Part shown: positions 1 to 62,086 of the stretch, piece by piece
How the letters are laid out: every line of letters starts with the position of its first letter
How positions within the stretch are numbered: position 1 is the stretch's first letter
IMG/VR virus record: IMGVR_UViG_3300042542_002528
Span: 1 to 62,086 of that record
DNA length: 62,086 nt
Direction: 5' to 3' (one strand)
Source of the DNA: a virus
Lineage: Duplodnaviria; Caudoviricetes
Notes under the pieces: model-generated
The model's input: only the letters and a program-made list of their open reading frames with translations
Databases searched by the model: none
What the model was told of the DNA's origin: nothing
Made by a program: the position numbers and the translations under genes

Positions 1-141
1 GGCTTGAGGTTGGCGTCATTGGCCTCGTTGTAAGCCGCTCGCCCCTTGGCATTCAGCCCGCCGTCTGGGTCTTGCCCTTCCTTGCGCGTCCAGATGAGCT
101 GGCGCACGCGGTTCCCGTCGCTATCCATCGTCGTCCTCGTC
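1..141. repeat. Terminal overlap: identical to 61838-61978 except one SNP (C114 vs T61951)
   Basis: Direct comparison of the window ends; indicates a circular or permuted genome of about 61,837 bp. Confidence 0.97.
123..141 (-). repeat. 19-bp start-associated direct repeat copy 1 (minus strand GACGAGGACGACGATGGAT = RBS + ATG)
   Basis: ATCCATCGTCGTCCTCGTC at 123-141, 472-490 and 61960-61978; 16-bp core also at 1019-1034. Confidence 0.95.
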
Positions 142-162
142 GGCCTTGTGGCCCTGTGGCGT

Positions 163-477
163 TTACTTCAGGAAGAACGGCGACACTGTCGACTTCTTGC
201 GGCCGTCCATTTGCTCGCGATACATCTGCCTGGGGGATGGTTTGCGTCCGTACTCCACGCCAAGGAGCGTTTCGTATGGGCCAGGAGACTGCCGCGAATA
301 CTGATCCGACAGCCTCTGCATGGCAGACTCAATGCCGCTGTGGTCCAAGCCAAGCCGCATGCTCTGCGCCTGCTCGTTAGCCACAGCGTTCGGCCACCCC
401 ATGCCCAGCAATCCCGTACGCAGAACGTCTGGGTCGCCATGCTTGATAAGCATGCGGATCATCTCGGCCTCATCCAT
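163..477 (-). CDS. Hypothetical protein (104 aa); variable gene absent from the haplotype at the window end
   Basis: ORF starts inside repeat copy 2 (GAGGA RBS); 142-490 is missing at the 61978/61979 junction. Confidence 0.8.
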   Translation of the reverse strand: MDEAEMIRMLIKHGDPDVLRTGLLGMGWPNAVANEQAQSMRLGLDHSGIESAMQRLSDQYSRQSPGPYETLLGVEYGRKPSPRQMYREQMDGRKKSTVSPFFLK

Positions 478-490
478 CGTCGTCCTCGTC
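472..490 (-). repeat. 19-bp start-associated direct repeat copy 2
   Basis: Identical to 123-141. Confidence 0.95.
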
Positions 491-541
491 AGTTATTCAC
501 ATTTCCCATGAGCTGCGCCGACGGCGGAGATCGAACTATCA

Positions 542-1021
542 TCACTGCCGTTTGGCGCTCACGGAAGTTTCCCTAAGTCCTTGTAGGCCATAGAGCCTCC
601 GCTCCAGCTCGTAGTCCCATTCACTCACTGGAGCACCGTTAGAGTAGCGCCGCATGTCCATTGCCGTCTCAGGCTTAATTGACGAGGGCGCCAGCACTCT
701 CCGGCGGCTGGGCTCGCCTTGGTACTGCTGCAATCGGTCAATAAATGAATCGATGGCTTGCGTGTGCTGATTGTCGGCCTTCACCTTCACCTCTCCGACT
801 GGATCGAACAGCCGGGCATACAGTTGCCCGATGCGCCTGTCCACAGGGTCGCGCCAGTCGCGGACGTTACCAGACTGTCGGCGGTTGGCGAATTTTTTTG
901 TTCGCGGGCCACGCGGCCGGCGGTACGGGTAGATATCGCCCGTGCCGAAGTCGTAGGTATCCCACTCCGCGGGCGTTTTGTTTGTGCGAGGGGCCCACAC
1001 ATCCATCGGCATTTCAGGCAT
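542..1021 (-). CDS. Hypothetical protein (159 aa)
   Basis: ORF starts at the GACGAGGACGACGATG repeat (1019-1034). Confidence 0.75.
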   Translation of the reverse strand: MPEMPMDVWAPRTNKTPAEWDTYDFGTGDIYPYRRPRGPRTKKFANRRQSGNVRDWRDPVDRRIGQLYARLFDPVGEVKVKADNQHTQAIDSFIDRLQQYQGEPSRRRVLAPSSIKPETAMDMRRYSNGAPVSEWDYELERRLYGLQGLRETSVSAKRQ

Positions 1022-1034
1022 CGTCGTCCTCGTC
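1019..1034 (-). repeat. 16-bp start-associated repeat copy 3
   Basis: CATCGTCGTCCTCGTC, identical to the core of copies 1 and 2. Confidence 0.9.
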
Positions 1035-1054
1035 GAAGAGAAAATAGAACGGGT

Positions 1055-1564
1055 TCAAAACAGCCGCCGCCCGTCCAAGTATTTGACGCCGTCCTCGGTG
1101 ACGAGCCGCGAGCCGTACTCAAATTGACGGGTGTTCGGGTTGAAGACGCCGATACCACCACCCTGCTGCGAAGGCGCGTCAGGCCGATCATACTGCGAGT
1201 CGTTCATGGCCTGGAGCCGCTTGAGCAAGCCCTCCTGCCGCATGGCCTCCATGTCCCGGGCAAAGCCCATCCGCCTGTTCTCACGGGACTGGGCGACACG
1301 GGAGTCGTTCTCGTCACGGAACGCCTCCTCCAGGTTGTCACCCATGCGCTCCAGAGGCGGCCGGTCGTCTGGCCGGGGAACGTGGACATGCAGCTCAGGG
1401 TTGGCGATGAGCTGGGGCTGCTGCTGCTGTTGGGCTGCAGGCTCGGCGGCCGGCTGGGCGGGCTGCTGGGGCGGGGCTTCACCACGGGACCGCCGCAGCC
1501 GGTCGGCTATGTACGCCTGCCGGCGGGCCTCCAAGACGGCATCGTAATTTGGATTTGCTCGCAT
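1055..1564 (-). CDS. Hypothetical Gln/Pro-rich protein, first gene of the leftward late region
   Basis: GGGAGG RBS upstream of ATG 1564 (MRANPNYDAV...). Confidence 0.75.
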   Translation of the reverse strand: MRANPNYDAVLEARRQAYIADRLRRSRGEAPPQQPAQPAAEPAAQQQQQPQLIANPELHVHVPRPDDRPPLERMGDNLEEAFRDENDSRVAQSRENRRMGFARDMEAMRQEGLLKRLQAMNDSQYDRPDAPSQQGGGIGVFNPNTRQFEYGSRLVTEDGVKYLDGRRLF

Positions 1565-1977
1565 GCGATCCTCCCTACAAAACCATTGCCCGACACACAT
1601 CAACTGCGTGCGTCAGGAGCTGCGGCAGGAGCAGAGTCAAGAAAAACACCTGACGCCCGGAGGGGTGAAAAACTCCGGGGGTGGATATGACATGAATCCG
1701 CTCTCGCGTCGGGGGGCCTACCGGGGGTGTGGGTGGGCATGCCGCAGCCCCCTTGCCATAGGCTGTAAGTCTAGGCCCAGCAACGGTTTCCGATTCCGCG
1801 GGCTAATGGCTGCGAATCCGCGTGGAATCTTACTTTTCCGTAAGGCTGGAATCCGCCGCGGCTGCGGGATGGCATGCATCGCCCCCCCCCTCTCGGCCCT
1901 ATACGCTTGTTCACTTTCCCGCCGGACACCTAGTATTTTGAGAATGGTGTACGCTTGTTCACCACCTGGCTGACGCA

Positions 1978-2017
1978 ACAAAAACGCCCCCGGGGTGGCG
2001 GTCCCCCGGGGGCGTTT
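1978..2017 (-). terminator. Rho-independent terminator downstream of 2040-2858
   Basis: Minus strand AAACGCCCCCGGGG-loop-CCCCGGGGGCGTTT followed by TTGTT. Confidence 0.75.
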
Positions 2018-2039
2018 GCTTTCCGGCTGTGCTGCTGTC

Positions 2040-2858
2040 TTATTCGATCCCGACCGCCTCGCGAACGTCCGCCGCACCGATCCCCTTCGGGAGCTTTTTC
2101 CGCACCGGCTGGATAGCGGGATTGGGCTTGGATCGGATGACACGCCGGATGCCCAGCGTGGGAACGTAGTGGGCGTTGTCCGACACTCGGTGCGGCACCT
2201 TGCCGACACGCTGGAACCGATACTCCACCCACCGCCGGATTTCGATTCGGGTGCGGTCTTCCAATCGCTCCACCACGTCTATCGTCCACCCACGCACGTT
2301 GCGGCGTTTCATCGCCCGGAACGTAGTCGGGGCATCGTCGGGTACGGCCGACACTCCGGGCCGCACCCTCAACGGCAGGCCGCGTGCCGACCGGGCGGCG
2401 GCGGCTGCGACACTCAACACAAGTTCGCCCGACACGCTTTCCACGGCGGCTACGATCCGGGCGGGGTCGGCCGACACGCTCCCCGCTCCTATCCCACGGA
2501 AACCCTCCGGGTCTCGGCGGCGGTCGGCCACCCGTTGCGTAGCTCCCTCGGCTCGCCAACAGCGTTTCCTAGCCCTGCCCGCATGGAACAGCATACCACG
2601 GAGGTGCCGACCGAGGTCGGACAACGTGGGCCCGAATAGGGTCCGGCCGTTGCGGGCGAGGGATTCAAGCTCACGGGCTGTCCAGTCATCGGCCATCCAT
2701 TCAACAAGGATCGACTGTTGCACATCGTCGAACTGATCGGCGGGGATTGGCGTTTCCCCGCTGGGCGAACCATGCCGCAGTAGATACCGGCGAAGCCGTT
2801 GCATAACGGCCTCCAAATCGGCGGCGGAGATATCGGCGGCGTTATAGCTGTCTGACAT
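2040..2858 (-). CDS. Hypothetical protein divergent from the early operon; N-terminus weakly resembles sigma region 2
   Basis: GGAGG RBS 8 nt upstream of ATG; own terminator; DQFDDVQQSIL motif (weak). Confidence 0.65.
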   Translation of the reverse strand: MSDSYNAADISAADLEAVMQRLRRYLLRHGSPSGETPIPADQFDDVQQSILVEWMADDWTARELESLARNGRTLFGPTLSDLGRHLRGMLFHAGRARKRCWRAEGATQRVADRRRDPEGFRGIGAGSVSADPARIVAAVESVSGELVLSVAAAAARSARGLPLRVRPGVSAVPDDAPTTFRAMKRRNVRGWTIDVVERLEDRTRIEIRRWVEYRFQRVGKVPHRVSDNAHYVPTLGIRRVIRSKPNPAIQPVRKKLPKGIGAADVREAVGIE

Positions 2859-2959
2859 TGTCATACCCTCCAAGTGTTTCCCCGGGCGTTACATTCCCGG
2901 CGGCGAATGAAACATAAAGAGTATCGGAATAGGTTTCAAGCCCACTCCAAAATTTTTTT

Positions 2960-3183
2960 CGGATTTCCCCCGGGGGTGTTTCCCATATCTAAACGTTCCC
3001 ACAAGGGAACAACGTCGCGAGTATCACACAAGCGACAACGGACGCGACGCACAGTTACACGCTGTGCGGCTACGTCCGTAACGACATGCGCGATGCGGCC
3101 AGTGCTGGTAATGCCATCCTGGCTGACGCAGTCGTAAACCGTCAGAAATATTCCCGGATTTCCCCCGGGGGTATTTCGCATAT
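2960..3183. promoter_or_regulatory. Two 29-bp direct repeats (2960-2988, 3155-3183) containing palindrome CCCCCGGGGG in the divergent intergenic region
   Basis: CGGATTTCCCCCGGGGGT(G/A)TTTC(C/G)CATAT, 2 mismatches, AT-rich flanks. Confidence 0.7.
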
Positions 3184-3489
3184 ATAAACGGCCGACAACG
3201 GCCCACAACGCGGGGAGTAACGTATTACTCTCACGCATGCGGGCAGCGTTAGGAGGTGTAACAATGGATCGATGGGACTGGGTGTATCTCACGGTCGTCA
3301 CGCAGTTGGCGGTGTGCGGCCGCGTCTCCGACGAGGAGTGTAACCGTCTGTGGGATGAGTACGGAATCTGACGACGCCCGATCCCGGGCAGGTGGCTGCG
3401 GCTAGCGGGCGATTGCCCAGGTAAGTCCGAATGCTGCCTGCTCGGGTTCGGTTGCCGTTGTGGTAGCCGGTTCTATCACGGAGGTGCGT

Positions 3490-4314
3490 ATGGTTTCGGC
3501 CACACGCACCGCTCGGCCACTGGGTGTCATTCTGCACCGGGGCCAGTCTGAATTCGACGGTTCGCCCTATGTGGTGATCATGCCACTGGGCAAGCCGTCC
3601 AAGAATTCCAAGACGGGCAAGATGCTACAGACCTACATCATTAGGTCACATGTGCATCCAGTGGTGGCGGTGCGCAATGGGGGCGACGTTGCGATCTGCA
3701 ACGATTGCCCCATGCGTGGATTGGTGACGTTTCCCAAGCGTTCCAAGGCCAACGCAAAGCGTAACAAGCGGTTCCGCGCCTGTTACGTCAACGTCGGGCA
3801 GGGTCCGGCCATGGTCTACGATGCGTTCAAGCGTGGACGCTACGTCGACTATGACACCCTGCTACATGATCAGTTCATCCGGGGCCGCAAGGTTCGATTC
3901 GGAACCTATGGCGAGCCGGTGCTGATTCCCCTGGAGTTGGTGCAGCATCTGGCAGGTATCTCTGCCGGGTGGACGGGCTATACCCATCAGTGGGCGAACC
4001 TGCGATTCGCAGGCTTTCAGCAGTATCTGATGGCGTCTGTGCATGGGCTGACGGGGCCGTGGTCCCGTGAGCATGCCAAGTCTCTCGGCTGGCGTACGTT
4101 CCGCACCATGCGGGACGGCCTGCCTGCGGAGGATGAGATTCTCTGCCCTGCATCCAAGGAAGCGGGCAAGCGTTTGACCTGCGAGCAGTGCCGTCTCTGT
4201 GACGGTGCCGGTACTCGCAAGGCCGGTTTGCAGATGGTGGACGTTTACATCCCCGGGCATGGTGGCAAGGCGATTATGTCTGCCGTCGCCAACCTGCCCA
4301 TCCTTCAAGCGTGA
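3490..4314 (+). CDS. Conserved phage Cys-rich protein (gp88/radical-SAM-like Fe-S candidate)
   Basis: Motifs NSKTG, ICNDCP...CYV, RFGTYGEP, TGYTHQW, MASV, CPAS...CEQCRLC; GGAGGT RBS. Confidence 0.7.
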   Translation: MVSATRTARPLGVILHRGQSEFDGSPYVVIMPLGKPSKNSKTGKMLQTYIIRSHVHPVVAVRNGGDVAICNDCPMRGLVTFPKRSKANAKRNKRFRACYVNVGQGPAMVYDAFKRGRYVDYDTLLHDQFIRGRKVRFGTYGEPVLIPLELVQHLAGISAGWTGYTHQWANLRFAGFQQYLMASVHGLTGPWSREHAKSLGWRTFRTMRDGLPAEDEILCPASKEAGKRLTCEQCRLCDGAGTRKAGLQMVDVYIPGHGGKAIMSAVANLPILQA

Positions 4315-4322
4315 GGTGTGAC

Positions 4323-4694
4323 ATGCGAAAAGATGCCTACACAGAAGACTTTGCCGACATCTGCTCCTGTTCACGGGAGCGGCACATGCTGATCAGCATC
4401 ATGCGTGCGTGGGGCGATCACGGATTGCCCGACGATTTCAATGATGACGGCGTGCGGCCTGCGTTCAACCGCAACAGCGGGCATGTGTTCCTAGTCAACG
4501 CCGACTCGCAGGTCGCCATGCTGCGTGATGGCAGGCTGGAGTCTTGGTACTCCTGCCCCTACGGGGGCGAGGAAGGGTTCTTCGATGACTTGGTGGAGCT
4601 GTACGACGACCTGCCTGCCGACGACCAGGAATTTGTTCGCGATCTGGCTGACTCTCTCGGCAAGCCCGTTCCTGCAACAGAGGAGGACGAATGA
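4323..4694 (+). CDS. Hypothetical acidic early protein
   Basis: GAGGTG RBS; coupled to neighbours. Confidence 0.75.
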   Translation: MRKDAYTEDFADICSCSRERHMLISIMRAWGDHGLPDDFNDDGVRPAFNRNSGHVFLVNADSQVAMLRDGRLESWYSCPYGGEEGFFDDLVELYDDLPADDQEFVRDLADSLGKPVPATEEDE

Positions 4695-4819
4695 CCTGCC
4701 CACTGTGTGACTGCGAGGAGGTTCAGTTTGCGGCGGTGCTGGGTGACGTAGGTCATGCCCGGTGCCGGGACTGCGGTATAGTGTACGCTTTTACACCAGA
4801 GGAGGGATGCGATGAGTAG
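4691..4819 (+). CDS. Small zinc-ribbon protein (42 aa; CPLC...CRDC)
   Basis: Hand translation MTCPLCDCEEV...RCRDCG; ATGA overlap and GGAGGA RBS. Confidence 0.65.
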   Translation: MTCPLCDCEEVQFAAVLGDVGHARCRDCGIVYAFTPEEGCDE

Positions 4820-5084
4820 CGCAACCATGCACCGCATCGCGCCGGTGCCGAATCTCAACGGCTCGCCTGCCCATTGTCTGATCGACCAGATGATGGAGGT
4901 TCACCGTGCCTTGGAGGCAGCGGCAGACTGCATACGGAAGTGGCAACCGCACTACAGGGACTACCAGATTAGCGGCGACTACCACGCCGACCGCGAAGAG
5001 TTCACGCGGCGGCTGCGGATGGTGGAGGAACTGGCGGCACAGTACGAGTCGGAGGCTTACACACTCTCAACACAGGAGCGATGA
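4812..5084 (+). CDS. Hypothetical early protein
   Basis: AGGAGG RBS; 90 aa. Confidence 0.75.
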   Translation: MSSATMHRIAPVPNLNGSPAHCLIDQMMEVHRALEAAADCIRKWQPHYRDYQISGDYHADREEFTRRLRMVEELAAQYESEAYTLSTQER

Positions 5085-5810
5085 ATGAACGGTCTGATTG
5101 TCCATGCCGGCGGCAAGCTGGCAGGTCTGGATGAGATTCGCGATCTCCCCGTGCCTGAGTCCACGGACACATGGTGTCCCGTGCCTCACCATCGGATGAT
5201 CGAACTGGTGACGCAGACGCTCGCGTCTACCGGGCTGGCAGTCACGGAGCAGTCCTTCGCCATCGCAAAGGATGGTGCCAGGATGTTCGGTGTCATCACG
5301 CTGGCCGGTGGCACGGACTATGCGACCACCATCGGGCTGCGGAACTCGCATGACAAGACCTTCCCCGCTGCCTTGGCACTGGGGTCACGGGTCTTCGTCT
5401 GCGACAACCTTGCGTTCAGCAGTGAGATCAAGATCAGCACCAAGCACACCCGCTATGTGCTGAATCGCCTGCCCAGACTGGTCGGTGACGGCATCGCCCA
5501 GCTAGTCCACAAGCGTGGCAAGCAGGACGAACGCATCGGCCTGTACAAGCAGACCGAGGTCCGGGGCATGCCGCATCTGCATGACCTCACGCTGCGAGCG
5601 TACCGGCAGAAGGCTATCCCTGCCCGTGCGATTGCCGAGGTGCTGGAGGAGTTTGAGGCACCGCGTCACCCGGAGTTTCGGGAGCCGACGCTGTGGAGTT
5701 TCTTCAACTGCGTCACCGAGGTGCTGAAGACCTACGGTGAACTGCAACCCCGGACGCAACGGTTGCACGGGGTGATCGATGCCGACTGCCCCCGCCTGCT
5801 GGCGGTATAG
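5085..5810 (+). CDS. DUF932-family protein
   Basis: GLRNSHDKT...G-RVFVCDNLAF and HT motifs; TLWSFFNCVTE C-terminal motif. Confidence 0.85.
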   Translation: MNGLIVHAGGKLAGLDEIRDLPVPESTDTWCPVPHHRMIELVTQTLASTGLAVTEQSFAIAKDGARMFGVITLAGGTDYATTIGLRNSHDKTFPAALALGSRVFVCDNLAFSSEIKISTKHTRYVLNRLPRLVGDGIAQLVHKRGKQDERIGLYKQTEVRGMPHLHDLTLRAYRQKAIPARAIAEVLEEFEAPRHPEFREPTLWSFFNCVTEVLKTYGELQPRTQRLHGVIDADCPRLLAV

Positions 5811-5821
5811 GAGGTGATGCG

Positions 5822-6058
5822 ATGAGCAAGATCGACAAGGCCGGTTCGCTCAAGCAGTGGGCGCGCGAGCGGTGTGAGGCGTGGAACTGGAACTGCAACG
5901 TCGCGGAGATCGCTCGGGAATTGATCGACGCAGACGTTCGTTCTGACGGGGTTCGATTTGAGGTTTTGAAGAAGGTGTTTCTGGAGTATTTCCAACGGCC
6001 AGAGGCTGAGTCCCACATCGAAATCATCGGCCAGATCATCGATGAGTTCGGTGACTGA
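5822..6058 (+). CDS. Hypothetical early protein
   Basis: AGGAGGT RBS. Confidence 0.7.
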   Translation: MSKIDKAGSLKQWARERCEAWNWNCNVAEIARELIDADVRSDGVRFEVLKKVFLEYFQRPEAESHIEIIGQIIDEFGD

Positions 6059-6081
6059 GGACATACACAAGGAGGTGCCAC

Positions 6082-6210
6082 ATGTGGGCGGTGAGGACCA
6101 AGGCCAGGTATCTGGCGACGTTCGATGATCGATGCGAGGCGGAGGAGTGGTGCCGCACATGGCGTGCGGTGCATGGCATGAGGGCGTGGGTTTCACATAC
6201 GGAGAACTGA
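6082..6210 (+). CDS. Small hypothetical protein (42 aa)
   Basis: AAGGAGGT RBS; hand translation MWAVRTKARY... Confidence 0.55.
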   Translation: MWAVRTKARYLATFDDRCEAEEWCRTWRAVHGMRAWVSHTEN

Positions 6211-6212
6211 CA

Positions 6213-6311
6213 ATGACTGTGCTTTCTTGGCAGCGATGCGAACGCTGTGGCTGGGAACTGGCGGCTCAGTACGAGTCGGAAGCGTATTCGATCAGCAAAC
6301 AGGAGGTGTGA
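6213..6311 (+). CDS. Small peptide (32 aa) sharing ELAAQYESEAY with the C-terminus of 4812-5084
   Basis: GGAG RBS; DNA repeat 6254-6305 similar to 5027-5078. Confidence 0.45.
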   Translation: MTVLSWQRCERCGWELAAQYESEAYSISKQEV

Positions 6312-6312
6312 C

Positions 6313-6789
6313 ATGGCCGATCAGACATACAACGGCTGGACCAATTACGAAACGTGGCTGGTCAGCCTGTGGATTGATAATTCAGAAGGCGAACAGCAGT
6401 ACTGGCATGACCGTGCTGCTTGGTGCCTGAAGCATCAGCCAGAAGAGGGTGATGCCGTGCATGAGCTGCGAGAAACACTTAGGGACGAGTTCGACTGCTC
6501 GTCGTACTTCTCGCTGCGGGCTGCACTTTCCGAAGTGAACTGGCAGGAGATTGCCGAGAACTACATCGATTCCATAGTGAAGGAGGAGTGCGGCGGCGGG
6601 ATCTGCGACGCCCGGCTCATTGCCGCTGCGCCTGAGTTGCTGGCTGTGGCCAAGCTGGCCTTTGATTATGCCCAAGACACTAAGGCCCGCTTCATCGACC
6701 ACTGGGACGGCGAAGACGCGGAGTCCTACGACAAGCTGTGCGATGCCATTGACGCAGCAATCAACAAGGCAGAAGGGAGGGATGAGTGA
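6313..6789 (+). CDS. Phage protein with YNGWTNYETW N-terminal motif fused to a DARLIAAAPELL module
   Basis: Both motifs recur in small phage early proteins; AGGAGGT RBS. Confidence 0.8.
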   Translation: MADQTYNGWTNYETWLVSLWIDNSEGEQQYWHDRAAWCLKHQPEEGDAVHELRETLRDEFDCSSYFSLRAALSEVNWQEIAENYIDSIVKEECGGGICDARLIAAAPELLAVAKLAFDYAQDTKARFIDHWDGEDAESYDKLCDAIDAAINKAEGRDE

Positions 6790-7076
6790 TGCGACATCCC
6801 AAGAGAGAGAAGGTTGTGCTGCGCGACGGCGACGATGTGTACGTGCAGGTTGAGGGAACACCCAACCCCGCGCAGTTGGTTGGCGTGTCGGGCATCGACT
6901 GGCTACAGCTTGCACGGCAGAAGCACAGACTGGTGTCTTATCTGTGGGACAAGAGCGAGAGCGACCCGGACTGGCAGATGTGGGGCATCGTTCATCTGAT
7001 CGACGCCATCCAAGATCAAGGCGTGGAGGATGGACTGCCCGTTGTGTTCGTCACCGCAGACGAGGAGGACGAGTGA
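6789..7076 (+). CDS. Hypothetical early protein
   Basis: TGATG coupling, GGAGG RBS. Confidence 0.7.
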   Translation: MRHPKREKVVLRDGDDVYVQVEGTPNPAQLVGVSGIDWLQLARQKHRLVSYLWDKSESDPDWQMWGIVHLIDAIQDQGVEDGLPVVFVTADEEDE

Positions 7077-7258
7077 TGCCCACCTACGCCCTGACCTTCA
7101 CCGCCTTGGAGATAGAGCTACTCAAGGATGCGATGGAAGAACTGTGCAATGACTGCGACCTGCTGTACTGCCGGCCGGACGATGGCCGGTACGCCCAGGC
7201 CGAGGCGTTGCATGACAGGCTGTGCCGGTACGAGCAGGAGGTTGTGATTCCACACTGA
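7076..7258 (+). CDS. Hypothetical early protein
   Basis: TGATG coupling, GAGGAGG RBS. Confidence 0.65.
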   Translation: MPTYALTFTALEIELLKDAMEELCNDCDLLYCRPDDGRYAQAEALHDRLCRYEQEVVIPH

Positions 7259-7271
7259 TCGGAGGGAGCCG

Positions 7272-7424
7272 ATGAGTTCGATAGATCACTGGACCGAGGA
7301 CACCGTGGACACGGCGATCCGATTGCTGATTGAGGCGGAGAGGCTTGTCGCTAGCCGCCCCTCCGAGGAGGTGGTAGAACGGTGGCAAGAGCAGGTGTTT
7401 CGATTCCTTAGAGAGGAGGCGTGA
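7272..7424 (+). CDS. Small hypothetical protein (50 aa)
   Basis: GGAGG RBS; hand translation MSSIDHWTED... Confidence 0.6.
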   Translation: MSSIDHWTEDTVDTAIRLLIEAERLVASRPSEEVVERWQEQVFRFLREEA

Positions 7425-7678
7425 TGGGGAACCTTATGCACAAGCCGTGCCTGTATGCAGACGAGGCGACGGCGTGGTTCATGCGGCAAAGCAAGGCGGC
7501 GCTGGCCGACATGCTGACCGAGGTGATGCGGCTTGAGAGCGGGCGGTGCGACGACGGGGCGACGGCGGAGGCGGCGGAGCAGAAGTTTGCTCCGCTACTG
7601 GCCGCACGCACCAAGTTGCGCGGCCTGCCAAAAAAACTGGATGCCAGGGTGGCGTTCCTGACACAGGAGGAGGCCTGA
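7424..7678 (+). CDS. Hypothetical early protein
   Basis: TGATG coupling, AGGAGG RBS. Confidence 0.7.
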   Translation: MGNLMHKPCLYADEATAWFMRQSKAALADMLTEVMRLESGRCDDGATAEAAEQKFAPLLAARTKLRGLPKKLDARVAFLTQEEA

Positions 7679-7875
7679 TGAGCGACCGTAAGTTGCGACC
7701 CGACGAGGAGACAGAGGCTGCGCTGTGGGCAGAGGGCACTACCTTCACCAAGGCAGACATTGTGAAGGCGTACCGCAGCCACCTTGCCAGCCAGCCGGAG
7801 CCGCTGGACATCCAGAGTTATTGCGAATTGGTTCTTGGTATCCCCGACGAGACACCCAACGAGGAGGTGCAGTGA
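7678..7875 (+). CDS. Hypothetical early protein
   Basis: TGATG coupling, AGGAGG RBS. Confidence 0.65.
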   Translation: MSDRKLRPDEETEAALWAEGTTFTKADIVKAYRSHLASQPEPLDIQSYCELVLGIPDETPNEEVQ

Positions 7876-8066
7876 TGCTCCTTGGAAACGAGAACACAAG
7901 GGTGGCGCACTTCGGGAAGCGCCGCCGGATTGCGGTGACGTTTAAGCGAGTCGGTGGACTGTGGCGAGCGGCGCTTCTTGCCAAGCCGCAGCGTAGCCTG
8001 CGGGTGGCGAGGGACATGGTGCGCAAGGCGCTCGCTCAGTGGCACAAGGAACACGGAGGTGAGTGA
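7875..8066 (+). CDS. Basic hypothetical early protein
   Basis: AGGAGGTGCAGTGATG junction. Confidence 0.65.
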   Translation: MLLGNENTRVAHFGKRRRIAVTFKRVGGLWRAALLAKPQRSLRVARDMVRKALAQWHKEHGGE

Positions 8067-8308
8067 TGGGGGTCTACCATGAAAAGAACGAGACGATCTA
8101 TGAGAGCGACGACACGCTGGCGCGGGCGGTCATCTGCCGATTCGGCTCCGGCCTGCGCGTCCTGTGCGAACACAACCCCGACAGCAAGAGCGAGTACATG
8201 TATGTGACGTATGGAGAGACTTCACCGCTGACGCACAAGATGGCGGTGGAGATTGCCAAGCGGTTCGTAACCGGGCGGAAGATTCCCAAGAGACTGGAGT
8301 GGAGGTGA
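8066..8308 (+). CDS. Hypothetical early protein
   Basis: Starts in junction repeat. Confidence 0.7.
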   Translation: MGVYHEKNETIYESDDTLARAVICRFGSGLRVLCEHNPDSKSEYMYVTYGETSPLTHKMAVEIAKRFVTGRKIPKRLEWR

Positions 8309-8311
8309 CTG

Positions 8312-8800
8312 ATGGCTAAGTACCGCGTGCAGGACGAGGGTAGCAGCGATGATTTTGATGCGGCCGACGACGATGCCGCTGTCGCTTACGGCAAGCAGTG
8401 GCTGTGCGACGGTAGCTGGGATCGCGACCAGACGCTCTGGCTGCGCGCTTATGTGTTTCGCTTGCAGGAAGATGGCGAGGGTTACGAAATGATTGGCACT
8501 TCCCGCGCCACACTCCACCCCATCATGCCCAAGTGCGTGGGCGAGGAGCATGTCTGGTGTTCTCCGTACCACATTCTCGGAGGGATGAAGGAGAACCCTG
8601 GCGTGTGGGGCAACGGCGGGGGCGCTCGCATCAAGGAAGTCTGCAGCGAGTGCGGGGTGTACCGCGTCACCGATACCTGGGCAACCAACCCATGCGACGG
8701 CACTCAGGGCCACACTTCGGTGGAGTACCTTCCTGCAAACGCGGTGTCATCGGAGTGGGTTCAACAACTTGGTCGACCAGAGGAGGTGAGTGATGGCTAG
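8312..8800 (+). CDS. Hypothetical early protein (C/H-rich, possible Zn binding)
   Basis: Starts in junction repeat; C...H...CSEC motifs. Confidence 0.75.
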   Translation: MAKYRVQDEGSSDDFDAADDDAAVAYGKQWLCDGSWDRDQTLWLRAYVFRLQEDGEGYEMIGTSRATLHPIMPKCVGEEHVWCSPYHILGGMKENPGVWGNGGGARIKEVCSECGVYRVTDTWATNPCDGTQGHTSVEYLPANAVSSEWVQQLGRPEEVSDG

Positions 8801-9059
8801 CCCGCGCCGAAAGATTTCCCAAGAGGAACGCAAGCAGCGTGACGCGCTGATGCGGGTCCATAACTTTGTGATTGTGCTGGTTGTCCGCCGGCTGTTTGAT
8901 GAGGGCCGTGCGCCCTCCGAAGTAGCCGTTCTGTTCGACCGCATTCAGCGGGAGACGGGGCGGCTATGCCTCGCCCACGCGATGCCGGACTGGCACTACG
9001 TTGACGAGTCCCAGGTGGCGTGGGAGGTGTTTAATTGCGTGACCGAAGGAGGTGAGTGA
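8793..9059 (+). CDS. Hypothetical early protein
   Basis: Starts in junction repeat. Confidence 0.7.
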   Translation: MASPRRKISQEERKQRDALMRVHNFVIVLVVRRLFDEGRAPSEVAVLFDRIQRETGRLCLAHAMPDWHYVDESQVAWEVFNCVTEGGE

Positions 9060-9283
9060 TGGCTACGGCTAGAAAGAATCCGATTCCGTTCATAGTGGTG
9101 CTTCAAACCCCGGCGTATGGCACCCTCACCTGGGGGCCGTTCGTCAACCGGGCCGCAGCAACGGAGTTCATCCACGGCGGCGAGCTGAACAACCACATCA
9201 TCAACACCTACGAGCAGGCACCAGCCGGCATGGTGGTGTGGGAGCAGCCGCTGTATTCGGCAACCAAGAATGGAGGTGAGTGA
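9059..9283 (+). CDS. Hypothetical early protein
   Basis: Starts in junction repeat. Confidence 0.7.
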   Translation: MATARKNPIPFIVVLQTPAYGTLTWGPFVNRAAATEFIHGGELNNHIINTYEQAPAGMVVWEQPLYSATKNGGE

Positions 9284-9594
9284 TGCAACATGCACATGAT
9301 GCGACGATCATTCTCAACTACCAAGAGGCTGGCATACTGATGTCGGCGTTGGATCATGCTTTGTGCAAGCAGGGCAAGCCGTCTGCGGAAGAGCTGCAGG
9401 CAATTCGCCCGCTTGTGGACAGGATGGTATCCACGTTTGGGTTCCCGGCCGAACGGTTGGACAGGTTGTTGAAAGGTCAGAAGGTACACGTATACCGGGC
9501 GGCGTTCACAACCCAGCGTTCGTCGGATGCGTTTCGCCGGCGCATGCAAGGCATGCTGGATTCTCAGAAGCAACAGGAGGTGAGTGATGGCTAA
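9283..9594 (+). CDS. Hypothetical early protein
   Basis: Starts in junction repeat. Confidence 0.7.
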   Translation: MQHAHDATIILNYQEAGILMSALDHALCKQGKPSAEELQAIRPLVDRMVSTFGFPAERLDRLLKGQKVHVYRAAFTTQRSSDAFRRRMQGMLDSQKQQEVSDG

Positions 9595-9832
9595 GACTAA
9601 AGAAAGGTGGAGCCTGGAGAAGGCGTACCCGCCGATGCGCATGGTGGATTACATCCCGCTGCGACAGAAGGTTGTGGCGGAGTGGCTGCATTGCGCTGGC
9701 CTGACCTGCGGCGAGTACGACCTGACTCACATTGCTGAGATGATCGAAGCGGCTGTGGTGGATGAACTGAGATGCACCGCCCAAAGCCCGTGGCGTGCGG
9801 TGCGGGAACTCACACAGAAGGAGGCAGAGTGA
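9587..9832 (+). CDS. Hypothetical early protein
   Basis: Starts in junction repeat. Confidence 0.7.
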   Translation: MAKTKERWSLEKAYPPMRMVDYIPLRQKVVAEWLHCAGLTCGEYDLTHIAEMIEAAVVDELRCTAQSPWRAVRELTQKEAE

Positions 9833-10029
9833 TGGCGTTCGCCAAGCATCGGATGATTGAGTTCGACTACGAGCCTGGACACAAGTACCCGTACGTGTGT
9901 GTCGGGTGGTGCGAGGTGGGCGGGATGAACGTCGGCGACCGATTCACCGACGAGGTGGCCGAGGCTTTGATTGCGTATCTGAAAGACGAGATTCGGATCG
10001 TTGTCAACAAACCGGAGGGTGCGAAGTGA
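9832..10029 (+). CDS. Hypothetical early protein
   Basis: AAGGAGGCAGAGTGATG junction. Confidence 0.65.
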   Translation: MAFAKHRMIEFDYEPGHKYPYVCVGWCEVGGMNVGDRFTDEVAEALIAYLKDEIRIVVNKPEGAK

Positions 10030-10442
10030 CAGACAGCGAGATCATGCAGGACTTCTTCGACACGTTCGTTGTGATGAACAAGCTCAACAGCGTGGTCAAC
10101 GTGAACGACTTCCTGGCTGGGCGGCTGGGTCTGCTGGAGTACGGGCCGCAGGCAGATGCCGATCCGCGGCATGTGCTGTCCTGCATCAAACGGATCGACG
10201 CGGGCATCGGCGTTCGGCTAATGCAGTCCTTCGTCACGCTGGAGCATTGCGCTCCTGGCGAGGGGCTGGACAATGTGTGGGCACACTGGTGTCCGTGCCC
10301 CAAGGGTGTTGACCTGCACAAGGCCGACTGCCCGGCAGGCACCATCCCCCTCTGGTCGAACGGCAAGGACACCGTGTTCTGCCGGGTGACGCCGGACAAG
10401 GGGAGCAGCTACCAGATCGACTACGGAATTCACACAGCGTAA
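10026..10442 (+). CDS. Hypothetical early protein
   Basis: GTGA overlap, GGAGG RBS. Confidence 0.7.
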   Translation: MTDSEIMQDFFDTFVVMNKLNSVVNVNDFLAGRLGLLEYGPQADADPRHVLSCIKRIDAGIGVRLMQSFVTLEHCAPGEGLDNVWAHWCPCPKGVDLHKADCPAGTIPLWSNGKDTVFCRVTPDKGSSYQIDYGIHTA

Positions 10443-10645
10443 GGAGGTTCCCATGTGCAAGGATGCACTACAAGCGTTGCATGTTCTCGCCACCGCCATC
10501 CTGGTCTTGTTGGCCGGGCAATTGAAAGAGGTGGCATTGCAGATTCTTACGGAGGTGACAAATGGGCGGTGAGTTCCTGGACTTTCTGTGCGGAGCGTCG
10601 ATTGTGCTTGCGGTGTTGTGGTTCTCTGCTTCACGGGGGTGACCT

Positions 10646-11437
10646 ATGATCTACGGCTACGCTCGCGTGTCGACCGACAGGCAGGAGAACTCTGCCGACG
10701 CGCAGTCCGCTCGGCTTGTCGCCTACTGCGAGCAGTCCGGCCTGCCGTTCGGTGGCCTGTACGTGGACCAGGATCAGAGTGCCTACCGCATCCCGCTCAA
10801 TCGCAGGCGGGAGGGGAAGAAGTTGTGCGATGCCCTGCAGCAAGGCGACACCCTGGTCTTCACCAAGATCGACCGCGTCTTCAGGTCGTTGCAGGATCAG
10901 TGCAACACGCTGGCAAGGTGGGAATCACTGGGCGTGCAGGTCATCATCCTGGACATGCCGCTGCAGTACTCCGATCCGATGGGGCGCTGCACACTATCGG
11001 TCGGCGGCGCGTTCGCTCAGCTTTCGTCTGAGCTGACGGGCCAACGCATCCGTGAGGTCAACGCCCACCTGCGCCAGACTGGCAGGCCCTACTCCACCTC
11101 CAGACCGTTCGGTTGGGTGGTCAAGGACAAGGAGTACGTGCCGTGCGAGGCGGAGCGTGCGCTTGGCCGGCGTGCCTTGGAGATGAACGACCGCGGCGTC
11201 ACGCCGGCAGCTATCGCCTTGGCTTTCGTAAAGGAGGGGGTTGAGAAACCTCGCAAGATTCGGGGAAGGGCGGCGTGGTACAACGTCTCCGATATGTATT
11301 TTCTGATCCGTTCGGCGAGAGCCGGATTCCCAAAGCTGCCGCAACGGATGCCGCAAGGCGCCTGGAACGACGCGATGCAACGCGCAGTGGAATCTGGTGG
11401 TTCTCCGCCACCCAGTGAAGTGTCCGCCCGTGGATGA
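10646..11437 (+). CDS. Serine recombinase (resolvase/invertase catalytic domain with C-terminal extension)
   Basis: MIYGYARVSTDRQ catalytic Ser motif; KIDRVFRS motif; PFGW. Confidence 0.93.
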   Translation: MIYGYARVSTDRQENSADAQSARLVAYCEQSGLPFGGLYVDQDQSAYRIPLNRRREGKKLCDALQQGDTLVFTKIDRVFRSLQDQCNTLARWESLGVQVIILDMPLQYSDPMGRCTLSVGGAFAQLSSELTGQRIREVNAHLRQTGRPYSTSRPFGWVVKDKEYVPCEAERALGRRALEMNDRGVTPAAIALAFVKEGVEKPRKIRGRAAWYNVSDMYFLIRSARAGFPKLPQRMPQGAWNDAMQRAVESGGSPPPSEVSARG

Positions 11438-11834
11438 AGCGGTCGGTGGCGAGCGCCCTGTCTTCTTCGGGCAGCTCTGAGATAGCCAGACGCAGGTGGT
11501 CCAGCTCGTCAAACTCTGGCAGCACATCGGCCGCCTCTTCCAAGCTGATCTTCTCCACGCCCGGCGTGCGCGTCAGCTTCTTGATCAGCTTGTACATCCC
11601 GTTCAAGCAGGCCCGTGCGAAGTATGCACGGGGGTAAGGCAGACGCTTGGGGTCGTAGGTGTCTGCCGCTTTTACTAGGGCGAGGTAGCCCTCTGCCTCC
11701 AGGTCTTGGACGTACAGTTGCTTCTGCCAGCCGGGCCGGTTCTGAACGAAAAACTTGGCCAGCATGGAGGCCAAGGGCATGTGTTCAACTATCCAAGTCT
11801 GGCGCTTTTTTGAGCGCTTGTATCGCTTCTTCAT
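11211..11834 (-). CDS. Sigma-70 family RNA polymerase sigma factor (regions 2 and 4, FliA/SigF-like)
   Basis: DLEAEGYLALVKAADTYDP (region 2); AISELPEEDR...GRTLHWVA (region 4 HTH). Confidence 0.88.
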   Translation of the reverse strand: MKKRYKRSKKRQTWIVEHMPLASMLAKFFVQNRPGWQKQLYVQDLEAEGYLALVKAADTYDPKRLPYPRAYFARACLNGMYKLIKKLTRTPGVEKISLEEAADVLPEFDELDHLRLAISELPEEDRALATDRFIHGRTLHWVAENHQIPLRVASRRSRRLAASVAAALGIRLSPNGSENTYRRRCTTPPFPESCEVSQPPPLRKPRR

Positions 11835-12012
11835 GCAGGTCTAGCCGTTCCTCATGCTCCGCCAAGGTCGCGCGGAGTTCCTCAAACATTTCCGGGAGCG
11901 TCTCCACGCTGTTGGCTATCACGGCCACCTTGGCATGGAGAGAAAACGCCCACGGAATTACGGCTGCAGCCACGGATATTCCCAGCATCCACAGCTCTGT
12001 CTCTGGACTCAT
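11785..12012 (-). CDS. Small membrane protein with coiled coil (holin/spanin-like architecture)
   Basis: Hydrophobic LWMLGISVAAAVIPWAFSL followed by heptad-rich charged tail. Confidence 0.65.
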   Translation of the reverse strand: MSPETELWMLGISVAAAVIPWAFSLHAKVAVIANSVETLPEMFEELRATLAEHEERLDLHEEAIQALKKAPDLDS

Positions 12013-12296
12013 AGACCCCTCGCAATCGCAACCAACATCAGCGCCGCATACGGATGCAGCGCGCCCTCTTCGCAGTGGACCTTGATCATCTGCACTGCAC
12101 GGTCCTCTTCTCCCACCGGGTACTGGTACACATGCGTGTGCCCGTCGTACTTCGCGCTCAGTCTAATGCGTTCAACGCTTCGGCTTTCATCGCTGCCAGT
12201 GTTGAAGCAGGCTCTTTGAAAATCCATCTTGCCAGCCAGTTGCTGATGAGTGAGATGAGCAGGGGCAGTACGAAGATCAGGAACACGCTGCCGCAT
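12009..12296 (-). CDS. Hypothetical protein (true start probably downstream)
   Basis: ATGA coupling to next gene; fills gap. Confidence 0.5.
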   Translation of the reverse strand: MRQRVPDLRTAPAHLTHQQLAGKMDFQRACFNTGSDESRSVERIRLSAKYDGHTHVYQYPVGEEDRAVQMIKVHCEEGALHPYAALMLVAIARGL

Positions 12297-12460
12297 TCGG
12301 GGTGGCGCGTCTTGTAATTGGTGGCGATCTGCTTACGCCACTTCCTTTTGTCTGGCGTGGCGCAGGCGATTGCGATCAGCACCACCTCGCCGGCCTTGCC
12401 GGACAGCGTGCCCGCTCCTGTGTCCTGCAGGCAGCGGTCAGCTACGTCCCGTGCTGTCAT
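12158..12460 (-). CDS. Small membrane protein
   Basis: TM segment VFLIFVLPLLISLISNWLA; ATGA coupling. Confidence 0.7.
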   Translation of the reverse strand: MTARDVADRCLQDTGAGTLSGKAGEVVLIAIACATPDKRKWRKQIATNYKTRHPECGSVFLIFVLPLLISLISNWLARWIFKEPASTLAAMKAEALNALD

Positions 12461-12705
12461 CGAATCCTCATCGGCGGGTGGAGCAGGGCCTTGTACTTCT
12501 TGCAGTCACAGGTGTCGGGGCAGGGGCAGTCGGTCACATGCCCATCGCCGTGAATGATCTTGCCGCCCACGCACTTGGGCTTGCCTGAGCAGCAGCCGGT
12601 GGGCGTGTCTTCCTTACGGGTGACGATGACCACGGCCGCTTCAGCGGCGACCCGTTCCTGGTAGGTGGGCGGTGCGATCAGTAGCCAGAGGAGGAGGTGT
12701 GTCAT
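12457..12705 (-). CDS. Small exported or anchored Cys-rich protein
   Basis: N-terminal hydrophobic stretch; CC...C...GDG...CPC...CDC. Confidence 0.7.
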   Translation of the reverse strand: MTHLLLWLLIAPPTYQERVAAEAAVVIVTRKEDTPTGCCSGKPKCVGGKIIHGDGHVTDCPCPDTCDCKKYKALLHPPMRIR

Positions 12706-13634
12706 TTCGATAGCAGTCCTATTGCGCCCAGGTCAGGGAGTCTCTGAGGGGGGAACCCTTCGACGTTGCCGTACGCCCAGCAGTCACCGTCCTCCACGCA
12801 CACGGCCCAGTCTTCGGCGCGCGTGATGATCATGCCGGGCACAGGCGGCGGGTAGTCGTCGGGCCAGTCCTTCGGCAGTTGGTTCCATGCGCCCCAGCTA
12901 TTCGCCATGAAGAACACAGTGAACGGCCAGAAGGTCTTGGTGTCGTCGTACCCAACCGTCGCAAGGTCATGCGCCCATCCGCCCGGGGCACGGTTGTGGT
13001 AGTGCTGCTTGTTTGGGGACGCAGACCACTTCGCGTACTGCCCTGAGTGGATGCCGTACCCATTGGCGAGGCAGTCCATCGCATCCCTGACGGTGGTGAG
13101 CTGCCGGATGATTCCGACCTTGGTCTGCTTGCACTCGTCCAAGATTTCTTGCGGGATGCCGGCCGATCCCCACCTGTCACCAAGTGAGCCGTCGTACTTC
13201 GACAGGTCGTACTTACCTACCTTCTTCCGCAGCATGTAGCCGTGGTCGCGTTCAAACATGGAAGCGCGGGCCGGGATCATGCCCGCACCGCCGTTGCCAC
13301 GCGCGCCGTACGTAGGCTCGGTCGCACTGCGAGAGACGAAGCTCTTGTGTTCGCCGGCCACCATGATGGCGGTGGCTCGCGTGCAATCACGGGCATTGCG
13401 GCTACCGTGGGACACACAGTCGGAAGTCGTTTGCACCTCAGTGAACGACAGCGGGTCCAGCGCTCGGGCGTACGCCCAGAGGCACGCCTTCTTGCCCTCG
13501 CTGGAGTTGGCGCTGTTCGGCTCGGCGTACACCGGGCGGGGCTGACTCTCTTGCCACAGCACCCTGTCGCGGGCGGAATCAATCCAGCCCTGCAGCCCGT
13601 CGTCGTATGCCTGGAGAGGGGAGAAGTCAGCCAC
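12702..13634 (-). CDS. Papain-like (clan CA, C1-type) cysteine peptidase
   Basis: Q-TTSD-C-VSHG (oxyanion Gln, catalytic Cys), WAH...VGYDD (His), NSWG (Asn). Confidence 0.88.
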   Translation of the reverse strand: MADFSPLQAYDDGLQGWIDSARDRVLWQESQPRPVYAEPNSANSSEGKKACLWAYARALDPLSFTEVQTTSDCVSHGSRNARDCTRATAIMVAGEHKSFVSRSATEPTYGARGNGGAGMIPARASMFERDHGYMLRKKVGKYDLSKYDGSLGDRWGSAGIPQEILDECKQTKVGIIRQLTTVRDAMDCLANGYGIHSGQYAKWSASPNKQHYHNRAPGGWAHDLATVGYDDTKTFWPFTVFFMANSWGAWNQLPKDWPDDYPPPVPGMIITRAEDWAVCVEDGDCWAYGNVEGFPPQRLPDLGAIGLLSK

Positions 13635-14016
13635 CTTGCTTCGCCACCTCCCGGCACCCGGCGATCACATCGTCCAGAGTCTCACCCTTCAGGGCGACAT
13701 CCTCTGGCGCAACGTGTTCGCCCAGCACCTTCTCCACCGCCACATCCAGGCCAGGGTACTTGCCCTTCATCTCACCCACCGCAAGACGCAAGGTGGCGGA
13801 ATGAACGTCCCGCCACACTGCCAGCGTGGTGATCTGCTTGCCGCCGTCACGCTCAGTCACATCAGCGAGCGCGGTGTAGATGCCGGACAGCTTGGCCTTG
13901 TCTGCCTTGGTGGCGGTTGCCATGGCTTGGGCTACTGGGCCTGTGGCCTGCGGCCGGGCCGGCAGGAAGCCGATGACAACCAGCACCAGGGCGATGGCTA
14001 CTGGGAGATGCTTCAT
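13627..14016 (-). CDS. Signal-anchored or secreted helical protein
   Basis: MKHLPVAIALVLVVIGFL signal-like N-terminus; ATGA coupling. Confidence 0.72.
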   Translation of the reverse strand: MKHLPVAIALVLVVIGFLPARPQATGPVAQAMATATKADKAKLSGIYTALADVTERDGGKQITTLAVWRDVHSATLRLAVGEMKGKYPGLDVAVEKVLGEHVAPEDVALKGETLDDVIAGCREVAKQGG

Positions 14017-14234
14017 CCCTGCACCTTCAACAGTGCAGCAAGCAAGGCGTTGCACGCCGCTCGCACTGCCTCGTCCTGGTATCGATCTCGGACGGCGACC
14101 ACCGCCTCCACGGAGGAGAGGATGGTGTCGGGCTTGGCGCTGCGCCATTTGATCTTGCCGACGAGGGAGCTTCCGTACACACCAGCGATGGCAAGGGCCA
14201 ACGCGCACAACGACAGAATCTGATAAGTCGTCAC
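14013..14234 (-). CDS. Small membrane protein (73 aa)
   Basis: GTGA overlap with the S8 stop; TM ILSLCALALAIAGVYG. Confidence 0.68.
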   Translation of the reverse strand: MTTYQILSLCALALAIAGVYGSSLVGKIKWRSAKPDTILSSVEAVVAVRDRYQDEAVRAACNALLAALLKVQG

Positions 14235-15178
14235 AGGATTTTCGCTCCGGGAATAAAGATCGTCACGCCGTCTCGGGATGCGGTCACGCTGTAGAAGTTC
14301 ACCAACTTGTGCGGGTCTAGTAGCCCCCACCCGTACAGCGTGTCCTTGCCTGGGTCACCAACATCCCTGCACGTTTTCTCCAGCGCCTGCGTCACGGCGC
14401 TGTGATCGACCCTCTTCCCCTCTCGCTTCGCCGCTGACACGTACAGCGCGAGCGTCCCTGCAACGAACGGCGCGGCCATGCTGGTGCCGCTCACCGTTGC
14501 GTATCCCTGATTCAGCCATGTGCTTGTGATGCCCTCGCCCGGTGCGGCAACGGCGATCTCCTTGCCGCGGGAGGAGAACTGGCAGGCGTTGCCCGCCTTA
14601 TCCACCGCACCCACGCCAATCGTTTCCTTGTATGCGGCCGGGTAGTTCACCGACCCGCCGTCGTTCCCGGCGGCGCAGACGACGATGATGCCCGCGGCAT
14701 GTGCATCGCGAATCGCCTCATGCACGCGGTCGTCCGGGAGCGTTGAGCCAAGGGACATGCAGCAGATGTCGGCCTTGGCTTCGACTGCGTGCCGCACTGC
14801 AGTCGCCACTGCGTCGTTGCTACCCATGCCGCTGTGGCCCAGCACCTTGAGCGACAGAAGGCGAGCCGCGGGAGCGATCCCTTTCGACAGGCCAGACCTC
14901 GCGGCAATGATGCCGGCCACATGCGTGCCGTGCCCGACCGTGTCCACCACATCGGAGTCGGAGCTGAAGTTTCTCCAGTCCGCCACCGCGTCGATCAAAG
15001 CGCCGTGCTTGCTGATCCCGGTGTCGATCACCGCCACCGTCACGCCCTCGCCCTTGGTCTGCGACCAGAGCTGCGGTATGCCGTACGACTGCACGCCCCA
15101 GTCGACACCCTCAGAGAGAGAGTGCGGGACGTTGGCGAGGTCTACCCGGTAGGGCGGGAGATGAACGTAGCCGCTCAC
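14231..15178 (-). CDS. Subtilisin-family (S8) serine peptidase
   Basis: VAVIDTG (Asp), HGTHVAG (His), AAGN (oxyanion), GTSMAAP (Ser), YGWG. Confidence 0.97.
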   Translation of the reverse strand: MSGYVHLPPYRVDLANVPHSLSEGVDWGVQSYGIPQLWSQTKGEGVTVAVIDTGISKHGALIDAVADWRNFSSDSDVVDTVGHGTHVAGIIAARSGLSKGIAPAARLLSLKVLGHSGMGSNDAVATAVRHAVEAKADICCMSLGSTLPDDRVHEAIRDAHAAGIIVVCAAGNDGGSVNYPAAYKETIGVGAVDKAGNACQFSSRGKEIAVAAPGEGITSTWLNQGYATVSGTSMAAPFVAGTLALYVSAAKREGKRVDHSAVTQALEKTCRDVGDPGKDTLYGWGLLDPHKLVNFYSVTASRDGVTIFIPGAKIL

Positions 15179-15543
15179 TTCGCCTTATCCGAGATGGACT
15201 GCAGGATGCTGATCACCAGCGGCAGGATGACATCGCACAGCAGCTTCCAATCGACGTTGATCGCCAGCGCGTGGGCCTCAGTCTCCGCCCGCTCCTTGGG
15301 GTCCGGGAAGCTCATGGTGGACACGCCGCCGCGGTCGTCGTAAACGATGCTGTATGTGTCACACAGCATCTTCGGGTTGGTCACCGTGGTTTCGATGACC
15401 GGCATCAGGACGCGGGCGATGGAGTCAACAATCGCCCACTTCTCTGAGTAGGTCGCGTCGTTCTTCCAGCTCTTGGCGATCTCAACTACCTTGAGCAGCG
15501 CCGTCTGGTTGGCAAGCAGCCACTGAATCAGCTTGAGATTCAT
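15175..15543 (-). CDS. Hypothetical protein with C-terminal hydrophobic helix
   Basis: LLCDVILPLVISILQSI; GGAG RBS; coupled to S8. Confidence 0.68.
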   Translation of the reverse strand: MNLKLIQWLLANQTALLKVVEIAKSWKNDATYSEKWAIVDSIARVLMPVIETTVTNPKMLCDTYSIVYDDRGGVSTMSFPDPKERAETEAHALAINVDWKLLCDVILPLVISILQSISDKAK

Positions 15544-15985
15544 CTTCATCTTCTCCAAATACGTGGGCATGGCAGGCGATTCCGACCACGGCGTGGCCGG
15601 CGATGTCGAAGAGTGTCTCGTCAATAGCTATTGTCCGATCCGTGAACATCAGCGAGCGGAGCCGGCGGCACTTCTCCCCGATCCTGGCGAGCTGGTAGAC
15701 CCACGGTTCGATGCCCTCTTCCGCCACGCCCAGTGCGTTTTCCAAGGGGTTCTGACCACAGCCGTAGTAGCCCCGCTTCCTGGACAGCAGCCGCCACAGC
15801 CGGACGCAGATGCCCCAGTAAGGATCGTCCGCCAGAAGGGCGTCCAGCTCACCAAGCAACCTCTCGGCTTGCCTTTGTGATTCGTCCGTACTCGGACCAG
15901 AAGGAGGGGTGGTGCCAGGGGTCTTCGGCTGTGTCGTCGGCGTCACAAAGGAAAGCAGTCCGTGCATGCGCCCACTCCTCCACAA
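15482..15985 (-). CDS. Nucleotide-modification-associated (Nmad1/DUF1599-like, all-helical NTP-PPase-like) protein; start uncertain
   Basis: RK...YG...NPLEN...RIGEK..RL...IDETLFDIAGHAVV pattern. Confidence 0.7.
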   Translation of the reverse strand: MWRSGRMHGLLSFVTPTTQPKTPGTTPPSGPSTDESQRQAERLLGELDALLADDPYWGICVRLWRLLSRKRGYYGCGQNPLENALGVAEEGIEPWVYQLARIGEKCRRLRSLMFTDRTIAIDETLFDIAGHAVVGIACHAHVFGEDEDESQADSVAACQPDGAAQGS

Positions 15986-16193
15986 AGGTGTCGATGATCA
16001 GGTTTCGTTCTAGGGAATCCAAGAGACAGATGATGCCGGTATCGTTGTCGTCGTCGTAGAGGAAGTACCCAAGGTGGTCACCCATCTTCTCCCGCGGGCG
16101 GAGGTACACCCGTAGCGGGAACGTCACCGGCCAGCGGTTCTCCGCCCACCGCTTCAGCTTCTTCACCAAGCAGCGCCGCCAATCGCTTGGCAT
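15849..16193 (-). CDS. Small zincin-like protein with variant EEWAH motif
   Basis: G...I...DTFVEEWAHA...HHPSFW..Y resembles SprT/ImmA-type minimal metallopeptidases. Confidence 0.6.
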   Translation of the reverse strand: MPSDWRRCLVKKLKRWAENRWPVTFPLRVYLRPREKMGDHLGYFLYDDDNDTGIICLLDSLERNLIIDTFVEEWAHARTAFLCDADDTAEDPWHHPSFWSEYGRITKASREVAW

Positions 16194-16476
16194 CGGAGAG
16201 CCTCACCATCAGGAGCCAGGGCTTGTCGTTCCTTCGGTGCAGTACCACCGGGCACTGGCCGCCGGCATCGCGGACGGCCTGCTCCACCCAGTCGTAGGGG
16301 TTGCCACGCTCGCACCGCTTCACCTCTAGGTGAATGTCGGGCGTGGAGGTGACGACATCCGGGCTATCGTTTCCCCCGGCAAATTGCTGGCCCCGCCGTG
16401 CCGACCCGCCGACGAACTCCATCCACGCCTTGGCTGCCTCCAGCTCACCACGCTTGCCCTTAGACCGTGAGTTCAT
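16078..16476 (-). CDS. Holliday junction resolvase (PD-(D/E)xK, Hjc-like)
   Basis: MNSRSKGKRGELE...RRGQQFAGG..SPDV...HLEVKR. Confidence 0.88.
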   Translation of the reverse strand: MNSRSKGKRGELEAAKAWMEFVGGSARRGQQFAGGNDSPDVVTSTPDIHLEVKRCERGNPYDWVEQAVRDAGGQCPVVLHRRNDKPWLLMVRLSDAKRLAALLGEEAEAVGGEPLAGDVPATGVPPPAGEDG

Positions 16477-16736
16477 CGGGTGGCCCTCGCGACGGGGCCG
16501 TTGGCATGGCGGTCATCCACAGCCACCACATCCGGGAACTCGGACATGATCTCCCGCACAGCGTCTGATGCGGTGAGCTTGTTCAGGACCTTCTCGTTAC
16601 GGCCGATCCACGTAGCAATCTGGTTGCCGTATGCGTGGTCCCGCTTGTCGCCCAGCGTGTTCCAGAACACGGTGAGGTTGTGGTTCACCGTACGCTGGCT
16701 GATGCCCGATTGGATCATGGGTTCCGTGCGCTCCAT
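16473..16736 (-). CDS. Hypothetical protein
   Basis: ORF coupled to the resolvase. Confidence 0.6.
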   Translation of the reverse strand: MERTEPMIQSGISQRTVNHNLTVFWNTLGDKRDHAYGNQIATWIGRNEKVLNKLTASDAVREIMSEFPDVVAVDDRHANGPVARATR

Positions 16737-17113
16737 GTCTTCGTATTCCTCAGACGTTCTTCGGCGTAGTACTCAGGCAACGGCTCGGGGTCGTAGCCCA
16801 AGTGTTTCTTGTGTTTGAGGGAGGCTAGGAATGAAGGGTCGTAGTTGTCGGGGTCACACTCCTGCTTCACGCCAAGGAGTATACCTTTGTTCAGGTCCGG
16901 CTGCTTGGCATACACCTTGCCGCTGTGGTACACGCCGTGGCATCGCTCGCACAACCGGAGGTACTGTCGGATGTCATGCTTGCGACCGGCGCCGCCGACG
17001 AGGTGATGTACCTCTAGGCCACGGCGACCGTCCGACTCAGGCCACCAGCACACAGCACAGCAGCGATGGAGCTGGACCCACTCCAAGAGGGCGGAGCGTT
17101 CAGCAAAGTTCAA
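16715..17113 (-). CDS. HNH-fold nuclease-like protein
   Basis: CAVC...EVHH...LCERCH...H. Confidence 0.75.
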   Translation of the reverse strand: MNFAERSALLEWVQLHRCCAVCWWPESDGRRGLEVHHLVGGAGRKHDIRQYLRLCERCHGVYHSGKVYAKQPDLNKGILLGVKQECDPDNYDPSFLASLKHKKHLGYDPEPLPEYYAEERLRNTKTWSARNP

Positions 17114-17631
17114 GCACGGCCTCCGCTATCTGCGGAACTGGCAAGCTCCAAACACTCTGGCAATCCTGGGTGCAAGTCGCTCGGCGTTATCACCAGCATG
17201 CTGCCGTATCCGTAGTTGCATTGATTTGCCGCACGCACCTCGGCCTGGGTAGCCCATCCAACAATGCGACCTCGCCTGCGCGGCATGTCCACGGCAACCA
17301 GAATGTAGTAGTCGGCCCAGAACTTTGAGTCAGGCCGCTGCTTTAGGTGTGGGTCATGCGCGTATTGCGTTGCGCGTACCTCAAAACGATTGCCGGCATG
17401 ACAGAAATCACGGCCAGCATCGCCGCCTGCCCTGAGAGTTAGGTCCATCGGCAACCCGGTGACCAGTTCAACCACCCTTTCGCCAAGCAACCCCAGGAAA
17501 TGCGTGGAATGCGCACTCCAATTGCGAGTTGATGCGTAGTACTTTTTCTGGGTGTCTCTTTCGGCTGCTCTTTCGGTTAAGAAATCCCAGCACTCGCGCA
17601 AGCAATGCCATGCCGTCGCTTCGACTCTCAC
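17110..17631 (-). CDS. PD-(D/E)xK restriction-like nuclease family protein
   Basis: GLLGE...GDAGRDF...FEVRAT...DYYILV..D...IVGW; lower GC than neighbours. Confidence 0.65.
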   Translation of the reverse strand: MRVEATAWHCLRECWDFLTERAAERDTQKKYYASTRNWSAHSTHFLGLLGERVVELVTGLPMDLTLRAGGDAGRDFCHAGNRFEVRATQYAHDPHLKQRPDSKFWADYYILVAVDMPRRRGRIVGWATQAEVRAANQCNYGYGSMLVITPSDLHPGLPECLELASSADSGGRA

Positions 17632-18072
17632 GCTCCTTCAGCCGATCCACCCTCTCCCAGGGTGCGGATAGTGTACAGGCGATCACGGCGGCGTGCCACG
17701 CCTCGCATACCACCCAGCCCCCCAGGTCGTATTCGTTTGGTGAGTGGGCGCACCGACTCCTGCGCCGTGAGACGCAAAAGTCGGATGCGGTGTATTCGCC
17801 CGGAGCCGGGGCAGCACCGCCGAGACGCTGATTGTTTAACGCCGTTGTGTCTCGTCTACTCCTGACACGGCGCTGCGATTGGCTTGAGCCTCGGTACGAG
17901 CGGAGTCGTCAGACACGTACCTTTACCGCAGAGAATCCACTGATCCGCAGGATTGCCTTACGGCGGGTCGCTGCGGGGTTGCCCCCTCTTCGCCCTGTAT
18001 GGGCAGCAGTCAGCCGTGCATGGCTGACCTTCGGCGGGGGGCCGATCTTCATGCCGTCCTTGGCAACTGGGC
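17632..18072 (-). ncRNA. Candidate structured non-coding RNA (or replication origin)
   Basis: No convincing coding-strand ORF; at least 8 hairpins including GCAA and GTAA (GNRA) tetraloops on the minus strand. Confidence 0.4.
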
Positions 18073-18678
18073 CTAGTACTGAAAGTTCCAGTCCATCTCA
18101 GGCACAGCCTGCCGGCACCTCTCCAGGTTCCAGCGACAGTATGCCCGTAGCTCTGTCATGTCATAGCCTTCGCACCGTGATGCAAGCCGGCACAACACCT
18201 CGGCGTAGCCTGCGAATGTGCGACAGTGTACGTCTGTTTCCCCCCGTGAGGCAAGCAACATTTCCCGGCGCGCGATGCAGCCATGCGTGTATGCGTTCCA
18301 TTCATCGATGATCATCAGCGGCTGCGTGAGCCAGTACTCGGTGCGGGCCTGTCGGTGGTAGGTCTGGTAGACACTGCCGCGCCGATCCGCAGGAACCGCC
18401 TCCAGTACGTCATCCGTGCGAAGAGGCGGCGTCGGGATACAGTGACGCGCACCGTCTCCGATGTAGACGCAGTGCCCGCCACGCTGCCAGCGGGACAGGA
18501 AGTGCGTGCCCTCATGGGTGTAGGTGACGAGGTCTTTGTCACGGGCATCGGTGGCCTCCGGGAGGCGGCTCGCCACATCCCTCAGTATGGGGGGCCAGTG
18601 GGCAGGCGGCGACCACACCGGGCCATCGGCCAGGGCAGCGAACGGAATCAGCAGAATTGCCGCGAAAAGTAGCCTCAC
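18073..18678 (-). CDS. Secreted zinc metallopeptidase-like protein
   Basis: Signal peptide MRLLFAAILLIPFAALA; HEGTH (HExxH) plus distal DEWNAY glutamate. Confidence 0.7.
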   Translation of the reverse strand: MRLLFAAILLIPFAALADGPVWSPPAHWPPILRDVASRLPEATDARDKDLVTYTHEGTHFLSRWQRGGHCVYIGDGARHCIPTPPLRTDDVLEAVPADRRGSVYQTYHRQARTEYWLTQPLMIIDEWNAYTHGCIARREMLLASRGETDVHCRTFAGYAEVLCRLASRCEGYDMTELRAYCRWNLERCRQAVPEMDWNFQY

Positions 18679-18759
18679 ACATTACAAGTGTCCTGCGTGC
18701 GGTATACGGGCTGTCGGGGCTGTGGCGCACGGGTGTCCACCGGGTGGCTGAACGGGCGT

Positions 18760-18921
18760 CTACGGCCCAGCCAGGGGCTTTATCGCCATGTAATACAGGC
18801 CGACGTTGGCCGTGGCGTAGCTGGCGTAGGTGACAGCCATGGGCAGGTTGCCGCGGGCCAGTTGTTCGGCCGCCACGTAGGCGTAGATCAGCCCGGTCAG
18901 GATGATGAGGGTGCCGCTCAT
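18760..18921 (-). CDS. Small two-TM membrane protein (53 aa)
   Basis: Hand translation MSGTLIILTGLIYAYVAAEQLARGNLPMAVTYASYATANVGLYYMA...; ATGA coupling. Confidence 0.7.
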   Translation of the reverse strand: MSGTLIILTGLIYAYVAAEQLARGNLPMAVTYASYATANVGLYYMAIKPLAGP

Positions 18922-19256
18922 TGTGTCCGCTCCAGCAGGGCGCGAAGCGTGGCCCTGGCTTTAGAAACTGGGGCAATGTCCTCATCGGCGTGGCACCTTT
19001 GCATCGCTCGCCGGGTCGTCTCCATGAGGTTCATGCAGGCGAAATCAATCGCCTCCCGCTCCTCGGCGGTGAGCGTGGAAGAAACCTCTGCCCGTTTTTC
19101 TTTCGGCATCGGTTCCGTAACACGCTCACGCAGCCGCTCAATCTCGTCTGCCGCTTCCTCGTACAGCCTGCCGCTGTGAGCGATGTGCAGGCCGCGCCAG
19201 TTGCGCAGGCGGCTGACGATGTCGCCTTCGTAGGCTGCTGGGTCGATGGTGTTCAT
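18918..19256 (-). CDS. Modular phage protein (DIV..LR / AADEIERLR / LTAEERE / ATLRALLERT)
   Basis: Paralogous to 19253-19468. Confidence 0.75.
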   Translation of the reverse strand: MNTIDPAAYEGDIVSRLRNWRGLHIAHSGRLYEEAADEIERLRERVTEPMPKEKRAEVSSTLTAEEREAIDFACMNLMETTRRAMQRCHADEDIAPVSKARATLRALLERTQ

Positions 19257-19468
19257 TTTGTTCTCTCCAGCAGGGCGCGGAGCGTGGCGCAGTAAGTTGG
19301 CAATGGGCCGCCATCGCCATACGACAGCCGCGAAAACCACTTAATCACCTCCCGCTCCTCGGCGGTGAGACGCAGCCGCTCAATCTCATCGGCCGCCCGC
19401 TCACACAGAGGGTCTTTGGCCTTGGTGGCATAGGACCGATCACGCAGTTCGTTGACGATGTCGCTCAT
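19253..19468 (-). CDS. Modular phage protein, paralog of 18918-19256
   Basis: Same four motifs. Confidence 0.75.
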   Translation of the reverse strand: MSDIVNELRDRSYATKAKDPLCERAADEIERLRLTAEEREVIKWFSRLSYGDGGPLPTYCATLRALLERTK

Positions 19469-19471
19469 GTA

Positions 19472-19717
19472 TCAGTTCCGGCTCGGCCCCTTGAATCTCA
19501 GGTCGTTGCTTTTGGTCACGCTGATGCCGACCTGCGTACCGATGTAATGATACAGCCGGATGGCATGTAGGGAGTCTGTACTGAGGTCGGCTTGGAGTTC
19601 GTCGTCGCCATCGGAGTCCTCTGCTGCGTCAGCCGCAGCGTCCGCAGCGGTGGACAGGATGTCGATCAGTCGCTCCCAGTCTTCCATGTGCAGTTCAATC
19701 GGAATGATCACGGCCAC
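19472..19717 (-). CDS. Acidic hypothetical protein
   Basis: GAGGTGG start context. Confidence 0.6.
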   Translation of the reverse strand: MAVIIPIELHMEDWERLIDILSTAADAAADAAEDSDGDDELQADLSTDSLHAIRLYHYIGTQVGISVTKSNDLRFKGPSRN

Positions 19718-20004
19718 CTCGGGTACAAGAGAACTCCCAGGTGCTGGGAGCCGGACAGAATTTCCACCGCACAGATGCGGGGGAAGCGAGTGCAGAGCAG
19801 GTCGGCCGTGACTCGGTAGTCCTGGTTGTCGATGCTCGGCTTGTTCTCGGCAATGAACTTGTCAATGTCATCCCAGTCCGACTGCGGCTGCGGCGCTTCA
19901 GGCCCACGCTCCACCCACGTACGGATAACCGTGTTGTGGGTACGGAACCGCAGGATGTTTTCGTACAGCCGCTCCTTGGGCATCGGTCCACCAAACCACA
20001 TCAT
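19708..20004 (-). CDS. Hypothetical protein
   Basis: GGAGGT RBS before ATG 20004. Confidence 0.65.
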   Translation of the reverse strand: MMWFGGPMPKERLYENILRFRTHNTVIRTWVERGPEAPQPQSDWDDIDKFIAENKPSIDNQDYRVTADLLCTRFPRICAVEILSGSQHLGVLLYPRWP

Positions 20005-20087
20005 CGGAACCTCCATGTCAAAAAGGTCAGGGCCAGCACAGCGCCGTACCACACCTCGTTCGGTAGTCCATCAATCCAGATCATGCG

Positions 20088-20705
20088 TCACCCCACATGC
20101 TTATCGCCTTCATTCGCAGGCGCTCCACCTCCGCCGCCAGCCTCTTCAGTTTCTCTCGTAGGATGGTGTTCTCTTTCCTCAGTCGCTCCACCTCCAGCGA
20201 CGAATCCCCCTGTATCTGCATCGACCCACTCCAGATGTCCATGTGGATATAAGAAATCAACCAGTGTGTGCGCCGGCCGCAGGCATGACTTCGGCGCTAC
20301 GAGCGTCGGAACAATGTGCCGTCTCCCGCGGTCGTACACTTCCTGCACAGTCCAGCTCTCGTCCCTGTCCAGTGGCGTCAGCCACACCCACTCTCCCGTG
20401 GGCTGCGACCGGAACACGTACGCCAGATGACGCACTGTCTCCCGCTCCAGCCCGTGCATGTCATCGACGAACACCGTGTCGTAGGGGTAATCCTCCGGCG
20501 AGGTGAACGTCAGCGACCGCTCCTTGATCTCAATCGACACCAGCCCCACGGCGTCAGGCGTCTCGCAGTGGTCCTTGTTCTTGTTGTGCCGGCGGATCAC
20601 TAGCTTCCTGCCGTGAGCCACCGACCGCCCAAGCTGCCGAAGGTCTTCCACCCACGCCCGCTCGGCGCGGTGGCCGTTACTCAACGCTGTTTTGAACGAA
20701 CGCAT
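20088..20705 (-). CDS. PD-(D/E)xK nuclease-like protein
   Basis: GHRAE...PDAV...IEIKER motif. Confidence 0.65.
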   Translation of the reverse strand: MRSFKTALSNGHRAERAWVEDLRQLGRSVAHGRKLVIRRHNKNKDHCETPDAVGLVSIEIKERSLTFTSPEDYPYDTVFVDDMHGLERETVRHLAYVFRSQPTGEWVWLTPLDRDESWTVQEVYDRGRRHIVPTLVAPKSCLRPAHTLVDFLYPHGHLEWVDADTGGFVAGGGATEEREHHPTRETEEAGGGGGAPANEGDKHVG

Positions 20706-21201
20706 TGTTTGACCAGCGATAGGAACGGATACCGCCAACGCGGTTGGGGTCGACGCCACGGCCTTTGTCCTCAGTGCGAGCGCGGATCATCGATGTGTGA
20801 TGCGCGATCTCGGCGGGCGAGGGTCCGATGTCCAAGTCGGTGAGCTGCTCCAGTTGAAGCGGGAGCGGCTCCTTCAACCGAATGGCAATGGAGTTCTCTC
20901 GCACCTCGGCCGACCATTCCGCCGACCGACCGAACGCCTCGGCCACATCCTCGTCGTCCCAGCCCGGATCGCGCTGGGCGATTAGAGCTAGACGCTCGGG
21001 CGATGGGATGTAATCAATCGCCATCAGCAGTCGCACCACGCCGCGGACCTGCAGCGGGTCCAGTGATAACTGAGACGCCACTGTGTTGGTCGATTCCTTG
21101 TTGATCACGCAACGCCGATGGAGCGTGCGAGCGAAGGCCAATGAATGCCGCAAGCCTTTGCCATACGCGAGACAACCAGGAACCCTTGCCATCCGTGCCA
21201 T
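20677..21201 (-). CDS. Hypothetical protein, possible HTH regulator
   Basis: GGAGGGG RBS; two helix-turn-helix-like segments (TNTVASQLSL..., DEDVAEAFGRSAEW). Confidence 0.6.
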   Translation of the reverse strand: MARMARVPGCLAYGKGLRHSLAFARTLHRRCVINKESTNTVASQLSLDPLQVRGVVRLLMAIDYIPSPERLALIAQRDPGWDDEDVAEAFGRSAEWSAEVRENSIAIRLKEPLPLQLEQLTDLDIGPSPAEIAHHTSMIRARTEDKGRGVDPNRVGGIRSYRWSNNAFVQNSVE

Positions 21202-21282
21202 CTGCCCCTCCGTGTGTGAACGTGGCTGGAAACGTGTGGTCGACATCGAACCGATACAGAATCTCTTGCACCGTCTCATCAA

Positions 21283-22815
21283 TCAGCAGGTCGTCCGGCC
21301 TTTCCATCTGCGCACCAACTCCTTTCCAAACATCTTCTGCACCCATCCGGTGAGGGTGCGGTTGCCCCACTCCACGTAGTGGTCGGGGAGTTCGCTCATC
21401 TTGCGGCCCGCATACTTGCCGCGAAGAGGATTTGTGTAGGTGCCCACGCACCGCACGCCCGTGAACTGCAGGTCGACATTGCGGCCGACCACACTGCCGG
21501 TGGCGCGGCCCTGCATCAGCTTGCGCCGTGCTTCAATCTCCGCAGCTAGGCGCTGACGCTCCAGCTCCTTGAACGCCAGTGCGTCCAGTTCTTCTTGGGA
21601 CAGGGGAGCCGGGGCTTCGATGGCGGCGCGCTTCACCGCGTCCTTCACCGCTGGGTCGGCTTGGACAAACATGTCCACGGCCGTGACCAGCCGGTGATCC
21701 AGCGACGAGTCGGTGCAGTCAACGATTTTGAAAGTGGGCTTGCCGCTCGCCGCAATGGCGGCTTTGCGTGACTCTGGGGTGGAGCCTGCGAAGTCCACAT
21801 TGCCGGCCAGGGGGCGAGTAGCCCGACCAACAGCCTGCAGCCAGAAGGTGCGTGACTTGGTCGGACGCCCAAGGATCAGCGTCTGCGTCGGCGGGTAATC
21901 GAAACCCACGGCCACCACCTGACAGTTCACCAGCACCTGCACTTCCCTGGCCTTAAACCGCCGCAGCGCCTCACGCCGCTCGTCCTCGGGCATGGTGCCG
22001 TAGACGTAGGTGGCCGGCACTCCGTAGTTGTTGGTCAGGTAGTGGCACACGCCCTTGGCAGACGCCACGCTTGGGGTGAACACAACCGTCTGCCCCTGAC
22101 GCTCCTGCTCGGTGATGAGAGCGAGCCGGTGGAGGGTGGCTTCCTTCTCTATGGCCGCGTTAAGTGCGGTGGCATTGAAGTCGCCGTTGGTGATCTTGAT
22201 GGACGACAAGTCCAGGCTGTCCACACGCGCCAGCCGGCAGACGGGCGGCACGGCCCACCCGTTGTCGATGGCCCAGCGGATGTCATGGTTCGCCAGAACT
22301 TCTTGATAGAACCCGCCCTCTGCCATCGGCCGACCGTCCATGCGGAACGGCGTGGCTGAGTAGCCGGCCACCATAGCGCCTTGGTCCGCAAACCAGTTCA
22401 GCATCTCCAAGACAGTGTCGCTGTACTGCATGTGGGCTTCGTCAACGATGACAAGCTGAAACCCGTCAAACCGTTTGTAGCGCGGCTCGCCACCCCTCTT
22501 GGTCAGCAGCGTCTGCCTGGAGGCGACGATGATCTTCGCGGGCCAGCAATCCGACTCGGCCATGTACTCCGCCATCTCCAAGTCTGGCGTGTGGTCGGTG
22601 ATCTCGCGGACCTTCTCAACGGCCTGCCAGACAACCTCGCGAATGGGCGCGATGATCAGCGTCCGGCCGTCGATCCGATCAGCCAGCTTGGTGAACACCA
22701 CCGTCTTGCCAGCGCCGGTGAACAGCCCCGTCAGCGTGGAGCGAACACCACGCGACATCGCATTCATCTGCGCGGCGACGTTCGTCTCTTGGTAATCACG
22801 GAGTTCCATGTGCAA
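21283..22815 (-). CDS. Superfamily 2 DEAH helicase (UvsW/RadD/Irc3-like)
   Basis: LRDYQ Q-motif, TGAGKT, DEAH, SATPFR, GFDYP, QAVGRATR; C-terminal GKYAGRKMSELPDHYVEW module. Confidence 0.95.
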   Translation of the reverse strand: MHMELRDYQETNVAAQMNAMSRGVRSTLTGLFTGAGKTVVFTKLADRIDGRTLIIAPIREVVWQAVEKVREITDHTPDLEMAEYMAESDCWPAKIIVASRQTLLTKRGGEPRYKRFDGFQLVIVDEAHMQYSDTVLEMLNWFADQGAMVAGYSATPFRMDGRPMAEGGFYQEVLANHDIRWAIDNGWAVPPVCRLARVDSLDLSSIKITNGDFNATALNAAIEKEATLHRLALITEQERQGQTVVFTPSVASAKGVCHYLTNNYGVPATYVYGTMPEDERREALRRFKAREVQVLVNCQVVAVGFDYPPTQTLILGRPTKSRTFWLQAVGRATRPLAGNVDFAGSTPESRKAAIAASGKPTFKIVDCTDSSLDHRLVTAVDMFVQADPAVKDAVKRAAIEAPAPLSQEELDALAFKELERQRLAAEIEARRKLMQGRATGSVVGRNVDLQFTGVRCVGTYTNPLRGKYAGRKMSELPDHYVEWGNRTLTGWVQKMFGKELVRRWKGRTTC

Positions 22816-22827
22816 TCCTTTGCGGTG

Positions 22828-22877
22828 AAAGAAAACCCCCGGGGGCGTGGGAGGGGGAGGGCCGCCCCCGGGGGTTG
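22828..22877 (-). terminator. Rho-independent terminator after ssb
   Basis: AACCCCCGGGGGCG-loop-CGCCCCCGGGGGTT followed by TTCTTT on the minus strand. Confidence 0.75.
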
Positions 22878-22891
22878 CGCTACAAGCAGAG

Positions 22892-23233
22892 TCAGCGGAA
22901 GTCGGCGATAAGCTCCTCTTCCGATTGCTTCTGCGAGCGCTGGCCGATGAGCTGCAGGCGGTTGACCTTCAGCACCATCTTGCTTTTCTTCTGACCGTCC
23001 TTCTCCCACTTCTGCTCCTCCAGCTCGCCCTGCACAATCACGGGCGTGCCCTTGGTGAGGTAGGGCAGCACACCGCCCGGCCTCCAGTGGTCGCAGTCCA
23101 AAAAGAACACGCTGTCCTTGCGGCCGTTGATCGCAACGCTGTAGCGAGCGACCTCCGACTCTCCGACCTGACGAGCCTCGGCGTCCTTGGTCAGGTTGCC
23201 GCTCGCGATGAAACACTGGAATGAACTAGCCAT
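22892..23233 (-). CDS. ssb: Single-stranded DNA-binding protein
   Basis: GNLTKDAE.R...YLTKG..V.VQGEL....WEKDGQKKSK OB-fold; acidic tail. Confidence 0.93.
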   Translation of the reverse strand: MASSFQCFIASGNLTKDAEARQVGESEVARYSVAINGRKDSVFFLDCDHWRPGGVLPYLTKGTPVIVQGELEEQKWEKDGQKKSKMVLKVNRLQLIGQRSQKQSEEELIADFR

Positions 23234-23900
23234 GCACCACCTCCTTGGTCTTGGGGTACTTCTTCTCCACTTCCTCCTTGCACCTGCGGAACACATCCGC
23301 AGGGATGACCTTCTCACGCACGCGCAGCTCCACCACGCTCAGGGCCTTGCGTGCGTCGACCTCGCTCTCCGCGGCAGCGATGGCGTCCAGGGCCGTCTGC
23401 TGGTAGACGAGCGCTTTCGACGCCTTGTCGGGGTCGACCGTCGCCTTGCCCACCTTGCGGAACGCCGACTCCTGCGGCTCGCTGACGCTGTTGCCGTCAT
23501 CGTCCGGCTCCCCGCTGAAGCCGCCGACGAGAGCCATCAGCAACGTCCGCTTGCCGTAGGTGATCGCGGCACCAAGGCCCTGCATGTCCTGCTTGTTCGT
23601 CCAGAGCGGGCAGATGCCAGTGATGTACTGCCCAGACGAGTGACGCAGCGTGCCGACCAGAACCCACTGACCACCGACCATGCCCGGCCGGAAGTCCGGC
23701 AGGGCCAGCCCGTTCTTGGTCAGCGGCCCCCGAAGCGAGTCGCAACAGGTTGCGTAGCTTGAGAACTTCGATTTGAAGTGCGGGTTGTCATCGTCCAGCC
23801 GAACGTGCTTGTACTCGCTCTGTGCCTTGGCGAGAGCCTTCGTCAGCTCCGACGTATCGGGTGACGACGACGGCCCCAAGATGTAGTTGTTGTCAGTCAT
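23226..23900 (-). CDS. erf: ERF-family single-strand annealing protein
   Basis: ALAKAQ...NPHFKSKFSSY...QGLGAAITYGKR...DDDGN. Confidence 0.9.
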   Translation of the reverse strand: MTDNNYILGPSSSPDTSELTKALAKAQSEYKHVRLDDDNPHFKSKFSSYATCCDSLRGPLTKNGLALPDFRPGMVGGQWVLVGTLRHSSGQYITGICPLWTNKQDMQGLGAAITYGKRTLLMALVGGFSGEPDDDGNSVSEPQESAFRKVGKATVDPDKASKALVYQQTALDAIAAAESEVDARKALSVVELRVREKVIPADVFRRCKEEVEKKYPKTKEVVHG

Positions 23901-24748
23901 AGAACCACCACCTCCTCCTGTGTCAGCGACCACGTAGGCATGACGATGTCCTGAATCTCGCCGTCATCGGCTTCCTCATAGATTCCCGTCTCCCGACGCA
24001 GACGCACCTCCTCCATCACGCGAGCCATCCGCAGACCCGCCTGCCTTACGAACTCTTCCGGCACGTACCGAACGCGACAGCCAAACGGCGGCACGCTCTG
24101 CACAAAGACGAACGGCATGCGGAATGGCTCGTAGCCGATGGCCTTGGCCCCCTCCACGTAAAACCACTCCTGCGCGTCGTAGCCGAACGAGCGGACGCTG
24201 AAGTGCAGCCGGTCCCAGGTAGCACTGGTCGTCTTCAAATCCCACCAGAGCGTGGGAGTACATCCATCGGGACGAACGCGGCAACGATGGCCGTTCAGTT
24301 CAAAGAACACCGACACCTGCGTCTCGGATGTGGCCTCAACAAGGGACCGCGCCTTCTTGTTGCGGAGCATCTTTGTGAGCATCCGCTCCATCCGCCACGC
24401 ATCCTCCGCGTTGACATCGATGACGCCCTTGGCCCTCGCCTCGTCCCTCCACTTCTCGTATGCGCCGCCGCGGCGGGCACCGTTGGATGCCAGCACACTT
24501 GCCGGCGGGATTTGGACGATGTCGGAGAAGGACTTGCCCTCGCACACCGCCATGACAAGAGCGTCATAGTTGGAGCCAAACGTGGTTGCGTTGTTGCCGG
24601 CGAAGAGCGAGTAGCCCTCGTCCAAATGCTCTTGGACATCCCCCCCGCCAACGCCAACGGCGGTCAAGTAGGACCGGCTGAGAAAATCGTTCGCCGCGTG
24701 GTAGTCGGCGTTCGGCATGCCGATGACCTTGCGTGGCAAGCTGTCCAT
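23897..24748 (-). CDS. RecE/exonuclease VIII-like PD-(D/E)xK exonuclease
   Basis: MPNADYHA..LSRS, RVRPD...DLKTT, YDAQ..FY; adjacent to ERF. Confidence 0.88.
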   Translation of the reverse strand: MDSLPRKVIGMPNADYHAANDFLSRSYLTAVGVGGGDVQEHLDEGYSLFAGNNATTFGSNYDALVMAVCEGKSFSDIVQIPPASVLASNGARRGGAYEKWRDEARAKGVIDVNAEDAWRMERMLTKMLRNKKARSLVEATSETQVSVFFELNGHRCRVRPDGCTPTLWWDLKTTSATWDRLHFSVRSFGYDAQEWFYVEGAKAIGYEPFRMPFVFVQSVPPFGCRVRYVPEEFVRQAGLRMARVMEEVRLRRETGIYEEADDGEIQDIVMPTWSLTQEEVVVL

Positions 24749-24752
24749 GCGT

Positions 24753-25025
24753 TCACTCCCCCTTAAAGACAAAGAAGCCCCGTCCGTGGGGCGCGAGCCG
24801 ATCCATCCATGCCCGTCCCTGGGCAACGTCCCTCCTGAACTGAGAACGCGCGCGTGCCAACTGTCCAAGGCACAGGAGCGTGAGAAATGCACCGGCCGCG
24901 TACAGGTAAACGCAGGCCAAGATCGCGATGCGCCACGCCCTGAAGAGCAGGGGGCGCATGTGCCGCCAGATGGCGGAAATCGCGGGAGCCAGACGGGCTC
25001 TATCCAATTGAGCTAGGGGTGCCAT
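24753..25025 (-). CDS. Small membrane protein, first gene of the recombination/replication operon
   Basis: TM IAILACVYLYAAGAFLTLLCL. Confidence 0.5.
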   Translation of the reverse strand: MAPLAQLDRARLAPAISAIWRHMRPLLFRAWRIAILACVYLYAAGAFLTLLCLGQLARARSQFRRDVAQGRAWMDRLAPHGRGFFVFKGE

Positions 25026-25118
25026 GGGTGCGATTGTAGCGGATGCGCGGGGGGGTTGAAGGCAAGTAGCTGTAGGAAAAAATATCCCCCCATCGGTGGC
25101 CCCCCGTAGCATTCCGCC

Positions 25119-25922
25119 ATGAGCCTTCTTGACTTCGCCAGCCAGTACGCGACCACGGTCGGAGCCAGCCCCGGATACCGGGAGCAGCTTCTGGTCCTGT
25201 GCCGGCGTCTGCCTTGGCAGGCGACCGACCTGACCGTCGACAAGATCGACGCCTACTTGACCGATGCACTGAAGCATCTGGCTCCCTCCACCGTCCACAA
25301 CCACCGCCGCATGCTGTCCACACTGAGGAAAGCAGCCCTCCGCGACGGGTTGGTGAACGAGTGTACACGCCCCATTCGCAGAGTCAAGCACACCCTGCCG
25401 GTGGTCCGCGCTTGGGACCATGGGGAAATCCGACATCTTCTTGCGGTAGCCGCGGAGATGCCTGGGGGTACGGCGCGCTGCCAATACACGCTGCTGCTGC
25501 CCGCGTGGATTCTCTTCGGCTACAGCAGCGGGCTGCGCCTTGGCGACATGCTGGATGTCCGCTGGGACCAGCTCAGGGGCAACACCCTGGCGATCACCAT
25601 GCGCAAAACTGGGCAGCTTCATGTCGTCGTCCTTGACGTGCCAGCCATGCAGGGCATCGGCTCGCTCCCCCGCCGGGGGCCGAAGATTTTCGGCTCGCTC
25701 GTCGGAAGGTCACGGATGATAGTCGCACTGCGCCGCTTGATCAAGCGCGCGGGCCTAGCCGGAAGTGGCAAGTACCTGCGTCGATCCAGTGCCACTTACG
25801 CGGAAATGGCGGGCATAGACGCCAGTGGACACCTTGGGCACAGGACGCCCGGCATGAAGCGCCACTACCTAGACCCGGTGCTTCTGGCAATGCAAAAGCG
25901 GGCCGTCCCGTCTATCGGGTGA
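25119..25922 (+). CDS. Tyrosine recombinase/integrase (short, no arm-binding domain)
   Basis: SGLRLGD (Arg), KTG (Lys), KYLRRSSAT (HxxR variant), LGH...RHY (His, Tyr). Confidence 0.9.
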   Translation: MSLLDFASQYATTVGASPGYREQLLVLCRRLPWQATDLTVDKIDAYLTDALKHLAPSTVHNHRRMLSTLRKAALRDGLVNECTRPIRRVKHTLPVVRAWDHGEIRHLLAVAAEMPGGTARCQYTLLLPAWILFGYSSGLRLGDMLDVRWDQLRGNTLAITMRKTGQLHVVVLDVPAMQGIGSLPRRGPKIFGSLVGRSRMIVALRRLIKRAGLAGSGKYLRRSSATYAEMAGIDASGHLGHRTPGMKRHYLDPVLLAMQKRAVPSIG

Positions 25923-28900
25923 CGCCGAGAATCTGCAGCGGGTCCAGCGCGTCCTGCTTCTTCTGGTCACGGGCGCGCTTCGCTGCCTGCGCCTGGACGA
26001 TCTTGTAGAGCAGATACTGCCGCCTCTGCTCCTCTGGCATGGTCTGCAGAACGTCATCCGGCACGGTGATGTTCTCGTATGTGCGGACGCCGGGCGTGGC
26101 CTGCAGCAGCTCGTTGAGCATCTCCCGAGCGGCCAGCCTCTTGGTCCGCTCTTGGTCAACGTCCTGGAACTTCAAGCCCGTCAGCGAATTGACGAGGAAC
26201 TTGGACAGCTTTTCCTGTGGGGAAAGTCTGTCGTCCAACGCCTGCCGCAGCGTGCCGATGACGCGAGAGCCGCCCGGGGCGTTGACCGCAATCTGCTCTA
26301 GCCATCGGCCTGGCTCGCCTGCGGTCTGCTCCAAGAGCGAGTACAGGTCCGAGAGCTGGCGTCCCGAGTAGAACTGACGGTTGGTTGCAGACTCAAGCGG
26401 GCCTTTGATCAGCGGGTTCGTCTGCCCGAGGACGTTGAGTGCCGTCTTCCGTGCGCCGCTTGCCAGCTTCTGAAGCAGCGAGTTGCCAGTGCCCGGGGTC
26501 AGCAGATTGATCGCGCTCTCAAACGGCAGGTCGATGTTGGTCAGGTATCGCTTGAGGTTGCTGCCCTCTGGGAGACTCACGCCTGGAATGCCAGACGGGA
26601 CAGGCACGCTGGCCGACTGCCTCAGATACTCTGGGGTGAAGTTGTTTTCGCTGGGCTGCGCGCCGCGGTTGATGGCACGCATGGACGTGCCCATCAGACC
26701 GGCCGGCTTGTTGACCACCTCGTCGGCGATGAGCGGCGTGATGCCCTTGGTATAGGAGTAGAACGGGAAGATGCGCTTGAGAACGTCCCGCTCAAAGTCA
26801 GTGAACGCCTCGGGGCGGTAGTCCACCTGAGTGAGGTTGGTGACGCGCGCAGCTTCTGCGGGCGAGTACCCGTTCTGCATGAGCGAAAGGTATGTGCCGT
26901 ATCGGTTGCCTGAATCGGTGAACTGCGAGGCGCGGTCGCCGGCCTCAAGCAAGGGGTTACGATTGCCGGAAGCCGTGGGCAGCGAGAAGACATTGAGCCA
27001 GTCCTTCCAGCTCGCCTGGCTCGCTCGGCTGGCGAGACTCTCTGTGTCCTGCGCCACTGCACCAGGATAGAGGCCGCGCAGGTTTGCCTTGCCGGCCCCG
27101 GCCAGAAGCTCGTCGTTTGCCGTGGTGACGCCAAGCCCGGTCGACCCCGCCTTGGTCAGGAAGTCTCGGAGCATCTCGTCGTCCGACATGCCCCGGTAAC
27201 GCGGGATGTCCTTGAGCTTCCGCAGAAGCTCGGAGTAATCACCCCTCCCGACCTGCGTCCCCGTCCACCAGTTCAGCGGGCTTGCGCCCTTCATCGCACC
27301 GGCGAACATTCCCGAGTAGGCATCGCGCGTGTAGCGGGCGGGCCAGAGAAGTGCCAGCGCCTTAAACCGCTTGGTGAAGTTGTCGTAGCCTTGGGCAAGG
27401 CCGCTGATCTCGGGCGGCGTCTGCCCGCGCCCAACGGCCTTCGTCCAGTCATCGATGAACTTCTTGTTGAACGACACCTGCGACAGGTCTTCTACGCCCA
27501 TCGCTTTGGCAAGAACGTCCGGCGCAGTCTCTCCGGTCAGGCCCAGTTTCGTAAGTGCATCGGCGGCCGTGTAGTTGACTCCGCCAGCCACGGCATCGGC
27601 CGGCGTGCGGTCTACTTCGCGGGCCAAGATGTCCAGCATGCCTTGCGCATTGGCTTCCGCTCGGCCCCTCCCCAATACGTACCGCGACAGCTCATTGAAA
27701 GAGTTCTGCCCAAAGAGCGGCAGGCCAGTCTCTACATGCTGCGGGTCGACAGCCCGCATGGTGTCGGCCAGCTTGGTGTAAAGCTGATCTCTCCACGCCT
27801 CCGTCTCGGCACCGGCGACTTGCGACCGCAAGCCCTTCAACTGCTTCTTCAGAGACGCCATCTGCGTGGGGTCGGCGCTGGCGTTCTCTAGGGTGTATAT
27901 CTGCTTTTCGACATCGGCAATCTGACGCCGGAGCGGGTGGGCATCTCCAAGCTCGGGAGCCTTGTACATCGGCGTCCCGTCGTCCTTGAGCATGTCCATC
28001 CAGCCGTACATGTCTCCGCCGGGGCCAGCCCCTTCGGTGCGCAAGACGCTGTGGTCGCCCACGCCGTCGCCCACAAAGTAGTCGCCGCTCATCTCCCTGG
28101 GGTGGAGGTCGGCGTTGTCCTGCCACCACTTCTCCAGCAACTCGCGGGCCTTGGGATTGTCGGCACCTCTAAGGGCGTCCAGCAGATCGGGGTCGGTCGA
28201 CATCCGGTTCAGCGTTTCCGACTGGCCGAATACGTCGAACGCTGCATCCCTGCCGCGAGACAGGTTGTCATCAAACGTCACGGGGCGGACGCCGCGGGCG
28301 TACTGCTTCTTGATGTATTCCGGCGGCGTGACGCCCTCGGGCCACTGCGGAATCTGAGGAGTGTCGAACTCCAACTGCTGGCGAGGGAACCATCCGCCGC
28401 CCGTGCGTGAGCGGAACTCCTCTAGCGGAAGGCCCAGCTTCTGCGCTTGGGCAATTGCTTGGTCGCGGTAGTTCCGCGCGTAGCTCAAAAGTCCGCGCAC
28501 CCCAGGCAGGTCTGCGTGCGGCTGCAGGTCAGGGTGAATGTCGAAGTCCGGCGACTCCATCGTATACCGCAGCGCCTGCGACAGCTCATCGTCGTTGAGC
28601 GTGGAGCCTTTGGAGCGCAGGTCTTTCAGTGCGTCGTACTGCACCTCGGACAGCTTCAGCCTGTCGGTCGACTCTCTCGCCCGCCGAGCGGCCATGATGG
28701 TCTTGGCGTCCCACTGCTGCTGCCTGTCCAGCATGCCAAGAACATTTGGATCGAACGCTCGTTGCACGCCCCGGGCGGCGAGGCCCGTGTACGGGTTGGT
28801 CATCAACCCCTCGCCAAGCTTGTCCGCAGTCTTGGCCGCCCAGTCGCCGACCGTCTCGCCGAACAGATCAAACGCACCGTCCTGCATGAACGGCAAGCCA

Positions 28901-29601
28901 ACGCGATTCATCTTCGCGAGTGGCTGGTTCATGAGCGCATCCGCTTGGTCGCCGGCCGAAAGAGCGAACTCGCGCGCCGCAGCCTTGCGAGCCTCCGGGT
29001 CAGCAATAGCAGCAAGCAGCGTGGCTGGCGTCTGCTCGCGCAACGCCTGTCGCTCGCCGGTCTTCAGCGTGTTCTTGGCGTAGACATCAAAGTCTTGGAG
29101 AAGCCCGGCCCGCCCCGCGGCGCGACCGGCAGCAGTCTTGGCACCCTTGCCCAAGAACTGGTTGAGGCCGAACGACATGTAGGTGAGAGGGTCTAGGAGA
29201 ACCTCGGCCCCGAGGCCGCCGGCGAAGTTGCCCCACGTATCATCGTCACCCACCATGCCGTACTGGCGCAGCAGCTCACGGCCGTCAACCCGCTCGTCGG
29301 TCGTATCCCACAGGGCGGACAACCCCTTGAGCGGGCCGCCCGACAGCGTGCCGCGGACCACGGCACCGGGCGTATCTAGAATCCAGCCAAGGCCAGCAAG
29401 CCCCGACGATCCGGCCGCTGACAGGCGGTTAAGCAGATCGCTCTGCTCTTCCGGCGGCATGAGGTCCGCAAGCTGCGGGCGCCGGCGAGGTGCGCCCGGC
29501 AAAGGCTCTGTGCCGTCGTCGCCGGGAAGCATTCCCAGTCGCGCGAGCTGCTCAAGCTCGCCGTCTGGGTCGTATAAATCTAGGAGGGGTGAGCGAGCCA
29601 T
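25912..29601 (-). CDS. Large internal virion/ejection protein (1229 aa)
   Basis: Size, helical Ala/Gly/Leu-rich composition, DYxxxxFTDFER...FPFYSY motif, position at end of structural operon. Confidence 0.7.
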   Translation of the reverse strand: MARSPLLDLYDPDGELEQLARLGMLPGDDGTEPLPGAPRRRPQLADLMPPEEQSDLLNRLSAAGSSGLAGLGWILDTPGAVVRGTLSGGPLKGLSALWDTTDERVDGRELLRQYGMVGDDDTWGNFAGGLGAEVLLDPLTYMSFGLNQFLGKGAKTAAGRAAGRAGLLQDFDVYAKNTLKTGERQALREQTPATLLAAIADPEARKAAAREFALSAGDQADALMNQPLAKMNRVGLPFMQDGAFDLFGETVGDWAAKTADKLGEGLMTNPYTGLAARGVQRAFDPNVLGMLDRQQQWDAKTIMAARRARESTDRLKLSEVQYDALKDLRSKGSTLNDDELSQALRYTMESPDFDIHPDLQPHADLPGVRGLLSYARNYRDQAIAQAQKLGLPLEEFRSRTGGGWFPRQQLEFDTPQIPQWPEGVTPPEYIKKQYARGVRPVTFDDNLSRGRDAAFDVFGQSETLNRMSTDPDLLDALRGADNPKARELLEKWWQDNADLHPREMSGDYFVGDGVGDHSVLRTEGAGPGGDMYGWMDMLKDDGTPMYKAPELGDAHPLRRQIADVEKQIYTLENASADPTQMASLKKQLKGLRSQVAGAETEAWRDQLYTKLADTMRAVDPQHVETGLPLFGQNSFNELSRYVLGRGRAEANAQGMLDILAREVDRTPADAVAGGVNYTAADALTKLGLTGETAPDVLAKAMGVEDLSQVSFNKKFIDDWTKAVGRGQTPPEISGLAQGYDNFTKRFKALALLWPARYTRDAYSGMFAGAMKGASPLNWWTGTQVGRGDYSELLRKLKDIPRYRGMSDDEMLRDFLTKAGSTGLGVTTANDELLAGAGKANLRGLYPGAVAQDTESLASRASQASWKDWLNVFSLPTASGNRNPLLEAGDRASQFTDSGNRYGTYLSLMQNGYSPAEAARVTNLTQVDYRPEAFTDFERDVLKRIFPFYSYTKGITPLIADEVVNKPAGLMGTSMRAINRGAQPSENNFTPEYLRQSASVPVPSGIPGVSLPEGSNLKRYLTNIDLPFESAINLLTPGTGNSLLQKLASGARKTALNVLGQTNPLIKGPLESATNRQFYSGRQLSDLYSLLEQTAGEPGRWLEQIAVNAPGGSRVIGTLRQALDDRLSPQEKLSKFLVNSLTGLKFQDVDQERTKRLAAREMLNELLQATPGVRTYENITVPDDVLQTMPEEQRRQYLLYKIVQAQAAKRARDQKKQDALDPLQILGVTR

Positions 29602-29604
29602 GCG

Positions 29605-31146
29605 CTAGAGGATGGCCGCGGCAGTTCCAGCAGACGGATCGGCCCCAGCGGCCGGCGGTGGCGGCGTGGGAACGATTTCTGCCGCAAGGCCGCGACTGTC
29701 GGCGATTGCTTCTGCCTCGGGTTGCGAAAGTCCGTATTGATTGCGAAGGTAATTTACAAAGCGGTTGCGGTCGGCGGGTGTATAGGCGCGCCCTGTCCGC
29801 CCGCCGTGGCCCGCGTCGTCGTACATCTTGTCGAACGCAGCCTGAGCGGCATCGCGATTCTTCTGCCTGAAAACATCGCCGCCGCCTTGGCCTTGCATGC
29901 CTTCCCTCAGAAGGTCTGCGGTAAGCAACCGCATCGCATTCTTGTTGGATGTCGCCTCCACTGTCAGTGGCGTAGTGCCGTCCAACCCCGGAGCAAGATT
30001 CTGCGCCATCACCGCATTCCGCCAATCCTGCGGCATCTGCAGGTACTGCATGGCAGTGGTTCCAGTGCCACCGCGGCCCCAGCTAGGCTGGCCTCCAGTA
30101 AGCATGCCAACGGCCCGTACGTTGTCTACGAGCTGACGCTGGCGAGCATCCCGCGCGTCACTTACGGCACGCCTTCGGGCGGCCGGGTCCATCGCGGCGA
30201 TGTCGTCGGCCGACATGCCGGCTGCGTTGGCCTGACGGCGGATGCGCTGCTCTTCGTTGAGCGCGGCGTTCTTCTGACGCAACTCGTCAGTAGGGCGGTA
30301 CACGTAGTGAGTGCCGCTCGGGCCGCGCACGGGAACTGCCTCGTACATGGGCACGGGATTGCCGTCCTTGTCCAGCACAGGCTTCCCGTCCCGCATGAGC
30401 GGTCCTTCCAGGTCGGCGCGCTGCCCTCGTCGGCCGGGAGCGCCCGGCACGGGGTTCGCCTCGTTAATCGGTGCGGCGACAGAGTATCCGACAGTGCCGT
30501 CGTCTCCGTACACAGCCTCAAACCCACGCGCCGCCATGTCCCGATCTCGCTGGGATGGGGCAAACGCTGCCGGGCGGCCCGTGGCAAAGTCGAATGTGGC
30601 TGGGTCAGTGGAGTCTCGGCTGATCGGCGTGCGGGTGGTGTAGCCTTGCGCCTCCCGCTCAGTCGTAAACTCTTGCGGCCGGCGCACTGGCATGCCGTCC
30701 GCCGTGCTAGGCCCAGGCTCGCTCTCGCCGAAGAGGCCCATGCCGCGCAGCTCTTCAACAGTGCGAGGCTCGTCCAGCGGGTCGGTCGGCGTGCGAGTCA
30801 GCGCCGCCTGCTGAGCTTCGCGGCGCGCCGCCAGTGCGGAGTCGTACCTGTCGTTGAATGTCAGGCGAGACTCTTCAAAGGCATCAAGCTCGGGGAAAGA
30901 TGTCGTCATCTCGGCAAACACCTTGCGAGCCGCGTCCTCGGGACTCATGCCTCGGGCCACGTACGCACTGATGCGCCGCTCCTTCTCGCCACGCATCGAC
31001 TGAAGCTGGTCTTGTTCTGACACCCGCGGTCGACCCATGCGAGCGGCCATGCGGGGAGCCGGCGCGACCACGGGGTCGGGCGAAATCTCCGTAGCCGCGG
31101 CGTCCAAAGGATCAAGGTCGTTGGGCTTGAGCGAGGGGCGTGCCAT
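29605..31146 (-). CDS. Putative internal virion/ejection protein (513 aa)
   Basis: Long ORF in structural operon. Confidence 0.65.
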   Translation of the reverse strand: MARPSLKPNDLDPLDAAATEISPDPVVAPAPRMAARMGRPRVSEQDQLQSMRGEKERRISAYVARGMSPEDAARKVFAEMTTSFPELDAFEESRLTFNDRYDSALAARREAQQAALTRTPTDPLDEPRTVEELRGMGLFGESEPGPSTADGMPVRRPQEFTTEREAQGYTTRTPISRDSTDPATFDFATGRPAAFAPSQRDRDMAARGFEAVYGDDGTVGYSVAAPINEANPVPGAPGRRGQRADLEGPLMRDGKPVLDKDGNPVPMYEAVPVRGPSGTHYVYRPTDELRQKNAALNEEQRIRRQANAAGMSADDIAAMDPAARRRAVSDARDARQRQLVDNVRAVGMLTGGQPSWGRGGTGTTAMQYLQMPQDWRNAVMAQNLAPGLDGTTPLTVEATSNKNAMRLLTADLLREGMQGQGGGDVFRQKNRDAAQAAFDKMYDDAGHGGRTGRAYTPADRNRFVNYLRNQYGLSQPEAEAIADSRGLAAEIVPTPPPPAAGADPSAGTAAAIL

Positions 31147-31148
31147 CG

Positions 31149-32132
31149 TTAGCTCCTGGCGGTTGTCCGTGCGTTGCGCTGCTGGTCACCCATCGCCTGC
31201 AGGCGGCGTACCTCGGCCATAATCTGCTGCGCCTGCGGCACCTCGCCGCCAGCCTTCCTGCGCATCTCATTGAGCTGGGCGAGGAGCGCCGAAGCCTGGG
31301 CGTGCGGGCTGTCCTGGTTGTCCTTGGCGTACGCCTGCGCCTGTGCGGGAGTGCGGGCGTTGGTGCGCTGGTTGGACTTGGACAGCAGCTCGTTGATCTG
31401 TGCCATCATCTGCGGAGCCTCGGGCACTTCGCCGCCAGCCTTCATCCTGCGGTTGTTGAGGTCTTTCATCAGCACCTCCGCCTGCTGGCGCGGGTCGTAT
31501 GCGCCCACGCCGGCGTCCGCCCGCTGCATCTCACGCCTGAGCAGATTACGCTTGACGTTCGCAGATTCTTTGGCGGCGACATCCGGCTCAGCCGACACAA
31601 CCGGTGCAGGGCGAGACTCGTTTGCAAGCTCGGCCGTCCCGCCAGTGGAGTCGATGTCCGCCGTCTTCTTCCCCGTCGCTGCGTACACGCCCGCCAGGCC
31701 CGCGACTGCGGCTGCGGGAGCTGCCTCGCGCAGGCCGACCTGCGACTTCTTGGTGGCGTTGTCGGCAGCGTCTCTGATTCCTTGACGAGCCACATCTACC
31801 AAGCCGCGGTCTTGGTTTCGCAGGTTGCCAGTGCGACCCTTCAGTATGTTGTCGTACGCCCGGGCCGACTTGTCCAAGTCATGCCACGCAGGTGATCCAA
31901 GCGAGAGGTCGGGGGCTGCTGGCGCATCGGGAACTTCCGGCGCTCGGTATGTGCCTCGCGGAATCCCGGCCCGGTCGTTGATCGCGTCGGCGTCCCGCAG
32001 GTCATCAAGGTACTTGTCCAGCCGCGCCTTCATGGCAACAGTGTCGACAGCATCGTCCATAACGCGGCCGGATCGGGCGGCATCGTCACCCTTGCCACGC
32101 AGCAGCCCGCGAATCATGTCGCCGTAATCCAT
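31149..32132 (-). CDS. Putative internal virion protein with duplicated KAGGEVP module
   Basis: Two copies of a ~33-aa repeat near the C-terminus. Confidence 0.7.
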   Translation of the reverse strand: MDYGDMIRGLLRGKGDDAARSGRVMDDAVDTVAMKARLDKYLDDLRDADAINDRAGIPRGTYRAPEVPDAPAAPDLSLGSPAWHDLDKSARAYDNILKGRTGNLRNQDRGLVDVARQGIRDAADNATKKSQVGLREAAPAAAVAGLAGVYAATGKKTADIDSTGGTAELANESRPAPVVSAEPDVAAKESANVKRNLLRREMQRADAGVGAYDPRQQAEVLMKDLNNRRMKAGGEVPEAPQMMAQINELLSKSNQRTNARTPAQAQAYAKDNQDSPHAQASALLAQLNEMRRKAGGEVPQAQQIMAEVRRLQAMGDQQRNARTTARS

Positions 32133-32425
32133 TACTTCTTCCCCTTCTTGCGCGGAATCTCAGGAAGCTCGCCATCGGACGGCAGGTCGTCGTCCTCAAC
32201 CATCGGGGTGTTCGGCTTGCCGTGCATCTCCTCATGGAGGTCAGCCAGGTCGTTCTTCTGGCGGCGCGGCTTGTCCTCGGACTTCTCCTCGGAGGGACTT
32301 TGCTTGCCCATCTTGGCGGTGATCTTCCGCTCTTCCGCGTCGTCGGCGGCGAGGAGCTGCTTCACCAGACGCTTGAGCGCCGTGGGCGTCAGGTCGTCCA
32401 GGTCAAGGTTGATGTGGGAACTCAC
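32132..32425 (-). CDS. Small charged hypothetical protein
   Basis: GTGA overlap with upstream stop; TAATG coupling downstream. Confidence 0.65.
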   Translation of the reverse strand: MSSHINLDLDDLTPTALKRLVKQLLAADDAEERKITAKMGKQSPSEEKSEDKPRRQKNDLADLHEEMHGKPNTPMVEDDDLPSDGELPEIPRKKGKK

Positions 32426-32835
32426 CGCAGAAGACCTCCAAGGAGGGAAGAGACAAAGTTCATTGACTGCTGCTTGCGCTGCAGTTGGGCCATGGCTTGG
32501 GCGTAGGCGCTCTGCTGCTGCAACGCCCCAAGCTGGAGCGCGTACTGCTCTTGGGCTTGGTTGCCCGCGAGCTGGTTCTGCGCGTTGAATGCAGCGGCCT
32601 GCGTGTCCTGCGAATACGCATCGGCTATGCCGCTCGCCATCTTCTGGGCAGAGTCGATGCCGGCCTGTTGCCACTGCCCGCCAGCGCGGCTCATGCCGCC
32701 GCGGTCGTACCGCTTCACGGCGTAGTTGGGATCGCCCTGCGCCACGGCGTTTGCATAGTTATTTTCAAACACCTTGCGCCGGGTGGCGTCAGGGACGCCG
32801 GGAACAGGCGATTGTCCGAGAGTGACTTTGTTCAA
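32422..32835 (-). CDS. Gln/Ala-rich putative internal virion protein
   Basis: Ends VSSLLGGLLR; similar to 32832-33176. Confidence 0.7.
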   Translation of the reverse strand: MNKVTLGQSPVPGVPDATRRKVFENNYANAVAQGDPNYAVKRYDRGGMSRAGGQWQQAGIDSAQKMASGIADAYSQDTQAAAFNAQNQLAGNQAQEQYALQLGALQQQSAYAQAMAQLQRKQQSMNFVSSLLGGLLR

Positions 32836-33176
32836 CGGAACAGCCCCGACAGGAGATTGCTGACGATCCCATAGCCCATGCCAGATCGGGCATTCGCAAG
32901 GTCAGCTTGGTTCTGCTGGGCCTGCGCCATCTGCTGGAGGCCCGTCAGAGCAAGGTCACGCTGCGCCTGAAGCTTCCGCGTGTCGAACGTGGCGTTCGCC
33001 TGATCCGCACCCAGTTCGTAGTTGGCGGCGTTCTGATCGGCCAAGCCGTTGAGCAGGTCCTGGTGCTGCGGGGAGTATCCGTACGGCGACTGTATGCGCA
33101 TGCCCTTGACCGCCTTCTGGCGCTGGGCCGAAGACACGGGCGGCTGAGCGTTGAGTGTGGAGTCGTAGTTCAGCAT
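32832..33176 (-). CDS. Gln/Ala-rich putative internal virion protein
   Basis: Ends VSNLLSGLFR. Confidence 0.7.
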   Translation of the reverse strand: MLNYDSTLNAQPPVSSAQRQKAVKGMRIQSPYGYSPQHQDLLNGLADQNAANYELGADQANATFDTRKLQAQRDLALTGLQQMAQAQQNQADLANARSGMGYGIVSNLLSGLFR

Positions 33177-33178
33177 TA

Positions 33179-34438
33179 CTACATCAGCCTGCGGAGATAA
33201 GACTGCGCGGCGGGCGATTGCATCGCCCTATAGTCCATAGGGGAAGCGTACGGCGAAAGCCGGGTAGACGGCTGACCAGCACCCGCGGCAGGAGCAGGGC
33301 CCTGCATGTCCTTGTACATGCCCATGAGATTCGACAAGGCGGAGCTGTACTGCTCCTTGTTGTCTCCCCACGCGCCGGTGAAGGCGTCGGAGTTCTTGCT
33401 GACGCGGCCGGACGAATCGCCGTACCCCATGCCCACCTGCCCGGCCAGCGACATCAGGTAGGGCGACGAATCGGACTCGCGCTGGGCGCCATAGAACTGA
33501 TCCATGCCGCGGTTGGAGTTGCCGTAGGCTTGGTTGCCAAGCATCATCAGGCCACCCAAACCCTGCTGCATCATCTGGCCGGGCATCTCCCGGCTGGAGT
33601 AATGCTGCGCGTCCAATCGATCCAAGCCGGCGTTGCCGTTGTTGAGCAAGTCCGAGAACGACTGCCGGTTTGCGACAGCGTCCCGCGTGCGGTCGATGCC
33701 GCCGTACGTGGCGTCGATCACGGGCTGGAGATTCCCGGGCGTGGTCTTGCGCGTGCCGGTGAAGTTCATGCCGCCGCCGCCACCACCCGACCCGCCGCCG
33801 TACGAGCCGCTGCCGATGTAGCCATCGGGGCCAGTGGCGTTGAAACCACCGCCGCCAAACCCACCACCACCGCCAGCGTCCGAGAAGTTGAAGGCGATGT
33901 CACCAGCCACACTGGAGGGGGCGATGGCACCAGCGGCACCGGCGTAGGCATTGCCAAGACCAGCGAGCGCTGCGTTCTGTGACTGCCCAAGCTGGCTGGC
34001 GGAGTACTGGTTCGCGCCGTGCATCTGCGACAGGGCGTTGTTGTAGGCCGCTTGGTTCTGCGACCACGCCTGCAGGGCCTGCCCGCCGATGTTGCCGAAC
34101 GCTCCAAGCGCCGAAGACCCGATGTTGCCGGCCGCACCCTGTTGGGCGGCCGCGGCCATGGCGTTCGCGCCGTAGCGGGCGGACGCTTGGTTGGCGAAGG
34201 CGTTGGCGATATTACCCATGCCTCCGGCATACGCGCCGTAGTTGTTGGATTGGGCATTGGACATGCCCGTCAGGCCCTGACCGTAGCCAGTGAACGCCTG
34301 CGAGCCAGACCCGTACAGGCCCGACAGCGCGGTCGGGAACGCGCCGTACATCTGCCCGTATGCCTGGGAGGCGGGGCCGGCGTAGTTGAAGTTGGTGTTG
34401 CCGCCGAACGGCAGGACGAATTCTTGGAATCCGGGCAT
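33179..34438 (-). CDS. Gly/Ala/Ser/Asn-rich DNA-pilot/ejection-like protein
   Basis: Low-complexity composition typical of pilot proteins; GGGAGA RBS. Confidence 0.7.
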   Translation of the reverse strand: MPGFQEFVLPFGGNTNFNYAGPASQAYGQMYGAFPTALSGLYGSGSQAFTGYGQGLTGMSNAQSNNYGAYAGGMGNIANAFANQASARYGANAMAAAAQQGAAGNIGSSALGAFGNIGGQALQAWSQNQAAYNNALSQMHGANQYSASQLGQSQNAALAGLGNAYAGAAGAIAPSSVAGDIAFNFSDAGGGGGFGGGGFNATGPDGYIGSGSYGGGSGGGGGGMNFTGTRKTTPGNLQPVIDATYGGIDRTRDAVANRQSFSDLLNNGNAGLDRLDAQHYSSREMPGQMMQQGLGGLMMLGNQAYGNSNRGMDQFYGAQRESDSSPYLMSLAGQVGMGYGDSSGRVSKNSDAFTGAWGDNKEQYSSALSNLMGMYKDMQGPAPAAGAGQPSTRLSPYASPMDYRAMQSPAAQSYLRRLM

Positions 34439-34451
34439 GGTGTCTCCCCTA

Positions 34452-34898
34452 CTACTTATTGTCTGTGGCGGGCTTTTTACGTTTCGCGTTGGCGATGGCC
34501 CGTTTTACAAGGATTTTGGCCCCGACCCGGAGGAATGGCAGGCCCCGGGCATCGGCCTGCTCCTTGAGCCAGTCCAAGATCGTTTCGATGTTGTTCTCGC
34601 ACCAGCCGGGTTCTCGGTACTCGTTCTCGTCCATGGTGCGGGCGCGGGCATTGCAGGAGCAGTTGGGGGTGGCGGTAATCCCGATGTACTTCAGGAGCGC
34701 CTTCAGCTCTGTTCCAGGCCCACCCTCCTGCACTGCAGGCGTCGGGGCTGCGCGGGCAACGGCCGGGTACGACCAGTGCGTCTCGTCTATCGTCCACATG
34801 TCGCCGTCTTGGGAGACGACGCACGGCATGACCTCTTCTATGGTGTAGCCACGCTGCGCGCACCGTTGTTCTAGATGGCTCTTGTGACAGGTAATCAT
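34452..34898 (-). CDS. Conserved hypothetical protein (GPGTELK...CSC...WC...RGLPF), paired with the Cys-rich gene
   Basis: ATGA coupling; motif I associate with Planctomycete phages (from recall, not a search). Confidence 0.75.
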   Translation of the reverse strand: MITCHKSHLEQRCAQRGYTIEEVMPCVVSQDGDMWTIDETHWSYPAVARAAPTPAVQEGGPGTELKALLKYIGITATPNCSCNARARTMDENEYREPGWCENNIETILDWLKEQADARGLPFLRVGAKILVKRAIANAKRKKPATDNK

Positions 34899-35917
34899 GG
34901 CAGTGGGTTACTCACATCCGCACAGTTTCCGACATACCGGCGCTCGCCCTCCGTGGAGCCAGGCGAGAGGCTCGCAGGTGGCACACATCCGGCTCCAGTG
35001 CAGCCGCATCCGGGCGTTGAAGTTGCGACAATGATCTGACCCTGAGACGTAATGACTGCGCACCCCTCAAAGCCCCATGTCGACCCGTTCCATGTGTAGG
35101 CGCACTGAGAACTAGAGCAGTTGACCGGGATTGCCGTCACTGCGCAGGGCGACCCGCCGTCATCGAAGGTGTAGCTCGCGCAGGGCGACCGACTGCCGAT
35201 GCTTTGCGGCGCACACGCCGGGACTTCGATGCAGCAGGACGGCGTCACGCACGCGCCGTTGGAACAGACCTTGCCGGATGGGCAGTGGCTGTCGTTGCAG
35301 CATTCCTTGCAAGCGTTGTTGCAGCATCTTTGCCCAGCCGAACAACAGGTGCCGTTGCAGCACTCTTGGCTGCTGGTGCAAGAGTTGACGTACAGTCCGC
35401 TCTGGCAGACGTAGCAGGGGCCGGGCTTGATCTGTCCGGTGCAATCGCAGGACACGCACGCGCCATTAACGCAACACTGCGAGAACGAACAGCACGCGGC
35501 ACCGCAGACCACGCCGGTCGCTGTGCAGTTGCCGCAGACGCAGCTCTGACATTGCCCGCAGGTCACCGGGGCAACAGAACCTCCCCCCGTGCATTTGTCT
35601 ACGCACGTTCCGTTGATGGAGCTAGTGTCGCAGGTCTGGCATTGCGAGCATGTCGACACGCACTGACCGTTGACGCATCTCTCGCACTTGTTGCACACCA
35701 CGTTCGCGCACGGGTCGCACGCCTGCGTGAGCGAGCCGCCTCCGGCGAGGCACTCGCACACCGGGACGTTGTTGAAGCAAGACCCGCCCGTGTTGCAAGA
35801 CGCCGTGCGGCACACCTCTCCTGCAGTGTGCGTGCCCTTCTTCGCTTTGCAGCAGCACTTCTTGTCTTCCGTGCAGGCGTTTCCTTTGCAACATCGGCCG
35901 GCATCGCATGCACCCAT
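34895..35917 (-). CDS. Extremely Cys-rich repeat protein (about 63 Cys in 340 aa)
   Basis: Repeats such as CCxNGxCV and CxxCxxCVNGxC; no signal peptide; TGATG coupling. Confidence 0.8.
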   Translation of the reverse strand: MGACDAGRCCKGNACTEDKKCCCKAKKGTHTAGEVCRTASCNTGGSCFNNVPVCECLAGGGSLTQACDPCANVVCNKCERCVNGQCVSTCSQCQTCDTSSINGTCVDKCTGGGSVAPVTCGQCQSCVCGNCTATGVVCGAACCSFSQCCVNGACVSCDCTGQIKPGPCYVCQSGLYVNSCTSSQECCNGTCCSAGQRCCNNACKECCNDSHCPSGKVCSNGACVTPSCCIEVPACAPQSIGSRSPCASYTFDDGGSPCAVTAIPVNCSSSQCAYTWNGSTWGFEGCAVITSQGQIIVATSTPGCGCTGAGCVPPASLSPGSTEGERRYVGNCADVSNPLP

Positions 35918-36678
35918 CAGCGCACCGTCACGGTGTAAGCGGTGCGGCGCCGGGTGGTGAGTACCACCTTGCAAGCATCGGTCAGCTCGCCTTCAGTGGG
36001 CACGCTGACACTGATGGTGCCGGTGAATGGCGGAGATGCCCCGCCTCCCCCTCCCCCTCCACCAAAGCCGGGCGGGCGGTTCCACACAGGCGGCAGAATG
36101 ATCGGCCCAGGAAAGTTTCCGCCTGGGCCTGCGCCGCCGCCACCACCAGGAATGCCCGGACCACCGGGCTGTGGCTCGCCTGGGAGCGCCGGTAGCCCGC
36201 CGCCACCACCGCCACCACCGCTGACGACGGTGACGCTGTTGGTGGTGATGTTATTGGCGGTGATATTGTTGAACGTGGAGTTGCCGCCCACGTTCATGAT
36301 CGGCCCGCCGTAGTAGTTGTTGAGGGCGAACTCTTGGCTGGTCGGGAAGTAGAAGGAGTTCCCGCCGTAGTTGTTGACGTTGGTGTTGCCGCCGTTGTAG
36401 TTGCCGCCCTGCCAGCCGCCGCCGCCAGGAATGTCTGTTCTGCCGGGTGAGCCTGCCGGGGGAATAAGTCCCGGATACTGCGACGGGTTCCACGGCCCTC
36501 CTGAATACACGCCGTTGTTGTTGCCGATCTGCTCCGGGGCCTGGAAGTTTTGCACGCCTCTGGAGGTGTAGGGCTGATTGCAGTTCCCCAGAGCCTGCAT
36601 CAGTTGACGCACGGCGCCGTCCGGCAAGACGCCAGTCAGCGCCTTCACCAGCGCCGGCATGGACTGTGTGTCAGCCAT
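35917..36678 (-). CDS. Gly/Pro/Asn-rich virion-associated protein
   Basis: In tail operon; low complexity. Confidence 0.7.
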   Translation of the reverse strand: MADTQSMPALVKALTGVLPDGAVRQLMQALGNCNQPYTSRGVQNFQAPEQIGNNNGVYSGGPWNPSQYPGLIPPAGSPGRTDIPGGGGWQGGNYNGGNTNVNNYGGNSFYFPTSQEFALNNYYGGPIMNVGGNSTFNNITANNITTNSVTVVSGGGGGGGGLPALPGEPQPGGPGIPGGGGGAGPGGNFPGPIILPPVWNRPPGFGGGGGGGGASPPFTGTISVSVPTEGELTDACKVVLTTRRRTAYTVTVR

Positions 36679-39265
36679 TCGCGCCCTCCACCGTCATGGC
36701 GTGGAGAACGACGGCGTTGTCTTGTGCGCTCTGCTGGCCCGATACAGCGATGGCTATGTGCCTGTCCGCGCCTGCGGAGCGGTCGTCTACCTGCCCGGAG
36801 TAGTAGGCCCTCGCGTACCCGCTGGCATCGCCCAGCTTGGAACGGCCCTTCTTCAGGTTCAGAACGGCGGCGGTTGATCCGGCCGTGGTGGTGAACCCAT
36901 CGCCTCTATCGGAAGTGATGGCGTTGGGCCTTGGAGAAGAAGAGCCGTTGAAGTGCAACCCGACCTTCAGGTCTGCGTTCCCGGCAGTGGGCGTGTACAG
37001 CACCGAGATCGACCGGCTCCCCTTGTCGGCGTTGGTCAGCACCATGCAGCCGGTGCGCATGCGATATGACACCGCGGAATCGCCATCGGCGTAGCCGCTT
37101 GCCCGAACGAATCCCCCGGAGCCAGTGCCGTAGACAACGTCCTGCCTGCTGGCAAGCTCCATGTTGGCCGCGGCGGTAACAGGCGCGGCGTACTCTTCCT
37201 CCCACCACGCCTTGGTTGCCATGCAGAAGCACAGCGCCCGAACGGTGGTGGTGTCACTGGAGCGACAGAAGTAGAAGCGCACCGTCTTGGTGGAGAAGTC
37301 GCACTTCACATGGAACTTGTCGGACTTGGTGAAGTCGATCACCCGGTTGCGCCACATGTCATCAATGGGCGCGGAGATCGGTTCCTCGTTGGTGCCGTCG
37401 TAGGCGTAGACGCCGTAGCTGTCCGCAATGAATGCCACACCCGCCATGACATCCCAGCAGCGGTCGTTGAGAATGCCTCGGTACGACCCCAGCATGATGG
37501 AGGCGTCGATGACCGGCTGGGCCACGTACTGAATCTTGTAGATGTGCCGCGTCTGCACGGCCAAGAGGGTGGTCGCCAGCGGGATCAGCGCCACCAGCTT
37601 GTCCGAATCGCCAATGGATTCCTGAATCACAATCTCGTTGGAGGGCGGCACGCTCTCCGGCTCGTCCACCTCTGAGAACAGGAGCGAGTTGGGTTTCTCT
37701 CCCGTGGTGTCCACGCCGTACCACGCGCGATCCTGGAACATCACGGCCACGCCGTAGTTTCCGGGCGGCACCTCAAACCGGCGGGCGTTGACCTGTCCAG
37801 AGGGCAGGGTGACCGGCATCAGTCCGTAGCCCTCCCGCTCCGTGTCCCGCAGCTCCTCGTCTGTCAGGGTGTCCAAGTACGAACCAAAGAACGCAGGGTC
37901 TGTGCGTTGAATTGTCGCCGCCCGGAACAGGACAACAGACTGCCCGGAGGTGGTGCGCCACAGCTCCATGGCCTTCACGCGCGGCTCTAGGCCCGAATGC
38001 GTAAACGCCCACGTAAGCGTGCCAGCGGTAGCGCCGGCGTCCACCTCCACAAGCTCGCTGATGGAGGAGGGGATCGGGCCGCGGAGAGTTTCGGGCGTGT
38101 CGTCCAAATACCGGATCGCACACTTGTACGTGCCGTACATAGCCGGCGTCATGGTCGCAGTGGCGGTGGCGTTGTTGTCTTGGACGATGGCGGTAGGAGG
38201 AAGCTCGTACTCGCCGCCGGACAGAACGGCCACGGACGACACAACGCCAGAGGTGGCGGAGGCTGTGGCAGCAGCGGAGAGAAACCGCGTGTCCGACTTG
38301 TTGGGAAGGAACGTGATGACAGGGGCGGCCTGGAACCCAGTGCCACCGCTGACTACGGTGACGGCATTGACGCGGTAGATCATGCGCGGCGTCACAGACG
38401 CACCCGCGCCGCCACCGCCGACCACAGATACAGTCACGCCCGTGGTGGTCGCCCCGGTCCCGCCAGAAAGCAACACAGCATCGACGACAGACCCATTGGA
38501 GACGCTGACGTACCCGTTGGCCTTGGTCAGACCTTGAGCGGACGAGAACGACAACGTCGGCGTGCCGGTGTAGCCAGACCCGCCGTTGGTCACCACAAGG
38601 TCTGCCACTACGCCAAGCACGCCCACATTCAGAGCGGCGCCGCCAGCGCATCCGCCGGCCAGGGTGACAGTAGGGGCCGATGTGTAGCCAGCCCCGGAGT
38701 CGGTGACATCAATCTGCGTGACCCGACCGCCCGAGATGCTGGCGGTGGCTGTGGCCTGCTTGGTGGCGCCGCCGCCCGACAGGGTGACCGTGGGGACCGT
38801 GGTGTACCCAGCGCCGCCGCGGAGAACATCGATGGACGAGACGTACTGCCCGGCGCCGGAGGCGGACGCCTTGATCGTCGGACCAACAGCAGGCTTGGAA
38901 ATCCCGATTGCTTGGAACTGACCGGCCTCGCCGTTCCATCGCAGGCCACGCCCCATGCCGTCCACGGCGTACATGTCGTTGAAGCGCGAGCGAAAGAACG
39001 TCGCCGGGCGAAACGCCCCGGTGTAGGCGTGCGCAGTGGCCTTGGCGTTGCCGGCGATGGTCACGGTCGGATCGGAGGTGTACCCCGTGCCAGAGTTGGT
39101 GATGACGATGGACTCAACCATCGTCCCCGCCATGTGCGCCACTGCGGCGGCGCCTGTGCCACCGCCGCCAGACAGACTCACTGTAGGCGCGGCCGTGTAC
39201 CCGGACCCACCAGTGGTGAGCTGCATCGACACCAGTGATCCGACCTTGCGTTGATACAATGCCAT
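36671..39265 (-). CDS. Tail nozzle/stabilisation-like protein with GxGYTxxPTVT beta-repeats
   Basis: Repeated GSGYTSAPTV motifs; C-terminal propeller-like part (FQDRAW...LLFSEVDEPESVP...GVYAYDG...ISAPI). Confidence 0.75.
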   Translation of the reverse strand: MALYQRKVGSLVSMQLTTGGSGYTAAPTVSLSGGGGTGAAAVAHMAGTMVESIVITNSGTGYTSDPTVTIAGNAKATAHAYTGAFRPATFFRSRFNDMYAVDGMGRGLRWNGEAGQFQAIGISKPAVGPTIKASASGAGQYVSSIDVLRGGAGYTTVPTVTLSGGGATKQATATASISGGRVTQIDVTDSGAGYTSAPTVTLAGGCAGGAALNVGVLGVVADLVVTNGGSGYTGTPTLSFSSAQGLTKANGYVSVSNGSVVDAVLLSGGTGATTTGVTVSVVGGGGAGASVTPRMIYRVNAVTVVSGGTGFQAAPVITFLPNKSDTRFLSAAATASATSGVVSSVAVLSGGEYELPPTAIVQDNNATATATMTPAMYGTYKCAIRYLDDTPETLRGPIPSSISELVEVDAGATAGTLTWAFTHSGLEPRVKAMELWRTTSGQSVVLFRAATIQRTDPAFFGSYLDTLTDEELRDTEREGYGLMPVTLPSGQVNARRFEVPPGNYGVAVMFQDRAWYGVDTTGEKPNSLLFSEVDEPESVPPSNEIVIQESIGDSDKLVALIPLATTLLAVQTRHIYKIQYVAQPVIDASIMLGSYRGILNDRCWDVMAGVAFIADSYGVYAYDGTNEEPISAPIDDMWRNRVIDFTKSDKFHVKCDFSTKTVRFYFCRSSDTTTVRALCFCMATKAWWEEEYAAPVTAAANMELASRQDVVYGTGSGGFVRASGYADGDSAVSYRMRTGCMVLTNADKGSRSISVLYTPTAGNADLKVGLHFNGSSSPRPNAITSDRGDGFTTTAGSTAAVLNLKKGRSKLGDASGYARAYYSGQVDDRSAGADRHIAIAVSGQQSAQDNAVVLHAMTVEGANG

Positions 39266-39266
39266 G

Positions 39267-42200
39267 TCAGGAGTTCGCCGTTCTACTAACGTAAGCCCAC
39301 TGGCCAGCGCGGATCGGGTCCGAGAAATCGCGGGACACTGCTGCGCGCACCCGAATCCAGTAATTCGCCGTCCCGCTCGCCAAACCGCCGGGAGACGGTA
39401 AGGTCGGGAATGTCACTCCTTGGGTGTACGGCCCACTACCATAGGTGGCGACAGAATGCTCCACGGTAGACGACCACGTTGTCGGAACATCAGTGCCGAT
39501 TATCCATGCGGTCTGCAGCTCGTAAGCGGTGATTGCTCTGCCGCCGTCGTACAACGAGCCAACCCAAGAGGCGGTGGACACCCAGCCAGCCCCTAAAGTC
39601 ACGGGCGTCATCGCCAAAGATCGCACCGCGCCGGGTTCGGTGGGCTTAGATTTCGCGACCGACGGTGCGGACAACACGCCTGCAACGCTGGCCAGAGAGC
39701 GGTAGTACCGCAGCCCGGCCGGCTGGCTCGTCGCCGTATATGCCCTCCCCTGCGCGTCGTCCGCGGTCGGCGTGTCGGCCAGCGTCGTCCACGTAACCTG
39801 ATCGGGGCTGGACTGCCATCGATAGAAGGCGATGGTCTGCCATTCGATTCCGGCGGGATGTTCTGCTCGCAGTTTCACGGTGCCGTCGCTGCTGGCCTGC
39901 ACGCCCGTCGACGAGCCGTTTGGCTCAACTACCTGCCAGCCTGGGGCGGGGAGTGCCGCCGGAAGCGTGTACGGAGCAGATGCCGTGACTCCCAATGCGT
40001 TGCGCGCGCGGATCACAATCGTCGCGGCGTTATTGGTTTGTCGCACCAAGTCGTACTGCAGGCCCAGCCCGGCGTTGTATTCAGTAGTGGTCACCCCGGC
40101 GCCAGAATAGAGGACCGTGTACTGAGTAATCACCGAGCCTCCCGTGCTGGACGGCGCCGTCCAGAAGATGCGCACCTTGCCGCCTGGGAGTTCCGTGGAG
40201 GTGATTGTCGGGGCGAAGACCGGCGCGGAGAACGTCACGGTTTCGCGCAAAGAAGACGACCACACGCTTGTCCGAGACACGCCCCCCGCGCTAGCCGTCG
40301 CCTGCGCCCGCCCCAGGACCACACGCGAAGCTGTCGAAGCGTACGGTATGGTGCAAAGAAACTTCGCGCTGCCGCCTTCAGTGCCGCTCAGCATCGGAGT
40401 GGCGGCCTGCCATGTCACGCCCAAGTCCAAGCTGAATTGCCCCGTGTAAGCGATGGACGACATGCCAGCAGGCAAAGCGGAGTACGCGATGAACTGCAAC
40501 TCGCCGCCTGTGCTACGGAACAAAGTCAGAGTTGGCGCGGCAGGCGCGGTCGGAACTGCGGCAGTCACCGTCACGGAGTTGGAGACGGGCGACAAGCCGG
40601 CGGTAGTTTGTGCATATACCGTATACGTGGCCGTGCCGGGGAGCTGCGTGATCGTAGACGCAGTGGTGCTAGAGGCCGCGAATTCAACGCCGTCCTTGTA
40701 GATGACGTACCGCGTCAGCGCCAGTCCTCCAAGCGACGAAGGCTCTGTCCAAGACAGGCTGACCGTAGCCCTGTCGGCCAAGACGTACGCAATAGAAAAC
40801 GACAGGTTTCTGGGAGCCGTCGCCGCCTGGAACGGCGTGACTCTACCATCCACAAACGCATTCCCGAAGAAGGTATTCGCAAACACCCGCACCAGCACTG
40901 TCGTTCCGTTTTGCAGGCCGGTCACCGTGGCGATGCGAGCCGCCGCTGGAAGCTCCGGTGAAAACACGCCCGGCGGCGCGTAGTACACGGAGTATCTCAA
41001 GATCGGGCCGGTGCCGCTGGTTTCCGGGGCGTCCCAGGTTGCCGTGAAGCCGCCGTCCGTGGGCGTCAGCACAAGGTTCTGCGGGGCGGATGGCGGGACG
41101 GCCGGAGCAGCGGGGACGGTGAACGTCACCGACGCCGACGATCCCGAACCTGCGGCAGTGACCGCAGATATGGTGTAGGTGTACGAGGCACCGGAGACGT
41201 ATGGCTGGCCGGACATTGGAACCATGGTCCTGGAGGTGGCGTTGCCTGCCACCTGCTCGCCGTAGCCGACGCCGTACGTCAGTAGGTACGCGGTGACTTG
41301 CTGCCCATACAGGCTGGCAGGGGGGGACCAAGACAGAGCCACCTGCGTGTTGGTCGGCGTAGCCGTGAAATTAAGCGGGGCAGACGGGGCGAGGCCAATG
41401 CCGACATTCGCCCGCATCGCATTGCTACTGCCCACCGCGTTGATGGCGTACACCGACACCCACACAGTTGTTCCCGCCGCCAGCCCCGTGGCCGTGTACG
41501 CGCGCGTCAGGCCGGTGTAGACCTGCGTTTCTTGGCCCGTGAATGAGTTCGATAGCGTCATTCTGTACGAAGTGATGGCAGACCCGCCCGTGCTAGCCGG
41601 CGCATCCCATGTCGCCGAGAAGCCGTCAGCCGTCCTTGTCAGCACAAGGTTTGTGGGCGAGGACGGGGCGGTATTCGCAGACGCCGCCAGTGTCGTCACA
41701 TCAATCGAAGCGACTTGGCCGCCGCCGTTGGCGTTGCTGGCGTATACGCCAAACGTGTAGCGGGTGTTGGCAGTGAGGTCAGAGACTGTGCCCGTGAGGC
41801 CGGAGGCGGATTGCACCGTCCAAGGCCCCTGAGACGAGGTGCCGTAGCGGATGCTGTAGCCCGTCACCGCAGAGCCGCCGTTATTGGCCGGGGCGCCCCA
41901 AGACAGCGTTACGGATGTGGTGGTGGCGATGCCGGACAGGTTCTGCGGCTGGCTGGGCGTGGAGGTGGCGCCAACGATGCTGACCGAATTGCTCGCGGTG
42001 CTGTACTGGCCTGTCCCATACGATGTGATCGCGGCTACGCGGAACACGTAGTCTGTGTTGGCAAGCAGCCCTGACACAGAGGATTGGCTGACTACGCCAG
42101 TGGTCACCGCTGCAGCCCACGTAAGCCCGCGATCCGACGAACGCTGCACGCTATAGCCAGTAATCGGGGAGCCGCCGTCGTCGGAAGGCGTGTACCACGC

Positions 42201-42845
42201 AACAGTGGCCGTGTTGGCGGCGGCGGCAGTAGCCGTCACCACAGCCGGCGGCGAGGCTGGTCGAACGGCTGGAGCGCTGGGCGACACCGGCCCGAAGGAG
42301 GCGCTGTAGTCCCCAGTCCCCGATGCGTTATTGGCGGACGCGCGAATGCGATAGGCCGTGCCGTTGACCAGCCCGGTGATGGTGTACGAGGTCGCTGTGG
42401 ATGATCCGGCGCCGGTCCACGTTGTTCCGTTGTCCGTGCTGACCTGGAACGAGTATCCCGTGATGGCCGAGCCGCCAGTGTCCGTTGGCGCCGTGACCGA
42501 GACGGCGATGGTGGTGTTGCCGGGCAGCGCCGCTGCGATGACGGGCGCCCCGGGGGGCGAGGTGGTGGTGACAGCGCCTGCGGCCACCACCGACGAATAG
42601 ATGTTGCCTTGCGCGTCTTGGTAGACGATGTGTTCTGCCGACCCGTGCTGGTAGCGGAACGCACGCACAATAGAAGTTGTGGCCGTGCTGGGCACAGGAA
42701 GCGTCACGGGCGTCATTCCAGGCCGCACCGTCAACTGCCCGGGAATCAGGCACTGCAGGTTGACCTGCTCCACTGCAGCGCCCGGAGGGATCGCATACTG
42801 GGAAGCGTTGGTGACAAGCCCTGCCCACTTGTTGATCGGGATCAC
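39267..42845 (-). CDS. Fibronectin type III repeat virion protein (1192 aa)
   Basis: Roughly 8-10 FN3 units (W.AP...GGS.IT.Y...GL..GT.Y..RV.A.N..G). Confidence 0.9.
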   Translation of the reverse strand: MIPINKWAGLVTNASQYAIPPGAAVEQVNLQCLIPGQLTVRPGMTPVTLPVPSTATTSIVRAFRYQHGSAEHIVYQDAQGNIYSSVVAAGAVTTTSPPGAPVIAAALPGNTTIAVSVTAPTDTGGSAITGYSFQVSTDNGTTWTGAGSSTATSYTITGLVNGTAYRIRASANNASGTGDYSASFGPVSPSAPAVRPASPPAVVTATAAAANTATVAWYTPSDDGGSPITGYSVQRSSDRGLTWAAAVTTGVVSQSSVSGLLANTDYVFRVAAITSYGTGQYSTASNSVSIVGATSTPSQPQNLSGIATTTSVTLSWGAPANNGGSAVTGYSIRYGTSSQGPWTVQSASGLTGTVSDLTANTRYTFGVYASNANGGGQVASIDVTTLAASANTAPSSPTNLVLTRTADGFSATWDAPASTGGSAITSYRMTLSNSFTGQETQVYTGLTRAYTATGLAAGTTVWVSVYAINAVGSSNAMRANVGIGLAPSAPLNFTATPTNTQVALSWSPPASLYGQQVTAYLLTYGVGYGEQVAGNATSRTMVPMSGQPYVSGASYTYTISAVTAAGSGSSASVTFTVPAAPAVPPSAPQNLVLTPTDGGFTATWDAPETSGTGPILRYSVYYAPPGVFSPELPAAARIATVTGLQNGTTVLVRVFANTFFGNAFVDGRVTPFQAATAPRNLSFSIAYVLADRATVSLSWTEPSSLGGLALTRYVIYKDGVEFAASSTTASTITQLPGTATYTVYAQTTAGLSPVSNSVTVTAAVPTAPAAPTLTLFRSTGGELQFIAYSALPAGMSSIAYTGQFSLDLGVTWQAATPMLSGTEGGSAKFLCTIPYASTASRVVLGRAQATASAGGVSRTSVWSSSLRETVTFSAPVFAPTITSTELPGGKVRIFWTAPSSTGGSVITQYTVLYSGAGVTTTEYNAGLGLQYDLVRQTNNAATIVIRARNALGVTASAPYTLPAALPAPGWQVVEPNGSSTGVQASSDGTVKLRAEHPAGIEWQTIAFYRWQSSPDQVTWTTLADTPTADDAQGRAYTATSQPAGLRYYRSLASVAGVLSAPSVAKSKPTEPGAVRSLAMTPVTLGAGWVSTASWVGSLYDGGRAITAYELQTAWIIGTDVPTTWSSTVEHSVATYGSGPYTQGVTFPTLPSPGGLASGTANYWIRVRAAVSRDFSDPIRAGQWAYVSRTANS

Positions 42846-44095
42846 GGACGACCCCCGTCAAAGTTGTCACTCTGGAGCGGCGTCCGCCAGCCGCTCGTAT
42901 CCCAGATCACCCTCTGCGTCCCGGCGTACGGAGCGAGCTGGTCGCCCTCCATCGCAAGCCGTAAGTCTCTCTGATACAGGGCGTAGGCGTTCTCAGGCTT
43001 GGTCCCGCGCATGCGAGCGAGCCAGTACTCCGCGCAGCTCAGGAGCGCGTTGTGCATGGAGTCCGGCATGTCCAAGATGTCAGTCACCACGTACTTCACG
43101 TTGGTGGCGTACGCCTCGCTCGCCAGCGTTGCAGAGGTGGCGCTAGCGACCGCGACAATACGGGACTCCGACTCGTACGGGTGCATGGACCCCAGCGAGT
43201 CCGGCAGGTCGTCCTGCGTGCCGAACCGAATCACCGACCCGACCATCGACTGCGTGAAGAAGGTGCCAGTTCCCGTCAGCGTCAGGCCGGATGCCGTCAC
43301 GGTGCCGGCCCGGGACGAGTCCTCATGGCCTGAGATGCGAAGCCCTCTCGGCAGACGCCGGTAGGTGAAGTCCAGAGTCTCCACGGTGATCGGATACCCG
43401 ATGACCTTCACCGCCCAGCCGGAAGAGTAGGGGTCTTTGATGACCGTCCACGCATTCGGAGGCCCCTGCAGGTCGACGGTCGATTCGATCTTCATCGCCA
43501 TGTCGGGTTCGACAAACGTGAAGTACGTCCACTTGTTCTGGTCCATCGGCGTGTCGATGTTGCGGAAGTCCGCCGGCAATCGATACAGCGACTGGTACAG
43601 GAGCGCCGACTTTGGGGTCAGCAGATCGGTCGGGAACTTCACCACCGGGTCCGCAAGCAGTGTGTTGCCGTCTAGTCTCTTTGCGATACGGACGACGACG
43701 TTGTTGACACGCAGGCTGCAATTGGCGGAGTGCAGGGGGAAGGTGTCGCCCGTGACACGGGTGAACAGGCGCGTCTCTTCGTCGTACGTGACCGTCCCCT
43801 CCCAGCGGGCGTTGAAGACGATACGGCCGTGGGTGTTGTAGTACCGCCAGTCTTTGATGGTGGAGACTTCGCGGTACGCCCGCTGGAGGGCGGTGCGGAT
43901 GTCCTTCTGCTCAGCGTCTTGGGGGCCGCCGAACGACGCAGAGATCAGATGCTCCACGGCGTCGAAGTACGTCAGGAACTGGCGCGTCGATGTCTGAAAC
44001 CCGCCGTCGTCCGTAAAGAACGAGGTGACGAGATTGCTCCCATCGGAGCCGTCGATGTAGTCGCCGTTGTGCGTCAGCAGCGCGCCGTAGCTCAT
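42842..44095 (-). CDS. Head-tail adaptor / tail tubular protein A-like
   Basis: ALQRAYREV...W, Y.LPADF, ...YP......FTYRR.P, ALL..AEY..A pattern; upstream of nozzle-like genes. Confidence 0.65.
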   Translation of the reverse strand: MSYGALLTHNGDYIDGSDGSNLVTSFFTDDGGFQTSTRQFLTYFDAVEHLISASFGGPQDAEQKDIRTALQRAYREVSTIKDWRYYNTHGRIVFNARWEGTVTYDEETRLFTRVTGDTFPLHSANCSLRVNNVVVRIAKRLDGNTLLADPVVKFPTDLLTPKSALLYQSLYRLPADFRNIDTPMDQNKWTYFTFVEPDMAMKIESTVDLQGPPNAWTVIKDPYSSGWAVKVIGYPITVETLDFTYRRLPRGLRISGHEDSSRAGTVTASGLTLTGTGTFFTQSMVGSVIRFGTQDDLPDSLGSMHPYESESRIVAVASATSATLASEAYATNVKYVVTDILDMPDSMHNALLSCAEYWLARMRGTKPENAYALYQRDLRLAMEGDQLAPYAGTQRVIWDTSGWRTPLQSDNFDGGRP

Positions 44096-44107
44096 GCGTC
44101 CCCCGGG

Positions 44108-44209
44108 TTACGAGCCGTACACCACGCTGGTGCCGAGATAGATTTTGGTCACGGTGCTATCGCCCAGCTTGATGGCAGACACCGCGGTATCGCCAAGGTT
44201 TGCAGCCAT
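44108..44209 (-). CDS. Small tail-fibre-associated peptide (33 aa; IKLG...VTKIYLG..VVY)
   Basis: Hand translation; motif usually follows fibre genes ending TQAQYDA...TLY. Confidence 0.6.
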   Translation of the reverse strand: MAANLGDTAVSAIKLGDSTVTKIYLGTSVVYGS

Positions 44210-44212
44210 TGC

Positions 44213-45052
44213 TCACCCGACAATGAGGTACAGGGTAGTGGCGCTCTTGGTGGAGATGGCGTCGTACTGCGCCTGCGTCACTTTCACCACGTTGGTGATC
44301 GCCACCGCCCCGGCGATGCCAGTGATCACGCTGCCCACCTTGGCGTCCAGGGAGGACTGCAGATTGGTCACCTGCGAGATAGCCAGCGTCACGGCATCTG
44401 CCCCGCCGCTTGCATGCGAGGCCGCGTGGCTAGTGGGCGTGCGGGAATCCGACAGACGAGCATCGTCGCCTTGGCAGATAGTGCCGCCCGTGGAACCAAA
44501 CGCCCCCGTGGTCAGGACGCCGGAGGTGGTGGTAACCACAGGGAGGCCAGAGGTGGTGCCGATGGCGCCGGCGTTAGTGATGTTGCCGTGGGCGTGTTCG
44601 GCCGCAGCGGCACCAATCTCAGAATAGGTGATCGCGTCCGACCCGCCCGTAGCGTGGCTGGCGGCGTGAGCTGTGGGAGTCCTAGACCCCGTGATGCGGG
44701 CGTCGTCGCCTTGGCAGAACGTGCCGGATGTGGTGCCAAAGGCCCCCACCGTGACTGACCCGCCGGCCCCGGTCACTAAGGGCAAGCCGGATGTAGAACC
44801 GACCTTGCCGTCTGCCGAGATGCCGCCGTGGGCATGGTCTGCCGCGGCTGCGCCGATAGCGGACGGGCTGATGGGATCGGCCCCAGCACTTCCATGAGAG
44901 GCGGCGTGCGTGGCCGGGATGCCACCACCCAAGGCCGCAATGGACGCCAAGGTTACAGAGTTGGTGGCCGTCCCGGCCGTGTTCATCACGGGGACGACAG
45001 AAGTGCCCACCGCTGCGGCGAGGGGCAAATCCTTGATTTTGACATCGGGCAT
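44213..45052 (-). CDS. Tail fibre protein with 80-aa (240-bp) internal tandem duplication
   Basis: HAASH/HAHG repeats; TCGTCGCCTTGGCAGA at 44463 and 44703; C-terminal TQAQYDAISTKSATTLYLIV. Confidence 0.8.
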   Translation of the reverse strand: MPDVKIKDLPLAAAVGTSVVPVMNTAGTATNSVTLASIAALGGGIPATHAASHGSAGADPISPSAIGAAAADHAHGGISADGKVGSTSGLPLVTGAGGSVTVGAFGTTSGTFCQGDDARITGSRTPTAHAASHATGGSDAITYSEIGAAAAEHAHGNITNAGAIGTTSGLPVVTTTSGVLTTGAFGSTGGTICQGDDARLSDSRTPTSHAASHASGGADAVTLAISQVTNLQSSLDAKVGSVITGIAGAVAITNVVKVTQAQYDAISTKSATTLYLIVG

Positions 45053-45083
45053 GAGGACCTCCGGGGCTACTGGTAAGTGTCCG

Positions 45084-45383
45084 TTACAGGCCCGCAGCCT
45101 CCCGGAAAGCCTGTTCGTACTGAGCTTGGCTCAACTCCTCAACTGCGTCTGACGCAATGGCATCAGCCAGCATCGCAGCCGGCAGGTCGTAGCCGCAGTA
45201 GGCTGACTCCACGGCGATATAGACCCGGCCATCCAAGCCACGCGGAGCTTGATCTGCTGGCGGAATGGCTGTCTCAGTCAGTGTTTCGGCGCTGGGATAG
45301 CCGTATGCGGCATCAAGCGCACGTCGAAAAGCCTCATACACATCCGCGGACGAACGAAAGTATCTCACGCTGCCGTACCCCAC
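45084..45383 (-). CDS. Putative tail-fibre chaperone or hypothetical protein
   Basis: Follows lectin-like fibre gene. Confidence 0.6.
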   Translation of the reverse strand: MGYGSVRYFRSSADVYEAFRRALDAAYGYPSAETLTETAIPPADQAPRGLDGRVYIAVESAYCGYDLPAAMLADAIASDAVEELSQAQYEQAFREAAGL

Positions 45384-46171
45384 TTTGCTGCCAGATACCG
45401 CTCTACGCCAAGCCGCTGCGCGTCAGAAAGCGCGGCGCTGTAGACGATAATCTCGCAGATTTGTCCGTCGAAGTTGTAGTTGGGCGCGCCCGGGTTAGGC
45501 AGGCCGCGAAGATTCCCAACTGAGATGCCTCCAAAACCGTTTGCTCCAGCAGTCGCCGCCCCCCTGCGAACCCCACCCGAAAACAACCAGTGTCCAACCG
45601 GAAGCGCTACGCAAGCGGTGACGACTGTCGTACCAAACGAGATATTGTGAGACGCAACCTTGGAAGCAATACCGTCCTCGCGACCGAAGTCCAAGATAGT
45701 GGAGCTATTCTCTCGGACGTAGTGAACGAAACGGTTTCCGCCGGGGAGCGTGTCCCACACAATCGGCCCCTTTGCAAGAGCAGGCGAGTAGCCCGCTCGC
45801 ACGCGAAATACAGAGAACACTGTTGGCGCGGCAACGGTGATGGACGAGTTGGTGAGGCGATGATTTGTTGTCGACCACGTCATCGCGTTTCTGCCGTTGA
45901 TGGCGTTACGCGAGTACGCGGGCTGGTTGGTTGCGGTTGTCTGCGTGAGGTGAAGTCCGTTTCCGCTCTTGTCCGACAAGCGGCTGACGTTGCCGCCGTT
46001 GAGCGTGACGGTGCTTTCGTCAGCCGCGTCCCACCACGCAAGCAAGCCAACCGCGAGGCTTGGGAGTAGCGGCAATACGGACGAGGGCGTCGGCACTGGA
46101 GTCGGCATCCCCAGCAACTGCGTCGGCATCGTCGCAGAAACATAGCCCACCGGATAGATGCCAGCGTTCAT
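45365..46171 (-). CDS. LamG/concanavalin-A-like receptor-binding protein
   Basis: WWDAAD...DKSGNG.H..Q....QP; FDGQICEIIVYSAALSD...VERYLAAKW. Confidence 0.85.
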   Translation of the reverse strand: MNAGIYPVGYVSATMPTQLLGMPTPVPTPSSVLPLLPSLAVGLLAWWDAADESTVTLNGGNVSRLSDKSGNGLHLTQTTATNQPAYSRNAINGRNAMTWSTTNHRLTNSSITVAAPTVFSVFRVRAGYSPALAKGPIVWDTLPGGNRFVHYVRENSSTILDFGREDGIASKVASHNISFGTTVVTACVALPVGHWLFSGGVRRGAATAGANGFGGISVGNLRGLPNPGAPNYNFDGQICEIIVYSAALSDAQRLGVERYLAAKWGTAA

Positions 46172-46551
46172 AGGTCTGCGCCGAGGGCCGTAACGTCGAT
46201 GCTTTCCGCGTTGTGCGTGGACACGCGGAGGGACCATGAGGCAGACGGCAGGATCAGGTTGTTGTAGACCACCGAGACGCGAGTCGCCTGCACACTTGCT
46301 GAGACGGTCGCAGCCGCCACGTTGATCTCGTCGAAGAAGAAAAAACTGGTGCCGTCATGCAGGAACACCCGCACTTGACCCGCCGTGGTGGTGACGCGCG
46401 CCTTTATGCACACTTCCGCAATCCTGGTCCCGGTCGACGCGCCCGTGATCAGCGTTGCCACCGTGCCGGTGCCGTCGCGGTTGGTGTTCGCCGTGGCGAT
46501 GTTGACGCTCGCGATGCGCGGCGTGACTGCGAAGGCTGGGGACGTTGCCAT
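46168..46551 (-). CDS. Small beta-sandwich virion protein
   Basis: Thr/Ala/Val-rich, in fibre cluster. Confidence 0.7.
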   Translation of the reverse strand: MATSPAFAVTPRIASVNIATANTNRDGTGTVATLITGASTGTRIAEVCIKARVTTTAGQVRVFLHDGTSFFFFDEINVAAATVSASVQATRVSVVYNNLILPSASWSLRVSTHNAESIDVTALGADL

Positions 46552-46559
46552 TACTGCTC

Positions 46560-46793
46560 CTACCTAAAGGTCTGCCAGAGGTACATGCGTGCTGCTGCGT
46601 TCGCGCCGGCCGCGAGGTCGCTTATCTGCGAGACGGCGACTGTCACAGGGTCCGATCCGCTCGCGCCGTGCGTGGATGCGTGGCCCGCGACGTTGCCGGC
46701 GAGTTCCCAGGCGTAGCCGGACCATGTGTAAAGACGGCCGTTCTGCGTGCTGGTCTGGCCGACTGTCGGCGATGATGGGAAGGAGAGTGCCAT
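46560..46793 (-). CDS. Small fibre-associated protein (FPSSPTVGQ...YTW.G..W module)
   Basis: Common fibre N-terminal module plus HASTH motif shared with 44213-45052. Confidence 0.7.
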   Translation of the reverse strand: MALSFPSSPTVGQTSTQNGRLYTWSGYAWELAGNVAGHASTHGASGSDPVTVAVSQISDLAAGANAAARMYLWQTFR

Positions 46794-46796
46794 GCT

Positions 46797-48251
46797 TTAG
46801 AACGTGATGGTGCCGTTGCCTGTGAACTTGTAGTACCGAAACCCGCCAGTGACGTAGACGGTTGGCGATCCTGTTGTCGCAGATGCAGTGATGGAGTCGG
46901 CCACTCGGATGATGGCAATCCCGCTGCCGCCGGCTGCGCCGTTTGCCATGTTTCCACCGCCGCCGCCGCCGCCACCTGTGTTTGCTGTGCCCGCTGTGCC
47001 GGCGACGTTGTTGCCACCCGCGCCGCCGCCTCCGTTCCCGCCGTTGCTCGCGCCGTAGTTGTACGTGCCGGCGGCACCACCGCCTGCAATCCAGCGTGTG
47101 CCGGAGATGTCGACACCAGCGGAGGCGGCTGCGAGGAATGTGCTTTCGGAGCTTTTGCCGTTGCCGCCGGCCGCCGCAGCGCCGGAACCTCCAGCCGCGC
47201 CTGCGCCGCCACCGCCGCCGCCGTTGTACGGCTCCCCTCCGCTGTAGCCAGACCCACCAGCGTATCCTTGCCCGCTGGTCGCAGCGCCGCCAGCGCCAAC
47301 CGGGGTGTAGCCAGAGCCACCACCACCGCTGCCTCCTGTCCCGCCTGCTTGCGCGACTCCATACGACAGGCCGTACAAGCCTTCTGCGCCTCTACCTCCA
47401 CCGTCAGCCGTGAGCGTGCCCGTGGACAGAGGGAACGACGTTGCGCCGCCAGCGGTCGCAGCGGCACCGGAATGGATGCCTCCAGTGCCTCCAGAGCCAA
47501 CTACGACAGAGAGAGCGGAGCCAGAGAGGGCCGACCCGCTGCCGTATAGATACCCACCAGCACCACCACCAGCGCCGCGAGCAGAGCCACCGCCTCCTCC
47601 TCCGCCAACAAGCAGATACGTCACAGACACAGTATTCGTTGGCGTGACGCTAGCACTAGCAGACGAGTAGGCCGACGATCCAACAGCGTTTGTGGCGAGA
47701 ACCCTGAAGGTGTATGCCGTGCCGTTCGTCAGCGATGTGATGGTCGCCGAATTCGTTGTCGGGGCTGTCCCCCATGTTGTCCATGTGCTGCCGCTGTTGG
47801 TGCTGTACTGGACCGTGTAGGAAACGATTGGCGTCTGGGACGACACGCTCGGAGCGGTCCACGCCAGCGCCACTTGCTGATTGCCAGCGGTCCCGGAAAC
47901 GCCGGTCGGTGCCGCAGGCAGGAACAAGTCCCAACGGCTGTCGTACGACGAGACTGCGCCGACCTCCACCCACACGCTGTTCGTTGAATCCCAGCGATAT
48001 ACGCGAGCCGTATCCGTGGTGACGTAAAGCCGCCCGGCCGTGCCGGGGCTTGGCAGGCTCGCCGTTGTGGCGACCTCGTAGATTTCCGTGGCACCACCGC
48101 CGCCCGCACCGATTTCCACCATCGTCCCGGCGGTGTTCTTAATGTAGAACTTTCCGTTCGTCTTATCCCAGGCTGGCTCGCCTGTGACGAAGTCGCTCGC
48201 CGTAGGAGCAGCGGTGCCGCTCCGAATGATGATCTTGTTGGTGCGAGGCAT
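46797..48251 (-). CDS. Tail fibre with FN3 domain and glycine-rich C-terminal domain
   Basis: FN3 motif; YLLVGGGGGGG...GGSGIAIIR...YYKFTGNGTITF. Confidence 0.85.
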   Translation of the reverse strand: MPRTNKIIIRSGTAAPTASDFVTGEPAWDKTNGKFYIKNTAGTMVEIGAGGGGATEIYEVATTASLPSPGTAGRLYVTTDTARVYRWDSTNSVWVEVGAVSSYDSRWDLFLPAAPTGVSGTAGNQQVALAWTAPSVSSQTPIVSYTVQYSTNSGSTWTTWGTAPTTNSATITSLTNGTAYTFRVLATNAVGSSAYSSASASVTPTNTVSVTYLLVGGGGGGGSARGAGGGAGGYLYGSGSALSGSALSVVVGSGGTGGIHSGAAATAGGATSFPLSTGTLTADGGGRGAEGLYGLSYGVAQAGGTGGSGGGGSGYTPVGAGGAATSGQGYAGGSGYSGGEPYNGGGGGGAGAAGGSGAAAAGGNGKSSESTFLAAASAGVDISGTRWIAGGGAAGTYNYGASNGGNGGGGAGGNNVAGTAGTANTGGGGGGGGNMANGAAGGSGIAIIRVADSITASATTGSPTVYVTGGFRYYKFTGNGTITF

Positions 48252-49363
48252 TACGGGTAGGTGCCGCCGTCAATGTCTGAGCTGGGGGACAGGTAGTCGG
48301 TGCCCGCCGTCGCAGCGGTGAATGCGCTGGTGCCGTTGCCCTTAAGGACTCCCGTCAGCGTGGTGGCCCCGGTGCCGCCCTGCGACACAGCCACCGTGGT
48401 GAACCCGCTGCCCAGCGTGCCGGCAGTGAGCGTGCCCACAGAGGTGAGGCTAGAGCCGGTGACGCCAGACCCCAGAGAGCTGCCAGACAGCACAGTGGTG
48501 CCGTTGATCTCGTAGACCTTGCCTGTGAGCAGGTTGAAGTCTTGGTTGCTCGTCCACGCCGCGGTGGAAGACACCCAGTTCAGGGTCTTGTCGGTCGTCC
48601 CCTTGAGCGTGATGCCGCCGCCATCTGCGGTCGCATCGCTGGGCGAGGCCGTGTCGCCCAAGATGATGTTGATGTCATCGACGCTGACGGCCGTACTGTT
48701 GATCGTCGTTGTCGTACCATTGACCGTGAGGTTGCCGGAAATCGTTAGGTTGGACGAAATCGTCCCGCCGGTCAGGGCGAGGTACGTGGACGACGCTGAC
48801 GAGGTCGTCAGATACGTGGCCGAGATGTCGGGGATGTCGCCGGCCACAAGAGTACGGAAGGCGGGAGTGGCGTCTGCGCCCGTTGTCGGGCCTGCCAGCA
48901 CCTTGTTCGCATTCTGCGTGGCGAGCGTGCCCGTGAGCGTGCCGCTAGTGGTGACGGGCGACCCACTCACCGTGAAGATGTTGGGCAGAGCCAAGGCAAC
49001 GCTGGTGACGCTGCCGCTGCCGCCGCCCGCCCCGTAGTTCTGCGCCTTCACCCACGCCGTGGTGGCAACGGCCGTGCTGTCGTCGTTGGTCGCCGGAGTG
49101 GTTGCGGTGGCAGACGACCCAAGGATCACCGTGCCAGAGAACGTGGTGTTGCGGCTGATGGTCTGCGTCGTACCACCGGCCAGCGTGACAACGTACCCCG
49201 GGCCTGCGACCGCCTGGATGGTTGTGGCCGATCCGCCAGCCCCGCCAGTGCCCACGCCGATATAGAGGATGCCATTGCCTTCGCAATAGGCAGGCTCTGC
49301 GTTCGCCAGCGAGCTTGGGGCCGATGACCCCGTGGAGCGCTTCAGCCTGATTACGTTAGCCAT
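48251..49363 (-). CDS. Tail fibre protein
   Basis: IRLKRS...GE.AY N-terminus; GNLTVNGTTTTINS; IDGGTY C-terminus. Confidence 0.85.
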   Translation of the reverse strand: MANVIRLKRSTGSSAPSSLANAEPAYCEGNGILYIGVGTGGAGGSATTIQAVAGPGYVVTLAGGTTQTISRNTTFSGTVILGSSATATTPATNDDSTAVATTAWVKAQNYGAGGGSGSVTSVALALPNIFTVSGSPVTTSGTLTGTLATQNANKVLAGPTTGADATPAFRTLVAGDIPDISATYLTTSSASSTYLALTGGTISSNLTISGNLTVNGTTTTINSTAVSVDDINIILGDTASPSDATADGGGITLKGTTDKTLNWVSSTAAWTSNQDFNLLTGKVYEINGTTVLSGSSLGSGVTGSSLTSVGTLTAGTLGSGFTTVAVSQGGTGATTLTGVLKGNGTSAFTAATAGTDYLSPSSDIDGGTYP

Positions 49364-49652
49364 AGTTTCCCCCGTCTACCAAGTTCGTCTCGTTGTGATT
49401 GCGCCACTTGCCGTTGTAGTACCGCAGCACATCCCCAGTGGCGAGTGTGGTGAACTCAATGTCCGTTGCTTGAGCGAGCTGGACGCTCATGGTCTGCAGC
49501 AGGTAGGCAAGCGAGGTCCAGCGGGTCACGCCGTCGCCGGCCTTCAGGCCGTTGTTCGTTGTGTCCCAGCCCAGTTCGCCCGGGAGAAGTATCGGGTTCT
49601 TCGTCTGCCACTCGTTGCTGGACCCTCTGCGGATTTGTATCCGTTCGGCCAT
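49356..49652 (-). CDS. Major tropism determinant N-terminal/hyaluronidase-like domain protein
   Basis: IQIRRG...W...NPILLPGELGWDT...KAGDGVT.W.SL.Y. Confidence 0.85.
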   Translation of the reverse strand: MAERIQIRRGSSNEWQTKNPILLPGELGWDTTNNGLKAGDGVTRWTSLAYLLQTMSVQLAQATDIEFTTLATGDVLRYYNGKWRNHNETNLVDGGNYG

Positions 49653-50186
49653 CTACCTCCCCTTCGCGCGGTAGGCATGCTTGGCGATGATCTGCTCGCG
49701 AAGCTCCCCGACCTTGGCGCGCGGGTTGGCACGCTTGGCACGGGCGACTTCTTCGCGAACGATCTTCTCGTTGATGAGCTTGCGCTGCGGGGGAGCAGGG
49801 CCTGGGTCGTAGTTCACGCTTCCACTGACGGCACGGCGGCGCTTCTGGGCGACCTTCAGCACCTCGTCGTTGCCGGACACCCACGCTTCGGGGTCACGCC
49901 AGCCACGGTTGTCCGCAAGGCCGCCGACGTAGTACTTGCCAGAGATGTTGATGCCAGCGGCCTTTGCCTCGGCTGCTACGTACTTGGCCTGACGTTCTGG
50001 CATCGCGTCCAACTGCTGGTTGTTGTATCGCCCCTCCATGAATGCCCTGTCCGACCCCCTGGTGCCGGGAGGGCACTGGAGGGCGCACATGATGGCGAAC
50101 TGCTCCGTGGCGCCAGAGGCCAAGGAACGCTTGTAGGTGGCAATGGCTTCGTCGCCTGCCTGTCGGACTTCGTAGGGGATGGTCAT
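49653..50186 (-). CDS. Conserved hypothetical protein downstream of portal
   Basis: ATGA coupling to portal. Confidence 0.75.
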   Translation of the reverse strand: MTIPYEVRQAGDEAIATYKRSLASGATEQFAIMCALQCPPGTRGSDRAFMEGRYNNQQLDAMPERQAKYVAAEAKAAGINISGKYYVGGLADNRGWRDPEAWVSGNDEVLKVAQKRRRAVSGSVNYDPGPAPPQRKLINEKIVREEVARAKRANPRAKVGELREQIIAKHAYRAKGR

Positions 50187-52159
50187 TGAGGTGGTCCTGG
50201 GGGTGGGCCGGGTGGCGGGCCTGGGGGAGGAGGAGGCGGAACCATGTAGTCCGCCACATCCATCTGGTTAACTGTCCCCCAGGCACGCAGAAGCTGATTG
50301 AACAGCTCCGGCCTGCCAGCCTGCAGCAGGCCCTGCGCCACAGGCATGGTGATCTGCATGAGCGCGTTGAGGTTCTCGGACTTGGTGGCGAGGTTCGGCT
50401 TGCGGGCCGATCCAGCCTCCACGCGGTACGAGTACTCGCGGGCGATGGCCTCCGGGTTCTCGGCCTGAACGTGAAGCTCCCAAGCCCTCGCAGCCATGGG
50501 GCCAAGGAGCGGAACGACATCCTGCGGCGACACAAGCCAACGGGCGCAGAGCGCTTCCTTGCGAGCGACCTCAGAGAGAGCGTCCTCCAAGATGTTTGCA
50601 TAGTCGTCAGGCCGGATCGAAATCTGATCCGACTTCACCTGCGCCTCTGCCGCACTTCTCATGGAACTGCGGGTCATGCCGTAGATGAGTTCGGTCAAAC
50701 CGACGCGGCGGTCGAAAAGCTGCGTGACCTCGGCGATGATCTGGTACATGTCGGACGTTACGCCCGGCATCTGGAAGACAGAGATGACATCGTTCACCGA
50801 CCGGCCGATGGCCTCGCTGATCTCAATGATCTTTAGGCCGCCCTCGTCCTTCTCCAGAATCTTGGACTTCAGGTCTGGGTCCGCGGCCTTCGCCACGCCA
50901 ATGAGCGTCTGGGACGCAGTGGCAATGCGAGTCGCCAGGAACGACATCGCCCAGTTGATGAATCTCAATTCTCCGATACCGGGCCGGATGATTGAGATAG
51001 GCCATGAGTAGCCGGGCTTCCCGTGCCACGCCAAGAGCGTAAAAGGCCATCCGCTGTTCGGCTCAGCCCAAAACGGGATCGGCCACTGCACGGCCATGAA
51101 TAGGTTCTGCGGCACGCCCGTCTCGTCCACTTCCTCCTGCAGCATGGCCGGCGGGACGTTGAGCGGGTACTCAATTCCCTCTGCGATGGCGATGTAGCAG
51201 TTCGGCCCGCAGGCATCGAACTTGCCGCGGAGGTCTTCCTTGGCGTCCTTGAGCCGATCACCGAAGCCGGTCTTGGAATAGATTTCCCAGTAGACGACGA
51301 GGTCGTTGGTCTGCCCCATCTTCTTCCGGTACTCGTAGCCACGCTCGCCCGCTTCGGTGCGAGACTCGTAGCTCTGCATGTGACCCTTCAGGTCTTCCCG
51401 GTCCAAGCCGAACTTGGCGGCTACCTCATCGATGGGCTGCGTCCGCCTCCGGGCCGCCCAGCGGATGTCTTCAAACTCGTCGGCATCCGGGTCCCAGACG
51501 ATATTGTCGATGGTGTCGTAGAAGCTGCCGGCCATCTTCACGGTCGACCCCGGCGGCGTGTACAGCTCATGCCACCACACGCCGCCGCCCTTGATGAACG
51601 CCTCTTCCACCACCTTGCGAGAGTGACGCTTCAGGTCCAGCTCGTTGCCCGTGTAGTTTAAGTAGTCCTCCAAGAGCTGGGAGACGACCTTGCGGCGCTC
51701 CATCATCATCTGCTGCTGCTGCATGCCCTGCTGGTACATCTGGATGCCGGGATCGGGAGCCATCACTGGCTGACCGTCCGGCCCCATGATCGGCCCGTTC
51801 GGCCCCATCATCGGCACCGGAGGCTGGGGCTGAATGCCGAGCAGCTCCGGGCCAATGATCGGATAGTCCTTGGGCGAGACAGTCCGAGCGGGGTTGCGGT
51901 GGTGGATGACCGCGGCGAAGAGACGAACGGCTTCCCAGACCCGGTTGACCTGCATGCGGAACGCAGGCGGGTTCATGCCCTTGTTGTAGCCCCGCTCTCC
52001 GCGGGCGTACTTGTCACGCCACATGAAGTCCGGGTCGCCGGCAAAGAACTGCATCGCCTCGTCCGCGTCAGCGGCGAAGGGGCGCTTGTGGGTCTGCGCC
52101 TGCTTGATGCAGTTCAGCCACCGGGTGACGATGGGCAGAAGGGGGCTGTCTTGGGGCAT
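50183..52159 (-). CDS. Portal protein
   Basis: 658 aa after terminase; DPDA..FED.RW, SAAEA motif, Pro-rich tail (P22/SU10-type). Confidence 0.85.
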   Translation of the reverse strand: MPQDSPLLPIVTRWLNCIKQAQTHKRPFAADADEAMQFFAGDPDFMWRDKYARGERGYNKGMNPPAFRMQVNRVWEAVRLFAAVIHHRNPARTVSPKDYPIIGPELLGIQPQPPVPMMGPNGPIMGPDGQPVMAPDPGIQMYQQGMQQQQMMMERRKVVSQLLEDYLNYTGNELDLKRHSRKVVEEAFIKGGGVWWHELYTPPGSTVKMAGSFYDTIDNIVWDPDADEFEDIRWAARRRTQPIDEVAAKFGLDREDLKGHMQSYESRTEAGERGYEYRKKMGQTNDLVVYWEIYSKTGFGDRLKDAKEDLRGKFDACGPNCYIAIAEGIEYPLNVPPAMLQEEVDETGVPQNLFMAVQWPIPFWAEPNSGWPFTLLAWHGKPGYSWPISIIRPGIGELRFINWAMSFLATRIATASQTLIGVAKAADPDLKSKILEKDEGGLKIIEISEAIGRSVNDVISVFQMPGVTSDMYQIIAEVTQLFDRRVGLTELIYGMTRSSMRSAAEAQVKSDQISIRPDDYANILEDALSEVARKEALCARWLVSPQDVVPLLGPMAARAWELHVQAENPEAIAREYSYRVEAGSARKPNLATKSENLNALMQITMPVAQGLLQAGRPELFNQLLRAWGTVNQMDVADYMVPPPPPPGPPPGPPPGPPQ

Positions 52160-52183
52160 CTGGTACTCCTATGTACTAGTGCC

Positions 52184-52510
52184 TCACTTGCCCTTCCTGC
52201 CCTCCAATTCGGCCAGTTTCCGCTCCAATAGCGAGACTTTCTCGGAGAGGATGGCGAGCTTGGGGTTGGCCGGCTTGTGATCCCAGTAGCCGTACTCCTT
52301 CCACGCCGGGAACTCCTCAACGCCCGGGTCGGTCAGGTGGTGGACGCTGGGCTTCTCCGTGCCGCCGTAGCCCGGGGCCACGGCCCAGAGGGTCAAGACA
52401 CGCTGGGACACGCCGGTCACCAGGGCCGGGACCGGGGCGGCGCCCTCATGTCGGTAGTACAGGACGAACTCGCCGAGTTCCGCGGACGGCATCTGGTAGG
52501 CTTCACTCAT
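52184..52510 (-). CDS. Hypothetical protein with C-terminal coiled coil
   Basis: ATGA coupling to terminase. Confidence 0.7.
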   Translation of the reverse strand: MSEAYQMPSAELGEFVLYYRHEGAAPVPALVTGVSQRVLTLWAVAPGYGGTEKPSVHHLTDPGVEEFPAWKEYGYWDHKPANPKLAILSEKVSLLERKLAELEGRKGK

Positions 52511-54195
52511 CGCTTCTGGTATCCCATCGGCCCAAGGACAACGCAGGACTCGTCTTGCAGCCCAAGCCGACGAGGCTTGTCTGCGAGCCACTTCACCCAC
52601 CAAGGCTCAGGGCCAAAGCTCTTGGGTGGCTGGTGGTACTTCGGCTCGTACGCGCACAGGTACTCCATACACTGCACGGCGTGAACGTCCCCCCGCGTCT
52701 GCGGCTCGTCGGTGACGAAGACCTGACCGTTGATGGTCTGGGTCTTCTTTCGATACCGCCGCATCTCCCTCACAAGATTTGGGCACCCGCCCTCCAGAAC
52801 CTTCAGCTTCGTTGTCCCGTCCCCACGGATGTGCAGCATCTGCCGGACGATGGACGTGCGGGCCGGGATGTCGTCCGACCCAGGCGTGAACGAGTGTGTG
52901 CTGACCTGCGAGCGGATGCCGCGCTTCTTCAGCTCCTCGCTGTATAGCTCATGCGGCAGGCGACCTGAACCCAAGTCGCGCAGCATGCCTCCGTGCATGT
53001 CCATGATGAAGTTGTAGAAGTGCTGCTCCCGCACCTTGTCCGCGAACTGCTCGCCAAATATCAGCGCGTTACACTGCCGGATGTACAGCTCATCATACAA
53101 CAAAAGGAACCGCTCGTCAGGTGGTACTGCGCCGAACACGCAGGCCATGACAGCATGCCCAGGGTCGATGGCGACGTAGCGCGTCCAGTCGGGGGGCACC
53201 TGCCCGCCCGGGAGTTCCGACCGGGAATGGATGTGAACCGACGAGTTGAAGGTCGGGTACATGAGCGTGGATTCGGTGGTGAACTCACCCTCCGCACGCA
53301 TCTTCAGCTCGTCCATGCCCAGAGCGGCCCACCGCTCTATGTTCTTCCGCTTCTCCTCCTCATCGATGTGCGCGTTGTCCAGAAACCTGAGCGTGAACTT
53401 GCGGATGATCGGGTTCTCGTTCCCGGACTCCACTTCCTTCTCGGCTCGCTCGCACAGCCCCAGCAGGGCGTCGTTCTTTGAGTGCGGCATGGCGGACCAC
53501 ACAAAGCGACCCTTGCGATCCGCGAGGCGGGCCTGCATCTCCCCCACCCATCGCTCGTTATTAATATCCTCGTCAATGTGGACGAGGTCGGCCTGGAAGC
53601 CCTGCGGCGGGTCACCCTCAGACGAGAAGAAGTTAATCACCCAGCCGTTGACCAGCGTCACCTTCTGGCAGTACTGAGCGCTCTTCAATACCCAGGACAC
53701 CTCTTTGACGAACCGCGGTGGGATCAGAGGCGGCGCGGGCTTGGCGTCCTTCCGCCTAGCGCCGTCCTTGGTCGGGTCAAACGACCGCCACTCATTGGTG
53801 TTCTCGTCCCGGATGATCCGAAACGCTCCCGCCCGAAAGAGCATCGGGTAGGCCACTAGGCCGATGTGGGGCCAGTTCCTGCCGACGATTACCAAGTTGC
53901 CGTCTGTCTTCGGGTACTTCTCGTACGGGTCGCACCCGGTGGCCGCGCGAGCGTCCTCTACGAACGTGGCGAGGGATTTGCCGCCGCGATTTCCGCCAAG
54001 GACGATGCGCTCTGAGACTAGCGACTGGTGGAACTCCTCTTGCAATGGCATCGGCCGATAGAGGCGCAGGGACTCTAGGCGGCGCTCTGCCAGCTCAGCC
54101 TGCACCGCTCGCAACTGCTCAACGGCATGTTGCGACGGCCCCAGCGGAATGTCTGGCTCAGGCGTCGGTACTTCGATCTTCGGATGCTTGCGCAT
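52507..54195 (-). CDS. terL: Terminase large subunit
   Basis: QEEFH, GGNRGGKS (Walker A), VHIDED (Walker B), AIDPG (RNase H nuclease). Confidence 0.93.
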   Translation of the reverse strand: MRKHPKIEVPTPEPDIPLGPSQHAVEQLRAVQAELAERRLESLRLYRPMPLQEEFHQSLVSERIVLGGNRGGKSLATFVEDARAATGCDPYEKYPKTDGNLVIVGRNWPHIGLVAYPMLFRAGAFRIIRDENTNEWRSFDPTKDGARRKDAKPAPPLIPPRFVKEVSWVLKSAQYCQKVTLVNGWVINFFSSEGDPPQGFQADLVHIDEDINNERWVGEMQARLADRKGRFVWSAMPHSKNDALLGLCERAEKEVESGNENPIIRKFTLRFLDNAHIDEEEKRKNIERWAALGMDELKMRAEGEFTTESTLMYPTFNSSVHIHSRSELPGGQVPPDWTRYVAIDPGHAVMACVFGAVPPDERFLLLYDELYIRQCNALIFGEQFADKVREQHFYNFIMDMHGGMLRDLGSGRLPHELYSEELKKRGIRSQVSTHSFTPGSDDIPARTSIVRQMLHIRGDGTTKLKVLEGGCPNLVREMRRYRKKTQTINGQVFVTDEPQTRGDVHAVQCMEYLCAYEPKYHQPPKSFGPEPWWVKWLADKPRRLGLQDESCVVLGPMGYQKR

Positions 54196-54391
54196 TCTTC
54201 TGCTTCGCGGTCATCTCGGTCCACTCGCCGCAGTTCCAGGTGGTGAACACCATGGGGAACCGATAGCCGGCGAGATACTTGTCATCCTTGTCCTTCTGCA
54301 TCTCGCCCATCTGCGGCGGGTAGCGGCGGCACTCCCCCCGATCCGGCATGTTCTGGTTCTGGATGAACCACCGGCACTTCTGGCAACGCAT
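54158..54391 (-). CDS. Small Cys4 protein (CQKC...CRRYPP...WNCGEW)
   Basis: Recurrent phage motif; overlaps both neighbours. Confidence 0.7.
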   Translation of the reverse strand: MRCQKCRWFIQNQNMPDRGECRRYPPQMGEMQKDKDDKYLAGYRFPMVFTTWNCGEWTEMTAKQKNAQASEDRSTDA

Positions 54392-54899
54392 TCTTCTGCT
54401 CCAGTGCGATCTTCTGTCCTTGGTAGGCCAGTGCCGCGGCGAGAACGTCCCGCCGGTACTGAGCCTCCAGCTCTTCCTCGGTCATCAGGTCTAGGGGTTT
54501 CTTCGATCCACCCATGGCGGTGTTGCTCACCACCAGCCGCAGGATGCTGTCCAACTGCTTTGTGCGAAACGCGCCGCCTGCCGGGGCGTCAAAGAACTGT
54601 TTGATGAACGCCCGGGAGAATCCCTCCACGCCGCCGAAATACTTCATCATCGTTTCCAGCAGCTCTGACGAGTGCGGGATGTGCGATCCGCCAATCCGGG
54701 CGGAGGCGATGAAGAGGTCTACGGCACCTTTCTCAATCTCGCCGAGCTTCTTGTGGCGAATCTTGTCCCGGCCCCGCTTCTCGCCGGCATTGCGGCACAC
54801 CCGGCACTTGGAGTGCCACCCGTCCTTGGAGCGGTGCCAGTATTCCTTCGTCAGCGGATAGTGCTTCAGGCACTTCGTACAGGCGCGCGTGTCAGCCAC
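54282..54899 (-). CDS. Putative terminase small subunit with N-terminal Zn finger
   Basis: CTKC...CRVC; C-terminal LDLMTEEELE motif; upstream of terL. Confidence 0.6.
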   Translation of the reverse strand: MADTRACTKCLKHYPLTKEYWHRSKDGWHSKCRVCRNAGEKRGRDKIRHKKLGEIEKGAVDLFIASARIGGSHIPHSSELLETMMKYFGGVEGFSRAFIKQFFDAPAGGAFRTKQLDSILRLVVSNTAMGGSKKPLDLMTEEELEAQYRRDVLAAALAYQGQKIALEQKNALPEVPVVHPEPEHAGSGGVPPLPAADGRDAEGQG

Positions 54900-55779
54900 T
54901 CTGCACCAACGGCTTGGGCGGAATGTGCTTCCAGTTGCCCCGGAAGTTCACCAGCTTCACGCCAGGGTCGAAGTCGGCGCGTGCGTACTGAACCAGCTTT
55001 TCGCTGATGTCCTTGGCCGCGATGATCTGCGGCTTGCCGACGCACTTGGGCTTCCAGTGACCGGCCCACGCATCCCAGTTGCAGTAGACCGGGTTGTAGC
55101 CCAAGAGCCTTGCCCCAGCGAGGGACAGGTCGCGGGTCATCGTCACATCCTCCGTGGAGGACTTGTGCGCCGCATAGCGGTCGGACCACTCGTAGTAGAA
55201 CCACGGCTTGTCAGACGCCGTCTTGGGTTCGGTGATCTCAAACGCCCGCATGTCGTACATAATCAGGCCGGTGGGAAGGGCCGCGCACTCTTGGATGCCG
55301 GCCAGCTTGGCCGCGGTGTTGCGGTCGTACATCTCAAGCTGGTAGTCGGGATTGGCGTGTTCGCTCTGGTGGTTCTGCCACCTGAAGACGTACACGCACT
55401 CCATCGGCGGCGGGCCGCAGTAGGGCGCGCCGATGACAACCGGCCCCTTGGCGTAATGGTCCACCAGGAAGTCGAAGGAGGTCTGGAAGAACGGCTTGGC
55501 ATCCGACTGCCCGGCGTACATGTCGGGCCTCATGTCCGAGTCCACCATCACCAGAACGTCGCACCCGTACTCGCGGGCCATAAGGACGGCCCGGTTGCGG
55601 GTCATGGTGATCGGCGTGTCAGACAGGTTCCAGATTTTGACGTTGGCGATGCGAGGGTCTTGGCGAACCTCTGACACCAACGGCGTCATCCATTCACGGA
55701 TGTCTGGGACCTCGGAGGAGATGCCTCCGTTGCCGCCGTATGAGAACGTGCAGATACCGACGTTGAACTTGGTTTCCAT
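54892..55779 (-). CDS. GT-A fold (family 2-like) glycosyltransferase
   Basis: RNRAV, VLVMVDSDM (DxD), TGLIM, PWF, TED, GHWK. Confidence 0.85.
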   Translation of the reverse strand: METKFNVGICTFSYGGNGGISSEVPDIREWMTPLVSEVRQDPRIANVKIWNLSDTPITMTRNRAVLMAREYGCDVLVMVDSDMRPDMYAGQSDAKPFFQTSFDFLVDHYAKGPVVIGAPYCGPPPMECVYVFRWQNHQSEHANPDYQLEMYDRNTAAKLAGIQECAALPTGLIMYDMRAFEITEPKTASDKPWFYYEWSDRYAAHKSSTEDVTMTRDLSLAGARLLGYNPVYCNWDAWAGHWKPKCVGKPQIIAAKDISEKLVQYARADFDPGVKLVNFRGNWKHIPPKPLVQSG

Positions 55780-55811
55780 CGCTACCTCTCGGGGGGAGAA
55801 GGTTCGGGGGG

Positions 55812-57038
55812 CTATAGATCAGTGTCCCGCCGGGCCTCCAGCCGCCGCAGCGCCTCGGCCCGCAGCGGCCCCAAATCCCAGCCGCCGCCCGTTCGGGAGC
55901 CGTCCTTGCCGTAAGTCACAGGCTTCATGCCCAGCATGCCGGGCCGCATCACCACGTTCCCCTGCGCGTCCCTCGTATAGCGAACTGGGTGGAATGGCCG
56001 CTCACCGTTCGGGCCGAATTGCGAATTGTTTGCGCGCTCTATATCCGCGTCAGACCAAGCGCCGGGATTGTCGTAATTCAATGGGGTCGCCGGGCCTTCT
56101 GCCGGCTGCGGTGGGCGGTCCCTTGTAATCGCCCCCTGCGGATCTTCTCCCGGCCGCGGCATCCTGCCCGGCCGCGTGCCGTACGACGGGTCCGGCGTGT
56201 CGGAGCCGTCAGGGTAATACGCCAGCGGTGCATACGGATTGCGAGCGGTTGGGCGCCACTCTCCGCCGGTCGCTGGCTGCGTAGCGACGACCGGAAGGCG
56301 GTCCCCGCCAATCACCCGGCCTCCGTTGGGGTCATAAGGCCCGGTGTCGTAGCGAACTGGGTCGGCAGGCTGGTACTGCGGCTGCGGGGCGTACTGCGAG
56401 AGCTGCTGCTCTAGGCTGGGCTGCTGCGGAAGCTGCTGAATTCCCGGCTGGCCCCAGCTATTGAACCCAAGGGCGTTGTTGCTAGCCGCGAATCGCGGGT
56501 CGCCAGTCAAGCCAGTGCGGTCATACGGCGCGACCTGCGGGCGCATGGAGAACGGGTTCTGCCAGCCGTCCTTCACCATGTCGCCGGCCCGCCTGTACAT
56601 CGACTGGAAGTCGAACTGCGGGGCACCCTGCGCCTTGCCGCCGTAGTAGGGCAGCATGGAGTCGTTGATGTTCTGGATAAAAGCATCCCGCTGGCCGAAG
56701 TTCGGCTGCTCAGACTGAGTGCCGTCGAAGTTGGTGTACCGCTGCGTGAACGGGGCAGGGCGGTTGTTCGGCGTGGCGTAGGCGTAGTTGCCGTCTGGTT
56801 GCGCCCCGTAGGGCGTTCCTTGGCTCTGCGGCTGGATAGGCTGGGCCTGACCAGGAGAGTACATGCTCATGTCGGGGGCCTTCTGCGGCCCCGGAGCTGC
56901 CTCTTGCTGACCACCAGTGTTCTGCTGGGGCTTAGGCCGCGAGGCTCCAGATGCGCGCCACGGATAGCGCGACTGCTTCTGCGGGGCGCCCGGATACTTC
57001 TGCTGAGCCGCCTCGGGCGTATACGGATTCATCGGCAT
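55812..57038 (-). CDS. Pro/Gln-rich, probably disordered hypothetical protein
   Basis: 408-aa ORF on coding strand. Confidence 0.7.
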   Translation of the reverse strand: MPMNPYTPEAAQQKYPGAPQKQSRYPWRASGASRPKPQQNTGGQQEAAPGPQKAPDMSMYSPGQAQPIQPQSQGTPYGAQPDGNYAYATPNNRPAPFTQRYTNFDGTQSEQPNFGQRDAFIQNINDSMLPYYGGKAQGAPQFDFQSMYRRAGDMVKDGWQNPFSMRPQVAPYDRTGLTGDPRFAASNNALGFNSWGQPGIQQLPQQPSLEQQLSQYAPQPQYQPADPVRYDTGPYDPNGGRVIGGDRLPVVATQPATGGEWRPTARNPYAPLAYYPDGSDTPDPSYGTRPGRMPRPGEDPQGAITRDRPPQPAEGPATPLNYDNPGAWSDADIERANNSQFGPNGERPFHPVRYTRDAQGNVVMRPGMLGMKPVTYGKDGSRTGGGWDLGPLRAEALRRLEARRDTDL

Positions 57039-57058
57039 GCTCCAGAGTGGTCAGGTAA

Positions 57059-57109
57059 CGGGGGCGGGTCATTGCTGACCCACCCCCGCCCCCGATAGCC
57101 CCGAAGGGC
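57059..57109 (-). terminator. Double hairpin after capsid operon (UUCG and GCAA tetraloops)
   Basis: Minus strand GCCC-TTCG-GGGC then CGGGGGCGG...GGGTCA-GCAA-TGACCCGCCCCCG; weak U tract. Confidence 0.6.
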
Positions 57110-57114
57110 ATTTC

Positions 57115-57723
57115 CTAGCCGCGGGTCTTGACGACCGCGAGGACCGCGCTGCCCGTCGTCGCGCCAGCGCTGCACGCACGGCCGATCACGCCGAGCGACA
57201 CAGTGTGGTCAACAGACGCCGTGCTGGCCCCGGTCAGGCTCGCGGGCGTAACCCGGCCGGCAGTCGTTGAGGTGGAGGCCGCGGCCGTGATCACCGTCAG
57301 GCGATCACCCACCGCAACGTCCGTACCGCTCACCGCCACCGCCACTTCGGTCGGCCCGTCAACCGTCACCCAGAACACATCGTTCACCGCCACGCCAGAG
57401 GCGGGCAGGAACTCGTCCACCACGCCGACGACCTCGCCGTTGGCGGTGTTGGCATAGCCATCAACCACCGTGAACGAGCCGGCCTTGAAGGCCACCACCC
57501 GCTTCGGGGCCAGGGCCACCGTAGACGAGTTGCGAACGGCCACGCACACCTTGCGACGGTTCGACCGGACAGCGCCGGTGATGGGGTTCACATCCGTGAA
57601 CTCCTTCACGCAGCCCACCCAATTGTCGCCGTACGTTCCAGCAATGCCGTACAGGCTGTCGTTGACGCCGGTGACACCCAGCGTCTGACCAAGGCCGAAC
57701 GGCGGATCATTCTGAAGTCCCAT
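57115..57723 (-). CDS. Capsid decoration/cement protein
   Basis: Directly after MCP; Ala/Val/Thr-rich with FWV...GP beta-clip-like motif. Confidence 0.7.
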   Translation of the reverse strand: MGLQNDPPFGLGQTLGVTGVNDSLYGIAGTYGDNWVGCVKEFTDVNPITGAVRSNRRKVCVAVRNSSTVALAPKRVVAFKAGSFTVVDGYANTANGEVVGVVDEFLPASGVAVNDVFWVTVDGPTEVAVAVSGTDVAVGDRLTVITAAASTSTTAGRVTPASLTGASTASVDHTVSLGVIGRACSAGATTGSAVLAVVKTRG

Positions 57724-57751
57724 GTAAGAGATTCCCTTTCTTTTTTCTTTC

Positions 57752-58861
57752 TCAGGCGAGGCTCAGGAGCTTAAAAAAGTTGCGCGGACTTTTGAACTTA
57801 AGGTTTCCGAGTGTCGAAACAACGTAGCGATATTGCTGCGTAATTTCGTCGTAAAAAGGCCCCTCACTGTTCAGCAGCTGACCTTCCATGCAGAGCAGCT
57901 CCACGTTGCCAATCGCCAGACCGTAGCCGGTGTTGGCGGGCACCGAGTTCTCCGAGCTGATCTCCACGCCGTCCAGCTCAAACACGTCCGTGAAGCCGTA
58001 GCTCCGCAGGCCGTTCGTCCGGCTGACAATAACACGCTCCTTGGAGTCCAGCGTGTTCAGGAAGTCGATGAACAGGCGACGGTCCAGAAGAACCATGTCG
58101 ACCTGATCTTCCTTGCTGTCGTTGCGGCGGGTCTGATGGATCGCCTCACGCACAGCCTTCACGCAGTTGTCCTTCCAAGTCGACGCACCGAAGTAGGTGC
58201 TGGTGTAGTTCACCTGCACAGGCGAGTAGAAATCGAACTCCGGGTCCGCGTAGCCGTTCGGCCACACGCCGGTCTGCTGCGAGCCGCCGTAGGCACCCAG
58301 CGTGGTCGACAGACCAGCGTAGGTGTCGGACGGGTAGCAGAACGGATCAGCGGCGTTGGCCGCACGCTGAGCGCCAGTCGTCACGTTGACCGTGCCGTTG
58401 GTGCCCAAGAACGACTCCATGCCGTGGAACCGCAGCTCGTTGCCCGCAGCGTAACCATCAAGAATCCACTCACGGCTCAGGTACTGTTCCATGCTGGTAA
58501 GAAGGCGGGTAGCCATCTTGCCGGCAACATTAACAAGCGCCTGGGCGCTACGATTCTCAAGCATCTCTTTCTTATAAATGGCGTCAGTTGCCTGGGCACC
58601 CCTGAACTCCAGCTCTGCTCGCTTCCAGAGGTTCTGGCGAGCGAAGGTGCGAGGAGTTTCACCATTGTTACCACCCGGGGTATGATTTCTGTACTGGATT
58701 TCCCAGTCGAAACCCCTGCCCGACATGTTGGTGCGGACGTTGCCCGAACCTTCCACGGCGGCGAAGAACTTGTACTTACGCAACGACGTAATCTCTTCTT
58801 CCCGAAGATGATTAACAATCGTCGTTGCAATGGAACGTGCCCAGTCCGTCGAACTTGCCAT
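57752..58861 (-). CDS. Major capsid protein (HK97 fold)
   Basis: 369 aa after scaffold; GRGFDW, GME..L, GFTDVFELDGVEI, GNL..KSPR motifs. Confidence 0.88.
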   Translation of the reverse strand: MASSTDWARSIATTIVNHLREEEITSLRKYKFFAAVEGSGNVRTNMSGRGFDWEIQYRNHTPGGNNGETPRTFARQNLWKRAELEFRGAQATDAIYKKEMLENRSAQALVNVAGKMATRLLTSMEQYLSREWILDGYAAGNELRFHGMESFLGTNGTVNVTTGAQRAANAADPFCYPSDTYAGLSTTLGAYGGSQQTGVWPNGYADPEFDFYSPVQVNYTSTYFGASTWKDNCVKAVREAIHQTRRNDSKEDQVDMVLLDRRLFIDFLNTLDSKERVIVSRTNGLRSYGFTDVFELDGVEISSENSVPANTGYGLAIGNVELLCMEGQLLNSEGPFYDEITQQYRYVVSTLGNLKFKSPRNFFKLLSLA

Positions 58862-58863
58862 AG

Positions 58864-59871
58864 TTAAATGACTCCGTCGTTAGCGAGTTGGCCCTTCAGC
58901 CTCTCCTCAAAGCTCATCCGCGCACGCGGTGTGCGCGGCTCTGTAGTTCCACCACTCCGGTTCGGGGACCGGGTTGCACGCTCCCGAAGGAACTGCATGT
59001 TCTGTTGCGCCACGGGGTCGACAGGCGGAGCAGGAGCCGGCTGCGGGGCGTACCCCGGGGCTGGCTGGCTCTGCATCTGCTGGTAGCGCATGTTCAGGAG
59101 GTCGCGCTGCAGCATGCCGGTGGCATACTTCCACCGCGCCTCGGCACCTTGGATGCCATACTCCGATGCCTGCTGGATGTACGCCTGGATGGCCTTGCCT
59201 TCCGGGGTCACATTGCCCTGCTGGTCGTACAGCCAGTCGGAGTTCTGCTTCTCTAGGTCGTTGACGTAGTTCTGGCTCTGGTACTGGGAGAGGTGCTGCT
59301 GCACCATCTCCTGAGCCTTCTGGATCGCGACCTGCTCAACGAAGGGCTTGAGCGTGGCCTCGGGATCGGTGACCAGCTTGCGGGCGAAGTCCGCCGTGTA
59401 CGCCTGATACTCACGCAGAGACTGCTGGGCCTCGTACGGGGCGTCCGGGGAGATGACTTCCTTGCCCGTGGAGGGGTCGCGGACGATGTAGGACCGCCAT
59501 GTGTCCTTGACCTGCGGAGGGTTCCACCACTTGGGAGCCTCCTGCGGCTTGGGCTTGGCAGCTTCCGCCTGCGCCCGCTGCCACTCCGAGAACGCCTTCT
59601 GGTTCTTCAGGTACTCCTGAGCGTACGGGACGATGCTCTGGTACTGCTGAAGCTGGCGCTGGGCTTCCTGGTAGCTCTGCTTGGAGCGGTACAGGTCCTG
59701 CGCGATGGCAAGATCGTCGGCGCCGCTGTACTCCGGGAGATGCCGGAACGCCTCGTAGGGTGTTGCGAAACCGGACGCAGACTGCGCCGCCGGTTCAGAA
59801 TGCACCTCGGGAGATGCAGCCTCTGCTACGGGCGCAGAGGACTCAGGAATGTCAGGTGTTTCGTCGGACAT
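58864..59871 (-). CDS. Capsid scaffolding protein
   Basis: Acidic, Gln-rich helical protein immediately upstream of MCP; C-terminal SFEERL. Confidence 0.78.
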   Translation of the reverse strand: MSDETPDIPESSAPVAEAASPEVHSEPAAQSASGFATPYEAFRHLPEYSGADDLAIAQDLYRSKQSYQEAQRQLQQYQSIVPYAQEYLKNQKAFSEWQRAQAEAAKPKPQEAPKWWNPPQVKDTWRSYIVRDPSTGKEVISPDAPYEAQQSLREYQAYTADFARKLVTDPEATLKPFVEQVAIQKAQEMVQQHLSQYQSQNYVNDLEKQNSDWLYDQQGNVTPEGKAIQAYIQQASEYGIQGAEARWKYATGMLQRDLLNMRYQQMQSQPAPGYAPQPAPAPPVDPVAQQNMQFLRERATRSPNRSGGTTEPRTPRARMSFEERLKGQLANDGVI

Positions 59872-59945
59872 GTAGCTTTCCTCGGGGGAAGGGTCTACAT
59901 GTCACTGTCCTTGTAACCCGAAATACGTGCAGGATTTACGGCCGA

Positions 59946-60164
59946 TCACTGCACATCTACCTCTGCCTCGGTTTCCACCCACACCCTGGCGCCGCAGGAC
60001 AGGGGGCTGTCAGGCTCGTACCGGATCACGCACGGGCCGTTGATTTTGACGCTATGGCCGTACTGGTTGGCCTTGTACGTCTTGACCGTCAGCACCGGCT
60101 CGCGTTCGCCGGTCTTATGATTCCGGCGGATAACGTGCTGGTTAACGTGGATTATGTGCTTCAT
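59946..60164 (-). CDS. Conserved small phage protein (IHVNQH.I..N.K.G...PV..VK...PLSCGARVWVET)
   Basis: Recurrent phage motif. Confidence 0.75.
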   Translation of the reverse strand: MKHIIHVNQHVIRRNHKTGEREPVLTVKTYKANQYGHSVKINGPCVIRYEPDSPLSCGARVWVETEAEVDVQ

Positions 60165-61006
60165 GGAGCATCATCGTATTGCGATGCGGCACCTGCCGCC
60201 ACGGGTGCAAGCATCCCGTACTTTCTCAGGATGCGGATAGAGTCTTCGGTGCCAGGGAACATCACGTAGTTGCGAGAGCCTTGGCCGGCGCCGCGAGAGA
60301 TTCCGTCTAGGTAACGGACCCCCGGGATGCCAGCATCCAATAGCGCCTGCGCGCCGCCACTGGTCTTTGCGAGGCGGGTCAGTTCAACCGCCGCCGTCTC
60401 GTACGGGCTGCGACCGAGGTGCGACTCAAACTTCCAAGAGCCGTCCTGAATAGCCCGCAGGCTGCTCTGCCCAATCGCCGCCGGGTTGTGCTGACGAAGA
60501 ACCTCGGCCCCAACTGCTCCGACTGGCGTTGAGAAGGGGCGGTCATGGTCCAGCAAACGGTCTTCCGGAACGCCAATTTCCACTTCGTACATGTGGCCCG
60601 GCCGCTTTGGGACAGGTTGTCTATAGTCTAATTCATACAAGTGCCGGACAATTTCGCGCCACCGCTGCTCGGCTTGCGGAATTCCAGCAGCCTCTTGCAT
60701 TGACTCCTCGGCGTCGTCTATCGCGTACTGAACAGCGTTGCGGGGATTGTCTGTGCGCTCCACATGCCGGCGCCAGAATTCCAAAGCATCTTCCTTCGGT
60801 GTTCTCTGCAACGCCGATACCGATCTGCGATACGTATCGGCAACGTCTTCTGATCCGGCAAAGTAAAGACCTCGCCCATACACTTGGTGCCCCTCGCCAG
60901 TGCCGATCTTGGAGGCGTCAAACTTGTCGAAGTCGTACGGACTGCCGTGGTAGGCGCGGATGGTCCGACGCACCGCATCCCCAGCATCATCTAGCCAGCT
61001 AGGCAT
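60161..61006 (-). CDS. Stand-alone polyvalent-protein ADP-ribosyltransferase-like domain
   Basis: AYHGSPYDFDKFD..KIGTGEG.Q.YG.GLYF...Y; AGIPGVRYLD..SR...NYVMF. Confidence 0.75.
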   Translation of the reverse strand: MPSWLDDAGDAVRRTIRAYHGSPYDFDKFDASKIGTGEGHQVYGRGLYFAGSEDVADTYRRSVSALQRTPKEDALEFWRRHVERTDNPRNAVQYAIDDAEESMQEAAGIPQAEQRWREIVRHLYELDYRQPVPKRPGHMYEVEIGVPEDRLLDHDRPFSTPVGAVGAEVLRQHNPAAIGQSSLRAIQDGSWKFESHLGRSPYETAAVELTRLAKTSGGAQALLDAGIPGVRYLDGISRGAGQGSRNYVMFPGTEDSIRILRKYGMLAPVAAGAASQYDDAP

Positions 61007-61683
61007 TAGCGGCCAGCCTCCAAAAGCGAGCGGATCGCCATGCCGCCTGCGTCATCAAAGAGCGACGAGCCGTAGCGACCGGCGGCCTTGGCCGCAGTGA
61101 CTCCCTTGCGCGCCATGCCAATGGGCAAGGGGAGATAGTTCCCGGGGTCGGTTGCCATATCCAAGAACAGGGCATTGCCGGGGGTTGCGTACTGCCGCCA
61201 ATCGTCTGGCTCGTTGTACCCGCCAACCACCTTGGCCCCCGTGAGCGGAGCCACCATGTTTGATGGGATGCTCGCCAAGTGCCCCAGCGCACCTGAGTAG
61301 TTGTACTTCCGCTCGCGCTGCGGCCCGCCGTCTTCCTGCGCACCCTCCATAAGATCGACTAGAGGGCCGCTGACTTCCTGGGCGGCGCGGAATGCTGCGT
61401 CCCGTCCTCGGCCGAAGGTATCCAACAGCGAGAGCGTGGCGTTGACAGGGGCGGCAACCGCCCGGCCAACGTCGCCCCACACCTCTCCGGGACGCCTTTG
61501 GGGGACAGGGGTAAGCATGCCCTCCGACTGCAGCAAATCCATCTTGGTGGCCGGGCTAGCACGCCGCCACTTGGACCGTTCAGCCAGCCCAGAGTCGATG
61601 CTACGCCGGCGCTCACGCTCGGCCTCCATCTCGCCGGGCGTCAGTGGTATGCCGCGGAAGTAACGCTCCCAGGTATCAGCCAT
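61006..61683 (-). CDS. Hypothetical protein (LD...R...LDMATDP.NY motif resembles N-terminus of 25912-29601)
   Basis: TAATG coupling; AAGGA RBS. Confidence 0.7.
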   Translation of the reverse strand: MADTWERYFRGIPLTPGEMEAERERRRSIDSGLAERSKWRRASPATKMDLLQSEGMLTPVPQRRPGEVWGDVGRAVAAPVNATLSLLDTFGRGRDAAFRAAQEVSGPLVDLMEGAQEDGGPQRERKYNYSGALGHLASIPSNMVAPLTGAKVVGGYNEPDDWRQYATPGNALFLDMATDPGNYLPLPIGMARKGVTAAKAAGRYGSSLFDDAGGMAIRSLLEAGR

Positions 61684-61698
61684 TACTATTCCTTGGTG

Positions 61699-61965
61699 CT
61701 AGCAGTTCCACGCCCGGAGGGATTTGTTAATACGACTGTCGGGGTCTTTGGCCGTCTCTGAGCTTGTGAGCTTGTCCTTCATGCCCTGCATCCGTGCGCA
61801 AAAGGAATCTCGGCGAGGACCGCCACCCGGCTGTGGCGGCTTGAGGTTGGCGTCATTGGCCTCGTTGTAAGCCGCTCGCCCCTTGGCATTCAGCCCGCCG
61901 TCTGGGTCTTGCCCTTCCTTGCGCGTCCAGATGAGCTGGCGCACGCGGTTTCCGTCGCTATCCAT
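61699..61965 (-). CDS. DUF6321-like small phage protein
   Basis: WTRKEG....GGLNAKGR..YN...RRDSFCARM.GM...KDPDSRINKSLRAWNC; starts in the 19-bp repeat. Confidence 0.8.
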   Translation of the reverse strand: MDSDGNRVRQLIWTRKEGQDPDGGLNAKGRAAYNEANDANLKPPQPGGGPRRDSFCARMQGMKDKLTSSETAKDPDSRINKSLRAWNC

Positions 61966-62086
61966 CGTCGTCCTCGTCAGTTATTCACATTTCCCATGAG
62001 CTGCGCCGACGGCGGAGATCGAACTATCATCACTGCCGTTTGGCGCTCACGGAAGTTTCCCTAAGTCCTTGTAGGCCATAGAGCCT
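61838..62086. repeat. Terminal overlap, alternative haplotype: 1-141 joined directly to 491-598
   Basis: Direct comparison; last 127 nt identical to 472-598. Confidence 0.97.

What the first reader, a model, noticed from the sequence alone, without database searches (positions are those of the whole stretch)
123..1034. Gene-cassette array whose boundaries are the translation start signals, with one precise presence/absence event captured at the window ends
Seen: three consecutive genes (ATG at 128, 477, 1021) begin with the identical GACGAGGACGACGATG, and two copies match over 19 bp. The window end (61838-62086) repeats this locus but joins 141 directly to 491. It lacks exactly 349 bp: one whole gene (163-477), its spacer and one repeat copy, leaving the downstream gene with an intact RBS and ATG. 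A linked synonymous SNP (114 C vs 61951 T) suggests two real haplotypes. The end match to 472-598 is exactly 127 nt, consistent with a k=127 de Bruijn bubble (inference). Inference: an integron-like plug-and-play system in which crossover inside the RBS/ATG repeat adds or removes whole genes without breaking expression. It could be driven by the phage's ERF/RecE or by one of its two site-specific recombinases.
Basis: partly seen in the sequence, partly recalled or inferred. Interest (0 to 1): 0.85.

Follow-up and report, generated by a model that had tools for sequence, protein, structure and literature searches.

The report
Phage gene lost between repeated start signals
In a freshwater phage, three neighbouring genes begin with the same 16-letter ribosome-binding/start signal, and natural populations carry versions in which recombination between these short repeats has cleanly removed one whole gene, a tidy example of a known way that phage genomes gain and lose genes.

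Summary
The genes lie on the minus strand. GACGAGGACGACGATG ends in the ATG of three consecutive genes: A (DUF6321), B and C. The window end equals 1-141 joined to 491-598, with one synonymous SNP. The window is an IMG/VR phage record. It reads as a 61,488-bp circle plus the alternative branch of an assembly bubble.

The deletion is real. Contigs of two lake-water runs from different studies carry the 349-bp skip inside the 19-nt repeat. One run also holds the gene-B branch, at depth 6.5 against 26.4. A third study holds a 94-nt contig that joins gene A's start to the third repeat copy, so B and C are both absent.

The integron-like reading is only partly supported. I found no attC-like structure, no promoter or terminator, and no nearby integrase. 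The 16-mer occurs nowhere else in the genome. Gene B sits at the same place in a distant relative.

The repeat derives from the acidic-tail codons of a conserved micro-ORF that overlaps the next gene's start. Relatives carry different small genes at this spot.

Most likely this is a hyperplastic locus remodelled by short-homology recombination. The phage encodes ERF and a RecE-like nuclease. The closest known system is the T4-type PeSL cassette.

The parts
123..141 (-). Repeat copy 1: RBS (GAGGA), 5-nt spacer, ATG and GAT of gene A. The 16-mer is 126-141.
   Evidence: Exact copies listed.
472..490 (-). Repeat copy 2: the identical 19 nt at the start of gene B. It is the partner of copy 1 in the 349-bp deletion.
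   Evidence: In one search the joint 122->472 fits either side over 19 letters.
1019..1035 (-). Repeat copy 3 at the start of gene C (16-mer 1019-1034; 17 nt shared with copy 1). It is the only copy in its 'native' context, inside the micro-ORF.
   Evidence: The 94-nt contig of run X4 joins 113-125 to 1019-1099.
163..477 (-). Gene B, 104 aa, the present/absent gene. It belongs to a small conserved helical protein family with no Pfam, PHROG or PADLOC match.
   Evidence: 9 other relatives at 55-88% identity; no family; 5 helices, pLDDT 73.5; no PDB match.
542..1021 (-). Gene C, 159 aa, of unknown function. It is absent from all 80 DUF6321 loci and has 8 remote relatives in the wider protein library.
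1014..1058 (-). Micro-ORF (L/M)NPFYFLFDEDDDA*. It overlaps gene D's stop codon and gene C's ATG. Its acidic-tail codons are the first 13 nt of the 16-mer.
   Evidence: Homologous micro-ORFs occur in L007, L008, L014 and L202.
1055..1564 (-). Gene D, 169 aa. It is the first gene after the intergenic region 1604-2039. D-like genes precede the micro-ORF in relatives.
3..128 (-). The 5' part of gene A (DUF6321, 88 aa), in the gene-B-containing haplotype (C at 114).
61699..61965 (-). Complete gene A (DUF6321) in the deleted haplotype (T at 61951).
   Evidence: PF19846, E = 2.3e-21, 76.6 bits against a cut-off of 28.5.
61838..62086 (.). Terminal re-traversal of the locus in the deleted haplotype. 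The chimeric repeat is at 61960-61978 and the last 127 nt equal 472-598.
23226..24892 (-). ERF single-strand-annealing protein (23226-23933) and PDDEXK/DUF3799 RecE-like nuclease (23897-24892). These are candidate catalysts of short-homology recombination.
   Evidence: PF04404 at 32.8 bits against cut-off 25; PF12684 at 32.4 bits against cut-off 26.
10646..11437 (+). Serine recombinase (resolvase). It is the candidate for the rival site-specific explanation only.
   Evidence: 103 bits.

Best explanation
The locus is a hyperplastic slot at the head of the phage's late (virion/ejected-protein) operon. It lies between a conserved micro-ORF that follows gene D and the DUF6321 gene A. Small accessory genes (C and B here, others in relatives) sit in this slot.

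In this phage each of them, and A, starts with the same 16-19 nt: RBS GAGGA, then CGACG, then ATG(GAT). That sequence is a duplicated piece of the ancestral junction 'acidic tail of the micro-ORF / ATG of the next gene'.

Because the copies are perfect direct repeats, rare homology-driven recombination between them removes exactly one repeat plus everything between. Candidate routes are single-strand annealing by the phage's ERF plus RecE-like nuclease, or replication slippage. The downstream gene is left with an unchanged start signal.

Shown: the repeats, the precise 349-bp loss of gene B in natural populations, the two haplotypes, and variable gene content in relatives.

Inferred: the enzymology; that B-minus is the derived state; and that genes also enter by the same route.
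For: 1. The junction lies inside a 19-nt perfect repeat, with no letters added or lost (table 5: 'skips 349', both = 19).

2. Independent contigs (k=31, Logan) carry the junction. In run X1 it is a 3225-nt contig at depth 26.4; in run X2, a different study, a 1795-nt contig at depth 7.0. X1 also holds a 365-nt contig of the gene-B branch (84-448, no differences) at depth 6.5. X4, a third study, holds 113-287, which includes part of gene B.

3. A 94-nt contig in X4 reads 113-125 followed by 1019-1099. That is gene A's start joined through repeat copy 3. The 13 loose letters occur only at 113 in the window.

4. Origin of the repeat: copy 3 lies in the micro-ORF LNPFYFLFDEDDDA*. This is homologous to MFDFLFDDDWDE* (L008), MFDFLFDDDWDDGL* (L007), FDFLFDDDWEID* (L014) and WWFLFEERDED* (L202). 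In each of those, the micro-ORF's stop overlaps the next gene's ATG. Copies 1 and 2 lack the FLF part.

5. Gene content between the D-like gene or flank and A differs among relatives. L008 has none, L007 has X, L014 has Y+X, L202 has B, and L006/L011 have other genes plus X.

6. B-next-to-A is also found in L202/L203 at 58% identity, so B-plus is probably ancestral.

7. ERF and a PDDEXK nuclease are encoded side by side.

8. Each deletion-bearing contig has exactly one mismatch next to the joint. Contigs start or stop at 84 and 113, as expected for a k=31 bubble opening at the SNP at 114. This fits a single, inherited, rare event.

9. The passages I read in PMC3945230 put efficient Red-beta pairing at 23-27 bp, longer than these repeats.
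Against: - No enzyme is tied to the event. Slippage, host RecA-independent recombination and ERF annealing give the same product.
- Run X1 may be the sample the record was assembled from, so only X2 and X4 are independent.
- The third junction rests on one 94-nt contig at depth 3, with 2 mismatches. It could be an ancestral D|A arrangement rather than a deletion.
- Perfect identity of 13 non-coding nt in three copies is not explained by neutral duplication alone. In relatives the start regions of adjacent genes differ. Selection or gene conversion must also act.
- Contigs cannot give true haplotype frequencies.
- The position of the single mismatch in the deletion contigs was inferred, not printed.
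Confidence: 0.7

Rival explanations
1. A true two-way cassette system of the PeSL type. Recombination between start-signal repeats excises small circles (349, 544 or 893 bp). These can re-insert at any copy of the repeat in co-infecting genomes, so the repeats are maintained because they mobilise genes.
For: - Three junction types use all three copies as seen from gene A.
- Module sizes are exact repeat-to-repeat distances.
- Gene C plus its spacer plus one repeat looks like an insertion relative to L202, L007, L008 and L014.
- PeSL mini-circles with crossovers between SD/ATG and the -10 box are documented in T4-type phages (passages of PMC2839356).
- The locus is hyperplastic in relatives.
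Against: - No 'goes back' joint (circle junction) appeared in the four runs laid. Contigs would hardly show a rare form, so this is weak.
- The 16-mer is nowhere else in the genome.
- Among the rows shown for other viral contigs, all have single copies except one giant-virus contig.
- In the only accessible foreign context, B is syntenic.
- The deletion seems linked to one SNP allele.
Confidence: 0.2
2. The three start regions are identical because of function, and deletions are just a side effect. The function could be a shared translational operator, or a requirement for equal, coupled translation of virion-dose proteins.
For: - The phage has a second, unrelated family of stereotyped junctions. 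GGAGGTGAGTGATG occurs at 6 consecutive early-gene junctions, against 0.51 expected.
- The same 14-mer forms arrays in other viral contigs: L205 has 8 copies and L217 has 7. Selection can therefore clearly standardise gene junctions.
- In relatives the shared N-terminal leader is kept at the protein level: L007 has 15 of 16 residues identical, 9 of them with different codons.
Against: - Only GAGGA in the 16-mer pairs with the anti-SD. The other 8 upstream nt are also identical, and they match micro-ORF coding sequence, which points to common descent.
- Relatives do without identical start regions.
- No RNA family or stable structure was found.
Confidence: 0.25
3. Site-specific (integron-like) recombination: the resolvase or a tyrosine recombinase recognises the 16-19-nt site and excises or integrates cassettes.
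For: A resolvase is encoded at 10646-11437. There is a weak Phage_integrase-like hit at 25425-25658. The excision is precise.
Against: - There is no dyad symmetry or inverted repeat in or beside the copies.
- The spacers do not fold better than shuffles (z = 0.08, -0.53, 0.87).
- The tyrosine-recombinase hit is below the cut-off (17.1 against 27.1 bits).
- Both recombinase genes are far away, in other modules.
- Similarity between copies ends sharply at the 16-19 nt, shorter than the sites I recall for serine recombinases (recalled, not tested).
- Precision is equally expected from homology.
Confidence: 0.06
4. Assembly or sequencing artefact: a chimeric join across a short repeat.
For: The record's ends are unusual, and IMG/VR classes it 'linear'.
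Against: - A 19-nt repeat cannot collapse at k=127 or k=31.
- Junction contigs occur in two studies at depths 26.4 and 7.0, with a linked mismatch.
Confidence: 0.02

Closest known systems
PeSL (promoter-early stem-loop) cassettes of T4-type phages (Arbiol et al. 2010, PMC2839356, passages read; Comeau et al. 2014, PMC4122927, abstract read)
   Same: - Repeated regulatory motifs that include the SD and ATG flank small ORFan genes in hyperplastic regions.
- Recombination between neighbouring copies deletes whole ORFs and leaves one chimeric motif and intact expression signals.
- Differences between close relatives map to these motifs.
   Different: - Here the repeat is only 16-19 nt (RBS, spacer and ATG), with no promoter and no stem-loop or terminator.
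- There are three copies at one locus of a late operon, in an unrelated roughly 61.5-kb freshwater phage.
- The repeat derives from micro-ORF coding sequence.
- Mini-circles and insertion are not shown.
Deletion between short direct repeats in phage genomes by slippage or single-strand annealing, and relaxed recombination by Rad52-like SSAPs (De Paepe et al. 2014, PMC3945230, passages read)
   Same: There is precise loss of one repeat plus the interval, with the junction inside perfect homology. The phage encodes an ERF-family SSAP with a partner nuclease.
   Different: The repeats are shorter than the 23-27 bp quoted there for efficient Red-beta pairing. They coincide with three translation starts, so the product is always a clean whole-gene deletion.
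Integron gene cassettes (IntI / attI / attC)
   Same: Promoterless genes in one orientation, added or removed as units at a repeated boundary.
   Different: There is no integrase next to the array, no attC-like folded sites, and the boundary lies at the 5' start signal rather than the 3' end. See the membership test.
T4 internal-protein genes with a shared capsid targeting sequence (review PMC3012670, passages read)
   Same: - Diverse small proteins are encoded beside head genes.
- In relatives (L006, L007, L011, L014, L202), otherwise different neighbouring proteins share an N-terminal leader MD.(E/D)GD.(I/V)R.L.
- The neighbourhood holds polyvalent-protein domains: DUF6321, and an ART-PolyVal-like gene below the Pfam cut-off.
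   Different: Packaging, cleavage and any targeting role of the leader are untested. In this window the leader similarity between A and B is weak, and C lacks it.

Membership tests
Integron | A tyrosine recombinase (IntI) encoded next to the array, with attI and a promoter | tested here: not met
   PF00589 gives only 17.1 bits (cut-off 27.1), at 25425-25658, about 25 kb away. No promoter-like site lies beside the copies.
Integron | attC sites: imperfect inverted repeats that fold as hairpins at cassette 3' ends | tested here: not met
   There is no inverted repeat at or beside the copies. The folds of the three spacer-plus-repeat regions have z = 0.08, -0.53 and 0.87 against shuffles.
Integron | Promoterless cassettes in one orientation, present or absent as units | tested here: met
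   B (and possibly B+C) are absent as exact units. All genes are on the minus strand.
PeSL-type regulatory cassettes | A composite motif with an early promoter and a stem-loop terminator | tested here: not met
   The consensus scan finds none in 1-1100, and there is no significant structure.
PeSL-type regulatory cassettes | A repeated motif including SD and ATG flanks small genes, and crossover within it deletes them | tested here: met
PeSL-type regulatory cassettes | Excised mini-circles exist | not testable with these tools
   Only Logan contigs were available, and no back-joint was listed. Rare forms are dropped from contigs.
Short-direct-repeat (homology-mediated) deletion | The product retains one repeat copy, the junction lies inside perfect identity, and there are no filler letters | tested here: met
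   (exact 141|491 join). (both = 19, no letters between).
Short-direct-repeat (homology-mediated) deletion | Dependence on an annealing protein or on replication slippage | not testable with these tools
   ERF and the PDDEXK nuclease are present, but no functional test is possible.
DUF6321 (gene A) | Pfam PF19846 match above the gathering score | tested here: met
   76.6 bits against 28.5, residues 19-86.
Capsid-targeted internal/ejected proteins (T4 CTS-like) | A conserved N-terminal leader on otherwise unrelated proteins encoded by the head module | tested here: inconclusive
   The leader is clear in relatives: L007 has 15 of 16 aa identical, 9 with different codons. The matching figure is 10/16 in L006 and L014, 7/16 in L011 and 6/16 in L202. 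It is weak for B/A in the window (2/16 ungapped) and C/A is also 2/16, i.e. C lacks it.
Capsid-targeted internal/ejected proteins (T4 CTS-like) | Leader-dependent packaging and cleavage by the prohead protease | not testable with these tools
   This needs virion proteomics.

The most novel reading that the evidence does not exclude
The slot upstream of the DUF6321 gene is a dedicated 'plug-in' site for small virion-delivered accessory proteins. Every gene that lands there receives a standard start module. In this phage the module is a 16-19-nt RBS/ATG unit copied from the micro-ORF junction. In relatives it also includes an N-terminal leader (MDSEGDKIRxL) that could act as a capsid-targeting or processing signal. 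ERF-type annealing within this module both inserts genes (via small circles or co-infecting relatives) and removes them without disturbing expression. That would combine the logic of T4 internal-protein leaders with PeSL-type shuffling in a minimal form.
Probability: 0.18. Interest if true: 0.75.

Novelty: new variant of a known kind. Interest (0 to 1): 0.48.

Why it matters
This is a clean natural example, caught as a polymorphism in lake metagenomes from more than one study, of how phage accessory genes are lost without damaging neighbouring expression. The crossover sits in a duplicated translation-start signal.

It shows that motifs as short as 16-19 nt, far simpler than PeSLs, can define gene-sized modules. 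It also traces the motif to a conserved micro-ORF that appears to couple translation between genes.

For metagenomics, it documents how such a bubble turns a circular phage genome into a 'linear' record with mismatched ends. If the leader/start-module idea holds, it would point to a general way in which phages keep a swappable set of injected proteins.

Tried and rejected
- **Nucleotide search in named phages.** A blastn search of window 1-3000 against 50,697 phage records found no match.
- **Single-protein scans of IMG/VR.** Scans with B and with C found no relative. An alignment of B relatives found one viral contig (L202) and one metagenome contig (L203), apparently the same phage. An alignment of C relatives found one contig (L219) with a C-like gene among other genes. 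I listed ORFs only for 1-3000 of its 4684 nt and did not search it for DUF6321.
- **Exact 16-mer in IMG/VR.** Only part of the rows were shown, and all of those had single copies except one giant-virus contig with two. Because GACGAGGACGACGATG also reads as acidic codons, these are treated as chance.
- **Exact 19-mer of the early-gene junction.** There were 15 contigs, each with one copy. One of them (L209) is the contig of relative L006.
- **Circle junction.** Read laying listed no back-joint in the 4 runs. Contigs drop rare forms, so this says nothing either way.
- **Uncovered parts in runs X2-X4** (for example 135-469 in X2 and X3) are not evidence of absence.
- **Function of B.** There was no Pfam, PHROG or PADLOC hit, no ESM Atlas lead, and no PDB fold match at E <= 0.001.
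- **Known RNA families.** Rfam found nothing in 1-2000 at E <= 1. ARAGORN found no tRNA in the window.
- **Direct terminal repeat rejected.** The two copies differ by the deletion, and depth in 1-134 is not doubled in X1.
- **A, B and C as paralogues rejected.** Apart from the first few residues, the proteins are unrelated.
- **Literature.** A search for 'DUF6321' gave 0 papers. A six-term search for RBS/direct repeats/gene boundaries/phage/deletion/mosaic listed 12 of 28 papers, none on this theme by title or abstract. Any statement that this variant is not in print rests only.
Full report
**What is there**

The window is a single IMG/VR virus record of 62,086 bp. IMG/VR classes it as 'linear' and CheckV estimates it as 100% complete.

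All genes of the locus are on the minus strand. In transcription order they are:
- D (1055-1564, 169 aa);
- a 14-codon micro-ORF (1014-1058);
- C (542-1021, 159 aa);
- B (163-477, 104 aa);
- A (3-128, complete at 61699-61965, 88 aa).

These are followed by a 225-aa gene, an ART-PolyVal-like gene (28.9 bits, below the Pfam cut-off of 31.2) and head genes. Among the head genes, 57752-58861 matches a major-head-protein PHROG at 2.2e-08. A is a DUF6321 protein (76.6 bits against a 28.5 cut-off). B, C and D match no Pfam, PHROG or PADLOC family.

**The observation**

Window 1-141 equals 61838-61978 except for C/T at 114/61951. Window 491-598 equals 61979-62086. So 349 nt are missing at the end of the window.

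The longest suffix of the window that recurs elsewhere is exactly 127 nt (472-598). The longest such prefix is 113 nt, stopping at the SNP.

The 16-mer occurs exactly at 126, 475 and 1019, plus the terminal duplicate at 61963, each time ending in the ATG of A, B or C. With up to 3 mismatches there are 10 matches against 0.85 expected, and 0 of 100 shuffles reach 10.

A and B share 19 nt. A and C share 17 nt. The SNP is synonymous.

Read as a de Bruijn path, 472-61959 closes into a 61,488-bp circle, and 1-471 is the other branch of a bubble. The k=127 value is an inference from the 127-nt overlap.

**Is the deletion real?**

Yes. Twenty-four runs from 19 studies share words with 1-1100. All are water metagenomes kept as Logan contigs. 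I laid four of them on 1-2000.

- **Run X1** holds 0.95 of the words and is possibly the source sample. It holds a 3225-nt contig (depth 26.4) that goes 84-122 then 472-2000: a skip of 349 nt that fits either side over 19 letters. It also holds a 365-nt contig (depth 6.5) covering 84-448 without any difference, which is the gene-B branch.
- **Run X2**, from a different study, holds a 1795-nt contig (depth 7.0) with the same skip. No gene-B contig was laid from it.
- **Run X4**, from a third study, holds contigs covering 1-141 and 113-287, so gene B is present there. It also holds a 94-nt contig (depth 3, 2 mismatches) covering 1019-1099 and preceded by 13 loose letters. Those letters are exactly window 113-125, and that string occurs nowhere else in the window. 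This is gene A's start joined through the third repeat copy, with B and C both absent.

At k=31 a 16-19-nt repeat cannot create such joins by graph collapse.

Each deletion contig has one mismatch beside the joint. Contig ends at 84 and 113 fit a bubble that opens at position 114. I therefore infer, but did not see printed, that the deletion is linked to the T allele in both studies.

**What the repeat is**

Upstream of the three ATGs, similarity stops sharply 13 nt (for C against A, 14 nt) before the ATG.

Only copy 3 has a wider context. It lies in the micro-ORF (L/M)NPFYFLFDEDDDA*, which overlaps D's stop codon and C's ATG. Relatives found through gene A carry homologous micro-ORFs just after a D-like gene:
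- MFDFLFDDDWDE* in L008;
- MFDFLFDDDWDDGL* in L007;
- FDFLFDDDWEID* in L014;
- WWFLFEERDED* in L202.

In each relative the micro-ORF's stop codon overlaps the ATG of the next gene. That is 4 of 81 loci examined with my pattern. Most of the 81 are distant relatives.

So the 16-mer is 'acidic-tail codons of the micro-ORF plus the next ATG'. Copies 1 and 2 are orphan duplicates of that junction.

The spacers contain no promoter-like or terminator-like site. They have no structure beyond shuffles (z = 0.08, -0.53, 0.87), no local dyad and no Rfam match.

**Relatives**

Gene A found 596 relatives, of which 80 loci were kept. tblastn against these 80 found A in 80, B in 0, C in 0, D in 4, the 225-aa gene in 2 and the ART-like gene in 5.

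None of the 14 A-homologue start regions I printed carries the 16-mer.

Gene content between the D-like gene (or the conserved upstream flank) and A differs in every relative I read:
- L008: nothing except the micro-ORF;
- L007: a 51-aa gene X;
- L014: a 90-aa gene Y, then X;
- L006 and L011: other genes, then X;
- L202: a B homologue.

B has 9 other relatives in the large protein collection, at 55-88% identity. The only context I could read (L202 and L203, apparently one phage) has D-like, then micro-ORF, then B, then A, without C. The start regions there differ from each other. So B next to A is old, and the B-less form here is most simply a loss.

C has only remote relatives: 8 at E <= 0.001, with 31-46% identity. 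One of them lies in a different phage context (L219).

**A further pattern in relatives**

In 5 of 81 loci the gene directly upstream of A begins with A's own N-terminal peptide. In L007 the two genes share 15 of 16 residues, 9 of them with different codons. The figure is 10/16 in L006 and L014, 7/16 in L011 and 6/16 in L202.

This peptide is therefore conserved as protein, not just as DNA. In the window the B/A similarity is weak (2/16 ungapped; it looks better with one gap, by eye) and C lacks it.

This recalls the shared capsid targeting sequence of the diverse T4 internal proteins (passages of PMC3012670). It also fits the prediction that phage polyvalent-protein domains are packaged and injected (passages of PMC5512222).

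**How it most likely works**

The product is one repeat copy kept, the interval lost, and no filler letters. That is the signature of homology-driven deletion between direct repeats.

The phage encodes an ERF-family annealing protein (32.8 bits, cut-off 25). Overlapping it is a PDDEXK/DUF3799 RecE-like nuclease (32.4 bits, cut-off 26). A helicase lies nearby. Annealing at 16-19 nt after resection, or replication slippage, would give exactly this product.

The passages I read in PMC3945230 quote 23-27 bp as the minimal efficient pairing segment for Red-beta. Events at 16-19 nt should therefore be rare. This fits a deletion that appears to be inherited together with one SNP allele across studies.

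A site-specific mechanism is not excluded but has nothing specific in its favour. One resolvase (103 bits) lies in the early region. A tyrosine-recombinase signal about 25 kb away is sub-threshold at 17.1 bits.

**Why are the three copies identical?**

Descent from the micro-ORF junction explains the sequence. It does not explain perfect identity, given that relatives tolerate different start regions.

The phage shows a second, unrelated set of stereotyped junctions in its early genes. GGAGGTGAGTGATG occurs at 6 consecutive junctions (8055-9589) against 0.51 expected. The same 14-mer forms arrays in other viral contigs. So selection on translation signals can standardise junctions.

Either selection or conversion by the recombination system, or both, may keep the copies identical. 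This remains open.

**Comparison and verdict**

The closest known system is the PeSL cassette of T4-type phages. There, recombination between repeated motifs deletes ORFans and forms mini-circles, with crossovers mapped between the SD/ATG and the -10 box (PMC2839356 passages; PMC4122927 abstract).

This locus works like a stripped-down version of that. It has no promoter or stem-loop, only three copies, a late operon, and a different phage lineage. It fails the defining integron features.

I rate it a new variant of a known kind. It is real and neat, and of moderate interest. It is overstated as an integron-like system. Insertion, circles and the responsible enzyme remain untested.

Noticed in passing
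window 8055-9589 (+), also 9819-9835: Six consecutive small early genes are joined by the same junction, GGAGGTGAGTGATG (one copy has 1 mismatch). It combines an extended SD, a TGA stop and an overlapping ATG. Three copies are identical over 19 nt (AGGAGGTGAGTGATGGCTA at 8781, 9047, 9575). A seventh, looser copy lies near 9819.
   Followed up: partly
L205 428-2303; L217 8739-11137; L207; L210: The same 14-mer junction forms arrays in other IMG/VR contigs: 8 copies within 1.9 kb in L205, 7 in L217, 4 in L207 and 3 in L210. Arrays of tiny genes with one standard junction are therefore not unique to this phage.
   Followed up: no
window 1014-1058 (-); L007 ~1894-1940; L008 ~820-860; L014 5550-5591; L202 ~1470-1523: A conserved micro-ORF (aromatic-FLF core plus acidic tail, 12-16 aa) is wedged between the D-like gene's stop and the next gene's ATG, overlapping both. 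It is possibly a translational coupling relay or a micro-protein.
   Followed up: partly
L006, L007, L011, L014 (X at 5862 or 1928; A at 6001 or 2067); L202 1522 and 1818; window 31149-32132 (-): Neighbouring, otherwise different genes share the N-terminal leader MD.(E/D)GD.(I/V)R.L. A 327-aa gene elsewhere in the window starts MDYGDMIRGLL, which resembles gene B's MDEAEMIRMLI. That resemblance may be chance.
   Followed up: partly
window 60161-61006 (-); L202 2085-3797 and 4540-5223: The ART-PolyVal-like protein starts ...DDAGDAVRRTIRAYHG. In L202 both a 570-aa and a 227-aa protein start with a similar ...AGDAVR... stretch. This is another case of a shared N-terminal segment on different proteins of this module, seen by eye only.
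   Followed up: no
window 1659-1696: A roughly 35-nt segment in the intergenic region upstream of gene D is also held by other, often more abundant contigs in all four runs. It shows as a depth spike with loose ends on both sides. It contains a CCCGGAG...CTCCGGG hairpin followed by a T-run on the minus strand, so it looks like a terminator.
   Followed up: no
window 2948-2995 and 3143-3190: There are two 48-nt copies (83% identical) containing the palindrome CCCCCGGGGG, in the divergent intergenic region between the minus-strand and plus-strand gene blocks. They are possibly regulatory sites or terminators.
   Followed up: no
window 5027-5078 and 6254-6305: A 52-nt direct repeat (79% identical) links the 3' end of ORF 4812-5084 with the 5' end of ORF 6247-6789. 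Both encode ELAAQYESEAY.
   Followed up: no
window 14231-15178 (-): A subtilase-family peptidase (Peptidase_S8, E = 3.8e-54) is encoded in the phage.
   Followed up: no

Follow-up and report, generated by a model that had tools for sequence, protein, structure and literature searches.

Introduction

Tailed phages typically leave the cell by means of holin-endolysin(-spanin) cassettes, of which lambda S-R-Rz/Rz1 is the archetype: a hydrolase without a signal peptide is encoded together with small membrane proteins that let it reach the wall. SAR endolysins, such as P1 Lyz, are membrane-anchored alternatives. The hydrolases include cysteine peptidases of clan CA: CHAP and NlpC/P60 lysins cut wall peptides (reviewed in PMC10318531), and the N5 domain of mycobacteriophage LysA “matches several cysteine proteases of the papain family” (PMC6116114), a precedent for papain-family domains in endolysins. 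Papain-family (C1A) enzymes themselves – papain, the pro-forms of cathepsins B, L and K, and Xylellain (3ois) – are protein and peptide hydrolases and are not known as peptidoglycan hydrolases. Among serine proteases, the intracellular subtilisins (ISPs) of Bacillus and Planococcus (7y6m, 7xr8, 6f9m, 2x8j) lack a signal peptide and are held in check by an inhibitory N-terminal motif (PMC6220982).

Here we analyze a minus-strand gene cluster in a tailed phage (Duplodnaviria; Caudoviricetes), IMG/VR record IMGVR_UViG_3300042542_002528; the window analyzed is the whole record of 62,086 nucleotides (CheckV 100%). A first-pass annotation, made from the sequence alone, had described a translationally coupled run of membrane proteins around an S8 subtilisin and a papain-like C1 peptidase, had recognized no endolysin in a near-complete genome, and had inferred that the phage exits by proteolysis of a proteinaceous Planctomycete wall, using holin-like export. 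The description of the locus is confirmed by our analysis. The interpretation holds only in part: the cluster is very probably a lysis or envelope-acting module in which a peptidase with a predicted papain fold stands where an endolysin would be expected, but the S8 is not part of its conserved core and a protein wall is no more likely a substrate than peptidoglycan peptides.

As in the lambda-type cassettes, a signal-less hydrolase is clustered and translationally coupled with several small membrane proteins, one of which has holin-family similarity; soluble and membrane-anchored versions of the same enzyme family exist, as for canonical versus SAR endolysins; and the module moves as a unit between genome positions. 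In contrast to those cassettes, the enzyme is not a glycosidase, an amidase, or an M15, M23, CHAP or NlpC peptidase, there are two dedicated partner proteins of unknown fold and role (D and F, below), no clear spanin pair is present, a second protease occurs in one clade, and no lysis phenotype is known. Compared with CHAP and NlpC/P60 domains, the predicted fold is the full two-domain C1A fold rather than the minimal one, in a stand-alone enzyme without a wall-binding domain.

Results

Organization of the gene cluster

The nine genes, together with a neighboring sigma-70-like gene, are listed in Table 1. Overlaps are 4 nt at A/S8, S8/C, C/D, C1/F, F/G and H/I, and 8 nt at D/C1; the start of H is uncertain and its overlap with G may reach 139 nt. 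Such coupling is not peculiar to this run, because the genes upstream (15482-17113) are packed in the same way.

Table 1. Genes of the cluster and its neighbor, with Kyte-Doolittle (KD) hydropathy of membrane segments and occurrence among close-clade loci
Gene	Position	Strand	Length (aa)	Predicted features	Close-clade loci
A	15175-15543	-	122	C-terminal hydrophobic segment 93-111 (KD 1.71, borderline); conserved in the close clade only; membership in the module uncertain	56 of 58 with room
S8	14231-15178	-	315	S8 subtilase of the intracellular (ISP) type; D52, H83, S233, N172; N-terminal LPPY pro-peptide-like motif; clade-specific addition	61 of 61 with room
C	14013-14234	-	73	N-terminal TM segment 6-24; candidate holin or antiholin partner	54 of 64
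D	13627-14016	-	129	Signal-anchored, TM 4-22 (KD 2.08); compact helical-bundle domain; core partner of the peptidase	64 of 64
C1	12702-13634	-	310	Papain-fold (C1A-like) cysteine peptidase; Q68, C73, H222, N245; pro-region-like N-terminus of about 45 aa; no signal peptide; proposed lytic enzyme	
F	12457-12705	-	82	Cys-rich, conserved HGDGH-containing Cys motif; core partner	
G	12158-12460	-	100	TM segment 59-77 (KD 2.34); fourth core gene; candidate holin-type component	
H	12009-12296	-	up to 95	Small soluble ORF, start uncertain; conserved in the close clade only	47 of 61
I	11785-12012	-	75	N-terminal TM segment 7-25 and coiled coil; holin- or XhlA-like	60 of 60
Sigma-70-like factor	11211-11780	-		Last gene of the minus-strand run; a neighbor not shown to belong to the module	58 of 58

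The sigma-70-like assignment rests on Sigma70_r2 (E 9e-5) and r4 (E 1e-3) matches, both below Pfam cut-offs, and on PHROG sigma families at E 4.7e-4 to 4.3e-3. A, C and H returned no Pfam or PHROG hit. G was little better served: 4 of 47 family members hit unnamed PHROGs. For I the window's own match to phrog_1296 ‘holin’ is weak (E 1.7e-4), but 37 of 60 members of the I family hit it (best E 1.5e-6) and 17 of 60 hit phrog_1193 ‘hemolysin’.

The two proteases

The papain-like protein gave no Pfam hit at E≤0.1 (PF00112 included) and no PDB sequence hit at E≤10. Its AF2 model (pLDDT 84.1), however, matches papain-family structures: the top Foldseek hit is Xylellain (E 9e-9), with a VIA Z of 21.1 and an rmsd of 2.8 over 230 residues, and many other C1A enzymes match at Z 17-20, although sequence identity is only 10-17%. 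Q68, C73, H222 and N245-S246-W247, which keep the order of the papain family, are invariant in 24 of 24 aligned homologues. Mature C1A enzymes align from model residue ∼44-46 whereas pro-forms align from residues 1-4; the N-terminal extension thus lies where papain-family pro-regions lie. Maximum hydropathy is 0.51.

The family comprises 1305 representatives at E≤1e-3. Of 57 longer homologues, 46 have an intein exactly before C73, seven have one after H222, two have both and two are unclear. Inteins persist at conserved catalytic sites of important genes, and their position is in keeping with selection on the peptidase. No relative was found fused to a peptidoglycan-binding domain: the 57 longer forms are intein-bearing or carry no Pfam domain.

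The S8 protein matches PF00082 at E 3.8e-54 (184.4 bits against a cut-off of 21.8) and phrog_3677 ‘protease’ at E 6.7e-76. No 19-residue window reaches a hydropathy of 1.5 (maximum 1.34), and there is no I9 pro-domain. The best PDB matches are intracellular serine proteases, the alignment to 7y6m (E 4.6e-52) beginning at residue 1 and therefore including the N-terminal pro-peptide. LPPY occurs in 46 of 47 distinct N-termini at the place of the ISP motif LIPY/F; it departs at its second position from the published pattern [LVI]-[IFLV]-P-[YFH] (PMC6220982). The gene further differs from those of ISPs in being phage-encoded and inserted in a membrane-protein cassette. Homologous S8 domains, annotated only as ‘protease’, were found in 85 cultured phage records at ≤44% identity, 50 of them covering ≥80% of the query; in the two inspected, from Tsamsa-like Bacillus phages and Moorella phage MTATph1, the gene lies among nucleotide and replication genes rather than among membrane proteins.

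The conserved core is D-C1-F-G

Comparison of loci carrying C1 homologues shows that the module recurs in three phage backbones. In the close clade, of ∼60-kb phages, synteny is complete. In a distant clade (39-46% identity) the order is A2, a TM protein, D2, C1, lipoprotein F2, G2 and a TM-coiled-coil protein, located either between the capsid-protease fusion gene and the head-tail genes, or between primase and ParB-methylase. Profile comparison (hhalign) matches D to D2 at 99.6% (E 1.2e-23), F to F2 at 99.9% (E 1.4e-33) and G to G2 at 55% (E 1.2e-4), but gives no match between A and the analogous distant-clade gene. The third is a prophage collinear with the window in a 351-kb contig of a host genome (G386), where the C1-like gene (24% identity, E 8e-11) lies between two signal-peptide proteins, next to the recombinase.

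The S8, by contrast, is absent from all 14 true distant-clade loci (the unedited tally is 1 of 15, because the truncated close-clade locus L072 is filed there as distant), and was absent at E≤1e-20 from two whole host genomes that carry the C1 module. The core recurs without the S8 in prophages inside Planctomycetota chromosomes. It is through such integrated relatives that the wider phage group is tied to Planctomycetota; for the phage studied here the host is inferred only indirectly.

Natural fusions link the core proteins. Among the 150 best family representatives, seven carry a D-like domain N-terminal to C1, each behind a hydrophobic N-terminus (KD 1.89-2.99), five carry an F-like tail C-terminal to the peptidase and two carry both. 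An alignment of nine fused N-termini matches D at 97.6-98.3%, against ≤0.7% for four control families. One fused form lies in a viral contig, behind a protein with two TM segments and ahead of a protein with an N-terminal hydrophobic segment that we read by eye as a lipoprotein signal. These fusions (TM anchor-D-C1, C1-F and D-C1-F) would place the peptidase outside the cytoplasm.

The partners themselves are less readily interpreted. The AF2 model of D (pLDDT 94.2) is a compact helical bundle, not an extended coiled coil as in i-spanins, and has no informative structural match. The N-terminus of F is only weakly hydrophobic (maximum 0.77) and a lipobox-like motif is present in only 4 of 41 close-clade sequences, so that the spanin analogy is weak in the window; the designation of F as exported rests on its homology to distant-clade proteins, ∼190-aa lipoproteins with a coiled coil, that begin with lipoprotein-type signals.

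No recognizable peptidoglycan hydrolase

Pfam searches of 83 distinct ORFs (sets of 10, 39 and 34, with 30 of these searched twice) revealed no peptidoglycan-hydrolase family at E≤0.01, and six-frame searches of the window for PF00959, PF01464, PF01510, PF01520, PF05257, PF01551, PF00877, PF13539 and PF01183 gave no match at E≤1. PHROG searches of 39 non-structural ORFs hit 25 families, none a lysis family; for the 34 structural-region ORFs none of the 25 families listed, of 67 hit, was a lysis family. These are sequence-profile searches and most ORFs have no annotation – in three sets of ten large ORFs, eight, six and eight had no family – so a cryptic wall hydrolase cannot be excluded.

Three host genomes carrying the module were also searched. 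None contains PF00959, PF01464, PF01520 or PF13539 anywhere in the genome, and the single PF01510 hit lies on a different contig from the prophage. Two of the three encode PBP transpeptidases and all three encode Mur ligases, in agreement with the finding that Planctomycetes do have peptidoglycan (PMC4432640). Peptidoglycan peptides are therefore at least as likely a substrate as a protein wall, and the peptidase may simply be a peptidoglycan endopeptidase of a new family.

Discussion

Together the above analyses lead us to suggest, as somewhat more likely than not, that the region is the lysis module of the phage and that its lytic enzyme belongs to a new family of C1A-fold peptidases. In this view C1 is made in the cytoplasm, probably latent, with its first ∼45 residues lying where papain-family pro-regions lie, and reaches the periplasm through lesions made by holin-like small membrane proteins, of which I is the best candidate and C, G and A possible partners. 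There it would work together with D and F to cut peptide bonds that hold the wall together, most simply the stem peptides or cross-links of peptidoglycan, and possibly wall proteins. In the ∼60-kb clade a second latent, signal-less protease, the ISP-type subtilase, would have been inserted into the module, where it may widen the attack on envelope proteins or activate C1. Our data establish the predicted folds, the catalytic residues, the order and conservation of the genes, the fusions and the lack of known wall-hydrolase families; that the module causes lysis, how the enzyme is exported, what it cleaves and what the S8 contributes are all inferences that rest on context alone.

The main alternative, which we regard as possible but less likely, is that the proteases act inside the cell – in host take-over, destruction of defense or host proteins, or processing of phage proteins – and that the surrounding membrane proteins are unrelated, serving for example in superinfection exclusion. 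Neither enzyme has a signal peptide, the best solved relatives of the S8 are intracellular subtilisins, its homologues in the two cultured phage records inspected lie among replication or nucleotide genes, and the cassette follows HNH, RusA-like and other DNA-metabolism genes and adjoins a sigma factor, rather than following the tail genes. However, the fusions of C1 to a membrane-anchored D domain and to the Cys-rich F motif, the lipoprotein signals of F homologues, the association of the C1 core with membrane or exported proteins in three different genome backbones, and the holin matches of the I family all argue against it; for the S8 alone it remains quite plausible. Somewhat more doubtful is the possibility that a conventional but unrecognized hydrolase is encoded elsewhere and that the C1 module, with or without the S8, is an accessory acting on the outer layers (outer-membrane tethers, S-layer or wall proteins), a functional stand-in for spanins rather than for the endolysin. 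The wealth of unannotated ORFs, the evidence that hosts make peptidoglycan, the protein substrates of C1A enzymes and the absence of a recognizable spanin pair are consistent with this, but the negative searches of the phage genome (Pfam on 83 ORFs and nine common wall-hydrolase families in six frames) and of the host genomes (PF00959, PF01464, PF01520 and PF13539) weigh against it, as does the fact that C1 is the only enzyme in the conserved module.

Two further readings are very unlikely. Phage proteases are most often maturation enzymes, and no prohead protease was recognized in the window, which raises the possibility that the S8, C1 or both mature the capsid or virion; yet the genes lie ∼35 kb from the portal, terminase and head genes and are embedded among membrane proteins, distant-clade phages with the C1 module have their own capsid-protease fusion (phrog_4523, E 5.6e-86), and the D-C1 fusions carry a membrane anchor. 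Equally remote is the idea that the cassette matures and exports F as a bacteriocin- or RiPP-like product: F is small, Cys-rich and adjacent to two proteases, and subtilases and papain-like domains serve as leader peptidases in lantibiotic systems, but no modification enzyme or transporter was found by the Pfam and PHROG searches, F is a C-terminal fusion partner of C1 in some relatives and a far longer lipoprotein in the distant clade, and the S8 is absent from that clade.

Organization of the cluster

The complete IMG/VR virus record (62,086 bp, CheckV 100%, linear) carries nine ORFs on the minus strand between 11785 and 15543. Six of the junctions are start/stop overlaps of 4 nt and one is an overlap of 8 nt; the start of ORF H is uncertain. 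Kyte-Doolittle scans give a single hydrophobic segment in each of five ORFs and none in the remaining four. The genes upstream are packed just as tightly, so coupling alone does not delimit a cassette, and a promoter and terminator scan of 10400-17400 returned counts at or below the shuffle means, so that no operon boundaries can be drawn.

Features of the virus genome referred to in this section
Feature	Position	Strand	Length	Remarks
Cluster of nine ORFs	11785-15543	minus
A		minus	122 aa	hydrophobic segment C-terminal, borderline
S8 subtilase		minus	315 aa	no hydrophobic segment
C		minus	73 aa	one hydrophobic segment
D		minus	129 aa	one hydrophobic segment; signal-anchored
C1 (predicted papain fold)	12702-13634	minus	310 aa	no hydrophobic segment
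F		minus	82 aa	no hydrophobic segment; Cys-rich
G		minus	100 aa	one hydrophobic segment
H		minus	<=95 aa	start uncertain; no hydrophobic segment
I		minus	75 aa	one hydrophobic segment
Serine recombinase	10646-11437	plus		Resolvase, E 5.7e-29; next to the cassette
Unidentified ORF of the set 163-25922				phrog_95 and phrog_1 (integrase); weak Phage_integrase match
Structural region	25912-61965			one ORF matches Mtd_N, another DUF6321
ORF with fn3 and Gly-rich domain	46797-48251			tail gene
Stretch of ~65 nt within that ORF	about 47157-47224			DNA matches in Planctomycetota genomes
Portal	50183-52159
Head protein	57752-58861
ORF with ART-PolyVal match	60161-61006			N-terminus only, below cut-off

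The two predicted proteases

The identity of the S8 is unambiguous. It matches PF00082 at 184.4 bits against a cut-off of 21.8, over profile positions 1-288 of 288, and holds the Asp-His-Ser triad and the oxyanion Asn in canonical motifs (DTG at 52, HGTH at 83, GTSMA at 231 (S233) and AAGN at 169 (N172)), which align to the same motifs of intracellular subtilisin (ISP) structures. The best solved relatives are intracellular subtilisins: 7y6m at E 4.6e-52, then 7xr8, 6f9m and 2x8j. As in the ISP subgroup, there is no signal peptide and no I9 pro-domain: PF00082 is the only Pfam hit, maximum hydropathy is 1.34 and the alignment to 7y6m already starts at residue 1. In ISPs a short N-terminal pro-peptide with a LIPY/F motif ([LVI]-[IFLV]-P-[YFH]) blocks the active site (PMC6220982). 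The phage enzyme has LPPY at that place (residues 7-10), in 46 of 47 distinct N-termini of its orthologues, although the second position (P) lies outside the published pattern.

C1 has no match in Pfam (E<=0.1; thus no match to Peptidase_C1, PF00112), in PHROGs or among PDB sequences (E<=10), and tblastn against cultured phages (INPHARED) gave no match at E<=1e-3. Even so, its AF2 model (pLDDT 84.1) is a full two-domain papain-family fold. Foldseek returned 121 PDB matches at E<=1e-3, headed by Xylellain (E 9e-9) and followed by cathepsins, and every match inspected is a papain-family enzyme; VIA gave Z 21.1 to Xylellain (3ois; rmsd 2.8 over 230 residues) and 325 chains with Z>=8. Q68, C73, H222 and N245-S246-W247 are invariant in 24 of 24 homologues; that they correspond to the catalytic residues of papain is inferred from their order and the fold. 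Mature papain-like enzymes align from model residue ~44-46 and zymogens from residues 1-4. The conserved N-terminus therefore sits where pro-regions sit, although that it inhibits the enzyme is inference. Among BFVD structures matching the model were entries named ‘N acetylmuramidase (Fragment)’ (rank 5) and ‘Peptidoglycan binding-like’ (rank 12), which, resting on their names alone, we take as no more than a lead.

Search for classical lysis functions

Pfam searches of 83 distinct ORFs (10, 39 and 34 in three sets) revealed no wall-hydrolase family, and profiles of nine such families searched in six frames gave no hit at E<=1, while the control genomes gave hits. PHROG searches of the 39 non-structural ORFs hit 25 families, none of them a lysis family; for the 34 ORFs of the structural region the check covers only 25 of the 67 families hit, so a gap remains.

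Protein I matches phrog_1296 ‘holin’ at E 1.7e-4. Of 60 members of the I family (both clades described below pooled), 37 match this family (best E 1.5e-6), 17 match a ‘hemolysin’ (XhlA-like) PHROG and only 2 hit Rz-like PHROGs; PHROG names are, however, annotations and not tests of function. For the G family 3 of 47 and 1 of 47 members hit two unnamed PHROG families. With respect to spanins, D is signal-anchored but its predicted fold is a compact bundle. A lipobox-like motif is found in F in 4 of 41 close-clade sequences, while distant-clade homologues start with lipoprotein-type signals and hold a coiled coil. No fold could be assigned to D: the best Foldseek match in the PDB had E 2.5, a wide VIA search reached Z 6.4 to generic helical bundles, and a protein atlas search returned unnamed clusters (best feature hits 0.85) with structure TM <=0.40. 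The same atlas gave no usable hit for the F homologue from one related locus (L085). A complex prediction with C1, D (residues 24-129) and F (residues 17-82), with F as the partner, scored 0.05 against a mark of 0.32, without controls, and is no evidence either way.

Relatives and the conserved core

C1 has 238 close homologues in one search and 1305 family representatives (50% identity, E<=1e-3) in an exhaustive one. We retrieved 74 viral loci and 14 genome loci. In the close clade (C1 >=49% identical, 66 loci) the whole stretch from the HNH gene to the serine recombinase is syntenic. Among loci with enough room the S8 was matched in 61 of 61, D in 64 of 64, I in 60 of 60, F in 46 of 64 and G in 45 of 63; the counts for F and G are tblastn misses of short proteins. 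In several loci (L008, at 5331-5984, and, by spacing, L007, L009, L010 and L012-L019) a Cys-rich ORF of ~217 aa lies between D and C1, which by eye alone resembles an endonuclease-VII/HNH homing enzyme.

In a distant clade (25-46% identity) the S8 is absent: 0 of 14 loci, leaving out the truncated close-clade locus L072. C1 nonetheless sits in a module with the order small soluble protein, TM protein, signal-anchored protein, C1, Cys-rich lipoprotein, tail-anchored TM protein and TM-coiled-coil protein. Profile comparison shows D, F and (weakly) G to be homologous between the clades (99.6%, 99.9% and 55%), whereas A, C and I show no profile similarity to their distant-clade analogues (<=0.4%) and are called analogous by architecture only.

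The module sits at different places in different backbones: between a capsid-protease fusion gene (phrog_4523, E 5.6e-86) and head-tail genes; between primase and a ParB-methylase; and next to the recombinase in an integrated prophage (about 189-226 kb of a 351-kb contig) of G386, a genome from the Planctomycetota sample. This prophage is collinear with the structural genes of the window (portal 31%, E 3e-82; terminase 30%; five further proteins), and its C1-like gene lies between two signal-peptide proteins.

Natural fusions and inteins

Some family members are natural fusions. Of the 150 best representatives 7 have a D-like domain in front of the C1 domain, each behind a strongly hydrophobic N-terminus, 5 have an F-like Cys motif behind the C1 domain and 2 have both. 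An alignment of nine such N-terminal parts matches D at 97.6-98.3% probability, against <=0.7% for four control families. One fused gene lies in a 48.5-kb viral contig directly behind a protein with two TM segments and ahead of a protein with an N-terminal hydrophobic segment, which we read by eye as a lipoprotein signal. Four fused relatives (P0221, P0242, P0266 and P0272), among the D-C1(-F) proteins, end in an extra tail of ~100 aa with a CxxC motif that looks thioredoxin-like by eye and by a simple pattern only. Given that D begins with a signal anchor and that F homologues begin with lipoprotein signals, the simplest reading is that D, C1 and F act together outside the cytoplasmic membrane. 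Soluble and anchored versions of one enzyme family mirror canonical and SAR endolysins.

All 57 longer homologues of C1 (P0121-P0177; including loci L023, L050, L065 and L071) owe their length to insertions: 55 carry intein/LAGLIDADG Pfam domains and the others no Pfam domain, so that no fusion to a wall-binding domain was found among them. In 46 the interruption falls exactly before C73, in 7 just after H222 and in 2 at both places; 2 more are unclear. That selfish elements home to the catalytic codons suggests a conserved and important gene, an inference from intein biology.

Host and substrate

Eight of the 14 genome loci are in MAGs named Pirellulaceae, Planctomycetaceae, Pirellulales or Thermoguttaceae, two of them on contigs of 0.9 and 5.5 Mb. 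Pirellulaceae and Thermoguttaceae both belong to the order Pirellulales, and Planctomycetaceae to the same phylum, from which G386 was also drawn. However, the five close-clade genome loci are all phage-sized contigs binned to five different lineages, one of them Pirellulaceae; the host of this particular phage is therefore inferred. Host assignment through spacers or prophage hits had been put forward as a check, and to this end the last 19,987 bases of the genome (42100-62086), and this part only, were searched against 401 Planctomycetota genomes. Hits were found in 75, but most were short matches to one spot (query ~5058-5125), the ~65-nt stretch within the fn3/Gly-rich tail gene, which gives DNA matches of 74-100% in dozens of the genomes and is probably a shared repeat or domain motif. 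None was a convincing CRISPR spacer, and only the hit in G386 led on, to the related prophage. No tRNA genes were found, and hence no att-site lead.

Three host genomes that carry the module (G001, G386 and G003, all Planctomycetota) have no match to PF00959, PF01464, PF01520 or PF13539 anywhere and only one match to PF01510, on another contig; a search for PF00182 was uninformative because its control was silent. They nonetheless encode Mur ligases (3 of 3) and PBP transpeptidases (2 of 3). Given the complete lack of matches to the SLT, Amidase_3 and Phage_lysozyme families, the wall-remodelling enzymes of these bacteria themselves seem unusual. Planctomycetes have peptidoglycan (PMC4432640). 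A phage of these hosts must therefore breach peptidoglycan, and C1 is the only enzyme that always travels with the membrane proteins; sequence does not distinguish muropeptides from wall proteins as its putative substrate.

A putative lysis cassette

The first-pass annotation described a coupled run of membrane proteins and two proteases in a genome with no recognizable endolysin, and this observation is confirmed. Its interpretation, a protease-based lysis cassette acting by proteolysis of a proteinaceous wall, is supported only in part. We consider it somewhat more likely than not that the region is a lysis cassette whose lytic enzyme is a C1A-fold peptidase working with two dedicated partners, D and F. 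Lysis cassettes as such are familiar; what is new here is the peptidase family proposed as the lytic enzyme, together with those partners. The predicted folds, the gene context and the fusions come directly from the analysis, whereas peptidase activity, latency, export, substrate, late expression and a role in lysis are inferred without functional data. No paper describing such a cassette was found in literature searches on endolysins of Planctomycetes, on papain-like cysteine proteases with endolysins, holins or spanins, on subtilisins in phage lysis cassettes, or on isolated phages and prophages of Planctomycetota, although these covered few subscription journals and no supplements.

The role of the S8 in lysis is the weakest part of the earlier picture. 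It is an insertion between A and C that is fixed in one clade, and it was not found at E<=1e-20 in two whole host genomes that have the C1 module. Homologues occur in 85 cultured phage records at <=44% identity, and in the two records inspected they lie among nucleotide and replication genes. The S8 may be an intracellular enzyme that merely neighbors the module, an activator of C1, or a true second lytic protease. A role of the proteases in capsid maturation was rejected: they lie at 12.7-15.2 kb, far from the portal and head genes rather than between them, the families hit are S8 and a papain fold rather than S78, S80, S49 or S77 types, and the distant clade has its own head-protease fusion. 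A reading of the cluster as a RiPP system was likewise rejected: no modification enzyme or transporter was found, F is fused to the C-terminus of C1 in some relatives and is a lipoprotein of ~190 aa with a coiled coil in the distant clade, and the S8 is absent from that clade.

A bolder possibility, which we regard as less likely than not, is that phages of Planctomycetota and a wide set of uncultured relatives have replaced the classical endolysin by an envelope-acting complex built around this previously unnamed peptidase, with D as membrane anchor and F as a Cys-rich, metal- or redox-active partner, delivered either through holin lesions or as a signal-anchored fusion. In one clade an ISP-type subtilase would have joined it, such that lysis there would include true proteolysis of the protein-rich, disulfide-linked wall layer of these bacteria; the thioredoxin-like CxxC tails of some fused relatives would fit an attack on a cystine-cross-linked wall.

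If C1 is the lytic enzyme, it defines a new catalytic class of phage lysins, drawn from a large family that carries no Pfam or PHROG name. It would give a first concrete handle on how phages leave Planctomycetota, whose envelope composition was long disputed, and offer enzymes that could probe which bonds, peptidoglycan peptides or wall proteins, hold that wall together. The D-C1-F fusions and the inteins at the catalytic residues are independent signs that the gene is important, and they make the hypothesis directly testable.

Other features of the genome

The serine recombinase, together with the PHROG integrase hits (phrog_95 at E 5e-37, phrog_1 at E 3e-17) and the weak Phage_integrase match, makes the phage look temperate, although no integrated close-clade copy was found in the genome collection. 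In the structural region one ORF matches Mtd_N, the N-terminal domain of the major tropism determinant (E 1.3e-11), and another matches DUF6321 (E 2.3e-21); the alignments did not show which ORFs these are. The N-terminus of a further ORF has a sub-threshold match to ART-PolyVal, the ADP-ribosyltransferase of polyvalent proteins (E 2.2e-6, 28.9 bits against a cut-off of 31.2).
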